Assembly: GCA_038228545.1 (NCBI GenBank) | Contig: JBBRPE010000001.1 | Location: 46,924-110,923 of the forward strand | Length of the DNA: 64,000 bases | Direction of reading: 5' to 3' | DNA from: Minisyncoccia bacterium | Lineage (GTDB): Bacteria > Patescibacteriota > Minisyncoccia > Phycocordibacterales > Phycocordibacteraceae | Shown: positions 1 through 64,000 of the stretch, in pieces | Numbering within the stretch: the first letter of the stretch is position 1 | How the letters are laid out: every line of letters begins with the position of its first letter | The notes under the pieces: model-generated | Database searches by the model: none | Told to the model about the DNA's origin: nothing | What the model saw: the letters and a program-made list of their open reading frames with translations, nothing else | Position numbers and translations under genes: made by a program

Positions 1-150
1 CCCGAAGAAACTCATTGTATATCCTCCTATAACCGCCCCGATAACGCCGACGACAATATCCATAAGGATACCGCCGTTCGTTTTCATAATGATCGAGGCA
101 ACCCAGCCCACAATGGCACCGAACACAATCCATAGAAGAATTCCCATAGC
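1..150 (-). CDS. GlsB/YeaQ/YmgE-family small membrane protein (partial; C-terminus runs off the window start)
   Basis: Minus-strand translation from the ATG at ~148-150 gives MGILLWIVFGAIVGWVASIIMKTNGGILMDIVVGVIGAVIGGYTMSFFG: two Gly-rich TM helices typical of the transglycosylase-associated/YeaQ family. Absent from the ORF track because truncated. Confidence 0.5.
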
Positions 151-227
151 TATTGTTTTTACTCTCTTATAAAGCAACCACAGCTATATAATCATCATGA
201 TACTGAAGAAAAGATGAAGAGTTCATA

Positions 228-268
228 GTAAAGAAAAGGCCGCCCGCGGGTGCGGGCGGCCTTGCAGT
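228..268 (-). terminator. intrinsic terminator after the XRE-family gene
   Basis: GC hairpin ggccgcccgc-gggt-gcgggcggcc, followed on the minus strand by a ttttcttt tract. Confidence 0.5.
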
Positions 269-286
269 CTCGACTTGGGCAAAAAA

Positions 287-718
287 CTATGCCTGCCTTC
301 GCGGCATGAACGGCTTGCGCTTAGGTGTGCGCTTTGCATCCGCCTTGCGACGTTCCTGCTGGAATCGCCAGTCACCGTACTGGGAGCGCGTAGTGCGTTC
401 ACGGGATGACAACGTAACGGACGCCGTCTTGGCAGGCGTCGAACCCGTACGGACACGATATACGTGCTCGTGTCGCATGAATGCGGCACGCAGCGCAAGG
501 ACGGTCTGTAGGTGTGGACGCATGGTGACACGTTCGCCCAGATTACGGACGGTGACATATGACAGACCTGAATCGCGTGCCAGGTCATCCCACGAAAGGC
601 CGAATAGCCTGTCGGAGTGGATGACCAGCCCGCGAAGATCTTCTAGGACGCCTACGAAGGCCTCCTTGAAGTCTTTTTTCGGATCCAGATCGAGCAGTCT
701 ATCAAACATACTTTGCAT
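287..718 (-). CDS. XRE-family helix-turn-helix transcriptional regulator
   Basis: The segment LARDSGLSYVTVRNLGERVTMRPHLQTVLALRAAF fits the HTH_XRE pattern, with a basic C-terminal tail. The overlapping ORFs 223..588(-) and 306..737(+) were judged spurious. Confidence 0.55.
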   Translation of the reverse strand: MQSMFDRLLDLDPKKDFKEAFVGVLEDLRGLVIHSDRLFGLSWDDLARDSGLSYVTVRNLGERVTMRPHLQTVLALRAAFMRHEHVYRVRTGSTPAKTASVTLSSRERTTRSQYGDWRFQQERRKADAKRTPKRKPFMPRRQA

Positions 719-798
719 GTTTCCCCCATGCGGTTAACGAAAACTGGAAAGATCAGTGTCCTAATACTGACACAAAACTGCTCTGTGGTCAATAGTTC

Positions 799-1236
799 TT
801 ATTTCTTCGCCGGTTTTGTGTACAAATGTTTTTCTGCAGGACAACGGCATGGCAGACAATGGTCAACGCAGTAGTCCTTTCCATAATCATACGTAAGCTC
901 CTCACCCATCTTTATATTCTTCTTTGAAAAAATGAAGATTTTTCCCTTTGCTATCTCCGGCTCGCAATTTGGTTTACAAGAGTGATTGATATATCCAGCT
1001 TTATTCCACCTCGGCTTACCGTCGATGGTTTTGCTCTTCGTAATCTCAAACAGATATCTGCTTCTACTGGTGTAGGCTTCCTTTTCCGAAATCACGCGTC
1101 CGATATATTCAATAACGCACTTCCCTTTTGGAATGTCCTCACCGGCAAAAAGACCGAGACCGGCCAATGAACGATGTACCCGGAGGTCGTAACCTCCGGG
1201 TGTGTATTTAGATGCGCGAACGACTTTCTTCTTCAT
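799..1236 (-). CDS. SET-domain protein (protein-lysine methyltransferase-like)
   Basis: Motifs NHSCKPNC and ELTYDYG, plus a C-terminal Cys cluster (post-SET). Confidence 0.8.
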   Translation of the reverse strand: MKKKVVRASKYTPGGYDLRVHRSLAGLGLFAGEDIPKGKCVIEYIGRVISEKEAYTSRSRYLFEITKSKTIDGKPRWNKAGYINHSCKPNCEPEIAKGKIFIFSKKNIKMGEELTYDYGKDYCVDHCLPCRCPAEKHLYTKPAKK

Positions 1237-1928
1237 GTGATTGGAACACCATAGCGTATTCCTTCGCTTTGGGAAAGGTTACTATGAACTGCATGCTCGT
1301 ACCGTTTGGCCTTGAGGAGAAAGAACTCGCTATACTGAAGCGACTTTCTACTCCCGCGAAGATTCAGGACTACCTGGACAAGCTCGCGGTTAACCATGAG
1401 AAACAAAATGAGACCTGTATGTCTCCACGCCAGGTCATGAAGGAGCGTAAGGCGCACTGTATAGAGGGAGCATTTCTTGCGGCCGCCGCGTTCTGGCTCC
1501 ACGGGGAGCCGGCACTCCTCATGGAGCTTAAAGTCGCGCGAGGCGACCAAGACCACGCAGTAGCTCTCTATAAACGAAACGGTTACTGGGGAGCTGTTTC
1601 CAAAACAAACCATGTCTCATTACGCTTTCGAGACCCGGTATACAAAACCATTCGTGAATTAGCACTCTCCTATTTCCACGAGTACTTTCTCAATAGTGAT
1701 GGGAAGAAAACGCTGCGTGCGTACACGCGAGCTTTTTCACTCAAACGCTTCGGCACAAAATGGGTGACGAGTGAAAAGGATTTATGGCATATCGCCTACG
1801 CACTTCAGGATGCTCCTGAGTTCCCTATTTATCCACCGGAAAATCAAAAGTATCTCCGGAACGCAGACCGTATGGAACGCAAAGCGGGTCGCATTATCGA
1901 GTGGCCAAAATCCCATCCGCGCACCTAA
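1212..1928 (+). CDS. hypothetical protein, possible papain-like Cys/His hydrolase; true start probably ~1284 (MNCMLVPF)
   Basis: Long ORF with a candidate catalytic Cys (HCIEGAFLAA) and a downstream DQDHAV. No confident family assignment. Confidence 0.4.
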   Translation: MRERLSSSCDWNTIAYSFALGKVTMNCMLVPFGLEEKELAILKRLSTPAKIQDYLDKLAVNHEKQNETCMSPRQVMKERKAHCIEGAFLAAAAFWLHGEPALLMELKVARGDQDHAVALYKRNGYWGAVSKTNHVSLRFRDPVYKTIRELALSYFHEYFLNSDGKKTLRAYTRAFSLKRFGTKWVTSEKDLWHIAYALQDAPEFPIYPPENQKYLRNADRMERKAGRIIEWPKSHPRT

Positions 1929-1961
1929 TCCGCAAAAGCTTAGAAGTGCTACACTCGACCA

Positions 1962-2846
1962 ATGAAGACGCCACTCCAGGGGATTGCACCTCTCCTTATC
2001 GTCGGTATTATTGCCGGAATTGCCCTTCTGGGCGGCATTGGCTACGGCGGTTACTGGCTTGATAGCAAGCTCACAGTGACGCAATCCGACCTTGCATCGA
2101 CCACCGCCGCGAACGCAACCCTAGCCAATTCGCTCGCTGACCAACAGAAACAGAATGCCGACCTGACTGATCGCTATAATGCAGCACTCGCAAAGAACGG
2201 CGATTTCGAACATCAGATTTCTGATATCACAAGCACGGTCGGCAGACTTACGAAGCTCACCCAGACCGATAAGGAGCTTTTACAGAAGTATTCGCGTGTT
2301 TACTTTTTGAATGAAAACTATACTCCGTCGGCACTTGCGCCGATAGATAGCAACTACATACTCCAGCCCACGCGTACCTACCAAATACACGCCAAGGTAA
2401 AGCCATTCCTCGAGAACATGCTGGCAGACGCAAAAGATGCAGGTGTTCCTATTCTTGTGCTTTCTTCGTATCGCTCCTTTGGCGAGCAAGCAGCACTCAA
2501 AAATAGCTATAAAGTCAGCTACGGCTCAGGAAGCAACAAATTCTCAGCCGACCAAGGGTACTCTGAGCATCAGCTCGGGACGGCAGTAGACCTCACTACC
2601 TCGGACATCGCTGGCACATCGGTAGCATTCGCAAAGTCCTCTGCAGGTGCGTGGATGGACGCGAACGCCTACAAGTACGGATTCATACTTTCCTATCCTG
2701 CAGGCAATACGTTCTACCAATATGAGCCGTGGCACTGGCGTTTTGTCGGTGTTTCGCTCGCCACCTATCTCCACAACACCAACGTGCACTTCTACGATAT
2801 GGCGCAACGTGACATAGATACTTATCTGGTTTCTATCTTCGATTAA
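1962..2846 (+). CDS. D-alanyl-D-alanine carboxypeptidase, VanY/peptidase M15B family, with N-terminal TM and coiled coil
   Basis: LSSYRSFGEQ ... SEHQLGTAVDL (SxHxxGxAxD zinc motif) and a C-terminal W-H motif. Confidence 0.8.
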   Translation: MKTPLQGIAPLLIVGIIAGIALLGGIGYGGYWLDSKLTVTQSDLASTTAANATLANSLADQQKQNADLTDRYNAALAKNGDFEHQISDITSTVGRLTKLTQTDKELLQKYSRVYFLNENYTPSALAPIDSNYILQPTRTYQIHAKVKPFLENMLADAKDAGVPILVLSSYRSFGEQAALKNSYKVSYGSGSNKFSADQGYSEHQLGTAVDLTTSDIAGTSVAFAKSSAGAWMDANAYKYGFILSYPAGNTFYQYEPWHWRFVGVSLATYLHNTNVHFYDMAQRDIDTYLVSIFD

Positions 2847-2956
2847 GACAGACAGTGCGCACGTACAGACGTATTCAAATGCCACATTTTAATACAAGTT
2901 AAGACAAGATTAAAACAGGAAATTTAACTGCACGAGTCAAACCGAATATACAGCAC

Positions 2957-2994
2957 CATCATCATCTTGTGACGACCGTCACAAGATGATGATG
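2957..2994. repeat. long perfect palindrome, copy 1 (catcatcatcttgtgacg-ac-cgtcacaagatgatgatg)
   Basis: 18-nt arms with a 2-nt centre. Intergenic, upstream of pilB. Shares the core cttgtgacg-NN-cgtcacaag with the copies at ~8973 and ~9640. Confidence 0.8.
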
Positions 2995-3082
2995 CGGTAT
3001 GTAACCGTGTTTCAACTTATGGTGTTGTTACTATCCACGTTTCATCTGAATACAGATAATTCGTATCGTATACTGACGCCAC

Positions 3083-4327
3083 ATGAACTCCCTGCCGCAC
3101 GCTCGCCGTGGCAGTATGAACGCGATGCTTGTATCGCGTTTGGATGACGAGCTCTCTACTAATTCGTCCGTTTCAATCATAGAAGTGGTTGAGCTTCTTA
3201 TCGCGCAAGCTCACGCAACAGGTGCTTCCGATATTCACATTGACCCCTCTCGCGAATATTTACGCACCAGGCTTCGCATTGATGGCGTATTAGTAGATTA
3301 CCGTCAGCTTCCAAAAAACATACAGCACGAGATAATATCTCGCATTAAAATTCTTTCGGCGCTCCGTACTGATGAACACCAGATGCCTCAAGATGGCCGA
3401 TTTCGGTACGAGTTGCCTGACGGCGCTTTCATAGATATGCGTGTATCCATTGCACCAACATATTACGGAGAAAATGTGGTACTCCGTCTCCTCACCAATA
3501 ATCATGAAGAATTCACTTTAAGTCGTCTCGGCTTTAATCAAAGTGACATCCGTAGGATAGAGCAGGCGCTTAAGAAACAGAATGGAATGATACTTGCGAC
3601 TGGGCCCACAGGCTCAGGTAAAACAACAACGCTCTATACACTGCTTAAGAGTCTAAACACTCCTGATGTATCAATTATTACTATCGAAGACCCTATCGAA
3701 TACTCCGTTGATTCCATTGAGCAAATACAGGTTAACGCCCGTACCGGACTTACTTTTGCTACAGGTCTTCGTTCCATACTTCGACAGGATCCGGACATCA
3801 TCATGGTCGGTGAAATTCGCGACGCAGAAACCGCTAACATAGCCGTGAACACTGCCCTTACCGGCCACCTTCTTCTTTCGACTCTTCACACAAATGACGC
3901 TGCGACGACACTTCCGCGACTTACCGATATGGGTATCGATCCCTATCTCGTCGCTTCAACCATTACGATAGCCATCGGGCAGCGCCTTGTCCGCCGTATT
4001 TGTGAGTCCTGTGCGGAAACAATTTCCGTGACGCCCGCGCTTGCCGAATCGCTTGCGCATCTTGATATACATCCAGGAGAGCCATTCCGTCGCACTATCG
4101 GATGTGATGCCTGCGGTGGAACAGGCTACGTAGGTCGTCTTTCTATTAATGAAGTACTCGTGGCCGATGCGGACATCCAAGAAGCAATATTACGAAAAGC
4201 ATCTCCTGTCGAGCTTCGTCGTATTGCGGTTGCGAACGGTATGACCACGATGATTACTGACGCTCTCACGAAAGCCAGAGCTGGAGAGACCTCTCTTAAA
4301 GAGATGCTTCGTGTAATTCATGACTAA
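3083..4327 (+). CDS. pilB: type IV pilus assembly ATPase PilB/GspE
   Basis: Walker A GPTGSGKTT and a GspE-type CxxC tetracysteine near the C-terminus (CESC...CDAC). Confidence 0.9.
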   Translation: MNSLPHARRGSMNAMLVSRLDDELSTNSSVSIIEVVELLIAQAHATGASDIHIDPSREYLRTRLRIDGVLVDYRQLPKNIQHEIISRIKILSALRTDEHQMPQDGRFRYELPDGAFIDMRVSIAPTYYGENVVLRLLTNNHEEFTLSRLGFNQSDIRRIEQALKKQNGMILATGPTGSGKTTTLYTLLKSLNTPDVSIITIEDPIEYSVDSIEQIQVNARTGLTFATGLRSILRQDPDIIMVGEIRDAETANIAVNTALTGHLLLSTLHTNDAATTLPRLTDMGIDPYLVASTITIAIGQRLVRRICESCAETISVTPALAESLAHLDIHPGEPFRRTIGCDACGGTGYVGRLSINEVLVADADIQEAILRKASPVELRRIAVANGMTTMITDALTKARAGETSLKEMLRVIHD

Positions 4328-5435
4328 CACCCTAAGCGCTATTCTGTTACAACGTCTAAAAGACTCCGTTAGGTATATATATCGCCCACGGTTCAACCTT
4401 CGTGACCAAATCTTTCTCGCTAAACGGCTCTCATTCCTAACGAAAGCGGGAATACCTCTTATAGAAGCAGTCACCATGCTACAAGGCCAGACACGATCGA
4501 AAACAAAGGCGGCAATGTTAGGACGTATCGGTACGGACTTGGCAGGTGGCCACTATCTAGCAACCTGTTTGGTCCGTACACAAGACGTCTTTGGAGATTT
4601 CGGTATTAATCTTATTCGGGTCGGCGAATCAAGCGGTATTCTTACACAGAATCTGACCTATCTTGCGGATGAATTGGGTAAACGACACCTACTTCGCACC
4701 AAAGTGCTCAGTGCACTTCTCTACCCCGCGTTCATTACCGTAGCTACACTCGGGATAACATCTATGCTTACGGTCTACATCTTTCCGAAAATAATGCCGA
4801 TATTTGTATCACTCCACGTACCCCTGCCACTCACTACACGAATGCTTATTGGGGTATCGAATTACCTCCGCAGCTGGGGTCTGCTTACACTATTCGTTGT
4901 CATTATTCTAGGGATAGGATGTACCATTATTCGAAATCGTCTTGAAATCATCCGTTACGTAACGGATACAGCCCTTTTGCATCTACCCTTTGCCGCGCCA
5001 ATTGCGAGAAGTTATAACCTGGCAAATTTTTGTAGGACCCTTGGTCTTATGCTTAATTCTGGCGTCCCGGTAGCTTCTGCCGTGACCATAACCGCGGAAA
5101 CAACACCAAACCGAGTGTACCGAGTTCAGTATCATCGTCTTGCAGAACATGTTACGCGAGGCGAGCCCTTGGCACGTAGTCTGGCATCTGCTCCAGACCT
5201 ATTCCCCGACACACTAACGCACATGATAGCCGTTGGGGAAACCTCTGGCAGTCTTGCTCAATCACTTACGTACCTTGCCGAATTATATGAACTCGAAGTG
5301 GAAGAAGGTACAAAAAATCTCTCTTCATCAATAGAACCGATACTCATGCTCGTAATGGGATTGCTCGTAGGAATTATTGCTGTCTCCGTTATTACTCCTA
5401 TTTATGAAATTACTCAGCACCTTTCACCGCGATAA
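4320..5435 (+). CDS. pilC: type IV pilus inner-membrane platform protein PilC/GspF
   Basis: Duplicated GspF-type domains with 3-4 TM segments. Overlaps the pilB stop. Confidence 0.85.
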   Translation: MTNTLSAILLQRLKDSVRYIYRPRFNLRDQIFLAKRLSFLTKAGIPLIEAVTMLQGQTRSKTKAAMLGRIGTDLAGGHYLATCLVRTQDVFGDFGINLIRVGESSGILTQNLTYLADELGKRHLLRTKVLSALLYPAFITVATLGITSMLTVYIFPKIMPIFVSLHVPLPLTTRMLIGVSNYLRSWGLLTLFVVIILGIGCTIIRNRLEIIRYVTDTALLHLPFAAPIARSYNLANFCRTLGLMLNSGVPVASAVTITAETTPNRVYRVQYHRLAEHVTRGEPLARSLASAPDLFPDTLTHMIAVGETSGSLAQSLTYLAELYELEVEEGTKNLSSSIEPILMLVMGLLVGIIAVSVITPIYEITQHLSPR

Positions 5436-5439
5436 TGGT

Positions 5440-5916
5440 ATGGAAAGTCCTATAGATAGAATACATCGCGCCTTTACGCTTATTGAAACACTCGTAGTAC
5501 TTGGCCTTATCGGTGCGCTTATGACGCTCAGCCTACTACTTTCCATGGACGTGTATCGATCTACTGCATTTCGTTCGACACGAGCAGTGTTGGTGAGTAC
5601 GCTCACGACGGCGCGTTCCCGTTCGCTTGCAAACTTAAACCAGTCACCACATGGCGTATGTTCATTACCCCCAGATCTTATTCTTTTTGAGGGAGAAATG
5701 TACGACCCAGCTTCACCTATGAATGAACGTATACCCGGAAACCCTGCGGTACAGCTTACTTCGGTTAATGATTTCTTCGATTGCACAAAAGGAGTAGGGA
5801 TTATTTTTAGCCAGCTTGAAGCGACAACGAGCGAGAACGACATGATTGTCCTAACGGAACGTGGGCACAAAAATACAGATGTACGAGTGAACGAAGAGGG
5901 CACGATTCTTTGGTAG
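5440..5916 (+). CDS. pseudopilin with prepilin-type N-terminal cleavage/methylation domain
   Basis: RAFTLIETLVVLGLIGALM. Internal start chosen because the track ORF 5377.. overlaps pilC. Confidence 0.7.
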   Translation: MESPIDRIHRAFTLIETLVVLGLIGALMTLSLLLSMDVYRSTAFRSTRAVLVSTLTTARSRSLANLNQSPHGVCSLPPDLILFEGEMYDPASPMNERIPGNPAVQLTSVNDFFDCTKGVGIIFSQLEATTSENDMIVLTERGHKNTDVRVNEEGTILW

Positions 5917-5920
5917 TAGC

Positions 5921-7423
5921 ATGACGGCGTCTTTCCATACAAGACCAGTACCTAAAGGCAACAGTATCATCGAGCTTGTTATTGCTTTCGCTGTACTGAC
6001 ACTTACTCTTACTGCTGTCATCTCCGTATTCTTCGGAAACCAATCTGCTGCAGTAGACACAGAAACAGCAACTGAAGCACTGGCGCGTGCTCATGCGATG
6101 CTGGAATATGAACGCACATTTACCTCGAACGCGTATCTTTCCGCCAGTTCTACGAACAACCTAGTCACGCGTGGTGGACTCACCTACACAGAAACGATGT
6201 CGATTGAAGACATGACTCCGTGTGAAAAACAGGCTACCGCGAGTGTTGCCTGGAATACCAGTACACTCCGTCCACAAAAGACGGAAGTTACCACCTATCT
6301 TGTGGACATTCTCTCCACCCTTCTTCTTGGTGGCGATTGCGATACCGCTACAACAACTGGTTCATGGGCGTTGCCGAATCTGTTTGCCTCCGACACAGTT
6401 TCGCCTGCAAAGGCTACTGCCCTCGACGTGCTCGATGGCACTGTATACATGGCCGTTGACACGGCACCTTTTCTGAAAATAGCGTCAGGGGCGGGAGCGA
6501 CGCTTCACCAGAGTGGCGGACTTTTTATACAGTTTACAACCGGATTCAACCCTGGAAATAAGATAAATTCTATTGATGTATTCCGGTGGACGAATCCGGC
6601 ATCGGGAGACGTTAGGCGCTATATATTCGCAACCATGAACACAAGTGCGAACCAGCTCAAGATTATAGATGTTACGGTTCCGTCGGCCCCACTCATTACA
6701 GCGACGCTCTCCCTATCTTCATGTGTAACCGGCTCTTTCCCCCAAGGATGGTATGCAGTTGCCTACGGTAACCGTCTCTACCTTGTTACGCGCGAGACAG
6801 CCGGACCCGAATTGCATATTATCGATATTTCTACACCATCGTCCCCAACCGAGCTCTCTGTAGGAAGTGCCGGCTGTAGGGGTTTCCAATTGAACGATAC
6901 GGTAGAGGAGATGGTTGTGCGTGATCAACCGGTGAATGGTATTCGAAGAAGGTATGCCTATCTCGCAACTGATGAGTCTAATCGTGAACTCCGCGTGCTT
7001 GATGTTACTGATCCCTACAACGTCACGGAAGTACAAGATGTGGATTTACCAGGAATTCAAGACGGCTCAAGCTTGTATGTCATAGGTTCGAGATTATATT
7101 TCGGCCGGTTAAACGTTTCTACCGGACCCGAATTATACGTATTTGACGTGACGTCTCCTGTATCCGGACTTATCCAACTTGCAACACAGGAAATAGGTGC
7201 AGACGTACTTTCGATTCGTGTCGAAAACGGTTTAGCATTTCTCGGAACCCGAAAAAATAATAAGGAGCTCCAGGTATGGAACATTCAGGACCTTTCGCAC
7301 ATAACTAACGTATCCACGTTCCATGTCCCAAATTTAGTATCTCGAGGGGTCGATTATGAAGCCCCGTATCTATTCGTAGGGGCGCAGACAAATCCGACCC
7401 TGCAGGTGCTGTATACCCGCTAG
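5921..7423 (+). CDS. pilin-like protein fused to an LVIVD-repeat beta-propeller (candidate pilus-tip adhesin / minor pilin)
   Basis: N-terminal KGNSIIELVIAFAVLTL (prepilin-like, Glu at +5). At least five repeats of the form x-EL-hIhDhSxPxxP (ELHIIDISTPSSP, ELRVLDVTDPYNV, ELYVFDVTSPVSG, ELQVWNIQDLSHI, QLKIIDVTVPSAP) match the LVIVD repeat family. Confidence 0.65.
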   Translation: MTASFHTRPVPKGNSIIELVIAFAVLTLTLTAVISVFFGNQSAAVDTETATEALARAHAMLEYERTFTSNAYLSASSTNNLVTRGGLTYTETMSIEDMTPCEKQATASVAWNTSTLRPQKTEVTTYLVDILSTLLLGGDCDTATTTGSWALPNLFASDTVSPAKATALDVLDGTVYMAVDTAPFLKIASGAGATLHQSGGLFIQFTTGFNPGNKINSIDVFRWTNPASGDVRRYIFATMNTSANQLKIIDVTVPSAPLITATLSLSSCVTGSFPQGWYAVAYGNRLYLVTRETAGPELHIIDISTPSSPTELSVGSAGCRGFQLNDTVEEMVVRDQPVNGIRRRYAYLATDESNRELRVLDVTDPYNVTEVQDVDLPGIQDGSSLYVIGSRLYFGRLNVSTGPELYVFDVTSPVSGLIQLATQEIGADVLSIRVENGLAFLGTRKNNKELQVWNIQDLSHITNVSTFHVPNLVSRGVDYEAPYLFVGAQTNPTLQVLYTR

Positions 7424-7436
7424 CAAGAAATGGTAT

Positions 7437-7883
7437 ATGCCTAATCGCGCCTTTACTCTCATAGAAACGATTATCTATATAGCGCTTTTCGGCTTACTCA
7501 TGACCGGAGTACTAACGAGCGTCTATGGACTATTAGAGAATAGTGACCGGCTTTCCGTACACACTACGACTGAGGACGAGGGGACATTCGTTCTCCGCAA
7601 ATTAGAATGGATTTTCGAGAATACCGCGAGCGTACAGAGTCCTTCCTCGGGGTATGGTGAAAAGCTCTCGGTCACACTCACTGACGGCACACATGTAACC
7701 ATAACAAAAACGGCGACTACTATTGGACTAACGAGAGGTACCGACATGACTCCAAACGCTCTCACGAGCGCAAATGTCACCGTACAGTCCCTGGGTTTCT
7801 ATATTTTGCCGGGAGGAGGTATTGAAGCATCTACAACTGTGGATGGAAGAATGTTTACAACTCGTTCGTATCTTCAAAAATAA
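7437..7883 (+). CDS. pseudopilin (prepilin-type N-terminus)
   Basis: MPNRAFTLIETIIYIALFGLLM. Confidence 0.75.
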   Translation: MPNRAFTLIETIIYIALFGLLMTGVLTSVYGLLENSDRLSVHTTTEDEGTFVLRKLEWIFENTASVQSPSSGYGEKLSVTLTDGTHVTITKTATTIGLTRGTDMTPNALTSANVTVQSLGFYILPGGGIEASTTVDGRMFTTRSYLQK

Positions 7884-7885
7884 AT

Positions 7886-8296
7886 ATGTTTAAGAATTCG
7901 AAACCTCGTGGATTCATAGCACTTATGTCAGCACTTATTATTGCTACGGTTCTTTTACTTATAGCAACTGGTGGAAGCCTTTCCGGTTTCTATGGGCGTA
8001 TGGATTCACTTGATTTCGAAGCAAAGGAACGGAGCGCTTGGCTTGCACGTGCGTGCGTTGAGCATACTCTTCAAGCGCTTGCACATGATCCGTCTTACAC
8101 AGCACTCGCGACAACCTCGCTTACAGAGGCCGATTCCTGTTACACCGGTCTTATTAAACGAGACGGCACTCCACCTAACGAGCTGTATTCTTTTAAAACT
8201 CGTGCCACTGTCATGAGTGCGTACACAATCTATACAGTTTCCGTACGAGGTTCTGATCTATCCGTGCAGTCTTTTACTGAGTTACCCACATTCTGA
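7886..8296 (+). CDS. minor pilin-like protein (PilX/GspK-like N-terminal helix lacking Glu at +5)
   Basis: RGFIALMSALIIATVLLLIA hydrophobic N-terminus. Sits within the pilin gene cluster. Confidence 0.45.
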   Translation: MFKNSKPRGFIALMSALIIATVLLLIATGGSLSGFYGRMDSLDFEAKERSAWLARACVEHTLQALAHDPSYTALATTSLTEADSCYTGLIKRDGTPPNELYSFKTRATVMSAYTIYTVSVRGSDLSVQSFTELPTF

Positions 8297-8362
8297 TCGT
8301 TGAACATTACGAGGCCAGTGCTACATTCCTTATAGTTCGATTACAAGCTCGTACTACACACT

Positions 8363-8836
8363 ATGAAACCTGCTCGCCAAGGTTATGTCTCTCGCATTCC
8401 TCGTGGATTCACTCTTATCGAAATTCTCGTTGTTATAGGTATCATCGCAATTCTTGCGGCCATTGTTATCATCGCCATTAATCCGGCGCGTCAGTTTAAG
8501 CAAGCACATGACAGTCAGCGTGTTTCAAATGTAAACGCAATTCTCAACGGTATAGGTCAAAATATTGCCGACCACAAAGGAGTCTTTACGTGCGCAGTAG
8601 CACTTCCGACAACTGCAACCGTTATTAGTAGCACCGGACTTGATGTACGCTCGTGTCTCGTCCCCACTTACCTTCCAGAGCTTCCGGTTGATCCAACCAC
8701 AGGCACTGCCTGTGTAGATGCGGCATGCACCGCAGGTTACACGACAGGCTACACGGTCCTCCAGGACTCAGTTACAGGACGTGTGACCGTGAGCGCCGTT
8801 GGTGAAGTAACACCAGCAATAAGCGTCACGCGTTAA
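8363..8836 (+). CDS. type IVa major pilin
   Basis: PRGFTLIEILVVIGIIAILAAIV, a canonical class III signal with G^FTLIE. The C-terminal region carries several Cys (likely disulfide-bonded D-region). Confidence 0.8.
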   Translation: MKPARQGYVSRIPRGFTLIEILVVIGIIAILAAIVIIAINPARQFKQAHDSQRVSNVNAILNGIGQNIADHKGVFTCAVALPTTATVISSTGLDVRSCLVPTYLPELPVDPTTGTACVDAACTAGYTTGYTVLQDSVTGRVTVSAVGEVTPAISVTR

Positions 8837-8852
8837 CGTAGGATTTTGCACG

Positions 8853-8893
8853 CATATGGCCCGCCTCTGGCGGGCCATATGTATTTCTATATT
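8853..8893 (+). terminator. intrinsic terminator after the major pilin gene
   Basis: catatggcccgcc-tct-ggcgggccatatg hairpin followed by tatttctatatt. Confidence 0.6.
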
Positions 8894-8972
8894 CCGGTCT
8901 TAGTCTCTGTCTATTTCTCCCTCCCCCTCTGATTCTGATTCTTTTAAGGTTTAAGTTTTCTTTTTCGTAATT

Positions 8973-9018
8973 CCACTATCCCCATCTTGTGACGGTCGTC
9001 ACAAGATGGGGATAGTGG
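8973..9018. repeat. long perfect palindrome, copy 2 (ccactatccccatcttgtgacg-gt-cgtcacaagatggggatagtgg)
   Basis: 22-nt arms. Lies immediately upstream of the regulator gene at 9036. Confidence 0.8.
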
Positions 9019-9035
9019 AGCGGTAAGATGACCGC

Positions 9036-9620
9036 ATGGGAAAGCTCGAAGCACAGGCCAAGCACGAACGGCGTCTCGGAGAGTTCGAACGCGCCATACT
9101 CGGCGTTACTGCTGCAGCCGGAATAGTCGCTGTAGGCGTTATCGCACCAAAACTTCTTTCATTAGTTCGGTACATACCTCAAAGTAACTCAAAATTTCGC
9201 TATCGAACGAAATCAACACTCACCAAGCTTGCGACACGAGGACTAATTACTTTCAGTAGCGAAGACGGGAAACGATACGCACGTTTAACTGAAAAGGGTG
9301 AGAAGCACATGGAGTATGAGACGCAGAAGCTCGTACTTACGCAGAATGCACGCAAACGCTGGGATAAGCGATGGCGGATAGTTACATTTGATATCCCAGA
9401 AGCTCGCAGACGAACTCGCACCCAGCTCCGTTACACCATGCAGGAAGCAGGATTCTATCGACTTCAGAATAGTGTATGGGTACTTCCGTATGACTGCGAA
9501 GACTTGATTACCCTTCTTAAGGCGGACCTTAAGGTCGGCAAAGACGTTCTTTACATTATTGCGGAGCATATCGAACACGATGCCGAGCTCCGCTCTCACT
9601 TCAACCTCCCAGCTGCCTAG
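9036..9620 (+). CDS. membrane-anchored winged-helix regulator with C-terminal Cas2/VapD-like (PaaX_C-like) domain
   Basis: TM helix ILGVTAAAGIVAVGVIAP. wHTH LTKLATRGLITFSSEDGKRYARLTEKG. C-terminal WRIVTFDIPEARRRTRTQLRYTMQEAGFYRLQNSVWVLPY resembles the Cas2 core fold. No CRISPR array in the window. Confidence 0.5.
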   Translation: MGKLEAQAKHERRLGEFERAILGVTAAAGIVAVGVIAPKLLSLVRYIPQSNSKFRYRTKSTLTKLATRGLITFSSEDGKRYARLTEKGEKHMEYETQKLVLTQNARKRWDKRWRIVTFDIPEARRRTRTQLRYTMQEAGFYRLQNSVWVLPYDCEDLITLLKADLKVGKDVLYIIAEHIEHDAELRSHFNLPAA

Positions 9621-9639
9621 GCTTACTTGCCCGAAGGAC

Positions 9640-9683
9640 CACTATCATCATCTTGTGACGACCGTCACAAGATGATGATAGTG
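9640..9683. repeat. long perfect palindrome, copy 3 (cactatcatcatcttgtgacg-ac-cgtcacaagatgatgatagtg)
   Basis: 21-nt arms. Lies immediately downstream of the regulator gene. Confidence 0.8.
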
Positions 9684-9840
9684 CAGACGACGGTTGCTGG
9701 TGCTAATACTGATAGTGTCGTTATCTAACGGGTGTGTTTAATTTATTCTCAATATCCGCGACGTCCGTGTTATGGAGAATAACGGCTACTACAGGAACGT
9801 GGTAAGGTAGCTCGAACCTGAACCTTGAAAGGAGGCATGT

Positions 9841-10515
9841 ATGCCCCGTAAACGTGGAATTATCTTCGACTTCGACGGGGTCATCGCCAATACCTACCGT
9901 CCCAACTTCATCACTGCACTGGTCCTCGAGCTGGGGTATCCCGTCCCTGACGGAAGCCAGCAACTACTCTCTAAGCACTGGGGAATGACGACAGTCGAGT
10001 TCTTGATGCTCTGCTTCGACCTTCCACTCAAGGATGCACAGAAGGTCAACAGCGCATGGGAGCAACACGACATGGACAACCATGTCCCCTTTATTGAAGG
10101 CGCATGCGAGGCGGTCAAACTTCTCGCTGACGATGGCTACTATCTGGCCATCGTGACGAGCCGCGAACGACCGAGTCTCCTCAAGTTGCTACGCCACGAA
10201 GGAATCTACCACTGCTTCGCAAGTCTTACGGCCCGCGAAGATACGGCTTTCCCGAAGCCGCATCCGAAAGCCTTTGATGCAGCCCGCCAGACGTTTCGCG
10301 CGTTCGGCTATCAGAAGGAGGACTTGGTATTTGTCGGCGACACAATCGTCGACCTCGAAGCGGGTCGCGCGGCTGGTATAGACACTATCATCGTCGAAAC
10401 CGGGCCCTACCCGCACGTGCATCGCGATAGCCACCCACACGAGGCGCATCTGATCATTCCCTCGGCGGCTCACCTACCTGACTGGCTTGAACGGGCCATC
10501 GAAGGATTCCCCTAG
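9841..10515 (+). CDS. HAD-superfamily hydrolase (beta-phosphoglucomutase/phosphatase-like)
   Basis: DxDGV motif IIFDFDGVIAN, plus later FVGDTIVD. Preceded by an aaggagg RBS. Confidence 0.8.
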   Translation: MPRKRGIIFDFDGVIANTYRPNFITALVLELGYPVPDGSQQLLSKHWGMTTVEFLMLCFDLPLKDAQKVNSAWEQHDMDNHVPFIEGACEAVKLLADDGYYLAIVTSRERPSLLKLLRHEGIYHCFASLTAREDTAFPKPHPKAFDAARQTFRAFGYQKEDLVFVGDTIVDLEAGRAAGIDTIIVETGPYPHVHRDSHPHEAHLIIPSAAHLPDWLERAIEGFP

Positions 10516-10587
10516 TTCCTACAGTTCTTAGTTCAGTACGAAAAGGCCCCGCTTCCGGCGGGGCCCATCGTTTTATATAGAAGCTAC

Positions 10588-11622
10588 TTACCAGGAAAGC
10601 TGACCGCCGGTCTTGTATTCGGTCACGCGTGTCTCAAAGAAGTTCTTCTCCTTATTGAGGTCAACGGCCTCGCTCATCCAGGGGAATGGATTGGCAACGT
10701 TGTATTGCGCTGGAAGTCCCACGCTCGCAAGACGACGGTCAGCAATGTGCTCGATGTATTGCTTGAAGCCGTCTGCGTTCATACCGAAGATTCCCTTTGG
10801 GAAAACTTCCGTAGCAAAGGTGTATTCGAGGACGACAGCACGCTTCACAAGGTCTACCATGCGCTGCTGGAATTCTGGGGTCCACAGCTCAGGCTGTTCC
10901 TCCTTTATGGAGTTAATCATGTTCACACCGAAGTTCAGGTGCTGCGACTCGTCGCGCATAATGTACTGAATTTGTTCTGCAGAACCAGTGAGCTTGTTCT
11001 GACGTTGGAAGCCGAACATAACAGCGAATGATGAATAGAAGAAAATACCTTCCATGATGAGCGAGAACACTATGAGGTTCTCCAGGAAGAGTTGGTCATT
11101 CTCAAATGTTCCGGTCTTAAACGCCGGGTCGAAGATTCCTTCGTTCAAGTTAAGGACGAGATTGTCCTTGTTGTAGATACTTTCTACCTCACGATACATA
11201 TTAAAGATACGACTCTCGTCCATGCCAAGCGATTCCACAATGTACTGGTACGCATGCGTATGGATAGCTTCCTCGTAGCCCTGACGAAGAAGGTACATGC
11301 GGCACTCGGGAGAAGTAACGTGCTTGTACACCGCAAGCACGACATTGTTTGCGGCAATGGAGTCTGCAGTCGTAAAGAAACCAAGAACAGTCTCGAACGC
11401 CTGACGCTCGTCTGCAGTCAGAGCAGTCTGACTCTTCCACTGCTCGATGTCGCGCTGCATCGAAATCTCCGTTGGAAGCCAGTGATTACTATTACCTGCC
11501 ATGTATGCCTCCCACGCAAATTTATGACGCATTGGATAGAGCTGCATCACATCGGCATCCCCACCGTTAATTATCTTTCGGTTGTTAACGTTGACGGGTG
11601 CTGCACCGTGGTTGATAGGCAT
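10588..11622 (-). CDS. nrdB: ribonucleoside-diphosphate reductase class I beta subunit
   Basis: Ferritin-like di-iron motifs EEAIHTHAY and IMEGIFFYSSF. Located downstream of nrdA. Confidence 0.9.
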   Translation of the reverse strand: MPINHGAAPVNVNNRKIINGGDADVMQLYPMRHKFAWEAYMAGNSNHWLPTEISMQRDIEQWKSQTALTADERQAFETVLGFFTTADSIAANNVVLAVYKHVTSPECRMYLLRQGYEEAIHTHAYQYIVESLGMDESRIFNMYREVESIYNKDNLVLNLNEGIFDPAFKTGTFENDQLFLENLIVFSLIMEGIFFYSSFAVMFGFQRQNKLTGSAEQIQYIMRDESQHLNFGVNMINSIKEEQPELWTPEFQQRMVDLVKRAVVLEYTFATEVFPKGIFGMNADGFKQYIEHIADRRLASVGLPAQYNVANPFPWMSEAVDLNKEKNFFETRVTEYKTGGQLSW

Positions 11623-11766
11623 ACGAGGTAGTTTGAATTAATAATCCGGGTTCGAGGTCTCCGACTTAGGTCGTACCATTTTCGCCTTCTTCCCCGCTCT
11701 TAGCAACTTTTGAGATAATCAGAGACGGCCTAGATTTGTGACTTATCCACACTTCGCCAATAAATC

Positions 11767-11790
11767 AAAACCCCTCGCCAGAGGGGTTTT
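11767..11790. terminator. hairpin (aaaacccctc-gcca-gaggggtttt) between nrdA and nrdB; possible attenuator or bidirectional terminator
   Basis: Perfect 10-bp stem flanked by A-run and T-run. Confidence 0.45.
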
Positions 11791-11816
11791 GATTTCGTTT
11801 TCATGTCCTCACGACT

Positions 11817-11903
11817 TCAGATACTAGGCGCGAGGAGTTCGCGCGAGAAGACGTACTAGCAGTACGTTGACGAGCGAGAACGAACTCGCAACAACGTAGA
11901 TGG
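11817..11903 (+). repeat. 88-nt structured interspersed element, copy A
   Basis: tcagatactaggcgcgagg...agacgtactagcagtacg...ctcgcaacaacgtagatgg. See finding. Confidence 0.75.
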
Positions 11904-11917
11904 TGTCGTTTTACGAG

Positions 11918-14872
11918 CTAGCTTTCGCAGGATTCGCAGATGCCGGACTCCATCCCCGCTGCCACACGAGCCAACTTCGCCTTCCATTCGGTGTCTGAGA
12001 AGCCCACAGGAATGCCTGATTCGCTCACGGTGACCGTTTCAATGGTGCCAAACTGTGGATTCTCAATACGCTCCACCACGACCTCTGTGTGGCTTTCTGC
12101 GGTCATTGGAGCTGGCTGTACCATGGCCAAGGCAGGCTCGCCCACCATCACCGACGAAGCTACGGCACCGGCTACTGCAGCTGCCCCACGGGTATGGGTA
12201 GAGCCGTATTCCGCAGTGCTGGTGGTCGACTTCTCCACCTGGGAAGCACCGAGTGTGCGAAGGTAGTAGGTAGTCTTGAGACCCATTTCCCATGCGAGGA
12301 AGTAGGCCTCGGAGAGTTCGCGTCCGGATGTTCCGTTGTAGAAGATGTTAAGGGACTGGGACTGGTCAATCCATTTGCCACGACGTGCAGCTGCCTCGAT
12401 GAGCCATTTCGCATCAATTTCAAAGACTTCCTTGTACTTCTCGCGAAGGCCGAATGGAATCTCCGAAATACCCTGAATGGAACCGTCTGCATACTTGATG
12501 CGGTTCAGCATTGCAGACGACCACATGCCAAGCTTCTTCAAATCCTCAACGAGGTATTTATTAAGAACAACGTATTCACCTTCCTTGTTGGACTTTACGT
12601 AGATGTTTTTGTAGATAGGCTCAACACACGGAATACAACCGACGAGATTTGCGGTCGAGGCAGTCGGTGCGATAGCCATCGTGTTTGAGTTGCGCATACC
12701 ATGCGCCTTCACGTGCTCACGAACCGAAGACCAGTCGAGCTTACCACCACGTTTCAATTTCACTTCCTCACCGCGCTCACTCTGGAGCAAATCGATAGTG
12801 TCCTGCGGGAAAATGTCGCGATCCCACTTACTACCCTTGTAGGTTTCGTATGTACCGCGCTCCGCTGCTAGTTTGGACGAACCGAGGATGGCATTGTACG
12901 CAACGACTTCCATGGACTCGTCAGCAAAGGCAACTGCCTCAGGTGTATCGAAGTTAATGCCGAGAAGATAGAGTGCGTCATGGTAACCACGAACACCAAG
13001 ACCAACCGGGCGATGACGCATGTTTCCGCGACGAGCATCCTCCGTTGGGTAGAAGTTAAGGTCGATAACGTTATCGAGCATACGCATTGATGCCTGCGTC
13101 ACCTTTGCGACCAAGTCATGATCGAAGAACGCCGTGCCATCTGCCTTGTAGGAAACAAACTTCGCGAAGTTGAGTGAGCCAATGGTACATACCGCAGTCT
13201 CTTCTGAATTCGTATTGAGTGTGATTTCCGTGCAGAGGTTTGAGTTGTGCACGACACCGACATGGTCCTGTGGTGAGCGGACGTTGGATGGGTCCTTCCA
13301 GGTAATCCATGGGTGGCCCGTTTCAAAAAGCATGGCAAGCATTTTCTTCCAGAGGTCACCTGCTGGAATGCGCTTGAACTGCTCGATGACACCAGTGTCA
13401 ACCATCGCTTCGTATTCGACATAGCGCTTCTCAAATGCCGCCCCATAGAGGTCGTGAAGGTCCGGTACGTCATTTGGCGAAAACATGGTCCAGTCTCCTC
13501 CATCGCGTACACGCTTCATGAACATATCCGGAATCCAGTTTGCTGTATTGATGTCGTGCGTACGACGGCGCTCGTCTCCCGTGTTCTTGCGAAGCTCAAG
13601 GAAGTCCTCGATGTCGAGGTGCCACGTCTCGAGATACACACAGCCCGCACCACGGCGCTTACCTGAGCGGTTAATAGCGAGATTCACGTCGTTCGCAATC
13701 TTAAGGAATGGCACAATGCCTTGCGACGGTACGCCTGTACCCTTAATAAAGGAGCCCGTAGCGCGAACCGGAGTCCAGTCAGTGCCGGTACCACCCGACC
13801 ACTTCAGGTACTGTGCATTATCAGATACAGACTTGAAGATTCCTTCGAGAGAGTCCGGCACTGTGTTGAGGAAGCAGTTAGAAAGCTGTGCCTTCTTTGC
13901 TCCTGCTTGGAAGAGCGTGCGACCGCCCGGTGTGTAGTAGAAATTACTAAGCAAGCCATAGAACTCAAGTGCGACGCGCTCGCGGTCTTCTTTCTTTTCG
14001 TTAAGGGAAAGTCCCATAGCAATACGCATCCAGAGCATCTGCGGAGTCTCGAGCGGCTTCTTAGTCTTTGGGTCTTCCATACAGTAGCGGCTGGACATGA
14101 TTTCGAGGCCCATGTACTCGAAGAGCGAGTCGTTCTCAATTTTCATCTTGCGCGCCATGCCAGCAAGATCATACTCGCCCATGCGCACGTCCAGATTACC
14201 TTCTTCGATGGCCTTAGTGATGTTGCGGACGAATACACGCTCATGTTCGAGTGCGAGCTCGTCTTCCTTAAACGACGAGCCGAAGACTTCCCCATACATG
14301 CGATGTAAGTGAAGAGCAGCGGCGAGCTTCGAGTACGCGGGGTCGCGCTCAATCATGGAACGAACAACCGCGATGAGTGCGCGCTTCACTTCGTCGGTGG
14401 TCATTCCTTCGTAGAGCTCGTACTTGAGCTGGGACATGATGTGATCTACATCAACGTCTCCCTTTACGAATTTCACGAGATTTGCACGTACGCGTGATTC
14501 GTCAAAGGCTTCTTCCTTTCCACTTGCGGTTTTAATGGTGAGTTTCTTCTCCTCAACCTTCTGAATTACTTCCTGGAGTTTCTCTTCGCGCTTCTTGGAG
14601 TGCTCGTAGCGGTACACGATATAGTGGCGAGCAACCGTAAGGTGTCCTTCGCGCATAAGCGTGAATTCAACGAGGTCCTGCACGTTTTCCACCGAAGGAG
14701 TTTGGTCCTGAAAACGTTCCTGAAGTTCAGCAATAATTGCTGTGGTCATTTCTTCGAGCTTCGAGGACTCAACCGGCACATGCATTGCGTCGAAAGCTTT
14801 ACGCATTGCTTCAGTAATCTTTTCAATCTCAAACTCTACGATAGTGCCGTTGCGCTTTTTGACTTGCTTCAT
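11918..14872 (-). CDS. nrdA: ribonucleoside-diphosphate reductase class I alpha subunit with N-terminal ATP-cone and C-terminal extension
   Basis: ATP-cone at the N-terminus, the catalytic NrdA core, and a C-terminal Cys pair (CESCES). Confidence 0.95.
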   Translation of the reverse strand: MKQVKKRNGTIVEFEIEKITEAMRKAFDAMHVPVESSKLEEMTTAIIAELQERFQDQTPSVENVQDLVEFTLMREGHLTVARHYIVYRYEHSKKREEKLQEVIQKVEEKKLTIKTASGKEEAFDESRVRANLVKFVKGDVDVDHIMSQLKYELYEGMTTDEVKRALIAVVRSMIERDPAYSKLAAALHLHRMYGEVFGSSFKEDELALEHERVFVRNITKAIEEGNLDVRMGEYDLAGMARKMKIENDSLFEYMGLEIMSSRYCMEDPKTKKPLETPQMLWMRIAMGLSLNEKKEDRERVALEFYGLLSNFYYTPGGRTLFQAGAKKAQLSNCFLNTVPDSLEGIFKSVSDNAQYLKWSGGTGTDWTPVRATGSFIKGTGVPSQGIVPFLKIANDVNLAINRSGKRRGAGCVYLETWHLDIEDFLELRKNTGDERRRTHDINTANWIPDMFMKRVRDGGDWTMFSPNDVPDLHDLYGAAFEKRYVEYEAMVDTGVIEQFKRIPAGDLWKKMLAMLFETGHPWITWKDPSNVRSPQDHVGVVHNSNLCTEITLNTNSEETAVCTIGSLNFAKFVSYKADGTAFFDHDLVAKVTQASMRMLDNVIDLNFYPTEDARRGNMRHRPVGLGVRGYHDALYLLGINFDTPEAVAFADESMEVVAYNAILGSSKLAAERGTYETYKGSKWDRDIFPQDTIDLLQSERGEEVKLKRGGKLDWSSVREHVKAHGMRNSNTMAIAPTASTANLVGCIPCVEPIYKNIYVKSNKEGEYVVLNKYLVEDLKKLGMWSSAMLNRIKYADGSIQGISEIPFGLREKYKEVFEIDAKWLIEAAARRGKWIDQSQSLNIFYNGTSGRELSEAYFLAWEMGLKTTYYLRTLGASQVEKSTTSTAEYGSTHTRGAAAVAGAVASSVMVGEPALAMVQPAPMTAESHTEVVVERIENPQFGTIETVTVSESGIPVGFSDTEWKAKLARVAAGMESGICESCES

Positions 14873-15258
14873 ATAACCGTGATGCCTTTATCGCACGTGA
14901 TAATACAGTCGACCGGGAGCAGGAAGCAGTGGCTTCGGCATGAACGGAGAAGGGTAAAAAACACTCGGGAAAGAACCTCCCTACTCCCTTCAACCTGCTC
15001 TCGACTGCGAGACGAACTTACTTATTTTAGACCCCTATTCCATACATTCCTACTGTGGATTATTCGAGCGAGGAAGTACGCCATTCACTTTTTGTTCCGA
15101 AACAATTTCATCATATGCGCAAGTGCATGAAATCTGCAGGAAGGCCTATGTGCTGAAAGGATTGCCCCTCTGACACGTCAAAATAGTGATGCTTAATGAA
15201 TGCTTCATGCGACGTACTATGTAATAGGGTGACGCAGGGATTACCAGATAACGATTAC

Positions 15259-15939
15259 ATCATGCGCATACTCATTGTCGAAGACGAAACCAAGTTGGCG
15301 GAAGCTCTTAAGAAGGGGCTTGAGCTCAAGGGCTTTGCTGTGGATTGGCTTTCTGATTCTGAAAAGGCTCGGACGCGTATACTGCTCTATCGCGACGAAT
15401 ACGATCTTATTCTTCTGGACCTCATGCTTCCCGGCATCGATGGCGCTACGATTTGCCGTGATGCACGAGCCGAAGGTGTTACTACACCTATCATTATCCT
15501 TACGGCACGTGACGAGGTTGATTACAAGATTGAACTTTTGAACCTCGGAGCGGACGACTACCTCGCAAAGCCATTCTCCTTCGACGAACTCGTGGCGCGC
15601 ATCACTGCAGTGCTCCGTCGCCCTACAGAAACACTTTCCTCCACCCTTACCATCCGTGATATAAATCTTGATTCAACGCGACGCGTGGTAGAAAAGAACG
15701 GTGAGGTAGTACCGCTCACACTTAAGGAGTACTCTCTTCTCGAGTACTTTATGCGGCATCCGAATGAAGCACTCACGCGTGAATCTATACTCGACCACGT
15801 ATGGAGCTTCGACTTTCCTGGATTCTCGAATGTACTCGACGTGCACATGAAAAATCTCCGTAAAAAGCTAGACACGTATGAAACAAACGACGCCCTCTTC
15901 GAGACGGTCCGCGGGGTGGGTTACCGACTTAACGGATAA
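15259..15939 (+). CDS. OmpR-family response regulator
   Basis: MRILIVEDE receiver domain plus a winged-helix output domain (GVGYRL). The track ORF starts at 15196. Confidence 0.85.
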   Translation: MMRILIVEDETKLAEALKKGLELKGFAVDWLSDSEKARTRILLYRDEYDLILLDLMLPGIDGATICRDARAEGVTTPIIILTARDEVDYKIELLNLGADDYLAKPFSFDELVARITAVLRRPTETLSSTLTIRDINLDSTRRVVEKNGEVVPLTLKEYSLLEYFMRHPNEALTRESILDHVWSFDFPGFSNVLDVHMKNLRKKLDTYETNDALFETVRGVGYRLNG

Positions 15940-16963
15940 GTATCGGTTTGATGCAAACGTGCGCACGACAGTGCAGATAATAGTTCTGCAGGTAAGCTTC
16001 ACGTTGCTTTCTATAGTCGCATTCGGCTGGGCGCTGCAGTACGTACAGCTTGATACTAGTGCTGCGATTATCCAGCATATTCAGGATGTGCTTACAAGGA
16101 CGGCGACCTCGTCTGATTCACTCTCACGCGCGCTCCACGAAACACATCGGAATATTTACATTCTGGTTTCTGCAGTATTGCTCATTTTGAATATAGTGTT
16201 CGGCTATTTGATTGCACAGTTTGCACTTCGTCCGACGCGCCAGACACTCGCCTATCAAAAGCGCTTTATAGGCAATATCGCCCACGAGATACGCACACCA
16301 CTCGCTATTATAAAAACCTCCACGGAAGTGGTGCTCTTTGACCCTTCCCTTCCAAAGACCGTGCGCGAAGCAATGGAAGGTACCGTTACCGAACTCGACC
16401 GTATCTCGGAGACGATAAATAACCTTCTATCTCTGGACACACTCGCTCGCCCGAAGACAATGCACTTTGAACCCGTTGACGTAGGCGCAGTCGCCGTCAC
16501 TGTAGTGGAGCGGCATCAGGAGCTGGCTCATTCACGCGGTTTACACCTCGAAGGCGAAATTGCGCCATCGGCTTTTGTACTTGGAAACGCAACGGCACTG
16601 GATCAAATCATTACGAACCTTACAAAAAATGCCCTTACCTACACACCGAAAGACAAAGACGGGAAGGTTGTCGTATCCGTCAGCACGGAATTCAAATCAG
16701 TCGTTATTTCGGTACGCGATAACGGCATCGGAATACCGGAAAAGGATATTCAGCACATATTCGAACCGTTCTATCGCGCCGATACCTCGCGAGCACGCGA
16801 TATCGGCACCGGGAGTTCAGGTCTCGGACTCGCTATTGTGAACGAAATAATTCGTCTTCACCACGGAACCATTACCGTGCGCAGTACCGTCGGGGAAGGA
16901 ACGACCGTACACGTAACGCTCCCCCGCACGCACAAATCTGCGCTTACTACGGGCGACGTGTAA
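15878..16963 (+). CDS. sensor histidine kinase (HisKA + HATPase_c)
   Basis: H-box IAHEIRTPL, N-box and G-boxes (DNGIGIP, GTGLGLAIV). A start at GTG ~15958 is possible, giving less overlap with the response regulator. Confidence 0.8.
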   Translation: MKQTTPSSRRSAGWVTDLTDKYRFDANVRTTVQIIVLQVSFTLLSIVAFGWALQYVQLDTSAAIIQHIQDVLTRTATSSDSLSRALHETHRNIYILVSAVLLILNIVFGYLIAQFALRPTRQTLAYQKRFIGNIAHEIRTPLAIIKTSTEVVLFDPSLPKTVREAMEGTVTELDRISETINNLLSLDTLARPKTMHFEPVDVGAVAVTVVERHQELAHSRGLHLEGEIAPSAFVLGNATALDQIITNLTKNALTYTPKDKDGKVVVSVSTEFKSVVISVRDNGIGIPEKDIQHIFEPFYRADTSRARDIGTGSSGLGLAIVNEIIRLHHGTITVRSTVGEGTTVHVTLPRTHKSALTTGDV

Positions 16964-17154
16964 TTCATTCTTACTTCATTGATTGCTCGCTACACTTCCT
17001 GTACTGGGCTGCGGGACAACGTCTTTGCACCCACACCAGTTCTTTCGAACCACTTTCCGCATCTCGTTCCGTAATCGGACGCGCACGCGAGATGCAGTAC
17101 TGAATATTATTCCTCTTTCACGAACGCGTATGCATAGGAAAAAGAGAATCTAGC

Positions 17155-17200
17155 AGGCCGGGCCAGTTCCTACTCGTAGGAACTGGCCCGGCCGCTTTTC
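17155..17200. terminator. bidirectional intrinsic terminator downstream of uppP
   Basis: ggccgggccagttcctac-tcg-taggaactggcccggcc with T-rich flanks. Confidence 0.6.
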
Positions 17201-17204
17201 GCTC

Positions 17205-18056
17205 TTAGCGAAGCACGATAAGCGCCACGATACCCGCAAGCACACAGTAGACCGCGAACGGCACCAGTGTTTTGGTCTTGAAATACTTGGTAAGGAATCG
17301 GACAGCAAGATACGCGGTGATTGCGGAAATGAGTGAGCCGGCACCTATTTCCGCTATCGGATAATTTCCTGCCGCATGGAAGAGTTTCGGAAGCTTGAGG
17401 GCTGCGGCGGCAAAAATGATGGGTGTTGCGAGTAAGAACGAGAAGCGCAGTGCACTTTCGTGATTGAGTTTTGCAAGAAGACCACCAGCAAGCGCGGCTC
17501 CTGTGCGAGAAAATCCCGGAAGGAGCGCGAGCGCCTGCATGGAACCAATGCCTATTGCCTGCAGGTACGAGAGTTTAGCAATTGCTTCGTCTGGATTTCC
17601 ATGACTCGGAATCGAACGGCGTCTGCGCAACACTTCTGCGCCGTATAGTAAGAAACCGTTACCAATAAGGAAAAAAGCGACCATGATGGGTGCAGCAAAT
17701 AATTCCTCAAATTTCTTATCGAACAAGATTCCAAGTATTCCGGCAGGAATAGTGCCGATAATGATGAGCCATGCAAGTCGTGCGTACGTGTCGTCTTCAG
17801 GTATGCGACGCGCTTTAACAGAGCGAAAGAAACCAAACGCGATCTTCCACCAGTCTTCCCAGAAGAAACCGAGCAGAACGAGCGCCGTCGCAAAGTGTGT
17901 CGCGACAAGGAATATCACAAAGAATTCTGCGCTCTGATCTATCGGCCAGCCAAGCAGCTGCGGAAGTATCACCGTATGGCCGAGTGAGGAAATCGGGAAG
18001 AGCTCGGTAACACCCTGAAGGCCGCCCAGTACGAGTGCTTGGAAGTACGTAATCAT
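17205..18056 (-). CDS. uppP: undecaprenyl-diphosphatase
   Basis: BacA/UppP family; eight TM segments with conserved SRSG-type motifs. Confidence 0.85.
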   Translation of the reverse strand: MITYFQALVLGGLQGVTELFPISSLGHTVILPQLLGWPIDQSAEFFVIFLVATHFATALVLLGFFWEDWWKIAFGFFRSVKARRIPEDDTYARLAWLIIIGTIPAGILGILFDKKFEELFAAPIMVAFFLIGNGFLLYGAEVLRRRRSIPSHGNPDEAIAKLSYLQAIGIGSMQALALLPGFSRTGAALAGGLLAKLNHESALRFSFLLATPIIFAAAALKLPKLFHAAGNYPIAEIGAGSLISAITAYLAVRFLTKYFKTKTLVPFAVYCVLAGIVALIVLR

Positions 18057-18071
18057 GGAAGACAGTATAGG

Positions 18072-18695
18072 TTATTCCGGCCTTTTTTTCTTGGTTAGGT
18101 AGAGGAAAGCAAGGTAACCAGTGCCAAACATGAGGATAAGAGCAAAGACGTACCTGTGCATCACAAACAGAAGGACCTGGGAATGTCTACCGAAGAAGTA
18201 GCCAGCCGCAATAAACTCGCTCACGCCAACCAAGACACCGGCGATGTTGTACAGAAGAAAAGTACGGTACGGTACCCGGTACACGCCTGAAAGAAAAGGT
18301 GTTATCAGATTGAAGGGACCTATAAGCCGTGCGAGAAAAATCGCGAGTGTACCATGTCGCTTGAAGAATATTTCCCCACGGTGATAGTTCTTGAGGCTGA
18401 AAACTACACGACCCTCTTTGAAAAGTGATGCTCCTATTCTTCTACCCAGATAGTGATTCACAGAGTCCCCCAGTGCCCCACCGGCGTAGAGGACAGGAGC
18501 CACAAGAAAAATATTTAATACACCTGCACCAGCGAGGATGGAACCGCCAAGTAGGAAAAGTTCACCCGGTATAAATATGTTTGTTCCGATAAGAGTTTCA
18601 AAAAACATTCCCAGGAAAAGTACGCTATAGGCAATCCCACGATGTACGGCGAGCCAATCGGTAAAGTACGTGAGGGAAAAGAAATGAAGCAACAT
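18072..18695 (-). CDS. DedA/SNARE-associated family membrane protein (candidate undecaprenyl-phosphate flippase)
   Basis: DedA family re-entrant loop region and Gly-rich TM segments. Confidence 0.75.
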   Translation of the reverse strand: MLLHFFSLTYFTDWLAVHRGIAYSVLFLGMFFETLIGTNIFIPGELFLLGGSILAGAGVLNIFLVAPVLYAGGALGDSVNHYLGRRIGASLFKEGRVVFSLKNYHRGEIFFKRHGTLAIFLARLIGPFNLITPFLSGVYRVPYRTFLLYNIAGVLVGVSEFIAAGYFFGRHSQVLLFVMHRYVFALILMFGTGYLAFLYLTKKKRPE

Positions 18696-18701
18696 GGAGG
18701 A

Positions 18702-19421
18702 TTAACGGACTGGATTGTAGACGAAACGCTTTGAAAGCGACGCGGGAAGTACACCAATGAGTGTCTGCCACAACATAAGTCGCCACCAGCCATCTGTATC
18801 ATACCGCCGTGTGGACGTGTAGACGGCGTCAGAAGCAAGAAAAAAGAAGTTTCCTTTTCGTCTGAGTTCAGTCACGAAGCACTGGTCTTCCATCCACGTT
18901 CGTCCTTCTTCGAAGCGAGTACTCCCGATAGCTGCATGTCTGACAATCATGAGTGTGTATGCCTGTTTAAACAAGCGATGAATAAAGTCATAAAAAGCAA
19001 ACCATCGCTTTGCGGTAGCAATAGCTGAATCAGGACGAATGACTGATGCCCCGACTACGGAGCGGGAGTCAAGATTACTGAGTTTTTCCGTAAGCTCGTT
19101 CAAGTAGCCGGGAAGAAAATACGTATCCGCGTCGAGAAACAGAATCCAATCAGCTGTAGGCGTTGCCGCTTCTAGTCCGCGATTACGCGCGAAGGATACT
19201 CCTTTTTCAGAATACGTGAGCACGCGCACGTTCGCCGACTCAAAAGCTCGTGCTTTTGCATACGTCGTATCGGTCGATCCGTTTTCAACAACAATCACCT
19301 CATATCGGTCGATTGGGTATAAAAGCTCGCCAAGTCTCTCAAGGGTATGTGAGATGTAGCGCTCTTCATTGTGTGCAGGGATGATAATCGAGAAGAACGG
19401 TTGGTCCTTCTGTCCGTGCAT
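18702..19421 (-). CDS. GT2-family polyprenyl-phosphate glycosyltransferase (GtrB/DPM1-like) with C-terminal TM
   Basis: SIIIPAHNEE ... DxD motif FLDADT ... C-terminal WWRLMLWQTLIGVL helix. Confidence 0.75.
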   Translation of the reverse strand: MHGQKDQPFFSIIIPAHNEERYISHTLERLGELLYPIDRYEVIVVENGSTDTTYAKARAFESANVRVLTYSEKGVSFARNRGLEAATPTADWILFLDADTYFLPGYLNELTEKLSNLDSRSVVGASVIRPDSAIATAKRWFAFYDFIHRLFKQAYTLMIVRHAAIGSTRFEEGRTWMEDQCFVTELRRKGNFFFLASDAVYTSTRRYDTDGWWRLMLWQTLIGVLPASLSKRFVYNPVR

Positions 19422-19423
19422 AG

Positions 19424-20197
19424 TTACTTCTTAAGTCCTGAACCGCGAATGAAGAGGAAAAGAGTGAGCAGGAAGAACAGAACCGTAAGTCCACCCATAA
19501 CGGCGAAACAGACCGCGATAGAAACGTCCGTAACGCCGAGGAAGCCGTAGCGGAACGCATTCACCATATACAGGATAGGGTTGAAGAGCGACAGAGTTCG
19601 GAAAAACGGCGGGAGCTGATTCACCGAGTAGAAGACGCCACCGAGATACGTAAGCGGCGTAAGCACGAACGTCGGGACGATGGAAATGGCGTCGAAGGAC
19701 TTCGCGAAGATACCGTTCACCAGTCCGGCGAACGCGAACAGGAGCGTGGTGAGTATTGCGGCACCCAGAACCACAACGATGTTAGCGATTGCCAAATGGG
19801 TAAAGAAGAGTGACGTCGCAACGACGAGCACGCCCACGAGCGTACCGCGCATCACGCCACCCGTCACAAAGCCTGCGATAATGGCCCACATTGGCATAGG
19901 TGAGACGAGTTGCTCGTCTATCGTGCGCTGCCATTTCGCGAAGTAGAAGGTCGAGACGGTATTCATGTAGGAACTCGTAATAATGGACATCATCACGATA
20001 CCCGGCACGATGAACGAGATGTAGGACAAGCCGTTTACCGCACGCACCTGACTGCCGATGAACGTGCCGAAGATGGCGAAGTAGAGTGAGGTCGTAATGA
20101 CTGGCGGAAGAAGCGTCTGACTCCAGATACGAATGATGCGGAAGAAGTCCTTGCGGACCATCGTGTAGTAACCGATGAGGATAGGGTTTTTGGTCAT
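19424..20197 (-). CDS. ABC-2 type exporter permease
   Basis: Six-TM ABC-2 fold. Confidence 0.8.
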   Translation of the reverse strand: MTKNPILIGYYTMVRKDFFRIIRIWSQTLLPPVITTSLYFAIFGTFIGSQVRAVNGLSYISFIVPGIVMMSIITSSYMNTVSTFYFAKWQRTIDEQLVSPMPMWAIIAGFVTGGVMRGTLVGVLVVATSLFFTHLAIANIVVVLGAAILTTLLFAFAGLVNGIFAKSFDAISIVPTFVLTPLTYLGGVFYSVNQLPPFFRTLSLFNPILYMVNAFRYGFLGVTDVSIAVCFAVMGGLTVLFFLLTLFLFIRGSGLKK

Positions 20198-20227
20198 ATT
20201 GAAATTAGTGACTGTGCTGAAAAAGTC

Positions 20228-20315
20228 TCAGATACGAGGCGTGGGAAAGCCGTCGAAGTAGACGTATGTGCTATACGGCGGATGAGACGGCTGGGACCCA
20301 TAACGAAGTAGATGG
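20228..20315 (+). repeat. 88-nt structured interspersed element, copy B
   Basis: tcagatacgaggcgtggg...agacgtatgtgctatacg...gggacccataacgaagtagatgg. Located between the ABC ATPase and permease genes. Confidence 0.75.
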
Positions 20316-20330
20316 ATTTTTTAAGCATAG

Positions 20331-21263
20331 TTACACGTCTTTCTGAATTAAGTTCACAAAAACTTCTTCAAGACGACTACCTGAATTGCGGATATTGGCT
20401 ATCTGCACGCCTGCAGCGGAAATCTTGCGGATAGAGTCGTTTACGGTCTCACCGGGCTTGAGGGTGAGCTCGAGTGTCATATCGTCCACCTTCTTAAGTG
20501 GAAGCTCGCGGAGCACGACAAGTGTTGCTTCAAGAATCGGTTCAGTGATATCAAGCACAAGAGTGACGTAGTTGAGCTTATTAATGAGCTCCTTCACTCC
20601 CCCTTCGGCGATTATTTCTCCCTTGTTGATGATGGCGACCTTGCGGCAGAGGATTTCTACTTCCTCGAGATAGTGCGTGGTAAGTACGATAGTCGTTCCG
20701 GAAGCATTCAGCTCGCGGAGGAAGTCCCACATCCCGCGTCGAAGCTCAACGTCCACACCTGCAGTCGGTTCATCGAGTAGAAGAATCTTCGGTTCGTGCA
20801 CGAGTGCACGCGCAATCATCAGACGGCGCTTCATGCCGCCGGAAATCTCCATGGCCTTACTTGCACGCTTGTCCCACAGTCCGAGCTGGGTGAGCACTTT
20901 CTCGGTACGCACTTTTGCTTCTGCGCGAGGAATACCGTAGTAGCCAGCTTGATCAATCACAATGTCTTCAACTTTCTCGAATATATTGAAATTGAATTCC
21001 TGCGGTACCAGCCCGATGAATGACTTCGCGTGGTCCGGATCCTTGTTCAACGAAATGCCCGCCACATCTACCGTGCCCGACGAGATGGTAGTGAGTCCCG
21101 AAACTATCGAAATAAGAGTTGATTTACCGGCACCATTAGGGCCGAGGAAGCCAAAAAATTCACCATCCTCTATAGTGAGCGACACGCCCTTAAGCGCCTC
21201 AGTTCCTGAGTCGTAGACCTTCTTGAGTCCTTCAATTTTGAGCGCTGGAGTTGAGTTTGGCAT
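20331..21263 (-). CDS. ABC transporter ATP-binding protein
   Basis: Walker A GPNGAGKST, signature SGGMKRRL, Walker B LLLDEPT. Confidence 0.9.
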   Translation of the reverse strand: MPNSTPALKIEGLKKVYDSGTEALKGVSLTIEDGEFFGFLGPNGAGKSTLISIVSGLTTISSGTVDVAGISLNKDPDHAKSFIGLVPQEFNFNIFEKVEDIVIDQAGYYGIPRAEAKVRTEKVLTQLGLWDKRASKAMEISGGMKRRLMIARALVHEPKILLLDEPTAGVDVELRRGMWDFLRELNASGTTIVLTTHYLEEVEILCRKVAIINKGEIIAEGGVKELINKLNYVTLVLDITEPILEATLVVLRELPLKKVDDMTLELTLKPGETVNDSIRKISAAGVQIANIRNSGSRLEEVFVNLIQKDV

Positions 21264-21322
21264 GAAAAAGTAACTGTTAGGGGGAGTATATCATTTCCTA
21301 TTTATTAGCTAAAATTGGGGAT

Positions 21323-21730
21323 ATGAGGCTTCCTTTTTCTCCTGGCGCGCTGCGTTTGCTGCGCTACACCATAGTAGGTGTCTCAACCCTCACGTTTGAC
21401 CTTCTACTGCTCGCGTTCCTCACGCAGATGCTTCATATCCCTTACTACGTCGGCACGCCCATTTCCTTCCTTGTGGCAGTTTCTATTAACTACGTAGTCA
21501 GTCGGAAATATGTGTTCGCGGGCACGGAACGGTCCGTCCACCATGGCTACGCGTATTTCATCCTTATTGCTGGAGCAGGTGCGTTATTCATCACAGGCGC
21601 CGTCTACGTGCTCGTAACCTACCTCGGTCTGTACTATCTGGTCGCGCGTATCCTCGTTGCCGGTGTTGTTGGTGTATTCAACTACCTCAGCAATCTCCAC
21701 CTCAATTTCAACGTAGCTGGGAAGCACTAA
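21323..21730 (+). CDS. GtrA-like polysaccharide biosynthesis/flippase family protein
   Basis: Four-TM ~135 aa GtrA-family architecture. Confidence 0.7.
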   Translation: MRLPFSPGALRLLRYTIVGVSTLTFDLLLLAFLTQMLHIPYYVGTPISFLVAVSINYVVSRKYVFAGTERSVHHGYAYFILIAGAGALFITGAVYVLVTYLGLYYLVARILVAGVVGVFNYLSNLHLNFNVAGKH

Positions 21731-21753
21731 GCTGCACAGGCTATACTCTGTGC

Positions 21754-23412
21754 ATGAATGACCTGGAAACACGAATCAAGTCCGTTGTACGAGGTGACGT
21801 TACTACCGATACAGAAACCCTCACCAAGATGTCGCGTGATACGAGCATTTTCACGCTTACGCCGTCGGTGGTCGTCTATCCGAAAGATGCGGAAGATGTC
21901 TCACTCTTGGTAAAGGCAGTTGGTGAAGCAAGGGCAGTCGGTGAAGACGTATCAGTCACTGCTCGCTCCGCGGGGACCGACATGTCAGGCGGACCGCTTA
22001 CGAAGTCAGTACTAGCAGTCTTTACGAAATACATGAATCACATCATCGAAGTCGGTGATGGCTACGCCATCACCGAGCCAGGTGTGTTCTATCGTGACTT
22101 CGAGAAAGCAACGCTCGCTCGCGACAACCAAATACTTCCCTCCTACCCCGCTTCGCGCGAGCTCTGCGCCATGGGCGGGATTTTGAATAACAATTCCGGT
22201 GGTGAGCGCACACTCGAATACGGCAAGACGGAAAAGTATGTGGAGGAAGTTGAGGTCGTTCTCTCTGACGGAACTATAACGACATTCAAAGAGCTCGGTC
22301 CTGCCGAGCTCGAAGAAAAGAAGAGTCTTAACACACTTGAAGGCGACATTTACCGCAAGATGTCGGCACTTCTTATAGAAAACCGCGAGACGATAGAAGC
22401 GGCAAAGCCGAAAGTATCAAAGAATTCCGCAGGCTACGCGCTCTGGAATGTCATGGATATGGAGAATGGCACCTTTAATCTCGCTAAGCTCATCTGTGGC
22501 GCACAAGGCACACTCGCATTTTCAACCAAGATGAAGCTCTCGCTCGTGAAGCAACAAGGCTACCGCTCCATGCTCGTGGTATTCCTCCAAGACCTCACGG
22601 TGCTTCCAGAAATAGTGAAGCGCGTACTTCCCTTTAATCCGGAAAGTTTTGAAAGCTACGACGACCAGACCTTTAAACTCGCTGTAAAGTTCATGCCGCA
22701 GATGCTTTCGCAGATGGGACTTGGTCGTGCCGCACGTCTCGGCATTTCCTTCATTCCAGAAATGGCGATGGTGCTCGAGGGTGGCGTGCCAAAGCTCGTG
22801 CTTATGGCGGAGTTTTCTGAAGACTCACATGCGGAGGCACTCGCCATGGCCACGAAGGCTCGCGCAGCACTCGCTGACCTGAAGCTTCCTACTTCGATAA
22901 AGAAAGACGAACGTGCCGCTGAGAAATACTGGATTGTACGCCGTGAATCCTTTGCGCTTCTTCGTAAGAACGTACACGGCCTGTACGCATCCCCATTCAT
23001 CGACGACTTTGTTGTACCACCAGCTACCTACCCCGAGTTTCTTCCTGAACTGAATGCCCTTCTCGACGAGTACAAGGATAAATTCATCTATACGATTGCG
23101 GGCCATATTGGTAACGGCAACTTCCACATCATTCCACTTATGGATCTCACCAAGCCTGATGTGCGCCAAGTCGTCCTCGACCTCGGACCGAAGGTCTACG
23201 CACTTGTTATTAAGTACGGTGGCTCAACCACCGGCGAGCACAATGACGGCATTATCCGCACACCATACCTCTCGCTTATGTTTGGAGAAAAAATGGTGGA
23301 ACTGTTTGCGCAGACGAAAAAGATATTTGATCCTCAGGGTATATTCAATCCGGGCAAGAAAGTCGGTGGAAGCTTTGACGCCATCAAAGCCGACATGATC
23401 ACCCACCTCTAA
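21754..23412 (+). CDS. FAD-linked oxidase (GlcD/D-lactate dehydrogenase family; FAD_binding_4 + FAD-oxidase_C)
   Basis: MGGILNNNSGGERTLEYGKTEKYVEEVEVVLSDGTI matches the PCMH FAD-binding signature. Confidence 0.8.
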   Translation: MNDLETRIKSVVRGDVTTDTETLTKMSRDTSIFTLTPSVVVYPKDAEDVSLLVKAVGEARAVGEDVSVTARSAGTDMSGGPLTKSVLAVFTKYMNHIIEVGDGYAITEPGVFYRDFEKATLARDNQILPSYPASRELCAMGGILNNNSGGERTLEYGKTEKYVEEVEVVLSDGTITTFKELGPAELEEKKSLNTLEGDIYRKMSALLIENRETIEAAKPKVSKNSAGYALWNVMDMENGTFNLAKLICGAQGTLAFSTKMKLSLVKQQGYRSMLVVFLQDLTVLPEIVKRVLPFNPESFESYDDQTFKLAVKFMPQMLSQMGLGRAARLGISFIPEMAMVLEGGVPKLVLMAEFSEDSHAEALAMATKARAALADLKLPTSIKKDERAAEKYWIVRRESFALLRKNVHGLYASPFIDDFVVPPATYPEFLPELNALLDEYKDKFIYTIAGHIGNGNFHIIPLMDLTKPDVRQVVLDLGPKVYALVIKYGGSTTGEHNDGIIRTPYLSLMFGEKMVELFAQTKKIFDPQGIFNPGKKVGGSFDAIKADMITHL

Positions 23413-23414
23413 TC

Positions 23415-24210
23415 TTACTAAGGCCAGGCCTTGGTATACTGCTCGCGTGTACCAAGGCCTGGCCTTAGTAATAACCCGTTGCTCGCATGGGAATGAGGAT
23501 AATCCAGTTCGGAGTAAATGAATGGTATCACTGCTACAGCCGTGGTGTGGATAAGCGCATGATTTTTCAAGAAGCCGCAGACTATCAGCGCTTCCAAATG
23601 CTTCTCTATGTCTGCAACAGTACTATTCCGATTCATCTAAGTGAGATAGCGAAACGTCCCCAAGGCCTGGCCTTGGGAGAGGTCATCAGCGAAATACGAG
23701 GTGAGCAGTTCGTGGATATTGGTGCCTATGCACTTATGCCGAATCACCATCATCTCTTGCTGCGTGAACGAGTCGAGGGAGGCACAACAGCTTTCATGCA
23801 GAAATTGGGTACAGCCTATACGATGTACTTCAACAAGAAGTATGAGCGCACCGGATCTCTCTTTTCCGGAAAGTTCAAGGCGAAGCATGTGGCCACAGAT
23901 GAATATTTCGCACGTATCGTGAATTATATTCATGGGAACCCCGCAGAACTACATGAGCCGGGATGGAAGAATGGATTGATACGAGACGAGAGGAGGCTTA
24001 AACAGTTTCTTTCTTCATATCGTTTCTCAAGTTTGCCTGACCATGATACTGAAGATGAAAGAGTGGAAGGTCATCTAATAAACAAGAACTCTGTTCTCGA
24101 ACTTATCGGATACACTCCAACATTTGAAACACTTATGGAAGATGCATATACGTTTCAACGCGACGTGGACTTCGATTGACCGTATACCAAGGCCTGGCCT
24201 TGGTATACGG
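23415..24210 (+). mobile_element. RAYT (REP-associated tyrosine transposase) gene flanked by REP-like palindromes
   Basis: A compound hairpin at 23415-23472 (two inverted copies of ttactaaggccaggccttggta), an internal ccaaggcctggccttgg at ~23660, and a perfect 31-nt palindrome ccgtataccaaggcctggccttggtatacgg at 24180-24210. Confidence 0.7.
23487..24179 (+). CDS. IS200/IS605-like HuH Y1 transposase of the RAYT subgroup
   Basis: HuH motif LMPNHHHLLL and the Tyr motif NYIHGNPAE. Confidence 0.8.
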   Translation: MGMRIIQFGVNEWYHCYSRGVDKRMIFQEAADYQRFQMLLYVCNSTIPIHLSEIAKRPQGLALGEVISEIRGEQFVDIGAYALMPNHHHLLLRERVEGGTTAFMQKLGTAYTMYFNKKYERTGSLFSGKFKAKHVATDEYFARIVNYIHGNPAELHEPGWKNGLIRDERRLKQFLSSYRFSSLPDHDTEDERVEGHLINKNSVLELIGYTPTFETLMEDAYTFQRDVDFD

Positions 24211-24241
24211 TCTTTGGTATACGTTGAATAGCTACGAGGAG

Positions 24242-25312
24242 TTAGTAGGCGTCGGAACGGGTCTGGGTGTCACCTCGGAAGACGCGATGTAGGTAGAAGT
24301 TATATACAAGGACTATCGGAAATAGGGGCCCGAGTCCAAAGAGCATAAACTCAAGTGTCTTTCTGCTCGACGCGGCGTCGTAAATAGTGAGCGAAGGCGG
24401 AATGATGTACGGAAAGACACCGACCAGCATACCGAGCATAGCGAGCACGAATATGCCCAGGCAGAGATTGTGAAGTGCAGGGCCCGTGCTTTTTTTAATG
24501 ACGAGAACAATCAGCCAGAGTGAGAGCACTCCCATGCATGCCGTTATGCCAAAAAGCAGATAATTGCTCGGGTACATGGTCCAACGCTCAAAGAAAAGAT
24601 AGCTCTTACTCGGAAGTAGGAGCGTCGCGCCAAGTAATGCGCCACCGGTCACAGCTCCTGCGATAAGAATACGCATGAAGGTGTTTGGTGACGCTTCTTT
24701 CCCTGCTTTCTTAATCAGATATGCGTACCCAACGAAGACGTAACTCATCAGCACACCAATAGTAATAAGGAATGTGAGTGGCGTAATGAAATCGAATGCA
24801 GTACCGGAAAATTCCCCAGTGGTAACGGAAATACCCGAGAGCAGTCCGCCGACAGCGAGCCCCTGCCCCACACCAGCCAAGAGCGAACCGAATCCAAATA
24901 AGCGACTCCACAACTTCTTGTTCGTGCCGACAGCATGGAATTCAAATGACACTGCTCGCAGAATAAGTCCGAAGAGCATCGTCATGACCGGAATATAAAG
25001 TGCAGAAAGAATAATCCCGTACGCAGTCGGGAATGCGCCAAAAAGCATACCGCCTGCTATCACGAGCCAGGTTTCGTTTGCGTCCCATATCGGACCGAGC
25101 GTGTGCATCATCGCCGCACGTTGCTCTTCTTTCTGCGGAAGTAAGGAAAGTATGCCGAGACCGAGGTCCGCACCATCAAGCAAGATGTAGAGTGCAACCG
25201 CAAGACCTATTGCGCCGAACCACGCGAGTGCAAGCATCGGATCGGTAAGGTACTGCATCATACGCTTGGAAGTGTGCTGGTAAGGTCGGGACCTTTCTTC
25301 ACTATTTTCCAC
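24242..25312 (-). CDS. cydB: cytochrome bd ubiquinol oxidase subunit II
   Basis: CydB-like ~9 TM protein immediately downstream of cydA. Confidence 0.85.
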   Translation of the reverse strand: MENSEERSRPYQHTSKRMMQYLTDPMLALAWFGAIGLAVALYILLDGADLGLGILSLLPQKEEQRAAMMHTLGPIWDANETWLVIAGGMLFGAFPTAYGIILSALYIPVMTMLFGLILRAVSFEFHAVGTNKKLWSRLFGFGSLLAGVGQGLAVGGLLSGISVTTGEFSGTAFDFITPLTFLITIGVLMSYVFVGYAYLIKKAGKEASPNTFMRILIAGAVTGGALLGATLLLPSKSYLFFERWTMYPSNYLLFGITACMGVLSLWLIVLVIKKSTGPALHNLCLGIFVLAMLGMLVGVFPYIIPPSLTIYDAASSRKTLEFMLFGLGPLFPIVLVYNFYLHRVFRGDTQTRSDAY

Positions 25313-26661
25313 GTGAAGTAAACGAAGAGGAAACCAAATACCAGATAGATGGACGTAAAGATGCCTGTCGTTATCGCGACCGCGCTCGCATTCAGTCCGC
25401 TCGAGAGGCCGTGCTCGGTACGCAGCAAGTGATACACCACCCAGGGCTGACGGCCGATTTCACGCACCATCCATCCAGCTTCGGTTGCGATGAATCCAAG
25501 CGGTGTACCAAAGATAAAAAGCCACCAGAACAGCTTGTCTCCTCCCTGACTGGCGCGGAGCGGCACACCCGGCAGTGCTTCACCTGTTTTTAAGTAGCCA
25601 CGCTTCCAGTACCACACACCAAGAATCATAAGAAGGAACATGCAAACTCCGCACGCAACCATGATACGGAAGGAGTAGAAGACGAGAACGTCGTCGATAA
25701 GCGTCGGACGGTCGTTGGTAGGAAAATCATTCAGTCCCGGCACAGTACCGGTTGAAGAGTGTGTGGTAAGCAGAGAAAGAACGACCGGTAGTTTAATTTC
25801 GAACGCGTTCCCGTTATTTTGTGCGTTCGGCCAGGCGACGAGCGCCCAGTCGGCTCCCGTGCCCGGAAGGTTTGTATCCCAGTGCAGTTCTGTTGCCGCG
25901 AGCTTTGCCGGCTGATACTTCGCAATCGTCGTGCCCGAGAGGTCGCCGAGCCCCATCTGGAGTGGGGTCACGATAATAGCGAGCGCAAGACAATACTTGA
26001 ATGTCGTAAGAAAGAATTCACGCGTAGATTCCGGAACCGTGCGACGCATAAGTACAAGAGCGCAGATGCCAAGCATCATGAAGAGTGTTGCCTCTATACA
26101 TGCGACCCACATATGCAGGAACGACACGAGGGTATCGGGATTAAAGATAGCGACGAGGTAATCGGTCACGACGAGCTTTCCGTTCTGAACTTCAACGCCT
26201 ATAGGCACTTGCATCCAGGAGTTTGCCGCCATAATCCAGAACGCTGAAAGCGTCGCGCCCACGAATATCATCGCGTTCGAGAAGAAGTGCATCCACTTAT
26301 TCACTTTATTCCAACCGAAGACAAAGATGCCGAGGAAGGCTGCTTCGAGTGCAAACGCGACCGTGGACTCGAATCCGAGAATATTACCGAAGAAGTCCCC
26401 TGCCGCCGTCGAGAATTTTGCCCAATTCGTGCCGAATTCAAATTCGAGTGGAAAGCCGGTGGCTGTCCCAATGGCGAACGTCAGTATGAAAATCTTGGTC
26501 CAGAACTTGAGCTGACGATAATACGTTTCTTTCTTGGTCTTGAGCCACATCGCTTCCATCGTGAGCATGTAGAGCGAAAGGCCAATAGACATAAGCGGCC
26601 ACAATATATGGAACGCGGCAGTATCGCCGAACTGTAAGCGAGAGATAGTAAGTACATCCAT
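25258..26661 (-). CDS. cydA: cytochrome bd ubiquinol oxidase subunit I
   Basis: CydA family; Q-loop region and heme ligands. Confidence 0.9.
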   Translation of the reverse strand: MDVLTISRLQFGDTAAFHILWPLMSIGLSLYMLTMEAMWLKTKKETYYRQLKFWTKIFILTFAIGTATGFPLEFEFGTNWAKFSTAAGDFFGNILGFESTVAFALEAAFLGIFVFGWNKVNKWMHFFSNAMIFVGATLSAFWIMAANSWMQVPIGVEVQNGKLVVTDYLVAIFNPDTLVSFLHMWVACIEATLFMMLGICALVLMRRTVPESTREFFLTTFKYCLALAIIVTPLQMGLGDLSGTTIAKYQPAKLAATELHWDTNLPGTGADWALVAWPNAQNNGNAFEIKLPVVLSLLTTHSSTGTVPGLNDFPTNDRPTLIDDVLVFYSFRIMVACGVCMFLLMILGVWYWKRGYLKTGEALPGVPLRASQGGDKLFWWLFIFGTPLGFIATEAGWMVREIGRQPWVVYHLLRTEHGLSSGLNASAVAITTGIFTSIYLVFGFLFVYFTWKIVKKGPDLTSTLPSV

Positions 26662-26693
26662 ACCCTTTTGCTAAAGGGTATCACGCGTACTCC

Positions 26694-27296
26694 TTAGTCT
26701 TCGTGTTTCTTAAGTAACCATGCAGATACGAAAGCTACTGCAACAACTGCGAGCATAGTACCAAGCCAACCGATGAGAGCTCGTTTGCCGAGCATATCTA
26801 CTTGCTGTTCCGCGTACGCAAGTGAACGCCCGGACATCACATAGCCATCGCCCGCAGGTATGACAACAATCGCCTGGCGTACACCAGGAACCGGTTCCCA
26901 GGTGATGCGATTTACACCTTTTTGCTTGGCCACATCAAGTACACCCTGAGGCAAGACTGGTGGAGCACCGCGCACAACACCCGTACCAGCAACCGCTTTT
27001 CCTGTCGCGTCAAAGAATACGAGATATGCAGCCGGGTCACTTTCAATAGGTATGGCTGAAGCAAACCCACCGGTTGGAAGGGCGCCTGCCGCAATGACGC
27101 GCAGTGCTGCATCGCGAGCAACATACTCCTGGGGCTCATTGGCGCCGAGACGAAGCAGTTGCTGGTCCTGCACATAACTAATAGCAAGAATAATAGTAGC
27201 AACGACCGCGATAGGAAGGCCGATAGCAAGCACGGCTCGGAGGAATGTAGGGCTGTTGAGCGCTTTCATATATTCTATAACCATAGCGGTACACAC
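26694..27296 (-). CDS. hypothetical bitopic membrane protein leading the cydAB operon (start probably MKALNSP)
   Basis: N- and C-terminal TM helices; Ala/Gly-rich. Confidence 0.45.
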   Translation of the reverse strand: MCTAMVIEYMKALNSPTFLRAVLAIGLPIAVVATIILAISYVQDQQLLRLGANEPQEYVARDAALRVIAAGALPTGGFASAIPIESDPAAYLVFFDATGKAVAGTGVVRGAPPVLPQGVLDVAKQKGVNRITWEPVPGVRQAIVVIPAGDGYVMSGRSLAYAEQQVDMLGKRALIGWLGTMLAVVAVAFVSAWLLKKHED

Positions 27297-27483
27297 AAGT
27301 TTCTTTGATGAAGGCGACAGCGACTTAAGTAGTCACAGCGACCTATCCCCTTTTCGCACAAAAAATCCTTGCGGAAAATCACGATTCGTAGCATATTGCA
27401 AATAACTCGCGGTTCACCAGCTCCCCCAAGGCATTTGCCCCAAAAAGTTCGGCAGAGGCGAGGTTACAAGTTCACATAGCCAC

Positions 27484-27855
27484 ATGGCATCAAACAAACT
27501 CTACGTTGGCGGTATTCCGTATCGCACGACTGAGGACGAGCTCCGCACCGCTTTTGAGGAAGCAGGTACGGTAACGTCCGCTAGCATTATCAGCGATCGC
27601 ATGACCGGCCGCTCACGCGGATTCGGATTCGTGGAAATGGCAGACGAGGCAATGGCCCAGGCTGCTATTGATCGTTGGGATGGCAAGGAAATGGACGGGC
27701 GCATGCTCTCCGTTTCCATGGCCCGCCCGCAAGGTGATCGCCCAGCGGGTGATCGTCCTCAGCGCGGTGGCGGAGGCGGCGGATTTGGCGGTGGTAATCG
27801 CGGTGGAGGTTTCGGCGGCGGCAACGACCGCGGAGGCTTCGGCGGCGGATACTAA
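27484..27855 (+). CDS. RRM-type glycine-rich RNA-binding protein
   Basis: RNP2 LYVGGI, RNP1 RGFGFVEM, and a C-terminal RGG/GGF repeat tail. Confidence 0.85.
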   Translation: MASNKLYVGGIPYRTTEDELRTAFEEAGTVTSASIISDRMTGRSRGFGFVEMADEAMAQAAIDRWDGKEMDGRMLSVSMARPQGDRPAGDRPQRGGGGGGFGGGNRGGGFGGGNDRGGFGGGY

Positions 27856-27874
27856 TCCCCAGCTCGGTAAAGAA

Positions 27875-27908
27875 AAAGACCCTCGCTTGCGAGGGTCTTT
27901 TTCTTTAC
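27875..27908. terminator. bidirectional intrinsic terminator
   Basis: aaagaccctcgc-ttg-cgagggtcttt followed by ttctttac. Confidence 0.6.
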
Positions 27909-27916
27909 CTGTTTGC

Positions 27917-28411
27917 CTAACACTTCGGTGCTTCGTGTCCGACGTTCGTACGGGTGGAGTCGCGCAGAATCTCCGTCTGTACTTTCTTGTATTCCGCATG
28001 CCAGCCGATGAGGTTTGAAAGAATTTGGAAAAAAGAGCCGACGGCAGCTATCGCGAGAATGAGAATGACCGGGAATGCAAACGCCGTCGCGAAGTAGAAG
28101 AATACAACGAAGAAAGCGAACCACAGCCCGGTGCACCATGGACAGTTCACCAGTGTATGGAGTGAGCCACGGAGTGATGACGGCTTCGCACCCTCGAACC
28201 AATCGCGGATAAATTTCGTTATCGCGTCATAGGTGAAGAGTCGTGTAAGGCGCCAGACTGCAAGTGCCATAAGAAAGAAGTCGGACACCGAGAGCGTTCG
28301 GTTGAATCCTCCGGTAACGGCGAGGTACCAAATACCAGCTCCCATAAGAGCTGCAAAGAAGACGGATAAGAAAATGCTCCAGAAGTGATTGCGAAGAGTG
28401 TACATAGCCAC
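27917..28411 (-). CDS. DUF1360-family membrane protein
   Basis: CPWCTGLW motif and four TM segments. Confidence 0.65.
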   Translation of the reverse strand: MAMYTLRNHFWSIFLSVFFAALMGAGIWYLAVTGGFNRTLSVSDFFLMALAVWRLTRLFTYDAITKFIRDWFEGAKPSSLRGSLHTLVNCPWCTGLWFAFFVVFFYFATAFAFPVILILAIAAVGSFFQILSNLIGWHAEYKKVQTEILRDSTRTNVGHEAPKC

Positions 28412-29210
28412 TAGTGTACCCTACCAGACCAGACTGGTGTACCGTACAGATATGGAAAGTACCGACGTGCCAAAGGAAGACTGGGCGCATCTGATTCGTG
28501 ATAAATACGACGGTGACGAGTCTGTGGACGTAACCGAAGACCATGCGCGTCTCTCCGCAGGCGAGCCACTTGCGTATGTTATTGGTTGGATTCCCTTCCT
28601 TGGTCTGCGTGTGTACTTGGACAGCAAGCCGCTCATCCCACGTCCGGAAACCGAGTGGTGGGCAGAATTGCTCGTCGAGCATCTTCGGACTCGTTTCGGC
28701 AACACTCCGTTTTCGCTTCTGGATGTGTGTGCGGGCTCAGGCGCCGTTGGTCTTGCGGTGCTGGCAAACTGCCCGACAGCAACTGTCTATTTTGGAGAAC
28801 TAACACCGGCACATGCCGAACTTATTGCAAAAAATATCCGTGAGAATAATCTCGATGGGAGTCGCGCAATCATACGTAGCGGCGACCTGTTTGCTCCGTT
28901 CCTGCACGACATCTTTGACGTTATTACTGCAAACCCGCCCTATATACCGCACGGACGTGAGCTTCCCACGAGTGTTACCAAGTATGAACCTGCCGACGCT
29001 CTCTTTAGCGGACTTGATGGTCTCGATCTCATACGACGTATCGGAAACCATGCTCCGCACCATCTTCCTGATGGAGGCGAGCTGTGGATGGAATGCGACA
29101 GTGAGCATGCACCTGAGGCCGCACAAATACTCCGAGATGGAGGAAGTCTTAAGTCCGTTATCCGCACCGACCACTACGGTCGCGAACGCCTTGTGCTAGC
29201 CTATTACTGA
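28389..29210 (+). CDS. prmC: release factor glutamine N5-methyltransferase PrmC/HemK (start likely ~28454, MESTD)
   Basis: VCAGSGAVGLA SAM-binding motif and the NPPY motif ITANPPYIP. Confidence 0.8.
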   Translation: MRRVYIATSVPYQTRLVYRTDMESTDVPKEDWAHLIRDKYDGDESVDVTEDHARLSAGEPLAYVIGWIPFLGLRVYLDSKPLIPRPETEWWAELLVEHLRTRFGNTPFSLLDVCAGSGAVGLAVLANCPTATVYFGELTPAHAELIAKNIRENNLDGSRAIIRSGDLFAPFLHDIFDVITANPPYIPHGRELPTSVTKYEPADALFSGLDGLDLIRRIGNHAPHHLPDGGELWMECDSEHAPEAAQILRDGGSLKSVIRTDHYGRERLVLAYY

Positions 29211-29440
29211 TGCCCTCGTCCACTCCTATTGGCTTTCCCGTCGCATCGCTTCCTATTGCACAGGTAGTACCTGTTTTCTTTTTCCTCGTGTTCTTCATCT
29301 GGGCAATCTACAGCGTGGTCGCTGCATTCCACTGGCTACGCTATAGCAACAACACGACAGTCGCACTGTCGGCTATCACCGTCCATATCATTGTGTCGGT
29401 ATGGCTCGCGATTTATACAGTAAGCGGTCTCGTGCACTAA
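29210..29440 (+). CDS. small two-TM membrane protein (hypothetical)
   Basis: 76 aa, hydrophobic. Confidence 0.4.
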   Translation: MPSSTPIGFPVASLPIAQVVPVFFFLVFFIWAIYSVVAAFHWLRYSNNTTVALSAITVHIIVSVWLAIYTVSGLVH

Positions 29441-29466
29441 CTCCTAAGAATATGATTACAAAACTT

Positions 29467-29554
29467 TCATGTGCGAGGCGCGGGAGAGCGAGGACTGGAG
29501 GCGTACTGCAGCGTACGATGAAAGTCATCGCTCCGACCCGCAACGAAGCAGGGG
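29467..29554 (+). repeat. 88-nt structured interspersed element, copy F
   Basis: tcatgtgcgaggcgcggg...aggcgtactgcagcgtacg...cccgcaacgaagcagggg. Confidence 0.7.
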
Positions 29555-29576
29555 AAGTTTTTAAGCCTATTCTTGT

Positions 29577-30176
29577 ATGGTAGACGTTGATATAGAACCG
29601 GGAGAAACCATAACCCGCTCAGTGCGTAAGCACTGGTTTATGCTTCTCGTAAGTCTGGTTCCCTTTGTTCTTTTGGCATGGCTGCCGTCCCTCTTTATTC
29701 CCTTCCTCCACTTTATTGCGAACTCCGTAGGAAATGCGCCAAACATTACGACCTTTACTATTCCTGATAACGGACTTGTCTGTTTGGTCTACGGCTTGTG
29801 GCTCATCATGCTCTGGAGCGCAGCGTTCAATACCGTCACACGCTACTACTTGAATCAGTGGATAATCACGACGACCCGTATCATTTCCATACAGCAGTAC
29901 GGGTTTTTCAGTCGCGAAGTGTCTTCCCTTCTTCTGGTGCGCGTGCAAGACGTTGACACCGATGTTGAAGGCATTTTCGGCACTCTCCTCGGCTATGGCC
30001 AACTCGAGGTGCAAAGCGCGGGCGAACAAGAGCATTTCATCATGGAAGACATTGCCGACCCCCAAGGCTTACGTGACTTGATAATGAAAGAGATTGCGGC
30101 CCTACACGCCGACGGCGTTGCCGTTGCCGGCCCCGGAATACAAACACAAGTCGCCGGTACACAAACGGGAGTATAA
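29577..30176 (+). CDS. bacterial PH-domain (YdbS/YdbT-like) membrane protein
   Basis: Two N-terminal TM helices followed by a bPH_2-like region. Confidence 0.55.
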   Translation: MVDVDIEPGETITRSVRKHWFMLLVSLVPFVLLAWLPSLFIPFLHFIANSVGNAPNITTFTIPDNGLVCLVYGLWLIMLWSAAFNTVTRYYLNQWIITTTRIISIQQYGFFSREVSSLLLVRVQDVDTDVEGIFGTLLGYGQLEVQSAGEQEHFIMEDIADPQGLRDLIMKEIAALHADGVAVAGPGIQTQVAGTQTGV

Positions 30177-30275
30177 AAGTTCAAGGGCCCGTCGCTGTTT
30201 GCGCCGGGCCCAAGAGAACAAAGCAGTACTGGAACAGTAGCGCGCCCGAAGCGCTAGGCGTCTTCGAGAACTCGC

Positions 30276-30683
30276 TCAGGGGCCAACTCGGCGCCCTTCA
30301 GGGTGTCGATCGCCGCCGACGTCGTGTTGTTCTGTTCGCCGGGAATCGATTCGACACTGACCTCCATGCCGAGAACGAACGCCTGGAACAGCACCTGGAC
30401 ATCGGGCCGATGGTCGAAACACCACGCCGTCGCGGTAGCCGGACAGCTCGATGTCTTCCTGCTGGAAGGTGGCAGGAGCGGTCGGGCCCACGCGCCAGTC
30501 GTTCTGACGATTGGGTGGGATGTTCGAAATGATCAGGCGGGTGCCGCAGTCGAGACAGACCGCCTCGTCCGGTTGGTCCGGGCTCACCAGACCGAGAGTG
30601 TGCTCGGTGAGCATCGAGGCCATCAGCTTGTCACCCACGCGCGCCTTCCGATTCTTGACGCCTTCAGCACTGTAATCGCACAT
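30276..30683 (-). pseudogene. GC-rich (~62%) ORF with apparent +1 frameshift at a TTT run (~30425); hypothetical zinc-ribbon protein
   Basis: Track frame: MCDYSAEGVKNRKARVGDKLMASMLTEHTLGLVSPDQPDEAVCLDCGTRLI...GYRDGVV, then an Arg/Gly-rich out-of-frame-looking tail. The +1 frame continues coherently as FDHRPDVQVLFQAFVLGMEVSVESIPGEQNNTTSAAIDTLKGAELAPERVLEDA. Confidence 0.35.
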
Positions 30684-30759
30684 GGCAATGTCCTTATAGT
30701 CCCCTGGTATGCATCGTGCTCCCAGCTGAGGGCGAGAATACTCCTTTCTAGGAGCTTGT

Positions 30760-31131
30760 CTAGTAATCGAGGCCGTTGAACGCTGTGATAGTGAGTGAAT
30801 CCCGAGTAACGCCGTCCAGACAACGGACATTTACCGAATACATTTTGTTTCCTTCTTTGTCGGTGCCCCAGGCAAACGACTCAACGCCACAATCAGGGCA
30901 GATGAGATGATGGATACTCTTCTTATTAAAAAGGTACGTCGTAAGTTCTTCCTCGGTCCCTTTCGTGAGCCGGAACGCGTCTGGAAGCACGAAATTAAGC
31001 AGGAGACCTTTCTTGTAACAGTGCGTACAATTGCACTCAATGACCTTGCCGAGGTCAGTATCAACTTCATACTGCACCCGTCCACAGTGACATCCTCCTG
31101 TGTAGGTTTTCATATGACGGCATAGTAGCAC
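30760..31131 (-). CDS. GFA-family (glutathione-dependent formaldehyde-activating/CENP-V-like) zinc protein
   Basis: GGCHCGRVQYEV ... ECNCTHC ... LICPDCGVESFAWG. Confidence 0.8.
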   Translation of the reverse strand: MLLCRHMKTYTGGCHCGRVQYEVDTDLGKVIECNCTHCYKKGLLLNFVLPDAFRLTKGTEEELTTYLFNKKSIHHLICPDCGVESFAWGTDKEGNKMYSVNVRCLDGVTRDSLTITAFNGLDY

Positions 31132-31157
31132 AGCCTCTTATTTGCTAAACTCCGACT

Positions 31158-32447
31158 ATGACCGACAAAGACAAGAAAGCTGCTCTCTCCACAGAATCCT
31201 ATAAAGGTGTCCGTGATTTCTATCCACACGAGTGGGCCCAGCTTCAGGCTGCGTTCGACATAATTCGTAAAAAACTCACTTCGTACGGCTACGAGGAATA
31301 CAATGCTTCCCCACTTGAGCCGTCCGAGCTTTATGAGAGTAAGACGAGTGAGGAAATTGTTAACGAGCAGACGTTTACGTTTACCGACCGTGGCGACCGT
31401 CGAGTGACGCTTCGTCCTGAGATGACTCCTACGCTTGCCCGCATGGTAGCTGCAAAGCGGCGGGAGCTTCAGTTCCCGGTACGTTGGTTTAACATTGGCA
31501 ATCGCTTCCGATACGAACGTCCACAGAAGGGACGATTGCGAGAATTTTTCCAGATAGACGTAGACCTCCTCGGTATTGCCGACAGCAAAGCTGATGGAGA
31601 AATCATCGTGATTGCTTCTGAAATGCTTAAAGCATTCGGCGCATTCGAGGGCGACTTTACCATTCGAATAAACTCGCGCGCGCTCCTTAATGCCGCGACT
31701 TCAGCGCTCGGCTACACCGAGGAAGAATCAAAGACGTATCTTCGCCTGCTTGACCGCAAAGATAAGATTTCAGCTGAGGAGTTTGAGACAGACCGAACAC
31801 CATTCCGTAAAGACGGTAAGGATGCACTCGAACTCATACTCGCTGGTGGAAACGTGGCCGTAGCGGATGAAAAAGCGAAACTCGATGACCTAATCGCAGC
31901 ACTTGAAGCTCGAGGTATGAATAACGTTGTCTTTGATGCCGGGATTGTGCGCGGCTTCCTCTACTACACCGGCACGGTGTTCGAGGTATATGACACAAAT
32001 CCAGAGAACCCGCGCGCCATGTTCGGTGGCGGACGGTATGACAATCTTGTTTCCCTTTTCGGAGGCGAGTCCATTCCGGCCATAGGTTTCGCAATGGGAG
32101 ATGTCGTTCTACTCGATTTCCTCACGACCCACGGCTACGCGCCAAAAGCATCGGGTGCACCGACCGTGTTCCTTGGCACGCCGTCAGACGCGGACATTGC
32201 TTCAGCACAAGAATTTGCCACAACTCTACGCGAAGGCGGGGTGAGTGTGATTGTGAACACGAGCGACAAGTCGCTCGGCGACCAAATCCGCGAGGCAGAC
32301 CGCCGCGACATTCCGTACTTTATTGCCTACGGCCAGAACGAACTTGAGAATGGCATCGTGAAGCTCAAGTCCGTAGCCACAGACGACCCTGACAAGGAAA
32401 TGACTGCGGCTGAAGCGCTTGTAATTCTTACAGAAACTCGCAATTAA
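31158..32447 (+). CDS. hisS: histidine--tRNA ligase
   Basis: Class II aaRS motifs; GVRDFYP; HisRS anticodon-binding C-terminus. Confidence 0.9.
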   Translation: MTDKDKKAALSTESYKGVRDFYPHEWAQLQAAFDIIRKKLTSYGYEEYNASPLEPSELYESKTSEEIVNEQTFTFTDRGDRRVTLRPEMTPTLARMVAAKRRELQFPVRWFNIGNRFRYERPQKGRLREFFQIDVDLLGIADSKADGEIIVIASEMLKAFGAFEGDFTIRINSRALLNAATSALGYTEEESKTYLRLLDRKDKISAEEFETDRTPFRKDGKDALELILAGGNVAVADEKAKLDDLIAALEARGMNNVVFDAGIVRGFLYYTGTVFEVYDTNPENPRAMFGGGRYDNLVSLFGGESIPAIGFAMGDVVLLDFLTTHGYAPKASGAPTVFLGTPSDADIASAQEFATTLREGGVSVIVNTSDKSLGDQIREADRRDIPYFIAYGQNELENGIVKLKSVATDDPDKEMTAAEALVILTETRN

Positions 32448-32473
32448 TTGTTTGAGAATGCGAATTAAAGGAT

Positions 32474-32561
32474 TCAGATGCGAGGCGTGGGCGAGTGGGC
32501 GAAGTAGACGTACTCATAGTACGGCGGATGAGGCCGCTGGGACCCACAACGACGCAGGTGG
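32474..32561 (+). repeat. 88-nt structured interspersed element, copy C
   Basis: tcagatgcgaggcgtggg...agacgtactcatagtacg...gggacccacaacgacgcaggtgg. Confidence 0.75.
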
Positions 32562-32578
32562 AACTTTACTACGTATTC

Positions 32579-33157
32579 ATGCGTGAGATTACTTTTGACA
32601 TCGAAACGCGGAACCTAATCCCCACCATGGGTCGTGGAGATATGACGCGTCTCGATTTAGCTATCGTCGCCATTCATGATTCTGAGACCGGAGAATATTC
32701 TTCCTATTCGCAAGAAGAACTTCCGAAGCTCTGGCCTATTATCGAGCAAGCAGACGTTCTCATTGGCTTCAACTCAGACTCGTTCGACATTCCTCTTTTA
32801 AATCATTACTACCCGGGCGATCTTACTCAGATTCGTTCGCTCGATTTACTCTCCGAAGTATATACAGCGCTCGGCCGACGCCTACGTTTGCAAAACCTCG
32901 CCGAAGCAACACTGGGCCATGGTAAATCCGCAGATGGTATTCAGTCCGTAAAGTGGTGGCAGGAAGGCCTGCACGATAAGGTTCGCGAGTACTGCATCCA
33001 GGATGTGAAAGTGACACGCGATATCTACGACTACGCACTTGAGCATGGCAAACTGAAATATAAGGACCTTCGCACGCTCAAAGAGATTAAGATTGATACG
33101 AGCAATTGGAAGACAGGCAGCGACCCGTCCGCCTTCACTCATACACTAGGGTTGTAA
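32579..33157 (+). CDS. DEDD-family 3'-5' exonuclease (RNase D/DnaQ-like fold)
   Basis: ITFDIETRNL (Exo I), LIGFNSDSFDIPLL (Exo II), YCIQDVKVTRDIY (Exo III). The track ORF start at 32495 reads through element C. Confidence 0.65.
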   Translation: MREITFDIETRNLIPTMGRGDMTRLDLAIVAIHDSETGEYSSYSQEELPKLWPIIEQADVLIGFNSDSFDIPLLNHYYPGDLTQIRSLDLLSEVYTALGRRLRLQNLAEATLGHGKSADGIQSVKWWQEGLHDKVREYCIQDVKVTRDIYDYALEHGKLKYKDLRTLKEIKIDTSNWKTGSDPSAFTHTLGL

Positions 33158-33246
33158 ACCCTGACCGGTTGTATTTTAGAAATATAGGCATAGGATTGGC
33201 TACTGGCGCACGGGTTGTTCGTGCACTGATCTTCGGGAGGACTACC

Positions 33247-33582
33247 ATGGCCACGCTTGGGATTACTATCCATGTTCCAATTGAAATCGAACCCGCAGTC
33301 CGGCGTCTCTGCCGGACTGCGGTGCACAAGCAGATTGCGCACTATCTGAAGCGCAGCGGCGCCAAGCACGAGCTCACGGTGGAGGCCCAGCCCAAAGAGG
33401 GCGGCAAAAACTACATCATCGCCGTGCTCGAGCTACCCTACATGCCCAACTGGGAAGACATCCCGGACATCGTGGGGTCGGTGCTCTCACATCTCATGAA
33501 CGGCGAATTCAACGTCGAGGTGCGAGACGCTCGCTCGGAGCAAACGCTCCCCTACACCCGAATCGACCTTAAGGCGGCCTAG
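33247..33582 (+). CDS. hypothetical protein, GC3-rich ORFan (~60% GC)
   Basis: gggagg RBS 7 nt upstream of the ATG. Composition is atypical for this genome. Confidence 0.45.
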   Translation: MATLGITIHVPIEIEPAVRRLCRTAVHKQIAHYLKRSGAKHELTVEAQPKEGGKNYIIAVLELPYMPNWEDIPDIVGSVLSHLMNGEFNVEVRDARSEQTLPYTRIDLKAA

Positions 33583-33609
33583 GGGACCGGGCCCGCCATC
33601 CTACCGAAG

Positions 33610-33645
33610 CCCTGCAGCCACGCGCTGCAGGGTCTTCATTTTTAT
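33610..33645 (+). terminator. intrinsic terminator
   Basis: ccctgcagc-cacgcg-ctgcaggg followed by tcttcattttta. Confidence 0.65.
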
Positions 33646-33657
33646 AGTTTATGACCA

Positions 33658-34380
33658 ATGGCGCGTGCTATCATTTTTTGCATGAAGCAGCCATTTTCCG
33701 TACGCGACCTTTTTATACCAGCCGCAATCATACTCGCTGGTATCATCCTCGCGTGCGCTATCTACGTCATACGAATTAGGCACACGGTAGTAACCGGCAC
33801 CGGAAACCCCGAGGCTGTACACGCTGTCACAACTACTGACCACATCATTGGAAATCCAAGCGCTCCGGTAGCTATTATTGAGTACGCAGATATCGACAGC
33901 TCATTCAGTAAGTCGTTCCAGATGACTATGGAACAACTCATGACAGGATACGCAAGCGGCGGAAAAGTGGTGTGGGTATATCGTCATTTCCCAGTGACAC
34001 AGCTACACCCGAATTCAGCTACGGATGCGCTTGCGGCTGAGTGTGCTGGCTCGCTTTCAACTCCTATCACCTTCTTCCATTTCATAGACGCAATGCAGAC
34101 ACTTGCTCCTGGAGATAACGAGTTTAACCCCAACCAATACGAATCAGTGGTGGCACAGTTCAGCATCAATAACGACTCGTTCAAGAAATGTATGACAGCT
34201 GGCTCGTTTACCAAGAAAATTCACGACGACTACGATAACGCCCTTGCTTCTGGTGCAACCGGTTCTCCTTTTGTGATTCTTCTTATTCATGGACAGAAGC
34301 CGGTTCCAATAAACGGCGCACTTCCCTACACATCGATGAAAAAGATTATTGACGATGCAATTACGAAGGCAGGAACATAG
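33658..34380 (+). CDS. DsbA-like thioredoxin-fold protein with the CxxC site replaced by SSFS; membrane-anchored
   Basis: VAIIEYADIDSSFSKSF aligns to the EFSDFQCPFCARF region of DsbA. KVVWVYRHFPVTQLHPNSATDALAAECAG matches the DSBA family core. Confidence 0.65.
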   Translation: MARAIIFCMKQPFSVRDLFIPAAIILAGIILACAIYVIRIRHTVVTGTGNPEAVHAVTTTDHIIGNPSAPVAIIEYADIDSSFSKSFQMTMEQLMTGYASGGKVVWVYRHFPVTQLHPNSATDALAAECAGSLSTPITFFHFIDAMQTLAPGDNEFNPNQYESVVAQFSINNDSFKKCMTAGSFTKKIHDDYDNALASGATGSPFVILLIHGQKPVPINGALPYTSMKKIIDDAITKAGT

Positions 34381-34382
34381 GT

Positions 34383-34931
34383 ATGGAAGGAATTGGGAAA
34401 CCTGCTGTACAGACCCAAGAGAAAGCGCGCCAGGCACGTGAAGGAATTCGAAATCAAATCTTTGACCAACTTGTTGCCGGACATGTTCTGGAAACTTTCC
34501 ATGATGATATTGTCGAAGCAGATATTTCCGAGGAAGCATATGGGGAAATAAGCGCCACCTTCGCACAACTTTCTGAAGAGAACAAACGTGCTGTGCTCGC
34601 CATACCTGCAGCACTTCGTACTAAGACGTTCGCAAAATATGCGAAGCGGTTACAAACGGGAGAACTGGACGGTACAGGTGTCGTGCTGGATATTCTTGAT
34701 GTATCAAAGCGAAATGGGTTCACTATAGGTTTCCACTTATCACCGTATGACGTAAAGCATGATAAAGACGGAGATTGGAAAATCCGTGGTACCGAAAAGG
34801 ATCATCGTCATAACGATTTGCCAATGGCGTACTATAGCCTCGACTATGCACACCGTTATTTAAAAAAGCCTGCTCAATTCCTGTATGTCATACGAGCTGG
34901 GCGAAAAGAGCGCTCACTACAGAGACAATGA
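34383..34931 (+). CDS. hypothetical protein
   Basis: 182-aa ORF in native composition, immediately after the dsbA-like gene. Confidence 0.45.
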   Translation: MEGIGKPAVQTQEKARQAREGIRNQIFDQLVAGHVLETFHDDIVEADISEEAYGEISATFAQLSEENKRAVLAIPAALRTKTFAKYAKRLQTGELDGTGVVLDILDVSKRNGFTIGFHLSPYDVKHDKDGDWKIRGTEKDHRHNDLPMAYYSLDYAHRYLKKPAQFLYVIRAGRKERSLQRQ

Positions 34932-35097
34932 CAGGAGCTGGGGACATGCGACCAGCCTTTCCATAGTCGATCAGATAGACATGCAGGCACTTGAAAAGGA
35001 AATAGACGACCGGTTCGCAGCACTAGAGAATAAGAAAAACGAAAAGGAGGACGCGCCGTAGTAGTGGCAGCGTCCTCCAGGTAGTGGTGTACTGTGA

Positions 35098-35331
35098 TCA
35101 ATCGTCATTCTCGCCCACCTCTTGGAAGTGGAAAGCGAGAATGCCATGGAAGTTCCCTTCGTCTCGCTCGAGATGGTCCATGACCCACTCCACGAGTTGC
35201 ACGCCCCCCGCAGTCTTAGCAGACTTTAGGAGCTCGTCGCGCTCCGGAACAGTCGTATGGCCGTCGGTCCGCAGCTGACTCGCCAGCTTTCTGTAATTGA
35301 CGAGCTCGGTAAACGAATCCTGCTTTCCCAT
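35098..35331 (-). CDS. hypothetical small acidic protein
   Basis: 77-aa ORF. An AT-rich promoter region lies upstream. Confidence 0.35.
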   Translation of the reverse strand: MGKQDSFTELVNYRKLASQLRTDGHTTVPERDELLKSAKTAGGVQLVEWVMDHLERDEGNFHGILAFHFQEVGENDD

Positions 35332-35419
35332 TGAAACCTCCTCTGTTTGGGTAGCATGTAACTATAGCACAGTATAAATATTTTGTCTATATTCTACGTT
35401 ATGTGAGACGTGGGAGATA

Positions 35420-35448
35420 TTGACAATATCCATATTTCAGGCTATTAT
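35420..35448 (+). promoter_or_regulatory. near-consensus sigma70-type promoter: TTGACA, 17-nt spacer, TATTAT
   Basis: ttgaca-atatccatatttcaggc-tattat, then an aagg RBS and the ATG at 35463. Confidence 0.5.
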
Positions 35449-35462
35449 ATATCTAAGGCCCT

Positions 35463-35999
35463 ATGACGGCTGCGTTCCAATTCCAGAGAGGGATATATCC
35501 AATGTTCGAGCGTCTCATGAATGCCATCACTGGCTTCAGCGTCGACGACTACACCGAGTATGATGTCTCCGTCGGTCTCTTCAAAAATGCCGACGAAGTC
35601 ATCGCGGGTTTCGCCAGGCACACACACGTGGTGGGTGCGTCAGCAGAACGGACGTTCAGAAGTCCTGAGTTCGTCTACTCCGAGCCCACAGACATCAAGC
35701 TCGTCTGTGTCACTCCCCGCCAGCTCGGCCTCAAGGCCGAATGCCAGCCGTGGGTGGTGCTCGCGAACGCCGTGAAGCAGGGTCTTGCACCCTGCCCGGA
35801 CGATGCCGCCGCCTGCATGATGATGCGCTGGGGTCTCTCGAGCCAGGGCCACCTCTTCGCCGTCCGGCACATCCAGAAAAAGATGTCCGGATGCTGGTTC
35901 ATGCAGACCAACATCGACCTCGGCTCGAGCGCGCTCGGTCTCTGGCATGGCCAGAGAGGGATTCCACTCGACAAGCTGATTTTCTTCCGTAAGCCCTAG
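35463..35999 (+). CDS. hypothetical protein, GC3-rich ORFan (island gene 1)
   Basis: 178 aa, ~60% GC, no recognisable family. Has its own promoter and terminator. Confidence 0.5.
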   Translation: MTAAFQFQRGIYPMFERLMNAITGFSVDDYTEYDVSVGLFKNADEVIAGFARHTHVVGASAERTFRSPEFVYSEPTDIKLVCVTPRQLGLKAECQPWVVLANAVKQGLAPCPDDAAACMMMRWGLSSQGHLFAVRHIQKKMSGCWFMQTNIDLGSSALGLWHGQRGIPLDKLIFFRKP

Positions 36000-36023
36000 T
36001 CGGCATTCGGACGAATCAGACAC

Positions 36024-36058
36024 CGCCCGGCCATTTCTGGCCGGGCGGATTCTTTTTA
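36024..36058 (+). terminator. intrinsic terminator for the 35463 gene
   Basis: ccgcccggcc-atttct-ggccgggcgg followed by attctttttata. Confidence 0.65.
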
Positions 36059-36067
36059 TACAAAGTG

Positions 36068-36110
36068 CAAAATATAAAAAATAGGCGCGCCGTATTCGGG
36101 CGCGCCTAGT
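36068..36110 (-). terminator. intrinsic terminator for the minus-strand DGQHR gene
   Basis: aggcgcgcc-gtattcg-ggcgcgcct, preceded on the plus strand by aaaatataaaaaat, which is a T-run on the minus strand. Confidence 0.6.
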
Positions 36111-36246
36111 ATAGGTACTCTAACGGAGTTTAGCTTTGGCCTGTTCGACCAGTTCCTCTCCGCGGGCGATGTTGTTCCGGACTTTTTTAAGCAGTTTCTG
36201 GGCTTCCTGCTTCAGACGGTCTTTGCCGTCAGTCCGGTAGGTGGGC

Positions 36247-37383
36247 TTAGCTCGCGATAGACGCCGGCGCTTCATCCTCGTCCTCCCCTTCATCAGAGGC
36301 GACGGCGGTGAAGCGGGAGAGGCGGTTTTCGACGCGCTTGCCGGAGTTGATGTGGTCGATCATCATCTCGGCCAGGGTGAACCAGGCCTTGCCGGACTGG
36401 CCCCCGAGGCGCATGACCTCGGGATCGTTGACCGGGAAGGTGGTGATCTTCTTGATCATCGGCCTGTTGACGCAGAGCTTTTGACCGTCCCAGAAGTCCT
36501 TGTGCTCGACGAGGACGTAGGCGAAGGCGCGCAGGAACGTGGTCCGCATGCAGGTCGCGCCAGACTTGAACGTGCGCCGACGGATGTTGAAGCACTCGTC
36601 GATGACATTGAAGAATGTACGGACGTTGCCCGTGAAGCGCCCCTTCTCCATCGTCGCCTGCGTCTTGTCGAGCGCGCTGACCAGCTGGTCGAACACCGTC
36701 GAGCGGCCGGGGCCGAACCGGGCGTTGATGAACCCGGCCGCCTTCAGTAGCAAGTTGGCGGTGATCAGCTGGTTTCCGGCCATCCGCTGTTGCCAGCAGA
36801 CGCGGCCGAACATCGGCGAGGTGCGTTCTTCTTCCGAGAAGGCATAGAGTTCGCCGATGGCGGGGCTCTTGTCCCTCATGTTGCGGAACAGAACGTTCGT
36901 CGACAGTTTGGTGCGGTAGAGATTGAGGGCCTTGAAGCGCTCGCTCTCCCACTCCTCGGTGGTGCTGAGATGGATCAGGCACCCCAAACGGGGGGACCGG
37001 CCCTTCTCGACGACCACCTTGCCGGCGGTGACCCGTTGCAGGCCGTCGATGATGTAGGTCGCGTCGCGCAGGTTGACGGTGCCGTCGGCGCACGTGTCGA
37101 AGTTATCGCCACGCATGCCGAGTTCGATGTCGGGCAGCACCTCGCCAGCCTCCATGACGGAGGTCAGCTCATTGATCTTCGACTCCGGCAGGATTTCCCG
37201 CTGGTAGCCGGCGACCATCAGATGCTGGAAGGATTTCGGATCGACCACCCCGCGAAGGATGATTTTGCCGTTGTCCCACGTGTCGAGCGAGACGGCGATG
37301 ATGTGAACGATCTGATTTTCGTTGGGCATGTGCCCCTCCTTGTTCTTACCTTGAGTAGCGTGTTGCTCCCAATAGGCGAACAT
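36247..37383 (-). CDS. DndB-like DGQHR / DUF262-type ParB-fold protein (island gene 2)
   Basis: AGYQRE ... VLPDIELGMRG ... YIIDGLQRVTAG follows the Y-QR / P-I-L-R / DGQ(H/Q)R motif series of DndB/DUF262. ~62% GC against a ~50% background. Confidence 0.6.
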   Translation of the reverse strand: MFAYWEQHATQGKNKEGHMPNENQIVHIIAVSLDTWDNGKIILRGVVDPKSFQHLMVAGYQREILPESKINELTSVMEAGEVLPDIELGMRGDNFDTCADGTVNLRDATYIIDGLQRVTAGKVVVEKGRSPRLGCLIHLSTTEEWESERFKALNLYRTKLSTNVLFRNMRDKSPAIGELYAFSEEERTSPMFGRVCWQQRMAGNQLITANLLLKAAGFINARFGPGRSTVFDQLVSALDKTQATMEKGRFTGNVRTFFNVIDECFNIRRRTFKSGATCMRTTFLRAFAYVLVEHKDFWDGQKLCVNRPMIKKITTFPVNDPEVMRLGGQSGKAWFTLAEMMIDHINSGKRVENRLSRFTAVASDEGEDEDEAPASIAS

Positions 37384-37386
37384 ACT

Positions 37387-37415
37387 TATATAACATGGAA
37401 CGTTACATAAGTCAA
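37387..37415 (-). promoter_or_regulatory. sigma70-like promoter (TTGACT-17-TATATA) placing the +1 site at or near the ATG: leaderless DGQHR transcript
   Basis: Minus strand ttgact-tatgtaacgttccatgt-tatata-agt-ATG. The -35 element overlaps the helicase stop codon. Confidence 0.4.
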
Positions 37416-40249
37416 TACTTAAAAAGTTTCAGCAGGTCGTCGTACGCGTCAGCGTCGTCTCGCTTTCGTTCCCCCTTGCGCCAAGTACCGCCAACGAGCT
37501 CACCAATGACACTCTCGAGCGTAGACAGTAGTTCTTCGCGTGTTTCATTTGTAAGCGGCACATCATAGTCTTTTACTTCTTCAGTCGTCACCTGCACGAT
37601 AGTCGCCTTTGCTGGCTTGTGGCCATTCTCACGAAGGAGTAGTTCATAAAACGCCAGCTGACGCGGATAGCTTTCGTCTTTCTGGTCTATTTTGCTCGAC
37701 GTCTTGAAGTCGACGATTTCTTCACCGAGAGGCGTTTTGAACACAGCATCTATTTTGCCGTATAGCAGGACTTGGGTTCCGGCGAATTCTTTTGTTACGG
37801 AAAAGGCTTTTTCTACTGCCTCATGCTCTTTAGTAGGAGCGTTCTGAATGAAAGTCATGACGCGTGCGCGAGCATCTTCACATGCGTTGTCATACGCCTT
37901 CGTGCGTTGCAGAAGTGAACGTCTCAAACATACTTCCAGTGCATCGTACGCGCGTCCTTCGTCCTTTGTTTCAAGATATTCAGCAATGCCTGCGTGCACC
38001 GCGCTACCAATAAGCGTCGCGGTTGTTTCCGAATCATGAAGGCGTAGCACGCGTCGTGCAAAGAAGACGGGAGGTGATTCTATATATTCGTTGAGCGCCG
38101 AAGGCGACAAACCTTCTTCAGTGAGGTATCGAAGTACGAGTGCAGTGACAGTCTTAGGAGCATCCACCGTCGTGTGCAGGAGCGGTAGTGGGTCGGCTTC
38201 TGGAGTGATGTTTTCAAGACCTTCAGGTATGAGTGCGGACGGTGGTAAGTCACGCCCTTCTCCGGATTCAAGTGCGTACGAAAGCACGAGCTCATTCTTT
38301 GCGCGCGTTATAGCAACGTAGAAAAGCTTTATAGCGTCTTCTGCAGTACGTGTCTGGTCGACGGGCGATGGAATAGTCGCACCACGACCTCCCTTCTCCC
38401 ACTGGCGAGCGTTGAGGCCGACAACAAATACTCGCTCGAATTCCATACCCTTTGCTTTGTGTGCGGTTATCACCGTGACCAGCCCTTCCTGTTGCGTGGC
38501 AGAAGACTTTACGCTTTCAAGGCCGTGCTCATGCGCCTGCACGAATGACGTCACTACCTCACGGAAGGTTCGGGAGGGGTCGCGTGCCACAATCTCCTCG
38601 ACGTGCATAAAAATCTTGCGCAGGAGTGTGATGTCTTCTAGGTGTTCACCGTGCGAAAGAAAGTAGCCGCGCGCTCCAGTGTCTGCAAGCATACGCGAAA
38701 GTAGAGCGAGAGGTGATTCATCGAGAGCAGCTTTCTGGAGTGCTTCTATGCATGAGGCAATCTGTGGGTAGGTAGTACGAAGTGCATTCCATAATTCCCG
38801 GTCGCGATTTTTAAGGAGCATCTCACTTCGCTCGCTAAGTGACATGTCCCACCACGGTGCAAGTAAAGTCTCGCGGAGAGCCGCGATGTCGAGCGGGTCG
38901 GCTACAGAGCGCATAAGCGCGAGCACCGAGCGCATGAGTGGGCGTGAGGAAAGCATCACGTCACCTGCACGGAGCACCGGAATATTCCGAGCGGCCAAAT
39001 GTTCTGCGAAAAGGTCGGCCGTTCCGTTCCGGCTTGAAATTATTGCTATTTCTTCCGGCTTTGTTCCTTCTGCTATCGCAGTCTCTATCATCTGCGCTAC
39101 CTGGTCGCGCTCTGCGAGCGGGTCAGCTGCAGCAAGGAGTTTTAGGCTCGCCACTCCCGAGCGCGTAGCCACAAGCTTCATATGTTTTCCTGCAGCTGCA
39201 GGCACCGCTTCTATGACGCCATGCGAAATATCGAGTACGTCTTGGAGCGAGCGGTAACTGTCCGTAAGTTGAATGAGTTCCGTACGTGGGAAGTGCTCAG
39301 TAAAGGTTTTGAAGTGTGAAGAGTCAGCCCCTTGGAAGCGATAAATAGCCTGCTTCTCGTCGCCCACAACGAAAATATTTGGGTGCTCGTCATATGCAAG
39401 CGTATCGAGAAGAGCGTGCTGGAGAGCATTCGCGTCCTGATGCTCGTCTGCAAGAATATATTGATACTGCTCCTGTACCATAGCGCGGAGGTCGGCATCC
39501 TGCTTCAGTCCTTCGACAGCTATGTTGAGCACGTCCGCAAAGTCATACACATCGCGCGCATCTTTCAGAGCTTCATACGCTTCAATAAGTCGTGCCGCCT
39601 CGGCAATTTTCTCGAGACGCTCAAGCTTACCGAACCCTTCCGGTTTCATCTCACCTTTCTTTCCATACTTACTGTCGCGAGAGTAGTAGAGCGACTCATC
39701 CGCCCGTATGCGTTCTCCTTCCGTCTCTGCCCATGCTCGATACATATCGAGTGTTATCTGCTCGCGAAGCAAGTCATCGCGAAGCCGAGCAAGGTCACGC
39801 AAATAAAAATACGGAGACTTCGGCGTGCGTAGATGCACCAGGTCCTGCGTCTCGAGTATCTCTCTCCAGAGAAGCGTCGTTTCTACGTCGCCAGCAAGTC
39901 GCTTTCCACGAGACGCTTTAAACGAGTCGGGATACGTAGTGAGAAGATTCTCGGCGAAGCCATGGAAGGTCGAGATGAATACTTCGCGGGAGGGCGCTTC
40001 GCCAATGAGCCCTGCGAGGCGTTTACGTACCGTCCGTGCCGCGGACTCCGTAAACGTAAGCACCAGGATATTGGTCGCGTTCGCCTGGGTCGTTTTAAGG
40101 ATGTTCGCTATGCGAAGGGTGAGAATATGCGTCTTCCCCGTCCCTGGGCCAGCAATGACCAAAACTGGCCCCTCAACGGTATCTACAGCCTTCTTCTGGG
40201 CTGGATTCAGCTTTGCATAGGCCTCCTTAAATGCCTTCTCGTCGGTCAT
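37412..40249 (-). CDS. UvrD/PcrA-family helicase with C-terminal PD-(D/E)xK (RecB/AddA-like) nuclease domain
   Basis: Walker A AGPGTGKTH, helicase motifs, and C-terminal GKIDAVF...IVDFKTS. Confidence 0.85.
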   Translation of the reverse strand: MTDEKAFKEAYAKLNPAQKKAVDTVEGPVLVIAGPGTGKTHILTLRIANILKTTQANATNILVLTFTESAARTVRKRLAGLIGEAPSREVFISTFHGFAENLLTTYPDSFKASRGKRLAGDVETTLLWREILETQDLVHLRTPKSPYFYLRDLARLRDDLLREQITLDMYRAWAETEGERIRADESLYYSRDSKYGKKGEMKPEGFGKLERLEKIAEAARLIEAYEALKDARDVYDFADVLNIAVEGLKQDADLRAMVQEQYQYILADEHQDANALQHALLDTLAYDEHPNIFVVGDEKQAIYRFQGADSSHFKTFTEHFPRTELIQLTDSYRSLQDVLDISHGVIEAVPAAAGKHMKLVATRSGVASLKLLAAADPLAERDQVAQMIETAIAEGTKPEEIAIISSRNGTADLFAEHLAARNIPVLRAGDVMLSSRPLMRSVLALMRSVADPLDIAALRETLLAPWWDMSLSERSEMLLKNRDRELWNALRTTYPQIASCIEALQKAALDESPLALLSRMLADTGARGYFLSHGEHLEDITLLRKIFMHVEEIVARDPSRTFREVVTSFVQAHEHGLESVKSSATQQEGLVTVITAHKAKGMEFERVFVVGLNARQWEKGGRGATIPSPVDQTRTAEDAIKLFYVAITRAKNELVLSYALESGEGRDLPPSALIPEGLENITPEADPLPLLHTTVDAPKTVTALVLRYLTEEGLSPSALNEYIESPPVFFARRVLRLHDSETTATLIGSAVHAGIAEYLETKDEGRAYDALEVCLRRSLLQRTKAYDNACEDARARVMTFIQNAPTKEHEAVEKAFSVTKEFAGTQVLLYGKIDAVFKTPLGEEIVDFKTSSKIDQKDESYPRQLAFYELLLRENGHKPAKATIVQVTTEEVKDYDVPLTNETREELLSTLESVIGELVGGTWRKGERKRDDADAYDDLLKLFKY

Positions 40250-40280
40250 TCCCCTATTCTACCCTGCCTGCCAAAACTCC

Positions 40281-40706
40281 CTATTTTGCCTTCGATGGTA
40301 GGTAAGAAAATCCTATTATAAGGGCACTAAGTGGGAGATATAGCCAGTAACCAATGAAGTCAACGATTCGAACTGGTTCAATGTAGAAGAGTGCCCCATC
40401 AGGAAAAGCAGCACGTCCTAGAAAGAAAAGCCCGATACAGACAGGAATTGCCACGTAACTAAATTTGAGCCAACGTTTAAATCCGATTTCACTGCTGATG
40501 AGAACGAGACCGGCTACTATAAAGAACAGAAAACTTACTTCGGTTAAAGTCCACCCAATTTCAGAAACTGGAGTTGCGCAGAACCAATTTTGGATTTTCG
40601 AATCAATGCATTGCCCAAATTTCGTCGGGTTGCGTAAAAACAAACCGACTGCAAATAATACCCCTGGAAACAAAAAAAGTGATACTTTAACGGGAAGATA
40701 TTTCAT
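40281..40706 (-). CDS. hypothetical four-TM membrane protein
   Basis: 141 aa, hydrophobic. Confidence 0.45.
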   Translation of the reverse strand: MKYLPVKVSLFLFPGVLFAVGLFLRNPTKFGQCIDSKIQNWFCATPVSEIGWTLTEVSFLFFIVAGLVLISSEIGFKRWLKFSYVAIPVCIGLFFLGRAAFPDGALFYIEPVRIVDFIGYWLYLPLSALIIGFSYLPSKAK

Positions 40707-40708
40707 GT

Positions 40709-43702
40709 TTACATCCGAGTTAGGAGTTCTATTAGCTGCGCGCGTTGCTGAATAATTTTAGCATCCGTCTGTGACCATATAAGTTTCTCAAGTGCAATAA
40801 TATACGGTTTTGCTAGTGCAATTATTATCTGCCTCTTCTCTATTTCCTGAAGGGTAAGAAGGAGCAAGGCCTTAATTATAGGAGAGACGGGGAGCGCATT
40901 TATCTTCAACCTCAGTTGCACAATAAGCTGGAATGTAGTTTGCGGTGTAGTGGTCGCCGTACTGCTTGCCGTAAAGTCCACAGTTCCATTCCCATCTTTA
41001 TCGACCAACGGATTCATGGCCACGCCTGATGTATTAACAGTAAATGTCGCAGTTGTTCCTGTCTGCGTATTTATGCCCCCAAACCGTTGCAGGGTCGTTA
41101 TACTCCCATCTTGGTTCAATGGACCGACCTCAAGCGTGGTAGTTCCCGACCCATATCCCGTTGCCTGGACTGATACGCTGACACCCTTAGGTATATACAA
41201 GTACTTCTCGTCGTCATACGAATCCGCATAGCTACCAGGGATATCTTCTACCATTCGGTAGAATTCTGTTGTTCCAGGTATTGAAACAAATCCAGTTTGA
41301 TTTCCCAGGTTATCGGTCGCGACGATATTAACAGGAGAATGTGCGCTAATTGTATACATTAGAGGATTCAATCCCGGAGTAGGTTTAACTGTCTGAATAT
41401 AGGACGATAGGATATCACTTCTTCCAAGTAGCATAGATATCTCATTTTCAACCGGTAGTGCTGAAAGTAGGCTTTGATGCACCACGTTTACATGCCTATC
41501 ACGAAGATAATCCTTTGCATTGAAGAAAAGGGTGTTGGAGGAATTCTGTATGGAGCTTGGGGTAACGACTGTGTCATCACCATCTTCCGTTGTGCTCGCA
41601 ATATGTTGATAATTTATATCGAAGCCGCAAGTAAACCCGAGTACTCCTCCTGAATCGCAATGGAATTGCCCGTTTGTCGTCGTGTACAAGTAGTTCACAG
41701 GAGTTGGCTGACCCCAGCCTGAAAGGCTTATGATCGTAGTGCTTGCCGTGGGGGCCCATGTGTCGAGCTTCGCATGGGTAGTCGCCTCTTTACTAAGTAT
41801 CGTGGCTGAAAGTTTCATTGGCACTTTCAAGTCTGATGTGGAGAGCGTGCTATGGATACCAAGTTTATCTGTGAGGAAATCGACCATTTCTTGATAGGAA
41901 TTTATGCCGTCTGCACCAAATTCAGTCCCATACGGATTTGTAGAATCAGTCGTGGAGAACATTGCAACCGGCGTTGTCACATGACTGAAATACGCTGGCG
42001 ACGGAAGCAAACCGTACATACCAGGCATAGTTGCTGCAACGGCACGCACCGTACCGGAGTACGTTACGATTCCGAGCATGTTTGTCAGGTCGTCACCGTG
42101 AAGCATTTGACCTACAGCTTTTGGCGTCCCAAGCTGTGGAGTGCCTACAAGAACAATCTTGTCCACCAAATTGCTTCTTCCCTCTGCCTCGAGCCTAAGC
42201 ATGAGTGCTTTTGCCAATAGACCACCATTACTGTGAGCAATTATCGTGACCTTGCCCGTTGCAGAACTTGAAGCGAGAGTAGAAACATCCTGATCCAAGT
42301 AATCTCTGGTGTCGTCCTCCCGAAGAACTCCATTCGCAACAATATCAGTGACGTCATATCGCCAGTCATACGGATACGCATACCACCTATTGATGAGCGG
42401 CTGTGTGGAAGTGGCAGTCGAGGAAGCTATCGAGTCCATGTAGGAGATGAACGAATCGTATACGTGGACAGTGTTGAATATTGAACCGATTATCGATCCG
42501 ACATATATATTCGGCTGACTGTTTCCGCTCGCGTCTAAGGCGAGTCCGCCTAGATTCGAATTAAAGATTTGCGAGCCCCACAGGACGGTCTTCGTACCAT
42601 TCGCATTTTTTCGTATGAGCTCGCTAGTGAGGGTTCCGGGAAGAAATAAGACATTCGATCCCGTGGACCCTACTTGCGGCGTTAAGGTGGGGTTTGTAGG
42701 AGCAATAATGTCACACGACGCCGCGTCATAGCAAATGGCGAACGCAGGAATATTGTTTGTGTCGGCTATTGCACTCGATGTTCCAGTATTACTGAGCGCT
42801 CCCCATTGCCACGGGTCACCTTTGTTCGGGTCAATATGAAATTGCTGCATACAGCCTCCCACACTAGTACTGTGAGCTTTCGCAAATCCATCAGGTCGCA
42901 CATCATATCCTGAGTACGCTCCCGGTATAAAGGCATTGATGTGATAGTTAGAACTTGGACAACCCGTTAACCCTTCGAAGAAAACGACTGCGTAATAATC
43001 TCCTGCCGGCAACGAGTTCAGAAGAGAATGCTGAATTGCTATGCCATCAGGTATTCCACCACTTACATAATTTGGTGCCGTGACGATACTCCCACCGATG
43101 GCGTGATCGAGCACAACACCAGTCGGTGGACCTGGTGGCGTTGTAGTACCGGTGTACGAGATACCCGTAAGATTGAAGCCTAAGTCGCCAAGGCCCACAA
43201 CAGTCGCAGTTCCAGACGCGTAGGTATCATTCGCGGAACCATACGGAAGCATCGCGCCCGCCCCATTATTTACGGAGATGCCTGTATGTATGAGGTAGTA
43301 CTTGTTTGGATCCAACTGGTAACCACCTGGAATTGAATACGTAACAGTAGTGTCAGTGTCCACTCCTACTGCGCCAACAGGATTCAATGAAAGTGCTAAA
43401 GTCCCGGTTGTTAGAACACGAACGCACTGTACGTAATTTGCATCATCGCAAGCATCAATTCCGAAGTAGATGTTCGGACCATAATACGGTGAACGATTGA
43501 AACGTATTTGAAAAACCGCTTGCGTGAGATTTCCGCTTATTCCTGTACCCAACTGTTGCGCCCAGTCGCCACTCGTAGAAAGTGGTCCAGGGACGAGCGT
43601 ATCGTAAACAGATTGGATAATATCTGCATGAGCGGGCAGTGGAGAAAAAGCCCCGAATGCGGCGAGGACGGATAGGGCGCCCATGGTGGCGAGACGGCGC
43701 AT
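40709..43702 (-). CDS. large secreted protein with LCAT/PGAP1-like alpha/beta-hydrolase (lipase/acyltransferase) domain
   Basis: Real start MRRLATMGALSVLAAFGAFSPLPAHA (signal peptide) with an aggag RBS. YAYPYDWRYD (LCAT DWR motif) and IIAHSNGGLL nucleophile elbow. The upstream 207 codons of the track ORF were rejected. Confidence 0.65.
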   Translation of the reverse strand: MRRLATMGALSVLAAFGAFSPLPAHADIIQSVYDTLVPGPLSTSGDWAQQLGTGISGNLTQAVFQIRFNRSPYYGPNIYFGIDACDDANYVQCVRVLTTGTLALSLNPVGAVGVDTDTTVTYSIPGGYQLDPNKYYLIHTGISVNNGAGAMLPYGSANDTYASGTATVVGLGDLGFNLTGISYTGTTTPPGPPTGVVLDHAIGGSIVTAPNYVSGGIPDGIAIQHSLLNSLPAGDYYAVVFFEGLTGCPSSNYHINAFIPGAYSGYDVRPDGFAKAHSTSVGGCMQQFHIDPNKGDPWQWGALSNTGTSSAIADTNNIPAFAICYDAASCDIIAPTNPTLTPQVGSTGSNVLFLPGTLTSELIRKNANGTKTVLWGSQIFNSNLGGLALDASGNSQPNIYVGSIIGSIFNTVHVYDSFISYMDSIASSTATSTQPLINRWYAYPYDWRYDVTDIVANGVLREDDTRDYLDQDVSTLASSSATGKVTIIAHSNGGLLAKALMLRLEAEGRSNLVDKIVLVGTPQLGTPKAVGQMLHGDDLTNMLGIVTYSGTVRAVAATMPGMYGLLPSPAYFSHVTTPVAMFSTTDSTNPYGTEFGADGINSYQEMVDFLTDKLGIHSTLSTSDLKVPMKLSATILSKEATTHAKLDTWAPTASTTIISLSGWGQPTPVNYLYTTTNGQFHCDSGGVLGFTCGFDINYQHIASTTEDGDDTVVTPSSIQNSSNTLFFNAKDYLRDRHVNVVHQSLLSALPVENEISMLLGRSDILSSYIQTVKPTPGLNPLMYTISAHSPVNIVATDNLGNQTGFVSIPGTTEFYRMVEDIPGSYADSYDDEKYLYIPKGVSVSVQATGYGSGTTTLEVGPLNQDGSITTLQRFGGINTQTGTTATFTVNTSGVAMNPLVDKDGNGTVDFTASSTATTTPQTTFQLIVQLRLKINALPVSPIIKALLLLTLQEIEKRQIIIALAKPYIIALEKLIWSQTDAKIIQQRAQLIELLTRM

Positions 43703-43987
43703 ACCCCTGTACTCCTGAAGCGTACCACTGGCAGTACATGGTGCAAGCAAGACCGATGTGCGTATACTGGGATAAGTACCACTCCCAAAGCGCTGCGGTA
43801 GACGCGAGTATGGGAAGCGAGGTTGACCACGTGGAAGGATCTTTGCAACTGAGCCGTTGTCTGTGGCCACGGATTGTAACAGCTCTGCGTAGAGCAAAGC
43901 GGCAGCATTGGTGACATGGGTCACCCGCGAGACCGAAGTGCACCGAAGTATCCTCTTAGACCAACGCGACTCGCTACGATTAAAGAA

Positions 43988-44022
43988 GGCCGCCCCAACC
44001 CCGGGGCGGCCATTTCTTTTAT
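43988..44022. terminator. bidirectional intrinsic terminator
   Basis: ggccgcccc-aacccc-ggggcggcc followed by atttctttt. Confidence 0.6.
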
Positions 44023-44045
44023 CCTCGACAAATAGGACCAAAAGC

Positions 44046-44609
44046 TCAGAACACGTAGCTACGTTTGAGTTTAATGCGAAGCTTCTTATGTTCAGGAATA
44101 ACACTCCCAACGAGCGCCCAGAACTTTGCAGAGTGGTTGTGATGCACGGTGTGTGCAAGCTCGTGGACCACCAGATAATCGGTGAGCTCACTCGGCAAAT
44201 GCACGATGCGATAATTAAAAGAAAGATTTCCCTTCTGGGAACAGCTTCCCCATCGACTTTTCTGATTCCGTATTGAAATGCTCCCGTGAGTGAATCCGTG
44301 CGCGGTAGAGAAGTGACGTACACGCTCGATCACAAGCGTACGAGCAGATTTCTGTGCCTCTATGTATGCCTTTGACCCGCGACGCAGTCGCGGGAGCTGT
44401 TCTTTCGGATTCTTCGCCTCCCGTTCTGCACGCTTTTGAAATTTCTTCACTGCGGCTTCTATCCACAGCGATTTTGTCCGTACGAATCGCTCAACTGCCG
44501 CGGTGCTCACAAAGCGTGGCTTCGTAACAACAACTCGTCCGTCCGTATGAATAGTTATCCGCGCGCTAAGCGCCCGTGCGGATTCCTTAATTTCGTAAGT
44601 GTACGCCAC
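44046..44609 (-). CDS. YgjP-like (DUF45/M48-type) zinc metallohydrolase
   Basis: VVHELAHTVHHNHSAKFW. Confidence 0.75.
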   Translation of the reverse strand: MAYTYEIKESARALSARITIHTDGRVVVTKPRFVSTAAVERFVRTKSLWIEAAVKKFQKRAEREAKNPKEQLPRLRRGSKAYIEAQKSARTLVIERVRHFSTAHGFTHGSISIRNQKSRWGSCSQKGNLSFNYRIVHLPSELTDYLVVHELAHTVHHNHSAKFWALVGSVIPEHKKLRIKLKRSYVF

Positions 44610-44684
44610 TCAGCCAGTCTACCCGAGCTTGAGCGTATTGACCTTGTTCCACATCAGCACGAATAATTCGATATACTGAACAAT

Positions 44685-45143
44685 ATGGAAAAGAGGTATT
44701 GGCTCGTAAAGTCTGAGCCCGAGAGCTACGGCATCAAGCATCTGAAAAAAGACAAAAAGACACTGTGGACCGGTGTTCGCAATTACACCGCCCGAAACTT
44801 CATGCAAAGCATGAACCCGAACGACGAAGTCCTGTTCTACCATTCTTCCTGTGCTGTTCCCGGTGTGTACGGCATAGCAAAGGTTGCTTCGTCGCCGTAC
44901 CCGGACGAGACGCAATATGACGAGAAAGGTCATTACTTTGAAAAGCGAGCAACGAAGGAGAAACCGGTCTGGTACCTGGTGGATATAACGTTTGTATCAG
45001 AATGCAAAAAACCCGTCACACTTCCGCAGATACGAGCAACCAAAGCGCTCGCCGGTATGAAAATACTCGAGCCAGGCTCGCGACTATCTGTCACGCCAGT
45101 GACAACTAATGAGTTCGAAATAATTTCAAAGCTTGCCGCCTAA
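44685..45143 (+). CDS. EVE (PUA-like) domain protein
   Basis: YWLVKSEPESY...WTGVRNYTARNFM...DEVLFYHS. Confidence 0.8.
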   Translation: MEKRYWLVKSEPESYGIKHLKKDKKTLWTGVRNYTARNFMQSMNPNDEVLFYHSSCAVPGVYGIAKVASSPYPDETQYDEKGHYFEKRATKEKPVWYLVDITFVSECKKPVTLPQIRATKALAGMKILEPGSRLSVTPVTTNEFEIISKLAA

Positions 45144-45231
45144 CTTGCTATATATAATAAGCGTGGTACTATTCTTTCGAACTGTCAGGAGCACTGCTCC
45201 CCTTCATAAACGCAAACCGAGAGGTACTATC

Positions 45232-45666
45232 ATGATTTCTGTCAGCGCCGCCATTCCCGGACTGTATGCCGACGATCGAGTTCCCCAAGATCCCATCACC
45301 GGCCGCTGGGGTGTGAGCATGCGCGAAACCGAGCTGCATGCGGCCCTGAAGCGCGCTGTGTTCGTGCACTGCATGAACACGAAGGTGGGCATCACTGAGG
45401 ATTTCATCCTCGTCGAGGTCCACCACGTACATGTGGGCAATGCGATGCGGATGACCATCACCGTGGCCGACGACATCGTGGAAGCAGATAAGCCGTGGCG
45501 GCAGAATCTCGCCCGTGCGACCACCATCGCGCTCCAGAAGTTCGCGCCGCCCGAAGGCTCCGACGACGTCGCGATCCAATTCATTCAGAGCATCGACGAC
45601 CACTTCTTCTTCGGCAAGAGCATGGGCGAAGAAAAGCCGCCGGTCAAAAGGACCCGGGCAGCCTAA
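45232..45666 (+). CDS. hypothetical protein, GC3-rich ORFan
   Basis: gagagg RBS. ~60% GC. Confidence 0.4.
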   Translation: MISVSAAIPGLYADDRVPQDPITGRWGVSMRETELHAALKRAVFVHCMNTKVGITEDFILVEVHHVHVGNAMRMTITVADDIVEADKPWRQNLARATTIALQKFAPPEGSDDVAIQFIQSIDDHFFFGKSMGEEKPPVKRTRAA

Positions 45667-45709
45667 AGCGTCCGCACGCATCCACTACTCCTCGCCACAA
45701 GCGAAGAAA

Positions 45710-45738
45710 GGGCGTCCGTAATCCGGACGCCCTTTTGC
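45710..45738 (+). terminator. intrinsic terminator
   Basis: gggcgtccg-taat-ccggacgccc followed by ttttgc. Confidence 0.6.
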
Positions 45739-45800
45739 TATATAAAGTGACAAAGTACACTTTCATGCTATAGTCCACACGGGTAACCAGGGAGGATCCC

Positions 45801-46433
45801 ATGTCAGACACCGATGTGTCGTATGAAAAAATAGACGCGCTGAACCTAGCGGGCGCCGCCCGTTACGCTCAGCTCGTTGCGTCGGGACGTGGCGACTTGC
45901 CTCATCCGGTCGAAGATCTTGAGCTGTTCAGTCGCACCGCCACCGACAGGAATATGTTGGACATTGGTTGCGGCTGGGGACACTACGTTCACAAGTTCAT
46001 CAAAGCAGGTTTCAGCTACGTCGGCGTGGACTCCTCACCGGAGATGCTGCAGGAAGCGCGTAAGCGCAATCCGGACGAACATTTCTACGAGGCCAGCTAT
46101 CTGAATCTCGAAGGCACATTCGCGCCGAATCGCTTCGATGCCATTTGGTCCTGCTGTGCTTTCGGCGGCGAGCCCAAGGCCCGCATGCCGCAGGCGCTTG
46201 CACAGCTCCGGCGCGTGCTCCTTCCCGGCGGCGTTATGGTCATCGTTCTCGCCAACAACGAAAACAGTGAGGAGTGTCTCGCTGAAGGCGCTCACGGCGA
46301 GATGTACTACACGGAGTGGTTTGCGGACGAGTTCAAGCAGACGCTCCAGCACGCCAATTTCGTCGTCGAAAAAGCCTTCAAACGTTTCCGGCACGGTTCG
46401 ATGACCTTCATCGCTCGCAAACCTCCGGACTAG
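45801..46433 (+). CDS. class I SAM-dependent methyltransferase (Methyltransf_11-like)
   Basis: LDIGCGWGHY motif I. Confidence 0.8.
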   Translation: MSDTDVSYEKIDALNLAGAARYAQLVASGRGDLPHPVEDLELFSRTATDRNMLDIGCGWGHYVHKFIKAGFSYVGVDSSPEMLQEARKRNPDEHFYEASYLNLEGTFAPNRFDAIWSCCAFGGEPKARMPQALAQLRRVLLPGGVMVIVLANNENSEECLAEGAHGEMYYTEWFADEFKQTLQHANFVVEKAFKRFRHGSMTFIARKPPD

Positions 46434-46507
46434 TCTGCTAGCAGTACTCCTCTGTTCTTAATCGTTCCTCCTGGCCCATCGCGAAAGCGGTGGGCCTTGA
46501 ATTTTTA

Positions 46508-46533
46508 AACCCCGCCGGAGACGGCGGGGTTTA
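46508..46533. terminator. bidirectional intrinsic terminator
   Basis: aaaccccgccg-gaga-cggcggggttt. Confidence 0.6.
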
Positions 46534-46550
46534 AACTTCTGATATTCAAA

Positions 46551-47399
46551 CTAACGAATCAAAGAATCAATATCAATATGGAGCTGGATAACCCCGCCAT
46601 CTTTTATGGTTATGGTCGTCGGTACTCCTTGTGCTCTCCCAATACTTCCATCGGTAACTGCCATACGCACATAGTAGGTACCTGCCGGAAGTGAGGCAGA
46701 GAAGGTGCCGTCAGCACCGGGAGTGAGCGTGGTCACAAGCGTAGTGCGATTTGCCTGATATATAGCAACTTTACGAGCCGCGAACATAGCCGGTGTCGGT
46801 TTGCAGGGATTAGTCGCATTTTCCACAGGACATGCAGGAGCTATAGTCATGGTCCCTTGGAGCGAACCCATCGCCTCACCCATACCGGGTGCCACCGAGA
46901 AGGTGAAGCGGTAGTCAGCAGCAGTAATGGTCGTTTTTGAATTCTTTGCAGGCGTAACACTCATGAGTGTTACGTGCTTAGAGCCGAAGGATACCGGACT
47001 ACCCATAACGAAGGTCTGCGTACGTACTCCACCATCGCCTTCTATCTTTGCAGTAATAGAGACCGTACCTGCCTGGATACACTGAACGTCCGTCGGACAA
47101 CGGCTGTCGGAAACTACGGAAAGCGGAGTAATGTGAACGCCGTTCGAAAGAATACGCTGGTTGAGCGATGCTGTGGTCGATTCTGTTTCAGGAGGATTCG
47201 GTACCGTAGTGGTTGCCGAAGGTACGTTCGTGACAGGCGCTGGCTGTTCAACGACCGGTGCAGATACGACGTTTGGATGCATAACCGTCCATAGCCCCCA
47301 TCCGGCAATAACAATAACGACGAGTCCCAAGAGGCCTAAAAGCGTGTTGCGAGTATTCATAGTACTAGTATAGACGGACAAGACAGCCCTTTCTGACAA
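46551..47399 (-). CDS. secreted/membrane-anchored hypothetical protein with beta-sandwich (carboxypeptidase-regulatory-like) region
   Basis: N-terminal TM/signal LLGLLGLVVIVIAGWGLW. Thr/Val-rich. Confidence 0.5.
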   Translation of the reverse strand: MSERAVLSVYTSTMNTRNTLLGLLGLVVIVIAGWGLWTVMHPNVVSAPVVEQPAPVTNVPSATTTVPNPPETESTTASLNQRILSNGVHITPLSVVSDSRCPTDVQCIQAGTVSITAKIEGDGGVRTQTFVMGSPVSFGSKHVTLMSVTPAKNSKTTITAADYRFTFSVAPGMGEAMGSLQGTMTIAPACPVENATNPCKPTPAMFAARKVAIYQANRTTLVTTLTPGADGTFSASLPAGTYYVRMAVTDGSIGRAQGVPTTITIKDGGVIQLHIDIDSLIR

Positions 47400-47765
47400 C
47401 TAGTTCCTTGGCTTAGTTTTCACCTTCGGTTTCGCGACTTTCGGTTTTTTGGGTTTTGGAAGCGGCACGTTCGCGGCGGTAATACGGACCAATTCAGCTA
47501 GCCACTCGCGGTTATCAATAAGGTCCGCGTCTATTTCCATCGAGGGCTTCGCGCCCTTATAGGCAGTTCCCTCTTTATACGCATCCCCGACAAATTCCTT
47601 CCCTGGCTCCGTAATTTTCATATACAGTGTGTCGTCACACACAAGCGCCACCACCCGCCCATCGGCATAGAGCGCATACTCCCCAAACATCTTCCGCGCG
47701 GCTACTCCTTGAGCTCCACGGAGCTGGTCGAGGATGTATTCAATGGTCTCCGCTCGTGTTGCCAT
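47400..47765 (-). CDS. TfoX/Sxy N-terminal domain protein (competence regulator-like) with Lys/Pro-rich tail
   Basis: ARKMFGEYALYADGRVVALVCDDTLYMKITE. Confidence 0.7.
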   Translation of the reverse strand: MATRAETIEYILDQLRGAQGVAARKMFGEYALYADGRVVALVCDDTLYMKITEPGKEFVGDAYKEGTAYKGAKPSMEIDADLIDNREWLAELVRITAANVPLPKPKKPKVAKPKVKTKPRN

Positions 47766-47768
47766 ACC

Positions 47769-48764
47769 TTACGCCAGTAGTTGGGTAACGAGTGCGACCA
47801 TTTGGTCTTTCTTCTTCGGATTGCTTTCCGCAATAAGAAGTGTGAGCGCTGTAAGTGATGCCGGGTTTATGTTCCGGCCACCCTTCACTTTTGCCTTACG
47901 TAGAAACCAGACAAAGGCAAAAGCACCCGACCGTTTATTGCCGTCGGTAAATGGATGGTTCTTCACCATGAAATAGAGCAGATGCGCCGCTTTTTCCTCC
48001 GCAGTAGCGTATACGGGTTTCCCGCCAAATGACTGCATGACATTACCGACGATACCTTCGACGTTTCCTTCGCTACGTTCCTGGGCAAAAATATCGGTCG
48101 CTTCGCCCTTGTCGATAAGCTCGCTGCGCAAATGTACGATTGCATCTTTGAGCTCCGTACCCGAAAGCTTAATCGCTTTCTTGCTGGTACCGACTGCTTT
48201 CAGTGTTTCCTTGTCGTACGCATCGAGCGAAATCCACGTGCTAGAAAATTCCTTCACGAGCTCAAGGATACTCTTCGGATCAAGTGCAACATGTTCCGGT
48301 AAGAGTGCCTGGATATCGGCAACTGCCTTCATAAAGGCGTCGTAGTTCTTCCCTACCTGCTTGCGGTTTATCGTATAACCCTTGGTGATATGCTCCCGCA
48401 AGGTCTTAGTCGCCCAGACGCGGAAATTCGTACCAGTTACAGAACTAACTCGATACCCTACAGCAATGAGTACGTCCAGATTATAAAGTTTAACGTTTCT
48501 TGTGACCTGCCTTTTTCCCTCTTTCTGAACTTGTAAGAAATCCTTACAAGTTCCTTTTTGATTCAGCTCCTTATCCTTATAGATATTTCTCAAGTGTTGA
48601 GTGATGTTTTGTGGGGTTACGTCGAACATGGCCGCGATTTCCGCTTGAGTAGCCCACAGAGTTTCATGCGAAAAGTCACCCCGTAGTTCGAGGGCTCCGT
48701 TTTTCGCTTGATATATGACAACGCCCGCTTTCTTACCGTTCGACTTCATATTCCATTTTATCAC
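47769..48764 (-). CDS. Fic/Doc-family protein with N-terminal RhuM-like domain
   Basis: Doc-type motif HPFTDGNKRSGAFA near the C-terminus. The N-terminal ~200 aa resemble RhuM-family virulence/DNA-binding proteins. Confidence 0.7.
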   Translation of the reverse strand: MIKWNMKSNGKKAGVVIYQAKNGALELRGDFSHETLWATQAEIAAMFDVTPQNITQHLRNIYKDKELNQKGTCKDFLQVQKEGKRQVTRNVKLYNLDVLIAVGYRVSSVTGTNFRVWATKTLREHITKGYTINRKQVGKNYDAFMKAVADIQALLPEHVALDPKSILELVKEFSSTWISLDAYDKETLKAVGTSKKAIKLSGTELKDAIVHLRSELIDKGEATDIFAQERSEGNVEGIVGNVMQSFGGKPVYATAEEKAAHLLYFMVKNHPFTDGNKRSGAFAFVWFLRKAKVKGGRNINPASLTALTLLIAESNPKKKDQMVALVTQLLA

Positions 48765-48835
48765 GCAAGCCAGAGACCGTGGACCAAGAGTCTGCAGTCT
48801 CTTTTATATAAAATCGGATCTCACTCCATAACCCG

Positions 48836-49465
48836 TTAGGAGAGATCGACGATAATTTCGTTACGCTTCATATAGGGTGCGGTCCAGGGTGGGTTGTAGC
48901 CCGCGCTTCGCGCGGGCCCGCTCGTAGCGCGATTGTCTCGCTTCAAGAGCGCGAGAAGCTGTGCTTTCTTTGCTTCAACGCGCGCCGAGGTGTTATTCCA
49001 CGAGTAGCGTAGGACAGCGCTCTTGTGAGCAGGCACTTCGACAAATTCTATTTCTTTACTATTCGGCACCGGAAGCGTTTCGAGCGTGTACTCCGCAGGC
49101 ATGATGAACGAGATAACACGCTCGCCTGATGCCGTGAGCGTATCTATGACTGGCGCGGTCATAGCAATAGACTCGGACTTTGCTTGTTCCACCACCGGAG
49201 CGGTCATGGCGATGGACTTCTTCGATACATTTCCTCCGAAAATGTATCCGGCAAGGATACGGAACCCCTTTCCTATCGCTTCGCGATAATCACCCGTTAC
49301 TGTGACTCTCGCTTCAATATACGGTGCGTATTCTCGCACCGTATAACCGTCCTTCTTTTCAAGTACGGTAAATTTAGGTTCCTTCACGCGTGACGACAGC
49401 ACGCTGATAATGGCCCACACAACGAGCACACCCACGACACCAAGCACAAAGAGAATGATTTGCAT
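48836..49465 (-). CDS. SOUL/HBP heme-binding family protein, membrane-anchored
   Basis: Duplicated SIAMTAPV motifs; YTVREY...FRILAGYIFGGN. Confidence 0.75.
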   Translation of the reverse strand: MQIILFVLGVVGVLVVWAIISVLSSRVKEPKFTVLEKKDGYTVREYAPYIEARVTVTGDYREAIGKGFRILAGYIFGGNVSKKSIAMTAPVVEQAKSESIAMTAPVIDTLTASGERVISFIMPAEYTLETLPVPNSKEIEFVEVPAHKSAVLRYSWNNTSARVEAKKAQLLALLKRDNRATSGPARSAGYNPPWTAPYMKRNEIIVDLS

Positions 49466-49614
49466 CCTCTCATTCTACCAAATCAAATTTTTTAGAAGTC
49501 GTGACTGACCCATTTTGCGTTTATCGATTTGACTTTCATTATTTATAATGTATTATTAAACAGGACTGCGGTTTTACCCCTGCCGTTAAGTGGGGCTATC
49601 GAAAGGAATTTGTC

Positions 49615-50142
49615 ATGAGCTATGGAGAATACGAAGCTGCCAAGAAGCGGCTTTGGAACGACCTACTCCTCAAAACCTACGGCACGACCGACCTGCGCGA
49701 CCAGGAGCACATGCAGCCCGATCCCGAGGCGCACGCATTCTTCGCAATCGTCGATGCGGCATTCACGCCGTGCGACAAGATGCAGGGCTGCGTTCCCGTC
49801 TCGCGTGAGCTGGTGCAATACTTGGCTGGATGGGCTCGCGACTTCTCTCGAGGCTGGGAGCAGCGCGGCGGCCCATTCGATACGCCTCGTCACAACCACT
49901 TTGTCAGCCGCGCATTCAACGGCTTCTACGAGACTCTGACGAGGGCCGTGAAGCACGGCGAGCTCCGCGACTACGGCCAAGACCGCACCATGTACGGCGG
50001 TCTGACGCTTCCCCAGTGGTTCATCAGCCAATGCATTGATGAGCTCCACGAAGAAGCTCTGCACTGCAACAAGCTGTGGGATGAGAGCGAGAATTGGCAC
50101 GAAACACTTCGCGCGCCCACCTCAACCTCCTTCCTCGAATAA
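49615..50142 (+). CDS. hypothetical protein, GC3-rich ORFan
   Basis: aaagga RBS. ~60% GC. No recognisable family. Confidence 0.45.
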   Translation: MSYGEYEAAKKRLWNDLLLKTYGTTDLRDQEHMQPDPEAHAFFAIVDAAFTPCDKMQGCVPVSRELVQYLAGWARDFSRGWEQRGGPFDTPRHNHFVSRAFNGFYETLTRAVKHGELRDYGQDRTMYGGLTLPQWFISQCIDELHEEALHCNKLWDESENWHETLRAPTSTSFLE

Positions 50143-50167
50143 AGTACGCAAGACACACAAGCGTTCA

Positions 50168-50205
50168 CGGCCGCCCCTTCCACAAGGGCGGCCGTTTTGT
50201 TTACT
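50168..50205 (+). terminator. intrinsic terminator
   Basis: cggccgccc-cttccacaa-gggcggccg followed by ttttgttt. Confidence 0.65.
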
Positions 50206-50232
50206 TTTCAGCACTAAGCCCGGAAAAGTGCC

Positions 50233-50323
50233 TTAGATACGAGGCGCGGGAAGAGCGGGGCCTGAGGCGTATATGTGATACGACGAACGGGCCCGCGAGG
50301 GACCCGTAACGACGTAGATGAGG
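50233..50323 (+). repeat. 88-nt structured interspersed element, copy D
   Basis: ttagatacgaggcgcggg...aggcgtatatgtgatacg...gggacccgtaacgacgtagatgagg. Confidence 0.7.
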
Positions 50324-50340
50324 TGCTTTTGCAGAAAAAA

Positions 50341-51672
50341 TTAGTAACTCTTGAGTCTTCGTGACTTCTCATGAGTTCTAATTTTTTCGAGGGCTTTCGC
50401 CTCGATTTGGCGAATACGTTCGCGGGTCACTCCAAACTCCTTCCCCACCTCCTCCAACGTATGGTACACACCATCCAAAAGCCCATGACGCATTTCAAGA
50501 ATCTTGCGCTCCTTCGGACTGAGGTCGTCGAGGATGTCGCGAACCTGTTCACCCAAGATGCGCTCGGATGATTCCTGAATTGGCGACGGAATCTTATCGT
50601 CTGCAATAAAGTCACCGAGTGTGGACTTCTCATCGTCATCCGAACCAATAGGGTTCTCGAGTGAGAGTGTGTCCTGATTGATTTTCTCAATCTGGTAAAT
50701 CTTATCTACCTCGACACCCATCTCTACGGCAATTTCTTCCGGCTGTGGATCGCGGCCGAGCGCTTGCGCGAGGCGACGAGATATCTGCTTGTACTTCGCA
50801 ATGGTTTCCACCATGTGCACCGGGATGCGTATGGTGCGGGACTGGTCTGCGAGTGCACGCGTAATAGCCTGGCGAATCCACCACGTAGCGTAGGTTGAGA
50901 ACTTGTAACCCTTCTTCCAATCGAACTTATCAACGGCCTTAAAGAGACCGAGGTTTCCTTCCTGAATGAGGTCGAGGAGCGTGAGGTCAGGACTACGGCC
51001 CACATACTTCTTGGCGATAGAGACCACGAGGCGGAGGTTACTACGTGCAAGAATGTTGCGAGCTTCATCGTCTCCAGCATCAATACGCTTCGCGAGCTCG
51101 CGTTCTTCAGACGCAGTTAGAAGCGGGTACTGGCCTATTTCGCGGAGGTAAATCTGGATGCTGTCGTAACCGGACGACTCACGACCCTTGATGTTGCGGG
51201 TAGCGAGATACTGGTCGGCATTGTCTTCGAGCATGCCGCCTTCGAGGATATCTATACCAGCGACTGAGAAACGCTCGTAGAGCTCGTCGAGGAATGCAAC
51301 GTCGTCTTCGACGGTTGGGAATTCCTTTAGAATTTCGCTGTAGGTAATGTAACCACGGGTCTTTCCCTTCTCGATAAGAAGCTCGGCCTTGTCTGCCTTT
51401 GCTCCGGCCGACTTTGCCTTCGCACCCTTTACGGCAGCACGCACCACGTCCTTAGCGCTTACTTTTTCTTTTGCTTTTGCTACTTTCTTTGGTGCGGCCT
51501 TCTTGGCGACCGGCTTCTTTGCCTTTGCTTTTTTAACTACTTTCTTTGGTGCCTTCACTTTCTTTACCGGCTTCTTTGCGGCCTTAGCAGGCTTCGCCTT
51601 TGCGGCCTTTTTTACCACCTTCTTAGAGGCAGGCTTTTTGACCGTCTTCTTGGGAGATTTCTTGGTGGCCAT
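50341..51672 (-). CDS. rpoD: RNA polymerase sigma factor RpoD with Lys/Ala-rich N-terminal extension
   Basis: Regions 1.2-4 ([21 protein letters not shown], region 4 HTH), preceded by ~75 aa of KKxAKK repeats. Confidence 0.9.
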
Positions 51673-51720
51673 AGTACATAGAATTACGAATACTAAATAG
51701 GTGGTGAACGAGTGAAAGTT

Positions 51721-53418
51721 CTACCCGATGGCGGAGAGACGCACGCCGAGTTCGGTGCATTCCTCTATCGCCTTTCCGATTTCTTCTGTGTTTCCGGAAG
51801 CTTCTGCCAATCGCAGGCGCGTAGTCGCCGTGGCAAGCTCGTCCGTAAGCACTATTTTCTCAAACGCATGTAGCAGATCGTCTGCAGCAGTTTCTATAGG
51901 CGACTCCCCATAGGCAAGTCCCGCCTCAAATAGCCAGCGTTCATCCGGTACAAGGTCCGGGAACGGTGCGCCGTTGATGCGATTATACTCAGTTTCTATG
52001 CGCTTCGCAAGGTCACTGTCCGTGTAGGTGGCCCAGACAGCATGCAAGAGCGAAGTGCGATGCTCTCGCGAGGATTGATACTTTCCTGGTATTGATACGC
52101 CGGGAACACGTGCAGAAATTGCATCTATCGCCGGGTTCGACTGACTTCCTGGGCGCGGCATAGACGCGCGCACGGCGTCGGGCGTTGAGCCAAGCGCACG
52201 GGCGACAACCCCGATGAAATGCTCCCGCTCCATAGGACTCTGAACTGCCGCAACAAGCGGCATGACTATCTTCTCTGTGGAAAGCACCATCTGATGTTGC
52301 TCAAGCTTTGCGCCACTGAGGACCGCGAGGAAAAATTCCACGATGGTCTGCGCGTCGGCAACGAGATTGGTGAATGCTTTACTATCTTCCTTGGCCATGT
52401 CGGCCGGGTCTTTGCCAGCAGGCATCTTCACCGCCTTCACCTTCATACCCCCCGCAAGCGCGATGAGTGCAGACTTCTGTGTAGCGGCGAGACCTGCCCT
52501 ATCGCTATCAAGTGCAAACATGAGATTGTCGGCGTAACGCTTCATGAGCGAGAGATGCTCCTTGGAAAGCGCCGTACCGGAAAGAGCGACGGTGTTATTA
52601 AATCCAATCTGATGGAGCAAGAGCAAATCCATCTGACCTTCGACCAAAATAGTGAAGCTGCGCACCCGAATAGCATCCTTTGCCTTATCCATGCCGAAGA
52701 GCACTTCGTGCTTGTGGTAGAGCTCTGTCTCCGGACTATTCAAATACTTGGCAAGGTCGTCTGCAGAGAGAGCGCGACCCGTAAACGCGACGGTGCGTCC
52801 AGCGGAATCACGAATAGGAAACATCAGGCGATTGCGGAAACGGTCATACCACGTGCCCGGCTTCCCTTCTGCTTCCTTAATAAGACCAGCTTCCAAAAGT
52901 TCCTTCTGTGAGAATCCCTCCGCAGTGAGCGCATCGAGAAGCTCACGCCAATTGTCTGGAGCAAACCCTATGTTCCAGTTCTTAATCGTCTCTTTCGTAA
53001 GACCACGAGAGAGTGCGTATTCGTATGCAGGGCTTGCCTCAGTTAGAGTACGCATGTAGAACGCCTCGGCGTGCGACATCGCTTCACGCAATCTATCGAG
53101 CTTGCCTTTGCTCTCGCTCGCCTTCGGGTCGTAGACCAATTCCACACCAGCTTTGTCGGCAAGTATTTTAAGAGCTCCTTTGAAATCCACACCTTCGATA
53201 GTTTCAATAAAGGAGAACATGTCGCCACCCTGCGACGAGGAGAAGCAGTAGTAGCTACCGCGGTCAACGTTCACATAGAACGACGGGGTTTTTTCTTTAT
53301 TGAAGGGAGACAGGCCACGCCAATATTTGCCCGCCTTTGTGAGCTTCACGTAGGGCGAAATCACGTCCACGATGGAGAGTTTCCCTTTTATCTTTTCTAC
53401 CGAATCTCCGCCTGCCAT
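51721..53418 (-). CDS. dnaG: DNA primase
   Basis: CHC2 zinc finger (CFSSSQGGD), TOPRIM (EGQMDLL...DSDRAG). Confidence 0.9.
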   Translation of the reverse strand: MAGGDSVEKIKGKLSIVDVISPYVKLTKAGKYWRGLSPFNKEKTPSFYVNVDRGSYYCFSSSQGGDMFSFIETIEGVDFKGALKILADKAGVELVYDPKASESKGKLDRLREAMSHAEAFYMRTLTEASPAYEYALSRGLTKETIKNWNIGFAPDNWRELLDALTAEGFSQKELLEAGLIKEAEGKPGTWYDRFRNRLMFPIRDSAGRTVAFTGRALSADDLAKYLNSPETELYHKHEVLFGMDKAKDAIRVRSFTILVEGQMDLLLLHQIGFNNTVALSGTALSKEHLSLMKRYADNLMFALDSDRAGLAATQKSALIALAGGMKVKAVKMPAGKDPADMAKEDSKAFTNLVADAQTIVEFFLAVLSGAKLEQHQMVLSTEKIVMPLVAAVQSPMEREHFIGVVARALGSTPDAVRASMPRPGSQSNPAIDAISARVPGVSIPGKYQSSREHRTSLLHAVWATYTDSDLAKRIETEYNRINGAPFPDLVPDERWLFEAGLAYGESPIETAADDLLHAFEKIVLTDELATATTRLRLAEASGNTEEIGKAIEECTELGVRLSAIG

Positions 53419-53597
53419 GGCTTCATTTTACGACGTATTTAAGATATGTGCTCATGGCACCAAATACGCGCCGCCTCGACTTTCGTCGAGGCGGGTTCGT
53501 CAGGATGACGCTTTAAAGCTTGGGGTCGGTGAGTTGCTGGCGCATCCGCGGATCGAGCGGACGGCCTAGGACTTCTTCGAGCTTGTTGGCGTCCACC

Positions 53598-53852
53598 TCA
53601 GACAGAGGCGGTGCCTCGAGCTTTTAAGCCTTGACGCCGGTAGGACCGGCGTACGGAGACATTACGGCGCCACGCGAGGTTGGCGTTATACCAAGGACGC
53701 ATGAAGCGCGGCAGCATCATGTAGAACAGCATGTCCGTCTCGAGCGCGGACGACCAGGGATTGCGTGGGATGTAGACCCACTGCCACGCCCGGAAGTAGA
53801 ACGAGAGACTGGAACCGATCACGAGACCGATAATGAAGAACAAAATGAGCAT
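53598..53852 (-). CDS. small membrane protein, GC-rich ORFan
   Basis: aggagg RBS 9 nt upstream. N-terminal TM and basic tail. Confidence 0.4.
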   Translation of the reverse strand: MLILFFIIGLVIGSSLSFYFRAWQWVYIPRNPWSSALETDMLFYMMLPRFMRPWYNANLAWRRNVSVRRSYRRQGLKARGTASV

Positions 53853-53881
53853 GGGCAGGGCCCTCCTTCCCCGCTACCATA

Positions 53882-53918
53882 GCACAAAACCCCGCGCCAG
53901 AGGCGCGGGGTTTTGTGC
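53882..53918. terminator. bidirectional intrinsic terminator downstream of rpoC
   Basis: gcacaaaaccccgcgcc-aga-ggcgcggggttttgtgc. Confidence 0.65.
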
Positions 53919-53941
53919 TTTCTTCGAAAGCGGAGCGAGAG

Positions 53942-54015
53942 TATTCCGAATTGGAAGACTCAAGCGAAGTGCAGTGGAGCGTTAGCGAAACGAAACGGGC
54001 TTCCAATTCGGAAAC
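53942..54015. repeat. 14-bp inverted repeat (ttccgaattggaag ... cttccaattcggaa) with ~43-nt spacer, immediately after the rpoC stop
   Basis: Perfect inverted repeat arms read directly from the sequence. Confidence 0.6.
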
Positions 54016-54027
54016 TCGAGCGCAGCT

Positions 54028-57789
<3,762 letters not shown>

Positions 57790-57800
57790 AAAGAATTAGA

Positions 57801-59975
57801 TTACGCTTCCGTTTCTATCTCGATGTCGAGAGGCTCGATATCAAGCGCGAGACCACGGATCTGGTTAGTAAGCACCGAGAAGGACGCCGGTGTGCCTGCG
57901 TGAGACACTGGCTCGTTCTTAACGATGGCATCGAAGGTCGCGGAGCGGCCGGTGATGTCGTCTGACTTGATGGTGAGCATCTCGCGGAGCGTATATGCCG
58001 AACCGTAGCCGAGAAGCGCCCACACTTCCATTTCTCCGAAGCGCTGACCGCCGTTCTGCGCCTTACCTCCAAGCGGCTGCTGGGTGATGAGTGAGTACGG
58101 ACCGATAGAGCGCATGTGAATCTTGTCTTCCACCATGTGATGGAGTTTCAAGATGTACATGTAACCAACGGATACGGGCTGTGCAAACGCGGCACCAGTG
58201 TGACCGTCGTAGAGCTGCATCTTGCCCGAGCGAGCAAAGCCTGCGGCTTCGAGCTCGTCGCGGATTTCGTCTGCAGTCGCTCCTGCAAACGGAGGCACGA
58301 TAGCCTGGTAGCCGAGCGTATGCGCAGCAAGACCAAGGTGAAGCTCAAGAATCTGACCAAGGTTCATACGGGACGGGACACCGAGTGGTGTGAGAATCAC
58401 ATCTACCGGATTTCCGTTCTCGTCGTATGGCATGTCTTCAGCTGGAAGCACACGGGAGATAACACCCTTGTTTCCGTGACGGCCGGCGAGCTTGTCACCC
58501 ACCGATACGTTACGAACCTGCGCGACCGTAACAACAATCTTCTTGATGATGCCGGTCTCGAGTTGGTCGCCCTTCTCGCGTGAGAAGACACGAACACCGA
58601 TAACGCGACCGCGCTTGCCTCCTTCCATGCGAAGTGAGGTGTCCTTCACGTCCTTTGCCTTGTCTCCGAAGATGGAACGAAGAAGGCGCTCTTCCGGCGT
58701 CAGCTGGGTCTCACCCTTCGGCGTTACCTTACCGACGAGAATGTCTCCTGGACGAACTTCAGCACCGATGCGCACGACACCTTCCTCATCGAGGTTCTTA
58801 AGGCGGAGCTCACCGACGTTTGGAATGTCGTGGGTCGTCACTTCCGGTCCGAGCTTGGTGTCGCGAACGGCACACTCGAAGTCCTCGATGTGAACGGTAG
58901 TAAATTTGGATTCCTGAACGAGGCGCTCAGAAATGATGATTGCGTCCTCGTAGTTTGCACCGTTCCACGACATGAAGGCGACGCGTACGTTCTGTCCGAG
59001 TGCCATCTGGCCCTGGTCGGAAGACGAAGCGTCAGCGAGGATGTCGCCCTTCTTGACCTTGTCGCCAGTGTTAACTATCGGGCGCTGATTGAATGCTGAG
59101 TTCTGGTTTGTCTGAGTAAGTCCCTGAAGTTTATACTCGTGTGGCTTGTCCTTCGTCCCCTTAACGACAATCTTGCGAGCGTCAGCGTACGTGACTTCAC
59201 CTGATTCAAGAGCGATAACGAGGCGGCCAGTGTTGCGAGCGGCGTGCTCTTCAATGCCGGTTGCAACAAGTGGTGCCTCAGGAATGAGGACCGGTGTTGC
59301 CTGCTTCTGCATGTTTGAACCCATGAGTGCACGGTTGGACTCGTCGTGATCCATGAATGGAATCATTGCGGTTGCAGCGGAGAACATCTGGTAGGTCGAT
59401 GCGTCCATGAGTGTAATCTCCTCACGAGTAACGACCGCAGGCTCACCACCCTTACGGACTTCAATCTGGTCAGGAATGATGTGACCCTTCGCGTCTACGG
59501 GAGTAGCAGCATGCGCAATAGCGTGACCTTCTTCCTCGAGAGCGTTGTAATACTTCACCTCGTCGGTGACAACACCCTTCTTCACGGTTGCGTATGGCGT
59601 CTCGATAACGCCGAACTCGTTCGTGCGCGCATGAAGCGCGAGACGAAGGATAAGTCCGATGTTCTGACCTTCCGGTGTGTGAATTGGGCAGAGGCGACCG
59701 TAATGCGATGGATGTACGTCACGCACTTCGAAGCCGGCGCGTTCACGGGTGAGACCGCCTGGGCCAAGAGCTGAGAGGGTGCGCATGTTCTCAAGCTCAG
59801 CAAGAATGTTCTGCTGGTCCATGAACTGCGAGAGCTGGTTCGCGGTATAGAACTCGCGAACACTAGCCTGGAACGGACGAGGATTCACGAATGCCATTGG
59901 AAGAGCCGTCTCTGATTCAATAGTAGACATGCGGTCCTGGATATTGCGCTTCATGCGCGACATACCAACACGCAT
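57801..59975 (-). CDS. rpoB: DNA-directed RNA polymerase subunit beta, C-terminal ~2/3 (downstream of an in-frame TAG)
   Basis: Collinear with the RpoB rifampicin-cluster region through the C-terminus (SQFMDQ...RISALGPGGL...GHKG...). Confidence 0.9.
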   Translation of the reverse strand: MRVGMSRMKRNIQDRMSTIESETALPMAFVNPRPFQASVREFYTANQLSQFMDQQNILAELENMRTLSALGPGGLTRERAGFEVRDVHPSHYGRLCPIHTPEGQNIGLILRLALHARTNEFGVIETPYATVKKGVVTDEVKYYNALEEEGHAIAHAATPVDAKGHIIPDQIEVRKGGEPAVVTREEITLMDASTYQMFSAATAMIPFMDHDESNRALMGSNMQKQATPVLIPEAPLVATGIEEHAARNTGRLVIALESGEVTYADARKIVVKGTKDKPHEYKLQGLTQTNQNSAFNQRPIVNTGDKVKKGDILADASSSDQGQMALGQNVRVAFMSWNGANYEDAIIISERLVQESKFTTVHIEDFECAVRDTKLGPEVTTHDIPNVGELRLKNLDEEGVVRIGAEVRPGDILVGKVTPKGETQLTPEERLLRSIFGDKAKDVKDTSLRMEGGKRGRVIGVRVFSREKGDQLETGIIKKIVVTVAQVRNVSVGDKLAGRHGNKGVISRVLPAEDMPYDENGNPVDVILTPLGVPSRMNLGQILELHLGLAAHTLGYQAIVPPFAGATADEIRDELEAAGFARSGKMQLYDGHTGAAFAQPVSVGYMYILKLHHMVEDKIHMRSIGPYSLITQQPLGGKAQNGGQRFGEMEVWALLGYGSAYTLREMLTIKSDDITGRSATFDAIVKNEPVSHAGTPASFSVLTNQIRGLALDIEPLDIEIETEA

Positions 59976-60041
59976 ACGAGCCTGGAGAAGCTCACCAACG
60001 AAACGAACACGACGGAAGCCGAGGTGGTCGAAGTCGACCGG

Positions 60042-60986
60042 CTATGCAGTCGGGTCAGTGTTGAGGCGAGCGATTTCTCCGACGATGCGAACGAGGTCCT
60101 CAAGGGTGAGGGTGCGGTCTTTGGCGAGGGTCTTCGGGTCGACAGCAAGACCAAAACGAGCGTTCAGGCGGTGACGTCCAACCTTAGAAAGGTCGTAGCG
60201 CTCTGGGGTGAAGAGTGCGTTTACATAGGACTTCGCGTTGTCTGGAGTTGCGAGGTCACCATCGCGCATGCGGCGGTGAATCTCAACGTATGCGTCGTCA
60301 ACGGAAGCGGCAGTGTCGTGCGCGAGTGTGGTCTCAAGAGCAGCAGTAGCGATGTCGTTACCAATGAACTTCTTAAGAATAGCTTCCTTAGTACCTGCAC
60401 CAAGAATGGTGAGAAGGTTCGTAACTGGGAACTTGCGCTTGCGGTCAATCTTTACGTAGATGGCGCCATCAGCTTCTGAATCGATTTCAATCCAAACACC
60501 GCGTGATGGGATAATCTTTGCGCCGAACATCTGGCGACCCTTCACTTCCTCAGAAATAAAGAATGCACCGAATGAGCGAGCGAGCTGCGGCACGATAGCG
60601 CGCTCAACACCCGACACAATAAATGAGCCGTGTGGGGTCATCATCGGAATGTCTGCAAGGAATATATCCTGTGTCTTCTCCGAGCCCATCGTCTTGTTAA
60701 GAAGCGTAACGGTAGCCTTAAGAGGCGCCTCGTAGGTACGCATGTTTTCGCGAGCCTCTTCTTCGGTACCCTTCGGGTCACCTATTTCGAAACCTTCGAA
60801 CTTGAGTTCGAACTTCTTGCCGGAATAATCAGGAATCGGCGAGAACTCCTTGAAGAGCTCCATGAGTCCGTCCTTCAGAAGCCAATCAAACGATTCGCGC
60901 TGGTGTCCCACGAGATCGGGGAACTCAACGAGCGGTGCACGGAAAGCTTTGAACGTCTTCTGCACAAGCGTTTTGGTTTTCGACAT
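60042..60986 (-). CDS. rpoB: DNA-directed RNA polymerase subunit beta, N-terminal ~314 aa (ends at in-frame TAG at 60042-60044)
   Basis: N-terminal RpoB (MSKTKTLVQKTFKAF...). Same reading frame as 57801..59975. Confidence 0.9.
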   Translation of the reverse strand: MSKTKTLVQKTFKAFRAPLVEFPDLVGHQRESFDWLLKDGLMELFKEFSPIPDYSGKKFELKFEGFEIGDPKGTEEEARENMRTYEAPLKATVTLLNKTMGSEKTQDIFLADIPMMTPHGSFIVSGVERAIVPQLARSFGAFFISEEVKGRQMFGAKIIPSRGVWIEIDSEADGAIYVKIDRKRKFPVTNLLTILGAGTKEAILKKFIGNDIATAALETTLAHDTAASVDDAYVEIHRRMRDGDLATPDNAKSYVNALFTPERYDLSKVGRHRLNARFGLAVDPKTLAKDRTLTLEDLVRIVGEIARLNTDPTA

Positions 60987-61269
60987 GTCGCATCAATATT
61001 TATCGTCCGAAAACAGAGACGGTGGCGGCTGGTTCTACTCGCGTCTTCATCCCACTCCCTCGTATAAGTGTGGGTAAAAACGACAATAGAACCAGTATAT
61101 ACGCCATATGGTCCGTGATAAACACGGACCAACGTCTCTCGTTAATCGAGACGCTGTTAAAATTTTCTACCCTTGTTGTACGCCCTTTTGTGCCCCTTTC
61201 CCCCGTTACACAATCTGTATATTCATAGAATACTCCGACGGTATATGCCTGTCAAACAAATGCGGGGAT

Positions 61270-61312
61270 AAAGAAAAACCCGCCGTCCTCAAGTGAGGAT
61301 GGGCGGGTTCCT
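61270..61312 (-). terminator. intrinsic terminator
   Basis: On the minus strand, cccgcc-a-tcctca-ct-tgagga-c-ggcggg followed by tttttctttatcc. Confidence 0.6.
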
Positions 61313-61346
61313 GGCCACATTACGGCCTACTTACAGGTGGAGGCAG

Positions 61347-62000
61347 TTAAACGATGATGTCGCCGTTACCGCCGGGTTTCGGGTCGTCCGGACCGGACGC
61401 CTTTTTGTAGAGCGCGATCATCTGCTCGAGAGTCAGTTCCGGTTGATTCTGAGCGAGTGGTGTTCTGTCTGTCGCTTCCACAGCGCGTACGTAGCGCTGC
61501 CCCTCTGATTCCACATAGCGGACTGGATGCCCAGTCGCGGGCTTAGCCAATAAAAAGCGGCCATGTTTGTCGTGACGAATGACATCTTCTCCAAAGAGAC
61601 TTCTTCGAGTCTCAGTTGGGAACGACCCACCGACGGTGATGTTTGCCCTATGGCTGGGCGTACGCCCAACGTGCGGCTTGCGCAGACCAAAGCCAACGAG
61701 CCACACACCCATACCTCCAAGCATGCCGACCCAGGCTGACGTGACGAGTACGGTCATAAAGATATATTCCCAGTACGGGACGTCGAACCACCACGCCACG
61801 ACAGCGACCAGGCCAACGAGCGCCATGAAGGCGACGAGGTGCTCGAGGACCTTGTGTGCGAATCGCCGTCGAAACGAAACAGTGATGAGGAAGTGCAGCG
61901 TGGCAGACAAGGCGCCAACCACAGTCCACCCGAATACCGATTCGGTCATGTCTGACTCCTGCCAAAGTGCTACTTCCTGCCAACCAAGAAGTGTAAGCAT
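61347..62000 (-). CDS. hypothetical membrane protein
   Basis: 4-5 TM segments and a soluble C-terminal domain. Confidence 0.45.
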   Translation of the reverse strand: MLTLLGWQEVALWQESDMTESVFGWTVVGALSATLHFLITVSFRRRFAHKVLEHLVAFMALVGLVAVVAWWFDVPYWEYIFMTVLVTSAWVGMLGGMGVWLVGFGLRKPHVGRTPSHRANITVGGSFPTETRRSLFGEDVIRHDKHGRFLLAKPATGHPVRYVESEGQRYVRAVEATDRTPLAQNQPELTLEQMIALYKKASGPDDPKPGGNGDIIV

Positions 62001-62042
62001 TATTCAATCACTGAAGTAAAGAAAGTCAATTTTTAGACGTTC

Positions 62043-62076
62043 GAAGGGCCCGGCGTGTATGACGCGCCGGGCCCTC
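62043..62076 (-). terminator. GC hairpin after the 62079 gene (weak T-tract)
   Basis: gaagggcccggcg-tgtatgac-gcgccgggccctc. Confidence 0.4.
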
Positions 62077-62078
62077 GT

Positions 62079-62678
62079 TTAGAAATTGAACTGTTCGAAG
62101 CGCGCATCAAAGCGCCTCCACAGGTCTTCACCCATCTCCGGACTACGGAAGCCGTACGAACTGGTAAAGTCGCGCGGCTCATTGCCGAAGTCGTTGAACA
62201 AAAAGCCGTGCGTGTCCGTAACCATGAAGCGCACAGAAGCGGGTGGCGGAATTTCTTTTCCCATCAGCGGCCGCCCGGAATATTCGCGGGGGTCGTTCAG
62301 TTCCGGGACGCCCGTGCCGTACACCATATGGTCGGTTTCCGATAACCGGTATGCTTTCGTACCGATGATGAAGCGTGCCTTTGTGTCGCCTTTTGCCACG
62401 AACTCCGTAAGAGCCTCGACCACTGCCGGTGCACTCAGAATGCCGGGGGTTCGTTCTCCCAGGTACAGAGCGAATTCACACATCGTTGCTTCACGAATGA
62501 GCGTAGCAACGAGAGACGTCAGCACGTCGAAGCTGTCCGTGAAGCGTGTTGTGCCGATACGCGCGGGCGAAGCGGCAATATTGCGCACGAAGCCCGGATG
62601 TTGCTCAAGAGCTACAACCCGATCCGTCCGAAATTGTTCGCGTTGTGCACGCGAAAGTATATTTCTTTGACTGTGCAC
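62079..62678 (-). CDS. hypothetical protein, GC3-rich ORFan (GTG start with gggaggg RBS)
   Basis: ~58% GC. Strong SD 5 nt upstream of the GTG. Confidence 0.45.
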   Translation of the reverse strand: MHSQRNILSRAQREQFRTDRVVALEQHPGFVRNIAASPARIGTTRFTDSFDVLTSLVATLIREATMCEFALYLGERTPGILSAPAVVEALTEFVAKGDTKARFIIGTKAYRLSETDHMVYGTGVPELNDPREYSGRPLMGKEIPPPASVRFMVTDTHGFLFNDFGNEPRDFTSSYGFRSPEMGEDLWRRFDARFEQFNF

Positions 62679-62721
62679 GGTTTCCCTCCCGGTGCAGTTG
62701 GAACAAATTACCTGGTAAGTA

Positions 62722-63381
62722 TTATACCTTCTTTTTCTTATTTTTCCAGTCTTCTATCTTTGCGTGGTTGCCGGAGGCGAGTACTTTCGGAACCTTATAG
62801 TTCTTCCCTTCCCAGGCAATCGACTCGGGACGTGTATACACGGCGGGTGATGCCGTGCGACGCTCCTCAACTGATTCGTCTTTTCCGAGGACGCCCGGAA
62901 GGCGGCGCGTAACCGCGTCGACAATGGCCATGGCTGGCACCTCAGCTCCCGTGAGTGTCGCTTCTCCGACCGAATATTTCTTAACGATGCCAAATGTCTT
63001 GAGTATTGAGAGCGCCCTGTCGTCTATGCCTTCGTAGCGACCACACACGAGCACCACATCATCAAACTTCGCGAGTTTGTCTGCTTCGGTATTCGTAAAC
63101 TTTGATGCGCTCGGTGAAAACCACACGAGTGCAATCTTGCCCTTACGACGTGTGAGCGACTTCTTGACCGCACGCACTACCGGAAGCGCCGTCATGACCA
63201 TACCGGGACCGCCACCATACGGACGCTCATCTACTTTGCCCCATTTGTTATCAACGAACGGACGCGGACTCTGATAGTCCACTCCAATGTGTTTCTCTTT
63301 CCGGGCGCGTCCCAAAATAGACGCGTTCAGATACGCATCGCAGGCTTCAGGAAAAAGAGTAATGAGGTGGAAACGAATCAT
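62722..63381 (-). CDS. trmD: tRNA (guanine37-N1)-methyltransferase
   Basis: SPOUT/TrmD family (ALVWFSPSAS...VVLVCGRYEGIDDR). Confidence 0.9.
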   Translation of the reverse strand: MIRFHLITLFPEACDAYLNASILGRARKEKHIGVDYQSPRPFVDNKWGKVDERPYGGGPGMVMTALPVVRAVKKSLTRRKGKIALVWFSPSASKFTNTEADKLAKFDDVVLVCGRYEGIDDRALSILKTFGIVKKYSVGEATLTGAEVPAMAIVDAVTRRLPGVLGKDESVEERRTASPAVYTRPESIAWEGKNYKVPKVLASGNHAKIEDWKNKKKKV

Positions 63382-63418
63382 ACGTAAGATTCTAACGTAT
63401 CGAGTGCGAAAGAGATGC

Positions 63419-63507
63419 CTGAGATGCGAGGCGCGACGAGAGAATTTCTGCAGACGTACTAGCAGTACGGCGGAAGAAATGCTCGATGCCGCAACGAAGC
63501 AGATTGG
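63419..63507 (+). repeat. 88-nt structured interspersed element, copy E
   Basis: tgagatgcgaggcgcgacg...agacgtactagcagtacg...gccgcaacgaagcagattgg. Confidence 0.7.
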
Positions 63508-63527
63508 GCGTATTCTTTCGTGCTCGC

Positions 63528-63827
63528 TTAGAGGCTGTCGATAACCTCGTCTACCGAACGAACTTCCGCTTCATGCTTACCTCCAGCAGGCTCGTTAATC
63601 TTGAGATTCACACGTGCGTTATGCTTCATACCGACAACTCGCAGAAGTGTGCGAAGCGCCTTCGCGATGTTGCCTTCGCGACCGATTATTTTACCCATGT
63701 CGTCCGGAGAAACAGTGAGTGTAAGAAGTACGCCCATTTCATCAACAGTACGAGTGATAGCAACGCCATCAGGAGTATCAACGAGTGCCTTTATTACGTA
63801 TTCGAGAAATGCGTGGTCTTGTTCCAT
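63528..63827 (-). CDS. KH-domain RNA-binding protein (UPF0109/YlqC-like)
   Basis: GKIIGREGNIAKALRTLL (GxxG KH motif). Confidence 0.8.
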   Translation of the reverse strand: MEQDHAFLEYVIKALVDTPDGVAITRTVDEMGVLLTLTVSPDDMGKIIGREGNIAKALRTLLRVVGMKHNARVNLKINEPAGGKHEAEVRSVDEVIDSL

Positions 63828-63896
63828 ATCGTTTCAGAGTAGACGGCAATTAAGATATAAGGACGAACGAGAAAGGCGCAGTGCGCCGAGAGACTT

Positions 63897-64000
63897 ACGC
63901 GGCTGGAGCCTCTTCTGTTGCAGGAGTTTCCGAAGCTTCTGCTTCAGGAGCAGCCTCAGCTTCTGCAACTACTTCAGGAGAAGCTGTGACAGTAACTTCC
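63897..64000 (-). CDS. partial CDS, Ala/Glu-rich C-terminal tail; possibly ribosomal protein S16 with CPR-type extension
   Basis: Minus-strand reading ...EVTVTASPEVVAEAEAAPEAEASETPATEEAPAA then stop. Assignment rests only on the conserved rpsP-KH-(rimM)-trmD gene order. Confidence 0.3.

Follow-up and report, generated by a model that had tools for sequence, protein, structure and literature searches.

Among the closest described systems is the regulator PaaX of Escherichia coli, which binds the inverted repeat TGATTC(N27)GAATCA and represses its own promoter, Px, by steric hindrance (PMC9493321). Two further systems offer partial parallels, namely the REP/REPIN-RAYT elements, where a protein-coding gene likewise lies between palindromic repeats of its own and some additional copies occur at other places, and the CRISPR protein Cas2, with which the protein described here shares a ferredoxin-like domain and its N-terminal (Y/F)DI motif. 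The DNA analyzed here, a window of 64,000 nucleotides from a Minisyncoccia bacterium (GCA_038228545.1, JBBRPE010000001.1:46924-110923), carries on its plus strand, at 9036..9620 as counted from its first letter, a gene whose 194-residue product combines a hydrophobic segment (residues 20-44), a winged helix (about 50-85) and a Cas2-like domain (about 107-185). Pfam profiles recovered PaaX_M (PF20803) in this product with an E-value of 4.4e-22 and 78.4 bits against a cut-off of 24, along with CRISPR_Cas2 (1.1e-5), and its AF2 model (pLDDT 78) had E. coli PaaX (8a39) as its top Foldseek match (E = 6.5e-7), followed by 3kfw and 3l09. Having both a PaaX_M score above the Pfam gathering threshold and a PaaX-like fold, the protein is a member of the PaaX-like superfamily, and it shares with PaaX the succession of a winged helix and a Cas2-like middle domain. 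It is not a PaaX in the strict sense, as the equivalog model TIGR02277 scores 43 bits against a cut-off of 264.55 and no PaaX_C match was obtained, the chain ending at residue 194. The C-terminal ligand-binding domain, which in PaaX accommodates phenylacetyl-CoA, is absent from the product in the Pfam search; the conserved N-terminal hydrophobic segment and the absence of paa genes nearby are additional differences.

The product passes the NCBIfam cas2 model TIGR01573 (32.1 bits against a cut-off of 24.5) and matches the PADLOC Cas2 models at 1e-7 to 1e-8, the Cas2 model match covering only the N-terminal 45 or so residues of the model. All members of the protein family keep the catalytic-type Cas2 motif FDI(P), and some database records name them Cas2. 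Unlike Cas2, the product joins this domain to a winged helix, an arrangement that it has in common with PaaX, and the flanking repeats, separated by about 650 bp, have the gene between them. No cas1 was found among the neighbors here or in relatives, and the window has no match to the Rfam CRISPR-DR models; the setting of a CRISPR-associated Cas2, an adjacent cas1 with a CRISPR array, was encountered neither in the window nor in the neighborhoods of relatives. Homologs of the protein numbered 509 in one search, with 412 clusters at 50% identity (E <= 1e-30).

The first-pass annotation of this DNA had drawn attention to three perfect palindromes with a shared core, and these are indeed present, the core common to all of them being ATCTTGTGACG-NN-CGTCACAAGAT. 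The first, a solo copy at 2957..2994, is a 38-bp palindrome, CATCATCATCTTGTGACG-AC-CGTCACAAGATGATGATG, with 18-nt arms and the centre AC. The second, the upstream element U, spans 8972..9019, one base more on each side than originally delimited, and is a 48-bp palindrome, TCCACTATCCCCATCTTGTGACG-GT-CGTCACAAGATGGGGATAGTGGA, with 23-nt arms around the centre GT. The third, the downstream element D at 9640..9683, is a 44-bp palindrome, CACTATCATCATCTTGTGACG-AC-CGTCACAAGATGATGATAGTG, with 21-nt arms and a central dinucleotide, AC, that is inverted relative to that of U. Within U, outer boxes (CTATCCCCA and TGGGGATAG), inner arms (TCTTGTGA) and a centre, CGGTCG, can be distinguished. Sites matching TTGTGACGNNCGTCACAA with at most two mismatches number three in the 64-kb window as against 0.02 expected, a count reached in none of 100 shuffles; isolated half-sites were not found elsewhere in the window, and a looser, family-level scan of the same 64 kb yielded no further, degenerate copies. 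The arms vary between copies while each copy stays self-complementary, as had been described: each arm of U differs from that of D at two positions (CC versus AT), and each arm of the solo copy from that of D at one (position 18, C:G versus T:A), after which the symmetry of the solo copy stops, making three compensated double changes between the copies.

Two of the palindromes bracket the PaaX-like gene, as reported earlier, with U ending 16 nt ahead of the start codon (ATG, 9036) and D starting 19 nt past the stop codon. A -10 hexamer, TAAGAT, is predicted from the sequence at 9024..9029 on the plus strand, and since U ends 4 nt before this box it spans about -64 to -17, counted from the start codon. 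The location of the hexamer only 6 nt before the ATG implies a putative leaderless or near-leaderless transcript, the transcription start being inferred. Ahead of U, the pilus operon is ended by a classical intrinsic terminator (8853..8881, plus strand) with a GC-rich stem and a T-rich tail, which is the sole strong terminator-like site between 2800 and 9900 and suggests that the regulator gene is transcribed as a unit of its own. This layout recalls that of PaaX in having inverted half-sites about three helical turns apart in a putative binding site that overlaps the regulator's own promoter. The predicted geometry, 8-bp boxes 22 bp apart, is compatible with TGATTC-N27-GAATCA (PMC9493321). 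It departs from PaaX in that almost every family member has a second site past the stop codon, and in that the stretch between the half-sites is palindromic and co-varies with the Cas2-like domain.

The generality of this arrangement emerges from a comparison of 78 non-redundant loci encoding homologs with the hydrophobic N-terminus, the winged helix and the Cas2-like domain. A quasi-palindrome of about 44 bp with a recognized centre lies upstream of the gene in 63 of the 78 loci, downstream in 74, and on both sides in 59. The upstream element has its centre 18 nt or about 40 nt ahead of the ATG, and the downstream element, in the 74 loci that have it, starts 0-40 nt and is centred 21-61 nt past the stop codon. 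These two zones, 12 kb in all, hold 126 elements as against 18 in 352 kb elsewhere, and several of the 18 outlying elements bracket second paralogs (loci L043 and L049). Of 75 homolog loci, 69 have a TAnnnT hexamer upstream of the start codon, at a distance of 5-9 nt (mode 6), and only 5 have a Shine-Dalgarno-like motif; D shows no -10 signature. The window element U can be aligned, in register, with the conserved element that precedes the homologous genes, CACTATCC[A/C]CA[A/T]CTTG..., and U and D are the upstream and downstream elements of the family. The genes next to the regulator vary from locus to locus, which indicates that the elements belong to the regulator gene rather than to its neighbors. 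A paralog of 26% identity in a Saccharibacteria metagenome-assembled genome (L002) is bracketed likewise, by palindromes whose GTGACG-NN-CGTCAC core is that of the window copies. The comparison shows the regulator gene, throughout Patescibacteria, as a stand-alone unit between two quasi-palindromes of about 44 bp, the first directly ahead of a -10 box that lies 6 nt from the start codon and the second just past the stop codon. The parts conserved across the family are the outer box, (c)TATCC(A/C)(C/A)A, and the centre, CGGTCG/CGACCG/CTATAG; the core TTGTGACG, which the first-pass annotation took for the conserved part, proved to be the lineage-variable inner arm.

The four half-sites of a locus resemble one another, the identity being 0.70 when U is compared with D, 0.67 when the two arms of an element are compared and 0.43 when the half-sites belong to separate loci, and the box types sort with the sequence of the recognition helix. 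Partial Mantel correlations, which are liberal in this setting because the loci are phylogenetically related, amount to 0.35 between the outer box and the winged helix given the Cas2-like domain and to 0.28 between the inner arm and the Cas2-like domain given the winged helix, neither value being reached in 1000 permutations, and to a non-significant 0.02 between the inner arm and the winged helix given the Cas2-like domain. The likeness of half-sites within a locus, together with the parallel divergence of box and winged helix on the one hand and of inner arm and Cas2-like domain on the other, points to cognate protein-binding sites. Given that an element of about 44 bp flanks the PaaX-like gene in nearly every relative examined, the palindromes are most likely the binding sites of the protein that this gene encodes. 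We accordingly favor, with a probability of about 0.68 and by analogy with PaaX, the interpretation that all three palindromes are putative cognate sites of the 9036-9620 protein, comprising an autoregulatory operator and a conserved downstream site.

Under this interpretation the protein would be a truncated PaaX-type regulator in which a winged helix and a Cas2-like dimerization domain follow the hydrophobic segment, and one dimer would occupy each element. The two winged helices would read the outer boxes (CTATCC[C/A][C/T]CA here), the centres of which are about 30 bp apart, much as PaaX reads TGATTC-N27-GAATCA, with the Cas2-like dimer placed over the inner arms and the centre, TTGTGACG-NN-CGTCACAA. 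Occupation of U would occlude the -35 region and the spacer of the regulator's own leaderless promoter, resulting in negative autoregulation comparable to that of PaaX at Px. D, about 650 bp away, probably cooperates with U by looping or as a roadblock.

The solo copy lies in the spacer between vanY and pilB, 88 nt before the pilB ATG (3083), and had been read as part of the promoter region of the pilus operon. Its place in this spacer is confirmed, but about 75 nt separate its end from the predicted pilB -10 box (TATACT, 3069..3074, plus strand, 8 nt before the ATG; read from the sequence), and hence it does not overlap the predicted core promoter. In relatives, a TATGCT followed by 6 nt and the ATG forms the same arrangement upstream of pilB. 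The solo copy is nearly identical to D, with a degraded right outer box, and this similarity is limited to 41 nt, the flanks being unrelated. The spacer measures 236 nt here as opposed to 42-46 nt in three relatives that share the vanY-pilB-pilC gene order, in which no element was found upstream of pilB; judged from this gene order, the solo copy is evidently a lineage-specific insertion, a putative extra site. Its absence from the three syntenic relatives makes the link to pilus control weak. Of the original proposal that the regulator controls itself as well as pilus and competence genes, the part that associates the palindromes with the winged-helix/Cas2-like gene, one of them at its promoter, is retained, the elements of the family co-varying with the protein; the extension to pilus and competence genes depends on this one copy, which the three relatives lack. 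Through the solo copy the regulator may have some influence on the pilus operon, this being the weakest step of the proposed mechanism.

An entirely different role for the palindromes, as hairpins or cruciforms in RNA or DNA that act as factor-independent terminators or insulators or as RNase III-type processing sites and isolate the regulator transcript both from the pilus operon and from the genes downstream, would place selection on pairing itself, as the first-pass annotation had inferred. The perfect arms of the window copies and their three compensated changes speak for it, as do folding energies of -17.7, -26.3 and -21.0 kcal/mol for copies 1, 2 and 3 as single-stranded DNA (z = -5.7 to -11.5), and D would lie in a 3'UTR with U following the pilus operon. 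Yet, in agreement with the earlier observation, no copy is followed by a T-tract, and a terminator scan calls none of the three terminator-like, the GC-rich stem with a T/U tract of an intrinsic terminator being seen in no copy; the pilus operon is already ended by its own terminator, only 9 of 74 loci have a T-run after D, and an Rfam search of the window gave no match. U, being upstream of the -10 box, would lie outside the regulator gene's own mRNA. Across the family, moreover, where the upstream and downstream elements of a locus are not alike, a partner arm follows its own element (223) no more than it follows the other element (226), arm symmetry averages 67% with a median of 15 of 22 positions matching, and the symmetry within an element (0.67) does not exceed the similarity of U and D (0.70). 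Compensatory changes, the mark of a conserved structured hairpin, are confined to the three in this window, and the perfect symmetry of the window copies is, on this comparison, evidently specific to this lineage. We regard selection on a hairpin as quite improbable. In E. coli and yeast, template switching during replication converts imperfect inverted repeats into perfect ones in a manner that mimics compensatory change (PMC7202029). Such quasipalindrome correction, a candidate cause only for this lineage's perfect copies as opposed to the family's imperfect ones, would explain the symmetry at least as well as selection on a cruciform. Against the preferred interpretation, protein binding alone does not explain why each window copy is perfectly symmetrical while the copies differ.

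The remaining alternatives assign the palindromes to mobility or to other DNA-binding proteins. The gene with its two palindromes could be a mobile or selfish cassette, its ends recognized by the Cas2-like protein, much as RAYT genes have REP sequences at their ends, or serving as recombination sites and the solo copies being footprints or derivatives. The invariant FDI(P) motif, the solo copy as an element-sized insertion of 41 nt in an enlarged spacer, solo or extra copies in five other loci (L028, L031, L051, L056 and L058) and the different neighborhoods of the gene in different genomes would be in keeping with this, although synteny is low in CPR genomes in any case. A cassette is nonetheless quite unlikely: loci contain a single gene or a pair of paralogs of ancient divergence with different element classes, no identical multi-copy cassettes were seen, viral contigs contain no relatives, no transposase or recombinase is adjacent, and the register of U is fixed to the -10 box and the start codon, as expected of an operator. 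A generic REP-like family, the other proposal of the first-pass annotation, would account for perfect palindromes with a common core and variable arms, and could have been mobilized by the window's RAYT/IS200-like gene (23487-24179). That gene, however, is flanked by a different palindrome (24178-24212), and there are just three copies in the 64 kb examined, two of which occupy positions that are conserved throughout the protein family. In contrast to REP/REPIN-RAYT systems, in which copies are many, the flanked gene is PaaX_M/Cas2-like instead of an HUH/Y1 transposase and the upstream copy stands in a fixed promoter register. A scan of all genomes found the core with extended arms in only one other Saccharibacteria genome, again beside a PaaX_M gene, and a REP origin is very unlikely. 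Type IV pili are under CRP-type regulators in other bacteria, and the sequence T-TGTGA-CGNNCG-TCACA-A of all three copies matches the half-sites and spacing of a CRP/FNR-family site (TGTGA-N6-TCACA) exactly, short versions of the motif also occurring in phage contigs. The homologous elements of other genomes do not keep this match in their inner arms, the element is about twice as long as the 22-bp CRP site, and no such site precedes pilB in three relatives. No cNMP-binding or Crp-type helix-turn-helix domain was detected by Pfam in 30 scanned ORFs (about half of those in the window). On this coverage, a site for a different regulator, of the CRP/FNR family, seems highly improbable. Finally, the family consensus outer box, (C/T)TATCCACA, is at most one mismatch from the DnaA box (TTATCCACA), and might suggest elements that are origin-related or titrate DnaA. 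DnaA boxes are nearly invariant, but the outer box changes with the protein clade (TATCAAA, ATATTCTTA, ACACACAC, CACCACCA, AGCCACA), and the window boxes CTATCCCCA and CTATCATCA have 2-3 mismatches. With CTATCCACA-like 9-mers unclustered elsewhere in the window, no dnaA nearby, no inflection of GC skew in the region and none of the invariant TTATNCACA 9-mers clustered as at an origin, the chance of such a role is close to negligible.

Beyond the preferred reading of the palindromes as operator and downstream site, the site-gene-site unit could, as an unlikely but more far-reaching possibility, form a module complete in itself, its membrane-anchored DNA-binding protein, derived from Cas2, acting on the palindromes between which it is encoded. 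Such a protein might hold the locus at the membrane, or it might nick the elements or copy them. Were this so, that activity would have produced both the additional solo copies and the perfect palindromes of this lineage, and the family would represent a previously unrecognized Cas2-related selfish or chromosome-organizing system across Patescibacteria. The N-terminal hydrophobic segment has a Kyte-Doolittle hydropathy of 2.18 over residues 20-38 and is conserved in the family, with flanking charges that are ambiguous across its members. A transmembrane helix oriented with its N-terminus in the cytoplasm would place the DNA-binding domains outside the cell, which would count against the preferred reading.

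The larger finding of our analysis is a "site - gene - site" arrangement, apparently Patescibacteria-wide, in which the gene for a PaaX-like, Cas2-domain protein is bracketed by two putative sites. Patescibacteria, or CPR bacteria, have very few transcription factors, and to our knowledge almost nothing is known of their gene regulation; the searchable literature yielded neither a description of such an arrangement nor anything relevant on this family in Patescibacteria. A widespread CPR protein family, often mislabelled "Cas2", is thus paired with a cis element that is recognisable without any data but the sequence and that follows the unusual rule of a site on both sides of the gene. Because every genome shows its particular form of the site in two places, prediction of regulons genome by genome becomes possible. 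We infer all mechanistic steps proposed for this arrangement from comparison.

The three palindromes of the window are real and perfect, as the first-pass annotation had described, and lie at 2957-2994 (copy 1, arms of 18 nt, centre AC), 8972-9019 (copy 2, arms of 23 nt, centre GT) and 9640-9683 (copy 3, arms of 21 nt, centre AC). All contain ATCTTGTGACG-NN-CGTCACAAGAT, and their 18-bp core is observed three times against an expectation of 0.02, a count reached by no shuffle; neither isolated half-sites in the window nor further degenerate copies across the 64 kb were found. The gene assignments of that annotation were likewise upheld, by Pfam for the regulator: VanY (1962-2846), PilB (3083-4327), PilC (4320-5435), an LVIVD protein followed by pilins ending at 8836, the PaaX_M/Cas2-like protein of 194 aa (9036-9620), and a HAD hydrolase starting at 9841. 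A T-tract is absent 3' of all three copies, and a scan with sigma-70 and terminator consensus models was uninformative on the elements, confirming only the classical terminator at 8853-8881. An Rfam search of the whole window gave no match. Three other long perfect palindromes of unrelated sequence, with arms of 18-21 nt and loops of 2-3 nt, are present at 17156-17193, 27866-27909 and 53881-53919, two of them with A-rich and T-rich flanks resembling bidirectional terminators.

A scan with the core CTTGTGACGNNCGTCACAAG of a collection of one genome per species, which did not include the source genome, recovered 21 sites, mostly chance-length palindromes (arms of 9-12 nt) from unrelated phyla. 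The only informative genome was a Saccharibacteria MAG with two long-armed copies, one of them directly 3' of a PaaX_M/Cas2-like gene whose product is 26% identical to the window protein; a third copy with a slightly altered inner arm lies directly 5' of the same gene. The palindromes on either side of this gene (locus L002, 6349-6386 and 7043-7076) therefore show that the bracket recurs around a distant paralogue. This MAG (CAYIVQ01) seems to hold several related perfect palindromes, including ACTATCTTATCCGACGG|CCGTCGGATAAGATAGT just 5' of an ORF (L002 1068-1101) and a 52-bp palindrome with centre CGATCG between convergent genes (locus L015, 3836-3953), with a GTGACG-NN-CGTCAC element 25 bp away.

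Homologues of the window protein number 509; they are about 193 aa long and 45-57% identical to it, and are labelled Patescibacteria or Paceibacterota wherever named. An exhaustive profile search (E <= 1e-30) gave a family size of 412 clusters at 50% identity. Comparison of 80 fetched metagenomic loci and several more revealed, within 130 nt upstream of the gene at nearly all loci, a conserved quasi-palindrome with outer boxes (c)TATCC(A/C)(C/A)A ... T(G/T)(G/T)GGATA(g), inner arms that vary across the family, and a centre reading CGGTCG, CGACCG or CTATAG. Copy 2 of the window is in register with this upstream element, hereafter U (CACTATCC[C/A]CA[T/A]CTTG...). A k-mer comparison followed by a symmetry scan uncovered a second copy, D (copy 3 in the window), centred 21-61 nt past the stop codon at almost every locus. 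Among 78 non-redundant loci, U is recognisable in 63, D in 74 and both in 59, with a U-to-D spacing of 613-696 bp (median 647). The U and D zones, 12 kb in total, contain 126 elements, as against 18 in the other 352 kb, several of which bracket second paralogues at loci L043 and L049. The neighbouring genes differ between loci (gyrA; MazE-Fic and SocA; dnaG-rpoD; an AI-2E transporter and NUDIX), and the elements therefore belong to the family gene. The proposal that the palindromes are the operator of the regulator thus stands in substance, as the sites accompany the regulator gene family-wide, but not in the part of the element put forward, the inverted-repeat core, a different part being indicated.

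The second paralogues (L043 626-1270, L049 426-1067) are about 40% identical to the first, lie some 4 kb from it, and are bracketed by an element class of their own (TGTATCAAAT...CCTATAGG...), so that each paralogue appears to have its own site. At L028 5660-5800, an intergenic region with no adjoining family gene, three elements of three sequence classes (AATATTCTTATC..., ACTATCCACA..., AATCTCCCTATC...) stand head to tail about 46 bp apart, possibly as a shared target of several paralogous proteins. At L056 3467-4085, a tRNA-Lys gene is enclosed by D and an identical third copy, the identity including about 20 nt of flank.

The window protein matches PaaX_M in Pfam at 4.4e-22 and Cas2 more weakly. 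Its AlphaFold2 model (pLDDT 78) comprises a long N-terminal helix, a hydrophobic stretch of poor prediction quality, a helix with a beta-wing, and a beta-alpha-beta-beta-alpha-beta domain. The closest structure is E. coli PaaX (8a39, E = 6.5e-7), followed by Rv0674 and a Jannaschia PaaX-like protein, while Cas2, PadR, MarR and AspA structures match only in parts. The protein fails the NCBIfam PaaX equivalog (43 versus 264 bits needed) and passes the cas2 model TIGR01573 (32.1 versus a cut-off of 24.5), which explains why databases use the name "Cas2". Neither the window nor the examined neighbourhoods of relatives showed a cas1 gene, and Rfam reported no CRISPR repeat in the window. Given this lack of CRISPR context and the PaaX-like architecture, the name "CRISPR-associated endonuclease Cas2" in some NCBI records is probably a systematic misannotation, a recurring error that can now be corrected. 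Residues 20-38 have a Kyte-Doolittle hydropathy of 2.18 (family mean 2.09), making a membrane anchor plausible, with ambiguous topology. In E. coli, PaaX recognises TGATTC-N27-GAATCA and, through steric hindrance, acts as a repressor at its own promoter (PMC9493321); the present outer boxes, 8 bp each and 22 bp apart, have a comparable geometry.

Outer-box types group by the predicted recognition-helix and wing sequence: KAQLRYQYRT... goes with TATCAAA, KARFNYQAKT... with TATCCACA, EKYNLKYRAK... with ATATTCTTA, and KRFKDQTRST... with ACACACAC. In partial Mantel tests, which are liberal for related sequences and in which the contrast between domains serves as internal control, divergence of the outer box correlates with that of the winged helix at 0.35 when the Cas2-like domain is held constant, and divergence of the inner arm with that of the Cas2-like domain at 0.28 when the winged helix is held constant (each reached by 0 of 1000 permutations), whereas the inner arm and the winged helix give a non-significant 0.02. 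This offers a testable model in which the Cas2-like domain would take part in DNA recognition.

The promoter arrangement is also conserved. In 69 of 75 loci the start codon is preceded, at a distance of 5-9 nt (mode 6), by a TAnnnT hexamer, an SD-like motif being present in only five, and this spacing is the one expected for leaderless mRNA. A conserved architecture, with a -10 box 6 nt before the start codon and implying leaderless transcripts, is thereby gained. In the window, the hexamer TAAGAT (9024-9029) is 6 nt before the ATG and U ends 4 nt before it, which places U over the -35 and spacer region; one subfamily has the element centred 18 nt upstream, its right arm taking in the -10 box and reaching into the ATG. 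A search of D found no -10 signature, and a T-run follows it in only 9 of 74 loci; D thus qualifies neither as a promoter copy nor as a classical terminator. A site-specific inversion switch was dismissed because the bracket encloses the -10 box as well as the gene, so that both would be inverted together, and because there is no recombinase in the vicinity. A -10-like hexamer 6-8 nt before the ATG, without an SD-like motif, is seen at pilB as well (window 3069-3085; about 8985-9003 in the pilus loci L122 and L124), and leaderless transcription may be common in these genomes; we found nothing relevant in the literature on leaderless promoters in Patescibacteria.

The mirrored differences between the window copies (two positions per arm between copies 2 and 3, one between copies 1 and 3) had been read as selection on a hairpin or cruciform. 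When each element was split into two half-sites and the four half-sites per locus compared, identity was 0.67 between the arms of one element, 0.70 between U and D of the same locus, and 0.43 between loci. At positions that distinguish the left arms of U and D, the right arm agrees with its own element in 223 cases, with the other element in 226 and with neither in 161; compensation within the element is thus not a family-wide feature, and selection on the hairpin is unsupported beyond the window lineage. Instead, the four half-sites of any one genome have in common a sequence particular to it, as would be expected from a common trans-acting reader or from concerted evolution. Across the family, 10-20 of 22 positions per element are symmetric (median 15); U and D of the window have 21, the ceiling given their asymmetric centre, and copies close to perfect are also found in L002, L029 (U) and L046 (D). 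The perfect arms of the window copies could reflect selection for a cruciform or else quasipalindrome correction, a mutational process already described, in which intra-strand template switching makes inverted repeats perfect (PMC7202029); the present data are compatible with either.

Among other readings, a REP-like repeat family, also raised by the first-pass annotation, is unlikely, as there are only three copies in the 64 kb, two of them at positions conserved across the family, and the RAYT-like gene of the window has a different palindrome. This 230-aa ORF (23487-24179) matches IS200/Y1 and REP-associated tyrosine transposases weakly (Pfam 4.4e-9; NCBIfam 34.8 bits, under the cut-off of 80). 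A perfect palindrome of 35 bp (24178-24212, GACCGTATACCAAGGCC-T-GGCCTTGGTATACGGTC) comes directly after the ORF, and a shorter related one lies inside it (23659-23677); 23487-24212 may be a RAYT/REP-type pair unrelated to the PaaX-like family. It is improbable that the gene and its palindromes form a mobile cassette: variable neighbourhoods and solo insertions of the element would fit, but multi-copy and empty-site evidence is absent, and viral contigs contained no relative of the protein family, the DNA core giving only short operator-like matches there. That the core is a CRP site, whose consensus TGTGA-N6-TCACA it equals, is very improbable, given that homologous elements do not conserve the matching inner arm and that a scan of 30 window ORFs revealed no CRP-like protein. 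The resemblance of the family outer box to a DnaA box hardly counts as an explanation, since the box varies with protein clade.

Control of the pilus operon by the family protein, as had been proposed, is not supported beyond the window lineage. Copy 1 matches D across 41 nt only, with unrelated flanks; of its outer boxes, the left is almost unaltered (CACCATC versus CACTATC) and the right is degraded. It ends 75 nt upstream of a -10-like TATACT located 8 nt ahead of the start codon of pilB. Three relatives (L122-L124) with PilB 68-70% identical share the order vanY-pilB-pilC-pilin, but have a vanY-pilB spacer of 42-46 nt (8955-9000) versus 236 nt in the window (2847-3082) and no element in that spacer. 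A family gene is absent from the 9 kb around, and their last pilin gene is followed by RNase Y. Any pilus link would therefore be specific to the window lineage, an addition rather than a conserved circuit. One relative, the metagenomic locus L101, has the window synteny of a pilus operon followed by the family gene, and ends short of the region upstream of pilB. The extra 190 nt or so of the window spacer resembles other parts of the window only in the 41-nt element. The window also encodes, at 24242-26661, cytochrome bd oxidase subunit I (Pfam 5e-146), next to which lies a probable subunit II, in what is apparently a Patescibacteria genome.

Follow-up and report, generated by a model that had tools for sequence, protein, structure and literature searches.

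A life in attachment to other microbes is assumed for Patescibacteria, among which type IV pili (T4P) are near-universal; to our knowledge, the molecules of first contact are known for one Saccharibacterium only, i.e. PilX2. In the window considered here, that is the whole stretch of 64,000 nucleotides analysed from a Minisyncoccia bacterium, a T4P operon contains a 500-aa ORF (5921..7423, forward strand, ATG start; hereafter the target) that begins as a pilin and ends as a beta-propeller, which raises the question of where in the pilus such a protein would be located and what the propeller would be for. The start codon of the target lies 4 nt downstream of the stop codon of the upstream pseudopilin gene, and the locus is laid out as follows:

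3083..4327, forward strand: PilB-type assembly ATPase (Pfam T2SSE, E = 2.4e-117), kept upstream in 52 related loci
4320..5435, forward strand: PilC-type platform protein (Pfam T2SSF, E = 7.9e-52, two repeats), kept in 55 loci
5440..5916, forward strand: minor pilin 1, GspH/ComGD-like (HRA/FTLIE), N_methyl 22.4 bits for a cut-off of 21.2
5921..5959, forward strand: leader peptide of the target, residues 1-13 with a KG end, pLDDT <50 for residues 1-7 (AlphaFold2)
5960..6340, forward strand: pilin module of the target, residues 14-140, with alpha1 helix, four-stranded sheet and GGDC linker
6341..7420, forward strand: seven-bladed LVIVD beta-propeller of the target, residues 141-500 (Pfam, AlphaFold2, Foldseek)
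7437..7883, forward strand: minor pilin 3 (NRA/FTLIE), GspJ/PilW/ComGF slot, N_methyl 25.7 bits, above cut-off
7886..8296, forward strand: minor pilin 4 (PRG/FIALMS), no Glu5, GspK/PilX/ComGG slot (orthologue alignment)
8363..8836, forward strand: major pilin (PRG/FTLIE), N_methyl 31.7 bits and IV_pilin_GFxxxE 33.6 bits, both above cut-offs
8852..8882, forward strand: terminator-like hairpin at the operon end, 14-bp stem with 9 G-C pairs, then a T-rich tail

The initial annotation had recognised a class III signal-like N-terminus with Glu at +5, a view to which the homologues lend weight. The N-terminus reads MTASFHTRPVPKG followed by NSIIELVIAFAVLTLTLTAVISVFF, with Gly at -1, Glu at +5 and then a hydrophobic stretch; among the 76 aligned homologues, the Gly is found in 72 and the Glu in 75, while K or R occupies position -2 in 49 (the target leader ending in PVPKG, before N). 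As in pilins, a short basic leader with Gly at -1 is combined with Glu at +5, about 20 hydrophobic residues and a long alpha1 helix, and a prepilin peptidase probably removes the class III signal peptide by cleaving behind Gly13. The Pfam N_methyl model (PF07963) gives 12.1 bits on the target, below its cut-off of 21.2, and matches 13 of the 76 homologues at E <= 0.01; the cut-off is exceeded by P0137 (25.7 bits) and by the L058 orthologue (24.8 bits).

The placement of the gene inside a T4P operon, also proposed at the outset, is borne out by T2SSE/PilB and T2SSF/PilC upstream and by further pilins downstream. The target is co-encoded with PilB, PilC, three more pilins and the major pilin, the whole order being PilB-PilC, four minor pilins, major pilin and a strong hairpin, and it is the second of four H-I-J-K-like minor-pilin genes, the last of which encodes a protein devoid of Glu5. 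Minor pilin 1, the start of which is probably the ATG at 5440 within ORF 5377..5916, has GspH as its top NCBIfam match (3.9e-5, under the cut-off of that model). Minor pilin 3, located directly downstream of the target in 59 loci, owes its J identity to gene order and position only, and minor pilin 4 its K identity to gene order and the missing Glu5. Across the 34 orthologues of the latter, the residue at +5 is hydrophobic and G9 as well as C57/C85 are invariant, with a weak Pfam PilX_N match in a single member; searches of the PDB with the profiles of minor pilins 3 and 4 returned alpha1 or chance matches only. The best-conserved pilin of the operon is the major pilin (median identity 53%), and in each of the five pilins the globular part is acidic. 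Besides, a DsbA-like gene is present in the 64-kb window, no gene for a prepilin peptidase (PilD), PilT, PilMNO or ComEC-type protein was found among the larger ORFs scanned there, and a six-frame regular-expression scan of the window detected no canonical class III signal motif beyond the operon. For the genome as a whole, the missing machinery means little, given a window of just 64 kb.

Regarding the structure, AlphaFold2 modelled the full-length target with a pLDDT of 93.5 and a pTM of 0.88, the latter being high enough to fit a fixed arrangement of the pilin and propeller domains. The model is divided into a pilin module (residues 14-135), where an alpha1 helix of 61 residues (14-74) is followed by a sheet whose strands lie within residues 78-128, a linker (136-152) and a propeller (153-498); a prediction for the protein alone, which might have spoken against the fusion, thus contains both the pilin helix and the propeller. 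When a 150-aa pilin model was submitted to Foldseek, GspI-type chains made up 9 of the 50 matches listed, including ranks 1-5, and the neighbours comprised 9a1f_R (TM 0.70), EpsI (2ret/3cfi) and XcpV (5vtm_V/5bw0_B), with marginal E-values (best 7.7e-3). Taken alone, the modelled pilin module would be closest to the GspI/XcpV/EpsI pseudopilins, as far as such marginal E-values allow. NCBIfam points the same way at the family level, where matches at E <= 0.01 among the 76 members were to ComGE (36), PilV (12), XpsI (8) and gspI (1), i.e. 57 on this side vs. 3 for GspH; for the target itself, every match to gspI, PilV, XpsI and ComGE remained far below the curated cut-off, and the matches of family members to ComGE, PilV and XpsI did not reach theirs either. 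Searching the PDB with the single target sequence gave no match, and with the family profile only marginal alpha1 matches to geopilin. In the family, C101 and C140 are invariant and the two probably pin the linker onto the sheet, while Cys268 and Cys319 are strictly paired, both being present in 35 members and one alone in none. Together with the DsbA-like gene, the invariant and the paired cysteines support an extracellular location.

The second half of the protein had been described as at least five LVIVD-type repeats forming a propeller, and the count can now be extended. Pfam LVIVD (PF08309) matches the target with E = 3.6e-7 and 29.9 bits, above the curated cut-off of 20.2, and 60 of the 76 family members as well. 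Five clear motifs (QLKIIDVT at 245, ELHIIDIS at 297, ELRVLDVT at 356, ELYVFDVT at 404 and ELQVWNIQ at 449) and two degenerate ones, at 185 and 494, are spaced by 45-60 residues, and in the AlphaFold2 model about 28 strands build seven four-stranded blades, that is seven repeats. The Foldseek matches of the propeller are seven-bladed WD40 propellers (best E = 5e-9). Of note, the PDB neighbours of the full-length protein are generic scaffold-type WD40 propellers at about 10% identity, which are functionally uninformative. The propeller is acidic in every one of the 76 members, with a net charge of -2 to -29 (mean -12) and a pI of 4.1-6.1 (mean 4.8). Its median identity is 37%, vs. 32-33% for the other minor pilins, its top and bottom loops are conserved to a comparable degree, and the best-conserved loops are RETAGPE (291-297), DLPGxQD (375-381) and FPQGW (272-277). 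The idea of a hypervariable adhesin was dropped, the propeller being slightly more conserved than the adjoining minor pilins. Such a pattern is unusual for a determinant of host specificity, and a conserved ligand or a role in assembly fits it equally.

The same full-length architecture is found in more than 200 homologues, and searching with the family profile at E <= 1e-30 yields no fewer than 1,492 clusters at 50% identity, a recurrence that speaks against chance. The suggestion to look for the fusion in other patescibacterial pil loci proved fruitful, since the order PilB, PilC, minor pilin 1, target, minor pilin 3, minor pilin 4 and major pilin recurs in some 55 of the 68 Patescibacteria loci, counted at species level, where the fusion occupies the second minor-pilin slot; this search of related loci was based on a narrower alignment, as the alignment of diverse homologues had no conserved stretch.

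Considering these features together, we lean towards a core tip minor pilin that covalently carries a ligand-binding propeller, in other words a functional analogue of PilY1 fused in cis, for which partner attachment would be the likeliest role. By analogy with GspHIJK, FimU-PilVWX and ComGD-GG, the four minor pilins, namely the GspH-like one, the target, the J-slot pilin and the K-slot pilin without Glu5, would form a priming complex ending at the pilus tip, and a four-minor-pilin tip complex is indeed common to T4aP, T2SS and Com pili (PMC12153270). The body of the filament has no room for a propeller of about 40 kDa, which leaves the tip as the sole fitting place. There, the propeller may act as a ligand-binding head, most likely in attaching the patescibacterial cell to the surface of a host or partner. 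Modular pilins, PilY1 and PilX2 of TM7x are the analogues that make a tip adhesin plausible. Besides, in two related loci (L021 and L059) minor pilin 4 reaches 1,000-1,350 aa and bears a vWA domain, which is in favour of a tip complex able to carry adhesive modules.

That the propeller would instead be a structural cap or primer only, like the C-terminal domain of PilY1, nucleating or stabilising the tip complex or blocking full retraction without any external ligand, is the alternative that survives best, though an unlikely one. The strict synteny and the fairly uniform conservation of the propeller across lineages of Paceibacteria with presumably differing partners are in keeping with it, the RETAGPE (291-297), DLPGxQD (375-381) and FPQGW (272-277) loops could contact other minor pilins, and PilY1 and minor pilins are cited in PMC11623550 as priming T4aP assembly. 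However, PilX2 of Nanosynbacter lyticus TM7x is unneeded for filament extrusion but required for efficient host binding (PMC11623550), and the tip complexes of Com and T2SS assemble without such a domain (PMC12153270). An exposed 40-kDa domain at the tip would also be well placed for ligands, and the two roles are compatible.

Very unlikely, in turn, is a DNA receptor capturing extracellular DNA for a competence pilus. The notion of a competence-type pilus, as initially put forward, finds no support in the gene order, since the major pilin comes last here and third in the Com order comGA-GB-GC(major)-GD-GE-GF-GG, or in the matches to ComG models, which are all below cut-offs; the parallel of the four minor pilins nevertheless holds. 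Concerning the TfoX-like and Fic genes brought forward in the same context, a TfoX_N gene (47400-47765) and a RhuM+Fic gene (47769-48764) do exist, but a link with the pilus could not be upheld, as they lie on the opposite strand, about 40 kb from the target, and competence genes were not seen in the window. While Patescibacteria are thought to depend on taking up external nucleic acids, the target family weakly resembles ComGE and a TfoX_N protein is encoded within the window, a propeller acidic in 76 of 76 members does not agree with the DNA-binding module once envisaged, nor do the acidic globular parts of all five pilins. The DNA capture known for pili involves electropositive surfaces at the ComGD-ComGF interface, and not ComGE (PMC12153270), and TM7x mutants of T4P-2 retain wild-type competence (PMC11623550).

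It is also highly improbable that the target stays unpolymerised at the cell surface, its N-terminal helix being a membrane anchor only for an LVIVD propeller. LVIVD proteins typically belong to the cell surface, their repeats being described as repeats of cell-surface proteins (PMC10210494), and the N_methyl score of the target is under the cut-off; yet the near invariance of Gly-1 and Glu+5, a GspI-type pilin fold in place of a bare transmembrane helix and the fixed position in the minor-pilin cassette of about 55 loci all argue against such an anchor. Barely credible, finally, is an enzymatic head, i.e. a hydrolase or lyase delivered by the pilus against the envelope of the partner, since the invariant E297 and E356, along with the nearly invariant H299 and D250, which together with the existence of enzymes among beta-propellers and a weak methanethiol oxidase match in one family member could evoke it, belong as regards the invariant acidic residues to the E-L-x-V-x-D motif repeated in successive blades rather than to one pocket, no enzyme family is significantly matched and the PDB neighbours are of the scaffold type.

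Returning to the tip minor pilin with a ligand-binding propeller, a bolder and tentative version of it can be formulated, which we regard as possible but rather doubtful: in Paceibacteria (Parcubacteria), the function of PilY1 would have been permanently fused to the GspI/PilV core pilin, so that one polypeptide both nucleates the tip and recognises the partner. As the propeller is conserved across orders, the ligand would be a broadly shared envelope component, e.g. a cell-wall glycan. If true, the largest uncultivated class of Patescibacteria would thereby gain its first attachment determinant of general scope. Short of this, the target family, being conserved and confidently modelled, offers a tangible candidate for a pilus-tip head in Paceibacteria, and the boundaries of the propeller (residues 141-500) are suited to expression and ligand screening. 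While current concepts of type IV filaments are left unchanged, the family suggests that the universal four-minor-pilin tip complex can gain function by direct fusion, on the I-type pilin here and with a vWA domain in the K slot in some relatives.

Compared with known systems, the target shares with GspI/XcpV/EpsI (T2SS), PilV (T4aP) and ComGE (Com) the structure of the pilin module, the profile matches and the second position in the cassette, but GspI/PilV/ComGE pilins are some 100-140 aa long without any extra domain, whereas the target has 500 aa and sequence matches below curated cut-offs. With the LVIVD/choice-of-anchor B surface proteins (PF08309, TIGR04312), it has the repeat family in common and a weak choice_anch_B match occurs in 59 of the 76 members; those proteins are anchored by a Sec signal peptide and sorting signals, and in many cases their repeats are far more numerous. 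As for PilY1/PilC (IPR008707), the tip adhesin of diderm T4aP, the likeness in the proposed model would be a propeller presented at the tip by four core minor pilins. PilY1, however, is no pilin, having its own signal peptide and associating non-covalently, whereas in the target the propeller and the PilV equivalent are joined in cis; the PilY1 domain PF05567 was matched neither by the target at E <= 1 nor by the 76 homologues at E <= 0.01, and the PilY1-type calcium-binding motif (DxDxDN; D.D.[DN]) is absent throughout the target sequence.

The TM7x protein PilX2 is likewise a minor pilin of a patescibacterium, the C-terminal part of which is a seven-bladed beta-propeller, and is dispensable for competence as it is for extrusion (PMC11623550). 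By its description, PilX2 differs in having RCC1 repeats and no predicted PilD signal peptide, as against LVIVD repeats and Gly-1/Glu+5 in the target, and no Pfam RCC1 match was obtained in the target or its 76 homologues.

Most generally, the target is a modular type IV minor pilin, that is a conserved and uncharacterised member of the recognised "modular pilins", in that the model combines a complete pilin module, a short linker and a separate module that is not T4P-specific. A tip location is predicted for modular pilins, e.g. PilB (pilin and vWA) and PilC (pilin and lectin) of Streptococcus sanguinis (PMC8179133), which resemble the target in having an N-terminal pilin module, a short linker and a bulky module that, according to prediction, the pilus would tolerate nowhere but at its tip. 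Proteins of this architecture have been recorded before, since Dataset S1 of Raynaud et al. (2021) already contained 30 in which IPR012902 precedes 1-13 copies of IPR013211, the latter being the LVIVD repeat (PMC8179133). That InterPro survey gave the LVIVD class no more than a count, under the label "motif of unknown function", without structure, context or function; what distinguishes the target is its carrier, a core minor pilin of the GspI/PilV/ComGE type, and the constancy with which the fusion is present in the operon across Paceibacteria.

The ORF at 5921..7423 (+), described in the initial annotation as a prepilin-like N-terminus fused to an LVIVD-repeat propeller, encodes a product of 500 aa, its ATG lying 4 nt past the stop codon of the preceding pseudopilin gene. 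The N-terminus, MTASFHTRPVPKG/NSIIELVIAFAVLTLTLTAVISVFF, is arranged like a class III (prepilin) signal peptide, with Gly at position -1 in 72, Lys or Arg at -2 in 49 and Glu at +5 in 75 of the 76 aligned homologues; the Pfam N_methyl match is sub-threshold (12.1 bits vs. a cut-off of 21.2). The rest of the protein matches Pfam LVIVD (29.9 bits vs. a curated cut-off of 20.2, E = 3.6e-7) and carries five clear E-L-x-V-x-D-V-T motifs (residues 245, 297, 356, 404 and 449) as well as two degenerate copies (residues 185 and 494), at a spacing of 45-60 residues. Given this signal layout, the LVIVD score above cut-off and the spaced motifs, the ORF, its signal-like N-terminus and its repeats are therefore present where they were first placed. 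The type IV pilus operon said to surround it was also correctly recognised:

3083-4327 (+), PilB/T2SSE assembly ATPase
4320-5435 (+), PilC/T2SSF platform protein
5440-5916 (+), minor pilin 1, GspH as best match
5921-7423 (+), the propeller-pilin, Pfam LVIVD with a prepilin-type N-terminus
7437-7883 (+), minor pilin 3
7886-8296 (+), pilin-like protein (minor pilin 4), PRG/FIALMS, a hydrophobic residue replacing Glu5
8363-8836 (+), major pilin
8852-8882 (+), hairpin with a 14-bp stem

A scan with one genome per species gave 68 related loci, about 60 of which match near full length, from residue 12 or 13. Their source is Patescibacteria (labelled Giovannoni-, Zambryski-, Lipton-, Taylor-, Kaiser-, Vogel-, Yanofsky- and Colwellbacteria, Paceibacteria and Minisyncoccia), except for one record that is probably mislabelled and a few outliers matching in part or over the propeller alone. 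When these loci were searched with the window proteins, the search for the fusion in other patescibacterial pil loci proposed at the outset, the operon order with the fusion was retained in about 55 of the 68, and the fourth pilin lacks Glu5 throughout the orthologues. Directly past the operon terminator lies a PaaX_M/Cas2-like protein with a membrane-like N-terminal segment (9036-9620, +), homologues of which stand beside the pilus operon in several other species (L019 9342-9959, L028 6881-7471, L031 9288-9878, L035 2160-2735 and L060 4324-4995); it may be a regulator tied to this operon. Of note, in locus L005 the N-termini of minor pilin 3 (7402-8013) and the major pilin (8802-9389) are alike and unusual, with G/LTPALSLVLLPAFLL and G/FTPALSLVLLPAFLL respectively where FTLIE would stand; a frameshift, a repeat or recombination of the pilin genes with each other might explain this.

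Structure prediction of the protein alone with AlphaFold2, from the 76-sequence alignment (mean pLDDT 93.5, pTM 0.88), returned both expected parts, namely an unbroken N-terminal helix (residues 14-74), followed by an antiparallel four-stranded sheet (78-128) and a short helix (130-135), and some 28 strands in residues 153-498 forming seven blades of four strands each, strand 153-158 being assigned, from the strand count rather than from coordinates, to the completion of the last blade. Foldseek matches in the PDB are seven-bladed WD40-type propellers (beta-TrCP, KIF21A WD domain, BamB) at about 10% identity, with E = 5e-9 and TM 0.61 on the target for beta-TrCP, which confirms the predicted fold class and is uninformative on function.

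Residues 1-150, modelled separately (pLDDT 90.8) and searched alone, match GspI-type minor pseudopilins in 9 of the 50 matches listed, ranks 1-5 included, namely 9a1f_R (from the XcpGHIJK pseudopilus model; TM 0.70 on target), EpsI (2ret, 3cfi) and XcpV (5vtm_V, 5bw0_B), at marginal E-values of 7.7e-3 and above. Profile scans of the 76 family members, with ComGE matched in 36, PilV in 12, XpsI in 8 and gspI in 1 vs. GspH in 3, every match under its curated cut-off, point the same way towards a putative GspI-like carrier; the L058 orthologue also matches Pfam ComGE. The evidence for pilin type is thus sub-threshold yet mutually consistent. Besides, Cys101 and Cys140, the latter within a conserved GGDC linker, are invariant in the family alignment, while Cys268 and Cys319 occur together in 35 sequences, are both missing from 41 and never occur singly, which points to putative disulfides in a protein exposed outside the cell. 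The window holds a DsbA-like gene (33658-34380).

A word-indexed search gave 225 matches, nearly all of 480-520 aa with 97-100% coverage. When 1.84 billion representatives were searched exhaustively with a profile, 1,492 clusters matched at E <= 1e-30; among the top 150, about 140 show one end-to-end match at 470-520 aa, i.e. the fused architecture. A few members have some 300 aa more beyond the propeller, and a few very large proteins rich in LVIVD repeats align through the repeats only. Orthologues of 670-810 aa with an uncharacterised extension past the propeller were seen at L041 (5950-7965) and L049 (5935-8049) and in the homologous proteins P0137, P0151 and P0185, the last with a weak Big_3 match. 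In L056, the longest ORF that contains the orthologue (5668-7542) opens with a GIY-YIG nuclease domain (E = 5.7e-13), which probably stems from in-frame read-through of a preceding gene or from insertion of a homing-endonuclease-like gene. The Glu5-less fourth pilin reaches at least 1,000 aa in some relatives (L021 8032-12072; L022 7861-12324, running off the locus end; L059 8126-11125; L033 8116-9455, cut). In L021 and L059, this pilin (1,000-1,350 aa) includes a vWA domain, which is a classical module for adhesion, and is a second modular pilin within the same tip cassette, so that the tip complex serves as a carrier.

Regarding function, the propeller would be a ligand-binding head displayed at the pilus tip. 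As a precedent, a minor-pilin complex of this kind presents PilY1, itself a propeller, and the protein may be a PilY1 analogue joined in cis to a PilV/GspI equivalent. A rigid domain of about 40 kDa on a pilin cannot be accommodated within the filament body, the same conclusion as drawn for modular pilins from modelling of S. sanguinis PilB (PMC8179133), and the carrier would be one of four core minor pilins, expected at the tip, such sets being a tip-located priming complex common to type 4 filaments (PMC12153270). Efficient host binding and competitive fitness of the patescibacterium TM7x both depend on PilX2, a minor pilin with a beta-propeller (PMC11623550). Packing, carrier and precedents together make the tip-displayed head the favoured reading, on an argument that is anatomical and comparative.

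The main rival would give the propeller a structural priming or capping role only. Median identities to the window proteins over 28 complete loci are 59% for PilB, 53% for the major pilin, 47% for PilC, 37% for the propeller module, 33% for minor pilins 1 and 3 each, and 32% for both the pilin module of the target and minor pilin 4; the propeller is not fast-evolving and its two loop faces are similarly conserved, which tempers the label of adhesin and fits a conserved ligand, or priming and capping, as well as host recognition. DNA capture by the propeller is unlikely, because the propeller is acidic in 76 of 76 members (net charge -2 to -29, pI 4.1-6.1), as are all five operon pilins, whereas known capture by pili needs electropositive surfaces (PMC12153270). 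The designation as a competence-type pilus is not supported, the gene order being unlike comG and the ComG matches under cut-offs. The TfoX-like and Fic genes mentioned alongside are real but lie 40 kb from the operon, on the opposite strand among unrelated neighbours:

47400-47765 (-), TfoX_N-only protein, 121 aa
47769-48764 (-), RhuM + Fic-domain protein, adjoining the TfoX_N gene

Elsewhere in the 64-kb window, to which genome coverage extends, rpoB (-) is split by a single in-frame TAG (60042-60044) inside a conserved stretch, between NTDPTA and PVDFDHLGFRRVR, into an N-terminal ORF 60042..60986 (314 aa, Rpb2 domains 1-2) and an ORF 57801..59975 (724 aa, domains 3-7), for which an error in sequencing or assembly, a variant within the population and read-through are possible explanations. 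Cytochrome bd oxidase subunits I and II are encoded at 24242-26661 (-) (Pfam E = 5e-146 and 4e-75), unlike the usual description of patescibacterial genomes as devoid of respiration, and an IS200-like Y1 transposase domain (23487-24179, +, E = 4.4e-9) lies between a FAD-linked oxidase gene and cydAB. In addition, there are a small bacterial SET-domain protein of 145 aa (799-1236, -; Pfam SET E = 2.9e-24) and a 1,204-aa protein (40709-44323, -) that matches Pfam solely through an LCAT-type lipase/acyltransferase domain at residues 648-919, the other ~900 aa being unassigned.

Pilin-LVIVD proteins are already known as a kind, among the modular pilins defined by Raynaud et al. (2021) (PMC8179133), whose Dataset S1 holds 30 proteins (8+8+7+4+1+1+1) with IPR012902 then 1-13 copies of IPR013211, i.e. 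the LVIVD repeat (PMC10210494); the authors also mention a Falkowbacteria example of 860 residues with a 'motif of unknown function' (PMC8179133). No paper on this family came up in a full-text literature search that combined LVIVD with pilin. New here are the predicted fold, the putative GspI/PilV/ComGE identity of the carrier, the family size and the fixed slot in a cassette of four minor pilins throughout Paceibacteria. Slots H and I are assigned with some sequence or fold support, J and K by position only; in their order, and with the last lacking Glu5 as GspK does, the four minor pilins of the window parallel GspH-I-J-K, FimU-PilV-W-X and ComGD-E-F-G.

Follow-up and report, generated by a model that had tools for sequence, protein, structure and literature searches.

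We describe an interspersed hairpin element that is present in six copies in the window analysed here, i.e. the whole 64,000-nt stretch of a Minisyncoccia genome, and that belongs to a family spread patchily across phyla, from groundwater Patescibacteria to high-GC soil bacteria. The element is inserted, mobile DNA and has spread recently in some lineages. It was previously uncatalogued and is absent from Rfam. Our best explanation, to which we give roughly even odds (a probability of about 0.5), is a non-autonomous hairpin DNA element of about 125-140 nt, member of a widespread family, that moves with the help of a trans-acting factor, probably in the form of single-stranded DNA.

With a covariance model derived from the six copies, we recovered exactly these six in the window, all on the + strand and with scores of 82-99 bits (Table 1); the next-best match in the window, obtained with filters off, reached 16.8 bits. 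The six-copy alignment contains 34 invariant columns, and a degenerate pattern of the conserved blocks matched five times in the window compared to 0.00 expected matches in shuffles. Fold z-scores of the individual copies, calculated against dinucleotide shuffles, ranged from -3.2 to -4.8. A preliminary description of this DNA had listed six copies of an approximately 88-nt unit, and both alignment and covariance model confirm all six. The core of that unit is correct, but its extent is not, since the folded unit includes an A/T tract and an outer stem (P0) and measures about 125-140 nt, the longest units of soil lineages reaching about 160 nt. Likewise, the three nested covarying helices proposed there were recovered together with their compensatory changes, but the element comprises six helical segments. 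The flanking genes had been named correctly for all six copies.

Table 1. Positions of the six element copies and of the resident Y1 transposase gene in the window
Feature	Core, covariance-model match	Score (bits)	Extent	Strand	Structure or family	Site
Copy A	11812-11908	88.5	11811-11913	+	core hairpin (11811-11909) plus 3' T-run	between nrdA and nrdB, antisense to both; nrdA stop 11918-11920 (CTA on +)
Copy B	20223-20320	97.2	20208-20334	+	full hairpin, 127 nt; fold -54.8 kcal/mol	between ABC ATPase stop and ABC-2 permease start, antisense to both
Copy F	29462-29560	81.6	29441-29575	+	inserted segment 135 nt; hairpin 29445-29575	exactly between membrane-gene TAA (29438-29440) and T-ATG of PH-domain gene (29577), sense
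Copy C	32469-32566	98.8	32448-32578	+	inserted segment 131 nt; hairpin 32456-32578	between hisS TAA (ends 32447) and true exonuclease ATG (32579), sense
Copy D	50228-50326	87.9	50222-50332	+	hairpin 111 nt; possible weak outer helix 50201-50347	between ORFan and convergent rpoD stop (TTA on +, 50341-50343)
Copy E	63415-63511	94.6	63391-63532	+	full hairpin 142 nt; fold -60.9 kcal/mol	KhpA-type KH gene and trmD (starts to left), antisense to both
Y1_Tnp gene			23487-24179		PF01797, E = 4e-9	

In the fold, copy A is without the outer stem P0 and without the 5' A-run. The base of copy B is formed by P0 (GTGACTGTGCT/AGCATAGTTAC), followed by a G.A mismatch and an A5/T6 tract. Copy E has inverted termini (CTAA...TTAG). 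The hairpin bases of these two copies contain the stop codons of neighbouring genes, namely that of the ABC ATPase (TTA on the + strand, 20331-20333) in copy B and that of the KH-protein gene (TTA on the + strand, 63528-63530) in copy E. Copy F separates a gene for a small membrane protein of 76 aa (29210-29440) from the PH-domain gene that it precedes, the gene beyond copy C encodes an RNase_H-like exonuclease, and the ORFan beside copy D has an ordinary terminator of its own. A marine relative (L067) carries a copy at the same position as copy E, between the KH gene and (rimM)-trmD.

Beyond the 88-nt limits, a 5' A-run pairs with a 3' T-run, and the outer stem P0 adds 8-12 covarying base pairs. 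From the base upward, P0 is followed by a conserved mismatch, the A-run/U-run helix and P1. Above P1 lie a tandem G.A loop and a 3-bp helix (U-R-C/G-Y-A), then an asymmetric purine loop with GA-G-GC opposite AA-C-RAM, then P2 and the variable P3. The apex is an invariant CGUA/UACG helix with AGR and NNGA on its sides. The conserved blocks of the two arms, GAURCGAGGCG and CAACRAMGYAGAU, are not complementary to each other. Around 35 nucleotides over the 100-nt core are invariant and are kept across phyla while the helices covary. An A-run was found on the 5' side, before P1, in 73 of 112 copies, and a T-run of at least three on the 3' side, after P1', in 70 of 112; the reversed arrangement occurred in 1-2 copies. 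The U-run is poor in about one third of the copies (subfamily GAGAA/UUAUC). Among 70 soil copies, conservation ends symmetrically at the hairpin base.

The covariation is strong and strand-specific. In an alignment of 29 distinct sequences, 94.4% of cells were paired compared to 72.9 +/- 1.1% in shuffles, double changes numbered 178 compared to 52 +/- 6, and slid registers paired at 29-43%. A set of 57 diverse extended sequences, aligned with plain MAFFT, gave 88.2% paired cells (69.1 +/- 0.7% in shuffles), 362 double changes (123 +/- 10 in shuffles) and 34-40% pairing in slid registers. The covariation noted in the six copies holds in larger alignments, well above shuffles in both. U.G pairs were frequent at several positions in both sets, and of 107 copies, 106 folded more stably on the motif strand than on its complement; the difference averaged -12.9 kcal/mol.

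The covariance-model search, which had been suggested in the preliminary description, was extended to public sequences with the model from the six window copies and recovered 167 copies in 143 loci. Hosts of these matches are Patescibacteria, delta- and gammaproteobacterial MAGs and soil, sediment and marine metagenomes, the soil sequences having about 70% GC. The pattern used to scan reference genomes had a first spacer of 18 nt, against 20 nt in the window copies, and window-type copies were unrecoverable with it; the pattern used for metagenomes was corrected for the 20-nt first spacer. Rfam 15 gave no match in the window at the gathering threshold and nothing overlapping the motif strand at E <= 10, and over 12 loci there was no consistent Rfam match. 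ARAGORN found no tRNA or tmRNA. These searches agree with the earlier remark that no known RNA family was recognised in the element, and literature searches, including searches for literal consensus strings, retrieved no published description. A phage or plasmid origin was also considered and rejected: a single true copy was located on an IMG/VR viral contig, PLSDB contained none, BLASTN found none in plasmid records, and the only BLASTN match among phage records was a chance similarity of 34 nt. With copy B as query, BLASTN revealed no similarity in E. coli genomes.

Mobility is evident from the comparison of filled and empty sites. Six syntenic Paceibacterota relatives, compared over 120 kb, contained no copy. 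In two of these six relatives, the stop/start junctions corresponding to sites C and F are empty and 1-3 nt long: site C reads TAG-TCT-ATG in L147 and TAG-GTG-ATG in L146, and site F reads TAA-T-ATG in L147. Deleting insert F from the window restores the 8-mer TAATATGG. No target duplication was found at C and F, the two sites resolved by filled/empty comparison. The idea that the outer stem or the A/T tracts were contributed by the target, e.g. by a pre-existing terminator, was rejected, since the empty sites TAG-TCT-ATG and TAA-T-ATG indicate that both arms arrived with the insert. Among all copies, 82 pairs are at least 90% identical and the flanks are unrelated in most of them; soil copies that are 92-96% identical lie within unrelated flanks. 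Because orthologous sites in relatives are empty and near-identical copies occur in unrelated flanks, we conclude that the element is inserted DNA, in agreement with the mobile nature first proposed for it. At the nrd locus, presence and absence are reciprocal between genomes. Orthologous copies persist with compensatory changes in genomes whose NrdB is only 72-77% identical to that of the window, and this suggests selection beyond pure selfishness.

No gene is carried by the element. Between inverted copy pairs, where a transposase was looked for, only ordinary metabolic genes were present. Clustering of flanking ORFs revealed no recurrent gene beside the element and no reverse transcriptase; the clusters consisted only of spurious ORFs running through the motif, ABC ATPases and luciferase-like monooxygenases.

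The landing places are the few nucleotides between genes, that is stop/start and stop/stop junctions and tRNA boundaries, with the hairpin directly adjoining, at its 3' base, a stop codon, a start codon or a tRNA end. With metagenome genes called by a crude longest-ORF heuristic, so that the figures are approximate, 92 classified copies comprised 35 convergent, 35 co-directional antisense, 16 co-directional sense and 6 divergent sites, and TAG was enriched among neighbouring stop codons (58% compared to 27%). Copies next to genes of the rpsP operon or to nrd genes are antisense to them, those next to tRNA genes sense. Orientation relative to replication appears inconsistent among the sampled loci, and the GC skew of the window is weak. 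The single orientation of the six window copies had been taken to rule out a simple leader or riboswitch. The orientation itself is correct for the window, but the argument is weak, given a two-sided chance probability of 0.03 for six out of six on one strand and mixed orientations within a few kb in other genomes. The conclusion that we deal with a dispersed structured repeat, and not with a leader or riboswitch, is nevertheless sound, as no gene recurs beside the element.

How might such an element move? We propose that its copying or movement depends on a trans-acting enzyme encoded outside the element. This enzyme would recognise the folded single strand via the conserved asymmetric loops and the mismatch near the base, and the single strand would most likely be DNA, as in the "peel and paste" transposition of HUH/Y1-type enzymes. 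HUH transposases recognise short subterminal hairpins. An enzyme class that processes single-stranded DNA is present in the genome in the form of the Y1_Tnp gene; no mobilising enzyme was found among the sampled loci. Mobilisation as single-stranded DNA, already suggested in the preliminary description, remains the best guess, and is consistent with the strand-specific fold and with insertion free of target duplication at the two resolved sites. Tolerance of the insertions may be aided by fold-back, which would keep flanking stop and start codons adjacent, by termini that often could provide a TAG stop in both directions, and by an A-run/hairpin/U-run layout that resembles a bidirectional terminator. 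Downstream of nrdB, three relatives have the element in the place taken by an ordinary terminator in the window genome.

Alternatively, the conserved core might be a functional RNA, such as a 3'-end or processing module, a protein recruiter or a small ribozyme, with DNA mobility being secondary. The RNA would then be the reason for, or the vehicle of, the spread of the hairpin, for instance by reverse transcription of read-through transcripts. We regard this as a tentative possibility. Around 35 invariant nucleotides are more than DNA recognition should need, and in this respect the core looks like a functional RNA. The strand-specific fold with its many G.U pairs, the invariant purine-rich internal loops with tandem G.A motifs, the apical helix that stays invariant in sequence while the other helices covary across phyla, and the compensatory change in orthologous copies all point in the same direction. 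The U-run that follows the inner hairpin resembles an RNA 3' end, and in CPR genomes several copies lie 15-21 nt upstream of co-oriented tRNAs, with which they would be co-transcribed. For about 45% of the copies, however, no neighbouring gene reads into the sense strand and no sense transcript is obvious (41 of the 92 fully classified copies, 35 of them antisense to both neighbours and 6 divergent; 48 of 106 copies with a known upstream gene; figures approximate as above). No promoter-like sequence was seen at or in the element, which also argues against this reading, as do the missing recurrent neighbour gene, reverse transcriptase and Rfam match and the close relatives that are entirely without the element. 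An outward promoter at the 3' end, serving adjacent tRNAs, was looked for and none was seen.

A more radical version, which we think rather unlikely, holds that the core of about 100 nt is a functional RNA driving its own spread, either as a small ribozyme or as a recruiter of a universal host enzyme. Its working parts would be the tandem G.A loop, the asymmetric GAGGC/AAC-R-A-M loop, a variable hinge and the CGUA/UACG apex, and the hinge could permit loop-loop docking, as in the hairpin ribozyme. In a closely related reading, a single-stranded DNA element may hijack a universal replication or repair protein and require no dedicated transposase.

Could the element be an unusually long REP/REPIN and the partner of the resident Y1 transposase (Table 1)? 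We consider this improbable. The best NCBIfam match of the Y1 gene is indeed the model for REP-associated tyrosine transposases, but with a score of 34.8 it falls far short of the cutoff, which is 80. Genes of this Y1 family are frequent in Patescibacteria, and RayT is the JGI name of some of them. Instead of the element, a different palindrome, CCAAGGCC-N-GGCCTTGG, flanks the gene; it is found at three positions, is conserved in homologues and occurs nowhere else. Co-occurrence was absent in either direction: four genomes with close Y1 homologues contained no element in 68 kb except one diverged copy, and 836 kb of element-bearing loci contained only one weak Y1 fragment. Moreover, the Y1 gene is syntenic and vertically inherited, whereas the element is patchy. 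The resident gene is therefore unsupported as a partner, and the element does not correspond to a REPtron, in which the cognate gene would be flanked by it.

Similarity to REP/BIME sequences is nevertheless apparent. The element is non-coding, multi-copy, hairpin-forming and possibly transcribed, and REPs probably also move as single-stranded DNA, leaving the target unduplicated. REPs are extragenic and lie mainly between unidirectional or convergent ORFs, downstream of coding regions (PMC3733652), and the element shares this setting (approximately 35 convergent, 51 unidirectional and 6 divergent copies). REPs are, however, palindromes of 20-40 bp with an unpaired GTAG or CGTC tag, and larger REP structures are symmetric inverted doublets (PMC3733652), while our element is a single asymmetric hairpin of 125-140 nt with non-complementary conserved loops, no consistent tag and about 35 invariant positions kept across phyla. 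Some CPR copies end in CTAC, i.e. GTAG on the other strand, or in TTAC, and soil copies end in CTAG. This terminal tetramer varies and often pairs within the stem, and neighbouring genes ending in TGG-TAG explain much of the CTAC. The preliminary label "REP/BIME-like" therefore does not hold as a statement of membership.

The second label, "MITE-like", fails on target-site duplication. In the case of a classical MITE, a DDE transposase of the IS5 or IS630 type, with CTAG or TA as target, would act on double-stranded DNA, and the hairpin would represent extended terminal inverted repeats, a role that the outer stem might fill. High-GC copies show an approximately 25-fold enrichment of CTAG at their outer edges, and in some of them CTAG stands at either end; additional arm-like units on the 5' side, each about 21 nt long, recall multiple transposase-binding sites, and near-identical copies have arisen in recent bursts. 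Yet MITEs require direct duplication of the target, and sites C and F have none. Identical flanking dinucleotides were found in only 11 of 105 copies. The left and right tetramers are inverted and not direct, behave as inverted termini and are often unequal (TTAG...CTAG, GTAG...CTAG, CTAA...TTAG), so that duplication of TA or CTAG, at first an appealing idea for the soil copies, was rejected as a general rule. In addition, strand-asymmetric G.U pairing is unexpected for a site bound as double-stranded DNA, the conserved arm blocks are non-complementary, and no transposase or IS with matching ends was found in about 0.9 Mb of sampled sequence. This explanation, too, appears improbable.

Other repeat families resemble the element in part. 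ERIC/IRU, Correia (NEMIS), BOX/RUP and bcr1 are intergenic repeats of 100-150 bp that form long imperfect hairpins. They occur in transcribed intergenic regions, inside operons and in either orientation, and can act on mRNA ends; in bcr1, compensatory changes suggest constraint at the RNA level. Most of these families have terminal inverted repeats and duplicate their target (TA in the case of Correia), and none is known to extend beyond one genus or family. Our element resembles them in size, long hairpin fold and intergenic or operonic sites, but its core is kept from Patescibacteria to soil bacteria of about 70% GC and no duplication was seen. With the PATEs, non-autonomous elements derived from IS200/IS605, it has in common a strand-specific structure, precise insertion free of target duplication and a trans-acting enzyme as we propose it. 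PATEs, however, carry two short subterminal hairpins and have a fixed target of 4-5 nt 5' of the left end, whereas the element is one continuous hairpin and its 5' flanks contain no conserved tetramer. Biased orientation relative to the replication fork is a further trait of IS200/IS605-type elements; our copies share one strand in the window and are of mixed orientation in other loci. Integron attC sites are imperfect palindromes of 57-141 nt in which the structure of one strand is conserved rather than the sequence, and which are recombined as folded single-stranded DNA with unpaired bases as recognition marks. In contrast to attC, the element termini are without RYYYAAC/GTTRRRY boxes, there are no cassette arrays and no integrase, and the copies occur singly, scattered between housekeeping genes.

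Bidirectional intrinsic terminators and conserved terminator repeats, such as the mycobacterial TRIT motif, are also known. The element shares with them the A-run/hairpin/U-run layout and the position at gene ends and between convergent genes, but its hairpin is ten times longer and contains internal loops that are conserved. Numerous copies are found within operons or separate co-transcribed tRNAs (two copies between two co-transcribed tRNA genes), and this, together with the poor U-runs, argues against terminator activity as a general property. That the copies are ancient, vertically inherited and immobile intrinsic terminators that are merely alike is, despite this layout, the 3'-end positions and the element taking, after nrdB in three relatives, the slot of the window genome's ordinary terminator, contradicted by syntenic empty junctions of 1-3 nt that never held a terminator and by near-identical copies in unrelated flanks, and with the operon-internal copies and about 35 invariant nucleotides common to different phyla we give it practically no weight.

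Small palindromic repeats such as REP, ERIC and Correia as a rule stay within one lineage, and a cognate transposase accounts for their conservation. What distinguishes the present element is that about 35 positions and the arrangement of six helices stay the same from Patescibacteria with genomes of about 1 Mb to soil bacteria of about 70% GC while the helices covary, that it is clearly mobile yet no protein travels along, and that it inserts with base-pair precision into gene junctions of 1-3 nt in streamlined genomes. The element is a source of gene-calling artefacts, since spurious ORFs run through it, and it can serve as a ready marker with which to trace horizontal transfer and type strains in uncultured lineages. 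It also provides a natural example of neutral insertion, in which fold-back juxtaposes the flanks and the insert brings its own stop codons and A/U tracts. If a dedicated mobilising enzyme exists, the family would represent a new and widespread pair of transposon and enzyme with folded single strands as the substrate. If the core functions at the RNA level, it would be a new, abundant class of structured RNA missing from Rfam. Should the RNA-driven spread prove true, the element would be a bacterial counterpart of SINEs and retrozymes, a kind of prokaryotic mobile element so far undescribed.

Searching the window with R1, a covariance model built from its six copies of the hairpin repeat (A to F), returned exactly six copies, all on the + strand and scoring 82-99 bits; the runner-up, with filters off, reached 16.8 bits. 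The number and orientation given in the preliminary description were thus recovered, with nothing else near these scores. A degenerate pattern of the conserved blocks matched five window copies (0.00 expected), and the alignment of the six contains 34 invariant columns. Each copy folds better than shuffled controls (z -3.2 to -4.8), and the reverse complements fold less well (z -2.2 to -3.8). RNAalifold recovered the helices proposed earlier together with their compensatory changes, and the flanking genes named for all copies agree with our gene identification. Neither gathering nor permissive thresholds gave a family match to the element in Rfam 15, and no tRNA or tmRNA was found at the window copies, in line with the earlier view that it belongs to no known RNA family. 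The unit boundaries had been set too short (~88 nt), because the sequence outside them also pairs. Folding with 25-nt flanks added 15.9 outer pairs on average, compared to 10.3 when 3' flanks were swapped between loci. The table also holds other features of the window. Among these, rpoB contains a single in-frame TAG (LNTDPTA-stop-PVDFDHLGFRRVRF, near 59976-60041). Relatives have Val at this position in one gene of ~1060 aa, and the window's long genes hold no second case; the TAG may reflect an error of sequencing or assembly, a nonsense allele of the MAG, or read-through.

Positions of the hairpin copies and of other features in the window
Feature	Position	Strand	Remark
Copy A, hairpin	11811-11909	+	without P0
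Copy B, full hairpin	20208-20334	+	
Copy F, full hairpin	29445-29575	+	
Copy C, full hairpin	32456-32578	+	
Copy D, full hairpin	50222-50332	+	
Copy E, full hairpin	63391-63532	+	
Ordinary GC-rich intrinsic terminator hairpin with U-run	11767-11792		upstream of copy A
Ordinary GC-rich intrinsic terminator hairpin with U-run	10520-10560	- (sense)	after nrdB
Ordinary GC-rich intrinsic terminator hairpin with U-run	50150-50185		after ORFan
Y1 gene	23487-24179	+	230 aa
Y1 region	23412-24230		palindrome at three sites
Y1 palindrome, in ORF	23660-23676		
Y1 palindrome, at stop codon	24187-24203		
PaaX_M/Cas2-like domain protein	9036-9620	+	no evident tie to the element
RhuM-Fic/DOC protein	47769-48764	-	no evident tie to the element
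rpoB	57801-60986	-	single in-frame TAG

The element is found far beyond this genome. One genome per species was scanned with a pattern whose 18-nt spacer missed copies of the window type (20 nt); of the 19 loci returned, 17 contained strong copies according to R1, 24 in all. The sources were Paceibacterota, Saccharibacteria, Uhrbacteria and Nomurabacteria MAGs, unclassified Patescibacteria and unclassified bacterial MAGs, as well as two 'delta proteobacterium' MAGs, one Desulforhopalus MAG and one gammaproteobacterial MAG; pattern matches in Paludibacteraceae and Myroides were due to chance. Scanning metagenomes with the corrected pattern yielded at least 120 stretches with at least 137 further R1 hits, and many of the matches listed derive from soil or sediment organisms of ~70% GC, some from marine ones of ~40% GC. 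The family totals at least 167 R1 hits in at least 143 loci. Viral contigs held one true match (L021, from IMG/VR), the single match in phage records was a chance one, and neither the plasmid collection nor the E. coli genomes contained any. Members of a third subfamily (L021 3194-3330, L066 1657-1744, L080 4040-4135) stand out by a far longer outer hairpin, ACCCGCATTTCTCACACA.../...TGTGTGAGAAATGCGGGT, and by a GACGAGGCGCG block that is present a second time, in tandem, on their 5' side. L151 (8700-8800, +) holds a diverged member that is shorter, ~100 nt, and built alike (GAATCGGC-AAAAA-TCC...GACGAG...CGTA/TACG...GCAGTAGGA-TTTTT-GCCGATTC); it scores only 23.5 bits, and the family is therefore broader than R1 detects. 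Tandem arrays in the same orientation occur in L062 (6630-6839), L002 (1735-2096), L117, L126, L132, L139 and L114. In L062 the second copy begins at P1 straight after the 3' tail of the first and lacks its own 5' arm, which suggests a local duplication via slippage between arms.

At its base the hairpin has the outer stem P0 (8-12 bp), topped by a conserved single mismatch (C.C, G.A or C.A). Next come a 5' A-run that pairs with a 3' U-run, then P1 and a 2x2 loop of tandem G.A. A short helix of 3 bp (U-R-C/G-Y-A) leads to an asymmetric loop in which GA-G-GC faces AA-C-RAM and one G-C pair is invariant; P2, a variable internal loop and P3 follow. The apical helix CGUA/UACG is invariant and is flanked by AGR and, across from it, NNGA. 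Among the matches listed, 70 soil-type copies show conservation from ~19 nt 5' to ~19 nt 3' of the core anchor, hence the repeated unit is the whole hairpin. All soil and marine subfamilies listed (L024-L143) carry an extra degenerate 5' arm of ~21 nt, some of them two. CTAG frequently borders these arms, peaking at -14, ~-40 and ~-57 from the model start (for example L065 ~235-300, L130, L134, L088). Their sequence is similar to the consensus 3' tail read as reverse complement, and that tail covaries with the inner arm and not with the extra one. The extra arms may be left over from older inverted copies, may be footprints, or may offer further binding sites.

Covariation was measured in two alignments, each controlled by shuffles and slid registers. 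Thirty hits fitted to the model (29 distinct) had 94.4% paired cells (shuffled 72.9 +/- 1.1%, slid registers 29-43%) and 178 double-change cells (shuffled 52 +/- 6). A plain MAFFT alignment of 57 copies less than 80% identical with 20-nt flanks, from the matches listed, gave 88.2% (shuffled 69.1 +/- 0.7%, slid registers 34-40%) and 362 (shuffled 123 +/- 10), and from it RNAalifold independently recovered P0, the A.U tract, P1 and the inner helices. Several pair positions switch among C-G, U-A and U.G, and on the opposite strand the U.G pairs would become C.A mismatches. Of 107 extended copies among the matches listed, 106 are more stable on the motif strand, with a mean difference of 12.9 kcal/mol, and ~65% of copies have the A-run 5' and the U-run 3', with the reverse polarity in one or two. 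We conclude that the structure of the element is under selection, on one strand.

Homologues of its RpoD place the window organism in the Patescibacteria (Parcubacteria/Paceibacterota). Six relatives keep the gene order of the window (rpoB-rpoC-dnaG-rpoD ... addA ... exonuclease-hisS-PH-domain-MTS), and their 120 kb contain no copy, even with R1 filters off. Between hisS and the exonuclease gene, relatives read TAG-TCT-ATG or TAG-GTG-ATG, and the window has TAA, a 131-nt insert and ATG. Between the small gene and the PH gene, TAA-T-ATG of the relatives corresponds to TAA, a 135-nt insert and T-ATG. Taking insert F out restores the same 8-mer, TAATATGG. Given these empty orthologous junctions, both P0 arms and both A/T runs came with the insert. 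Comparing filled and empty states revealed no target duplication at either site. Three CPR MAGs (L004, L006, L009) carry the element right behind the nrdB stop codon (TGG-TAG, then the element); in the window TGG-TAA is followed by 24 nt and an ordinary GC-rich terminator, and its own copy sits after nrdA. These three post-nrdB copies differ by compensatory changes, and the KH|trmD position is occupied in both the window and a marine locus (L067). Since some insertion positions are common to distant genomes, copies can persist for long, and those of the window, only ~67% alike among themselves, are old. In soil lineages at least 82 copy pairs are at least 90% identical over the unit (maximum 96% between unrelated loci listed) with unrelated flanks, which indicates recent spread. 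The element is thus a non-coding, strand-specifically structured insertion that spreads horizontally and within genomes, at gene junctions.

Gene contexts were counted with a crude ORF caller on 119 hits among the matches listed. The gene on the 3' side is convergent in 79 of 105 cases, with its stop codon at the hairpin base, and intergenic copies comprise 35 convergent, 35 co-directional antisense, 16 co-directional sense and 6 divergent cases. No recurrent gene was found beside copies in the loci listed, and inverted copy pairs enclose metabolic genes only. In high-GC loci listed, the neighbouring stop codon is TAG in 58% (background 27%), and CTAG is enriched ~25-fold at element edges (30 of 85 copies among the matches listed, ~1 expected). 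The tetramers at the two ends often differ from each other (TTAG...CTAG, GTAG...CTAG; CTAA...TTAG in copies D and E) and therefore represent the outermost inverted repeat. In effect, the element supplies a stop codon at both ends. Some CPR copies lie 15-21 nt, from the model end, upstream of a co-oriented tRNA-Leu, Arg, Lys or Ser gene, and others directly adjoin a convergent tRNA-Ser at its 3' end. The gap between two co-oriented tRNA genes in L014 is filled by a pair of copies placed 5'-to-5', and an ordinary terminator follows the second tRNA.

We favor, at about even odds (roughly 0.5), that the element moves as a single strand in folded form, most likely of DNA, by the action of an enzyme in trans. 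The enzyme would read the conserved asymmetric loops and the mismatch near the base, a detail that might equally well prove right or wrong. The main alternative, which we regard as unlikely, is that the conserved core is a functional RNA. Invariant purine-rich loops and covarying helices across phyla are a signature of structured RNA, and core conservation exceeds what a transposase should need; however, ~45% of copies lack a flanking gene reading into the sense strand (crude ORF caller), no promoter is visible, and close relatives do without the element altogether. The REP/BIME-like or MITE-like nature proposed initially holds insofar as the repeat is structured, dispersed and inserted, but neither a tagged 20-40-bp palindrome with cognate RAYT nor a target duplication accompanies it, and a DDE-type MITE is improbable.

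A REP served by the resident Y1 gene is similarly doubtful. Among ~50 proteins scanned against Pfam, covering most sizeable window ORFs, this is the sole mobile-element gene (PF01797 Y1_Tnp, E = 4e-9), of the Y1/HUH class, IS200-like and RAYT-like; among NCBIfam models it comes closest to that of the REP-associated tyrosine transposase (34.8 bits, cutoff 80). Its region carries a palindrome, CCAAGGCC-T-GGCCTTGG (CCAAGGCC-N-GGCCTTGG), doubled upstream, within the ORF and at the stop codon, which is absent from the rest of the window and from 149 loci. Y1 homologues are common in Patescibacteria. Four of them (L150-L153) have a like palindrome at the same three positions, and the one in L150 is syntenic with the window gene, beside an FAD-oxidase. 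The 68 kb around these four contain no element except the diverged 23.5-bit copy, and a Y1-family HMM run over 836 kb of element-bearing loci listed gave one weak edge fragment only. With a palindrome of its own and no co-occurrence either way, the Y1 gene is an unlikely partner. It resembles a single-copy HUH gene under vertical inheritance, with hairpins that are not dispersed; the HUH enzyme class is present in the genome, and nothing ties this gene to the element. That the copies are static, ancient terminators is excluded. The tRNA contexts, including the terminator in L014, show that tRNA-adjacent copies cannot be efficient terminators, and the ordinary hairpins in the window show that the host uses conventional terminators beside the element.

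The element may survive because fold-back would leave flanking stop and start codons adjacent, its ends would provide stop codons, and the A-run/hairpin/U-run layout could substitute for a terminator. In position and size it is closest to REP/REPIN and ERIC/Correia-type repeats, in apparent mechanism to ssDNA elements (IS200/IS605, attC). REP/RAYT systems are defined by tagged palindromes of 20-40 bp served by their cognate RAYT (PMC3733652, PMC6006769), and the element is neither that short nor tied to such an enzyme. The hallmarks of the other families are absent as well: it shows no target duplication, no separate left-end and right-end hairpins and no attC boxes. No published description was found, including by its literal consensus strings, and the element is real, widespread and apparently uncatalogued. 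It is a small palindromic mobile repeat whose structured core is unusually conserved. Spurious ORFs in high-GC loci run through it in several frames and cluster by BLASTP (at least 22 loci in one cluster), and the element likely seeds false 'conserved hypothetical protein' families in metagenome annotations.

Follow-up and report, generated by a model that had tools for sequence, protein, structure and literature searches.

The locus described here is most likely a RAYT/REPtron that is resident in, and vertically inherited with, the genome of an ultra-small (CPR) bacterium of the Patescibacteria (Paceibacteria-like). A gene for a RAYT-type Y1 HuH protein is accompanied by four copies of one palindrome, ..CCAAGGCC-N-GGCCTTGG.., two of them upstream in inverted orientation, one in frame inside the open reading frame and one at the stop codon (Table 1; positions refer to the window, the whole 64-kb stretch of DNA that was analysed). 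This palindrome is probably the hairpin that the RAYT recognises. Systems of this RAYT/REP type are regarded as domesticated transposases that keep up populations of hairpin repeats, and to our knowledge nearly all work on them has been done in Proteobacteria and Cyanobacteria. The present locus represents a large subfamily found throughout the Patescibacteria, with about 1000 clusters at 50% identity.

Table 1. Features of the RAYT locus, with positions in the window.
Feature	Position	Strand	Description
RAYT-type Y1 HuH gene	23487..24179	+	230 aa
Upstream REP copy U1	23415..23439		TTACTAAGGCCAGGCCTTGGTATAC; centre base A; inverted relative to U2
Upstream REP copy U2	23447..23471		GTGTACCAAGGCCTGGCCTTAGTAA; centre base T
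Internal in-frame REP copy	23659..23677		CCCAAGGCCTGGCCTTGGG; 9-bp stem; encodes P58-Q-G-L-A-L-G64
Downstream REP copy D	24178..24212		perfect 35-nt palindrome GACCGTATACCAAGGCCTGGCCTTGGTATACGGTC; 17-bp stem; starts within the TGA stop codon
Half-site direct repeat	24214..24223		TTGGTATACG; second copy of D's outer 3' arm (24200-24209)

The encoded protein contains the HuH motif PNHHHLL (His87 and His89) and the tyrosine motif Y147-I-H-G-N-P, with Tyr147 as the catalytic tyrosine and Asn151 four residues on, followed by the tail motif Y178-R-F-S181-S182. In an alignment of 20 homologs, His87, His89, Tyr147, His149 and Asn151 are invariant. The protein scores 36.9 bits against the Pfam family Y1_Tnp (PF01797, cut-off 23) and 34.8 bits (E 1.3e-8) against the NCBIfam family REP_Tyr_transpos (NF047646), the latter match covering residues 62–152 only and lying below the curated equivalog cut-off of 80. 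Its Y-x-x-x-N-P motif is the signature of class 2 (TnpA-REP) proteins, instead of the Y-x-x-x-Q of IS200, in the classification of Quentin, Siguier, Chandler and Fichant (Quentin 2018, PMC6006769). When the solved structures were searched with the single RAYT sequence there was no match, and by profile search the solved RAYT/TnpA proteins were reached marginally (E 0.06–0.45), so that a comparison of folds was needed. The best PDB match of the AlphaFold model (pLDDT 85) found by Foldseek is entry 4ER8 (E 7e-5), the E. coli TnpA-REP bound to a REP hairpin, ahead of the TnpA structures of IS608, IS200 and ISDra2. Together with the palindromes that bracket most homologs, these observations support the identification as a RAYT made in the preliminary description. 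The public gene call is 206 amino acids long, starting from Met25, and seems to lose a conserved N-terminal strand. No Pfam helix-turn-helix domain was detected in the protein.

A tblastn search of the window found the RAYT gene in one copy, without a second. An adjacent TnpB had been named beforehand as a sign of an ordinary IS200 element; none is present among the neighbours, which are an FAD-linked oxidase and the cytochrome bd subunits II and I, with cydB convergent to the RAYT gene and the downstream palindrome in between. A second or degenerate RAYT between other palindromes of the window (8974/9640) was considered and rejected, the open reading frame there being PaaX/Cas2-like. The unrelated palindromes found elsewhere in the window are also intergenic.

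The gene with its two motifs, the inverted pair of palindromes before it and the copy at about 23660 encoding PQGLALG are all present as the preliminary description had them, while the downstream palindrome is indeed perfect but 35 nt long rather than 31. U1 starts 3 nt past the stop codon of the FAD oxidase gene. The arms formed by U1 and U2, of 25 nt each, are 96% complementary and separated by a 7-nt gap, making up a REPIN-like inverted doublet that can be folded as one 25-bp hairpin (23415–23471), with a single-stranded DNA folding energy of -26.8 kcal/mol (z = -10); the palindromes of the locus are thus predicted to form strong hairpins in single-stranded DNA. Half-site duplications beside palindromes, like the one next to D, also occur in other loci of the family. 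In the form CCAAGGCCNGGCCTTGG, and allowing up to two mismatches, the palindrome has four matches in the window, where shuffled sequences predict 0.00; as the looser core AAGGCCNGGCCTT, and allowing up to one mismatch, it has the same four, where 0.08 are expected. All four copies are at the RAYT locus and the other ~63 kb of the window contain none. Uniqueness to the locus, which the preliminary description would have counted against a REP system, therefore holds within the window, and for the source genome the "repetitive" part of the name REP is unproven.

The palindromes of the window and of its relatives are symmetric. A GT[AG]G guide tetranucleotide is absent from their feet, which read GTAT or GTGT in the window and, among relatives, CAT, TTT and others; Quentin 2018 (PMC6006769) accepts untagged, atypical structures for subclasses 2.6 and 3. 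A proposed relation to the hairpin elements of about 100 nt in the same DNA did not hold up: they share neither sequence nor foot motif with the palindrome, and hardly any related RAYT locus contains them.

There are 873 close homologs of the protein, and the named ones are essentially all from Paceibacterota, Kaiserbacteria or Patescibacteria. The family comprises 996 clusters at 50% identity (E<=1e-30), and a plasmid collection contained distant homologs only, of at most about 32% identity and partial length. Ninety homolog loci were compared for palindromes. In most of them, locus-specific palindromes flank the gene on both sides; 68 are flanked by a palindrome whose stem is 8 bp or longer, and in 55 of these 68 the inner stem contains AGG (AGG...CCT), compared with 12 of 129 control palindromes. 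No fixed rule was found across the family for the centre-base orientation of upstream, internal and downstream copies: the internal and downstream copies may agree with the upstream one inverted, all may be the same, or the internal copy may be opposite to both. Most homolog loci have different genomic surroundings. In the related metagenome-assembled genome WC_15, 12 exact copies of the palindrome are located on seven contigs, mostly outside genes, and eight of them are on six contigs that do not carry a RAYT gene; such solo, extragenic copies further support the RAYT/REP reading. In the distant flanks across the family (221 kb), nine extra copies are present, a density of about one per 25 kb.

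These data also bear on whether the locus is an autonomous insertion sequence of the IS200 type, in which the palindromes would be left- and right-end hairpins and a unit of about 0.8 kb would transpose by peel-and-paste. This reading was already disfavoured and we consider it very unlikely, since the tyrosine motif is that of class 2, the fold is closest to the RAYT of 4ER8 and tnpB is absent nearby. The tight bracketing of the gene by palindromes, the small number of solo copies, the varied context of most homolog loci and the Pfam family name ("Transposase IS200 like") would all fit an insertion sequence. The solo copies on six WC_15 contigs, however, do not accompany a gene, most homolog clusters are confined to one contig, and in a related locus the gene is in the orthologous position, beside the same FAD oxidase, with a RAYT of only 60% identity. 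In addition, the upstream copy is often inverted relative to the downstream one, whereas the ends of IS200/IS605 elements act on one strand.

In the model, the internal copy falls in a surface loop of lower confidence between the helix of residues 30–42 and the strand of residues 76–83, on the N-terminal side of the HuH motif. The embedded copy is real and recurs in the family: in 25 of the 90 loci, the interior of the open reading frame has an exact word of at least 14 nt (14–29 nt) in common with the flanks of the same locus, whereas only 3 of 900 cross-locus controls do. The word is located at nucleotides 120–199 of the open reading frame, in the same loop as in the window, in 20 of these 25 loci, and at nucleotides 428–480 in the other five, of which four form one clade. 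Matches of the REP core of the own flanks inside the open reading frame are bimodal, with at least 16 of 17 positions in 16 loci and at most 13 of 17 otherwise. The remaining 65 of the 90 loci do not have an internal copy, which therefore cannot be essential for the activity of the protein.

In three pairs of relatives (L071/L083, L076/L093 and L060/L074), compensatory switches are seen in all copies. In the clade of the window, eight of the 11 members have the copy at the same codons, with no change in length relative to the members lacking it. In the syntenic locus L129, the same upstream FAD oxidase (552 aa) is 63.4% identical and the RAYT 60.5% identical, and the upstream, internal and downstream copies have all changed from ACCAAGG to ATCAAGG. 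In L127, L129 and L131, palindromes were found as predicted from peptide motifs alone; L130 and L133 also have matching internal copies, and in L132 an internal palindrome was neither predicted nor found. One such prediction, of palindrome GGAGGGCCCTCC from the peptide G-G-P-S-L, was wrong, the locus in question (L128) containing a half-decayed copy of a different REP. A "palindrome-compatible pentapeptide" test at the protein level was passed by 75 of 121 sequences at the site, and by 90 of 121 in one control window; the test is thus weak, and the DNA evidence was used instead.

The internal copy might be a neutral passenger, with its match to the flanks reflecting recent insertion and not maintenance or function. 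REP hairpins would then insert preferentially near the gene of the enzyme, and only those landing in frame in a permissive loop would survive, as the literature has it for RAYTs of subclass 2.4; Quentin 2018 (PMC6006769) puts in-frame insertions in tnpAREP genes down to tolerant loops. The lower-confidence surface loop, the absence of the copy from most loci, the patchy distribution of internal copies over the family tree and the clearly lengthened loops around the copy in L079 and L096 are consistent with this. Apart from these two loci, loop length shows no consistent excess where a copy is present (37–44 residues, compared with 33–47 where it is absent). The clade of the window, however, has the copy at the same codons at constant length, and decayed intermediates are rare, amounting to the one half copy in L128. 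The persistence of the copy at a syntenic locus over about 60% protein identity, with its sequence tracking the flanks, requires repeated exact replacement or selection and not a single recent insertion. On balance we regard a neutral passenger as rather unlikely.

The concerted change of the copies also argues against the palindromes being ordinary transcription terminators or operator sites, whose mutual similarity would be unrelated to the DNA substrates of the enzyme. In dozens of genomes one locus-specific sequence is repeated upstream, inside and downstream of the gene, its copies changing together; the AGG...CCT of the inner stem is kept family-wide, most of the palindromes lack a T-run, and nothing would cause a terminator to be duplicated within coding sequence. 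As a full explanation, terminators or operators were already disfavoured and are extremely unlikely, even if the stop codon of the gene before is immediately followed by the upstream doublet, other palindromes of the window are intergenic and D, situated between convergent genes, matches a weak intrinsic-terminator pattern. D may still have a secondary role as a terminator.

What the data show is the anatomy of the locus, the fold class of the protein, the link between gene and palindromes across the family, the concerted evolution of the copies and their dispersal in relatives; binding, cleavage, mobilisation and the cause of homogenisation are inferred. For the resident RAYT/REPtron, the following mechanism is proposed. 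Its components would be the gene for a Y1 HuH single-stranded DNA endonuclease/ligase and the four cognate palindromes, which would fold into hairpins in single-stranded DNA, at the replication fork and perhaps in the transcription bubble. The RAYT would bind these hairpins via the conserved AGG...CCT inner stem and the locus-specific outer bases, nick the strand through Tyr147, with a metal held by His87 and His89, and then rejoin it. Nicking and rejoining may occasionally seed new extragenic copies of the palindrome, and such occasional seeding would keep the copy number low, at few to tens per genome. Inherited at its position in a surface loop where nearly every peptide is tolerated, the internal copy has long stayed the same as the flanking copies, and there are two possible reasons. 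Either the same protein still needs it as a substrate or binding site, for instance to load onto or autoregulate its own gene, or it is repeatedly overwritten from its neighbours, by REP-for-REP replacement or short-tract gene conversion.

The first of these leads to a more speculative proposal, namely that the in-frame palindrome is a functional cis-element and that the RAYT must recognise a site within its own gene, the purpose of which may be loading on that gene, feedback control or self-limiting cleavage. We consider this possible, if doubtful. Were it true, selection would make coding sequence, flanking hairpins and protein specificity change together across the Patescibacteria, and the family would be a natural library of hundreds of matched pairs of HuH enzyme and hairpin, with a record of specificity switches.

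The host genomes are among the smallest and most repeat-poor known, and their repeat populations are tiny, yet the gene and its hairpins have been retained together. Each locus of the family is a matched pair of protein and hairpin and, as the internal copy at orthologous positions tracks the flanks, comparison within the family gives direct access to two questions: how hairpin sequence is read by HuH enzymes, and whether selection or enzyme-driven copying keeps REP copies uniform. The former question is also useful for the engineering of HuH tags and single-stranded DNA tools.

When compared with known systems, the locus most resembles the E. coli TnpA-REP/RAYT (YafM; PDB entry 4ER8; subclass 2.2 of Quentin 2018). 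Both have the Y1 HuH fold, Y-x-x-x-N-P and an S-S tail motif, lack a TnpB and, as far as the 64-kb window extends, further gene copies, and in both the gene is located between cognate hairpin-forming palindromes that include inverted doublets. However, the window protein is only 13% identical in the structural alignment, scores below the NCBIfam equivalog cut-off and has about 65 additional C-terminal residues, predicted to be helical. Its palindromes are perfectly symmetric and lack the GTAG foot, and in the family they are present in few to tens of copies, compared with hundreds for the E. coli REPs. The TnpA proteins of IS200, IS608 and ISDra2 have the same catalytic fold and a hairpin-recognising single-stranded DNA chemistry, and subterminal hairpins flank their genes, but they consist of a core of about 150 amino acids only, with Y-x-x-x-Q, compared with 230 amino acids including a tail domain here; their elements are multicopy, often have tnpB and have one-strand ends, none of which is seen in the window. 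By analogy only, a cognate site of a HuH enzyme in frame within its own gene is also known from phage phiX174 gene A and plasmid pT181 repC, HuH initiators with the nick site inside their coding sequence, those sites being phage and plasmid replication origins.

Subclass 2.1 (TnpA-Y1/TIRYT, Bertels group 1), as described by Quentin 2018, is similar in length (median 238 aa), in its motif variants (NH[YF]H, F-Q and Y[IV]HLNP) and in having an S-S tail followed by a helical C-terminal extension. It differs in its terminal inverted repeats, reportedly without flanking REP-like hairpins, where hairpin palindromes are the rule here, and in its HTH-like tails, a comparison made by description. In-frame REPs in RAYT genes have been reported before, for subclass 2.4 (Bertels group 4, from Cyanobacteria and Bacteroidetes; Quentin 2018, PMC6006769), which, by the same account, likewise has frame-keeping REPs within the coding sequence, symmetric "double-foot" REPs and flanking repeats that are rare in the genome. 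Its REP insertions lie between the HuH motif and the Y motif, whereas the window copy is N-terminal of HuH (residues 58–64) and the second internal site of our family is just after the Y motif. Its double-foot REPs carry GT[AG]G, a tag missing from the palindromes of our family, and its proteins have NH[IFV]H, WQ and YIxNNP in 194 amino acids, compared with NHxH, FS and YIH(A/G)NP in about 230 here. By motif, position and tag, the window RAYT thus falls outside subclass 2.4 as published, the comparison being with the description, and the available text makes no mention of long-term, position-stable co-variation of internal copies with the flanks. As RAYTs, REPtrons and in-frame REPs have all been described before, the locus is an extension and not a new kind of system, one that differs from classical RAYTs in three respects: no GTAG tag, a low copy number and an internal copy that co-evolves with the flanks.

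The transposase gene in the window encodes a protein with the properties of a REP-associated tyrosine transposase (RAYT), as which it had been read in the preliminary description, and this reading is borne out by profile, motif and fold. The protein matches Pfam Y1_Tnp with 36.9 bits (cut-off 23) and the NCBIfam RAYT equivalog with 34.8 bits, well under the cut-off of 80. Alignment of 20 homologs shows full conservation of H87, H89, Y147, H149 and N151, together with an invariant N-terminal strand (W-x-H-C-x-x-R-G-x-D-x-R) and the invariant tail motif Y-x-x-S-S. The Y-x-x-x-N-P signature is present, which the classification of Quentin et al. 2018 (PMC6006769) gives for class 2 (TnpA-REP), with Y-x-x-x-Q for IS200 transposases. 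Sequence searches of solved structures returned nothing or marginal matches only. The AlphaFold model (pLDDT 85) has one significant PDB match, entry 4ER8 (E 7e-5, TM 0.63 on target), the E. coli REP-associated tyrosine transposase with bound REP hairpin; the TnpA proteins of IS608, IS200 and ISDra2 follow. The check for an adjacent TnpB found an oxidase and cytochrome subunits as neighbours and no TnpB among them, and the 64-kb window contains no second RAYT gene. That the unit is an autonomous IS200-type element is disfavoured by the Y motif, by the fold ranking with 4ER8 first and by the absence of tnpB, as well as by synteny and by solo palindromes in relatives. The public gene call for the ORF is 206 aa, starting at Met25. 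Judged from the sequence, this start is probably wrong, because the call drops the family-invariant W13-x-H15-C16-x-x-R19-G20 strand.

The ORF with its HuH and Y motifs, the upstream doublet and the internal copy encoding PQGLALG were all found as previously described. The downstream palindrome is indeed perfect, but slightly longer than the reported 31 nt, because its start falls inside the stop codon. Each upstream arm has AAGGCC-N-GGCCTT as palindrome centre. In the window, CCAAGGCCNGGCCTTGG with at most 2 mismatches has 4 matches (0.00 expected), and a looser 13-nt core gives the identical 4, every one at the RAYT locus. The folds predicted for the three sites in single-stranded form are much stronger than those of shuffled sequences (z -4 to -10).

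Features of the RAYT locus and other repeats in the window
Feature	Position	Strand	Remarks
Upstream arms	23415-23439, 23447-23471		25 nt each, 96% complementary, 7-nt gap, directly 5' of ORF
RAYT ORF	23487-24179	+	230 aa; PNHHHLL and YIHGNPAE
Segment missing from public gene call	23487-23558		24 N-terminal residues
Internal copy	23659-23677		CCCAAGGCCTGGCCTTGGG; inside ORF, encodes P-Q-G-L-A-L-G
Downstream palindrome	24178-24212		perfect, 35 nt; starts within TGA stop codon
Half-site duplication	24200-24209, 24214-24223		TTGGTATACG twice, by downstream palindrome
FAD-linked oxidase			upstream neighbour of RAYT
Cytochrome bd oxidase operon	24242-26661	-	cydB, cydA (subunits II, I); downstream, convergent to RAYT
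~100-nt hairpin elements	11811-11910, 20222-20322, 29461-29562, 32468-32568, 50227-50328, 63414-63512		n=6, one orientation
~45-nt palindromes	2953-2993, 8972-9019, 9639-9684		CACTATCATCATCTTGTGACG..CGTCACAAGATGATGATAGTG
PaaX_M/Cas2-like ORF	9036-9620		194 aa
Inverted repeat	27866-27909		perfect, 21+21 nt, 2-nt spacer; GGTAAAGAAAAAGACCCTCGC / GCGAGGGTCTTTTTCTTTACC

A word-based search yielded 873 proteins, around 230 aa long and some 50-60% identical, the named homologs being essentially all from Paceibacterota, Kaiserbacteria or Patescibacteria MAGs, and an exhaustive profile search gave 996 clusters at 50% identity (E<=1e-30); plasmids of cultured bacteria contain distant relatives only. A full-text literature search found no description of RAYT/REP systems in Patescibacteria genomes, both terms co-occurring only where the RAYT gene of a Nanobdellota archaeon is mentioned. 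Ninety loci were compared: the window, 2 from a DNA-pattern scan, 80 metagenome contigs and 7 found by exact protein. A perfect flank palindrome (stem of 8 bp or more, no further than ~130 nt upstream, or at or after the stop codon) is present in 68 of them, and many of the remaining loci are on truncated contigs. Flanking palindromes are the rule for this RAYT family. They are locus-specific (for example TACCAAGGCC.., ATGTCAAGGTT.., CCGTGAAGGTT.. and GGGAAGCG..), with an AGG...CCT inner stem in 55/68 loci versus 12/129 palindromes elsewhere in the same loci, and upstream and downstream copies are frequently mutually inverted, as in classical REPtrons (a RAYT gene with its cognate hairpins). 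A role as terminators or operators does not explain the family-wide conservation of the inner stem, nor the locus-specific copies within the ORF, although a secondary terminator role of the downstream copy is possible.

Exact 11-mers shared by ORF interior and flanks cluster at ORF nucleotides ~120-199, the loop encoding P-Q-G-L-A-L-G in the window; the palindrome differs per locus and is always that of the locus's own flank. When the flank REP core is searched for within the ORF, the best matches fall into two groups: 16 loci reach 16/17 or more, and none of the others exceeds 13/17, a level that codon shuffles also reach. In 25/90 loci the ORF interior and the locus's own flanks have an exact word of 14 nt or longer in common (longest 29), versus 3/900 cross-locus control comparisons (maximum 15). 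Twenty internal copies occupy a first site, which precedes the HuH motif and lies between helix 30-42 and strand 76-83, while five lie at a second site just past the Y motif, four of them in one clade. Eight of the 11 members of the window's clade have the copy at the same codons, without length difference from the other three. Since most loci have no internal copy, it is shown to be dispensable for activity.

Internal copies vary together with their flanks. In the close pairs L071 (CGAAGG..CCTTCG) versus L083 (CAAAGG..CCTTTG) and L076 (centre TTCAA) versus L093 (TCGAA), the change is found in internal and flanking copies; L060 and L074 differ likewise, again in the internal as well as the flanking copies. 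The match goes beyond what hairpin stability would account for, because non-pairing centre bases are copied too (L074, loop ACTCC), as are imperfections (L130, where an imperfect palindrome is identical internally and downstream, with a 28-nt shared exact word). Peptide motifs by themselves correctly predicted the palindromes of L127 (Q-G-P-T-L), L129 (Q-G-R-A-L) and L131 (Q-G-K-T-L). L130 and L133 also contain matching internal copies, and in L132 an internal palindrome was neither predicted nor found. The prediction for L128 failed, a half-decayed copy of another REP being located there.

L129 is a syntenic ortholog, with a 552-aa FAD oxidase directly upstream (63.4% identical) and a RAYT 60.5% identical to that of the window. 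Its upstream, internal and downstream copies are all ATCAAGGCC-N-GGCCTTGAT, the window counterpart being ACCAAGGCC-N-GGCCTTGGT. A deep common ancestor already had the gene with hairpins at all three positions, and the copies have since changed in concert. Synteny between the window and L129 (10793-12349) is kept upstream, at the FAD oxidase, and lost exactly at the downstream palindrome, which therefore places the REPtron at a rearrangement boundary. For the internal copy to change in concert with the others, one of two processes is required. The first is selection that keeps it recognisable to the same protein, which would make it a functional cis-site. The second is repeated overwriting from neighbouring copies, in which the enzyme replaces one REP with another, or hairpins separated by under 1 kb undergo short-tract conversion or template switching. 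Rare decayed intermediates and copied non-pairing bases are compatible with both. That the internal copy is a neutral passenger is a serious alternative to a functional role, but needs an added homogenising process to fit the L129 synteny.

The biochemistry of TnpA-REP and of IS608 TnpA is established and is the basis for the activity predicted for the RAYT protein, which should bind the hairpin form of the palindromes on single-stranded DNA; cleavage and rejoining should proceed via Tyr147 and a His-His-bound metal. Half-site tandem duplications (one arm plus a few flanking bases) adjoin 16/153 palindromes. They are broken exactly at the palindrome centre in L011 (5500-5530), L093, L068 and L053, and are also present in L099 and L118. 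They may be footprints of hairpin-apex nicking, or of slippage.

The exact palindrome of the window was found in other Patescibacteria by a DNA-pattern scan of a genome collection. In the Paceibacterota MAG WC_15, 7 contigs together contain 12 exact copies. One of these contigs (L011) encodes a RAYT 54% identical to that of the window, in matching architecture: upstream a pair of copies with a distance of 34 nt, one copy internal (H-Q-G-P-A-L-V) and one downstream. The other six contigs are without RAYT, and their copies are mostly extra-ORF, typically just beyond gene ends. In a Saccharibacteria MAG, a 42%-identical RAYT is bracketed by the window's palindrome, with two solo copies in addition. 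The distant flanks of all loci, 221 kb in total, contain 9 additional copies. Because solo copies are dispersed in relatives and sparse in distant flanks, the palindromes behave in these genomes as REPs of low copy number; in the 64 kb of the window, all four are at the RAYT locus. The ORF of a Saccharibacteria homolog with 42% identity (L037; 5315-5360, minus-strand gene end) runs into its downstream palindrome, ending in Y-Q-G-P-A-L-V-stop, with peptide and frame equal to the Paceibacteria internal copies; an internal copy is missing from this gene, whose loop is shorter by 7 residues.

The ~100-nt elements form a long imperfect hairpin, with compensatory changes at 13/27 predicted pairs and conserved motifs GAGGCG, AGACGTAC..GTACGGCGG and AACGAAG; they have no Rfam match. 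Their proposed role as RAYT substrates found no evidence: they share neither sequence nor foot motif with the REP palindrome, and nearly all related RAYT loci are without them. They could represent a structured RNA or another family of repeats. Two members of the unrelated ~45-nt palindrome family bracket the PaaX_M/Cas2-like ORF, and the perfect inverted repeat looks like a bidirectional terminator, unrelated to the REP.

RAYTs, REPtrons and RAYT-REP co-evolution are established, reportedly since Bertels and Rainey 2011, and in Bertels et al. 2017 and Quentin et al. 2018 (PMC6006769); the latter's subclass descriptions name in-frame REPs inside tnpAREP as a 'unique feature' for subclass 2.4, with some 2.8 members having them too. 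The Patescibacteria family differs in several respects: it has the motifs NHxH, F-S (not W-Q) and YIH(A/G)NP, a ~65-residue helical tail and untagged, fully symmetric palindromes; it also differs in internal-copy positions, taxon and demonstrable position-stable co-variation. Nearest by length and motifs, compared by description only, is subclass 2.1, reported without REPs in those same descriptions (Quentin et al. 2018, PMC6006769). From these differences in motif, palindrome, position and taxon, the locus, which works like a RAYT/REPtron, is filed as a class-2 TnpA-Y1 member, in a family outside the E. coli-type equivalog and outside subclass 2.4. The family probably represents an undescribed subclass, and its interest lies mainly in its size in Patescibacteria and in an in-frame hairpin copy that is inherited and co-evolves.
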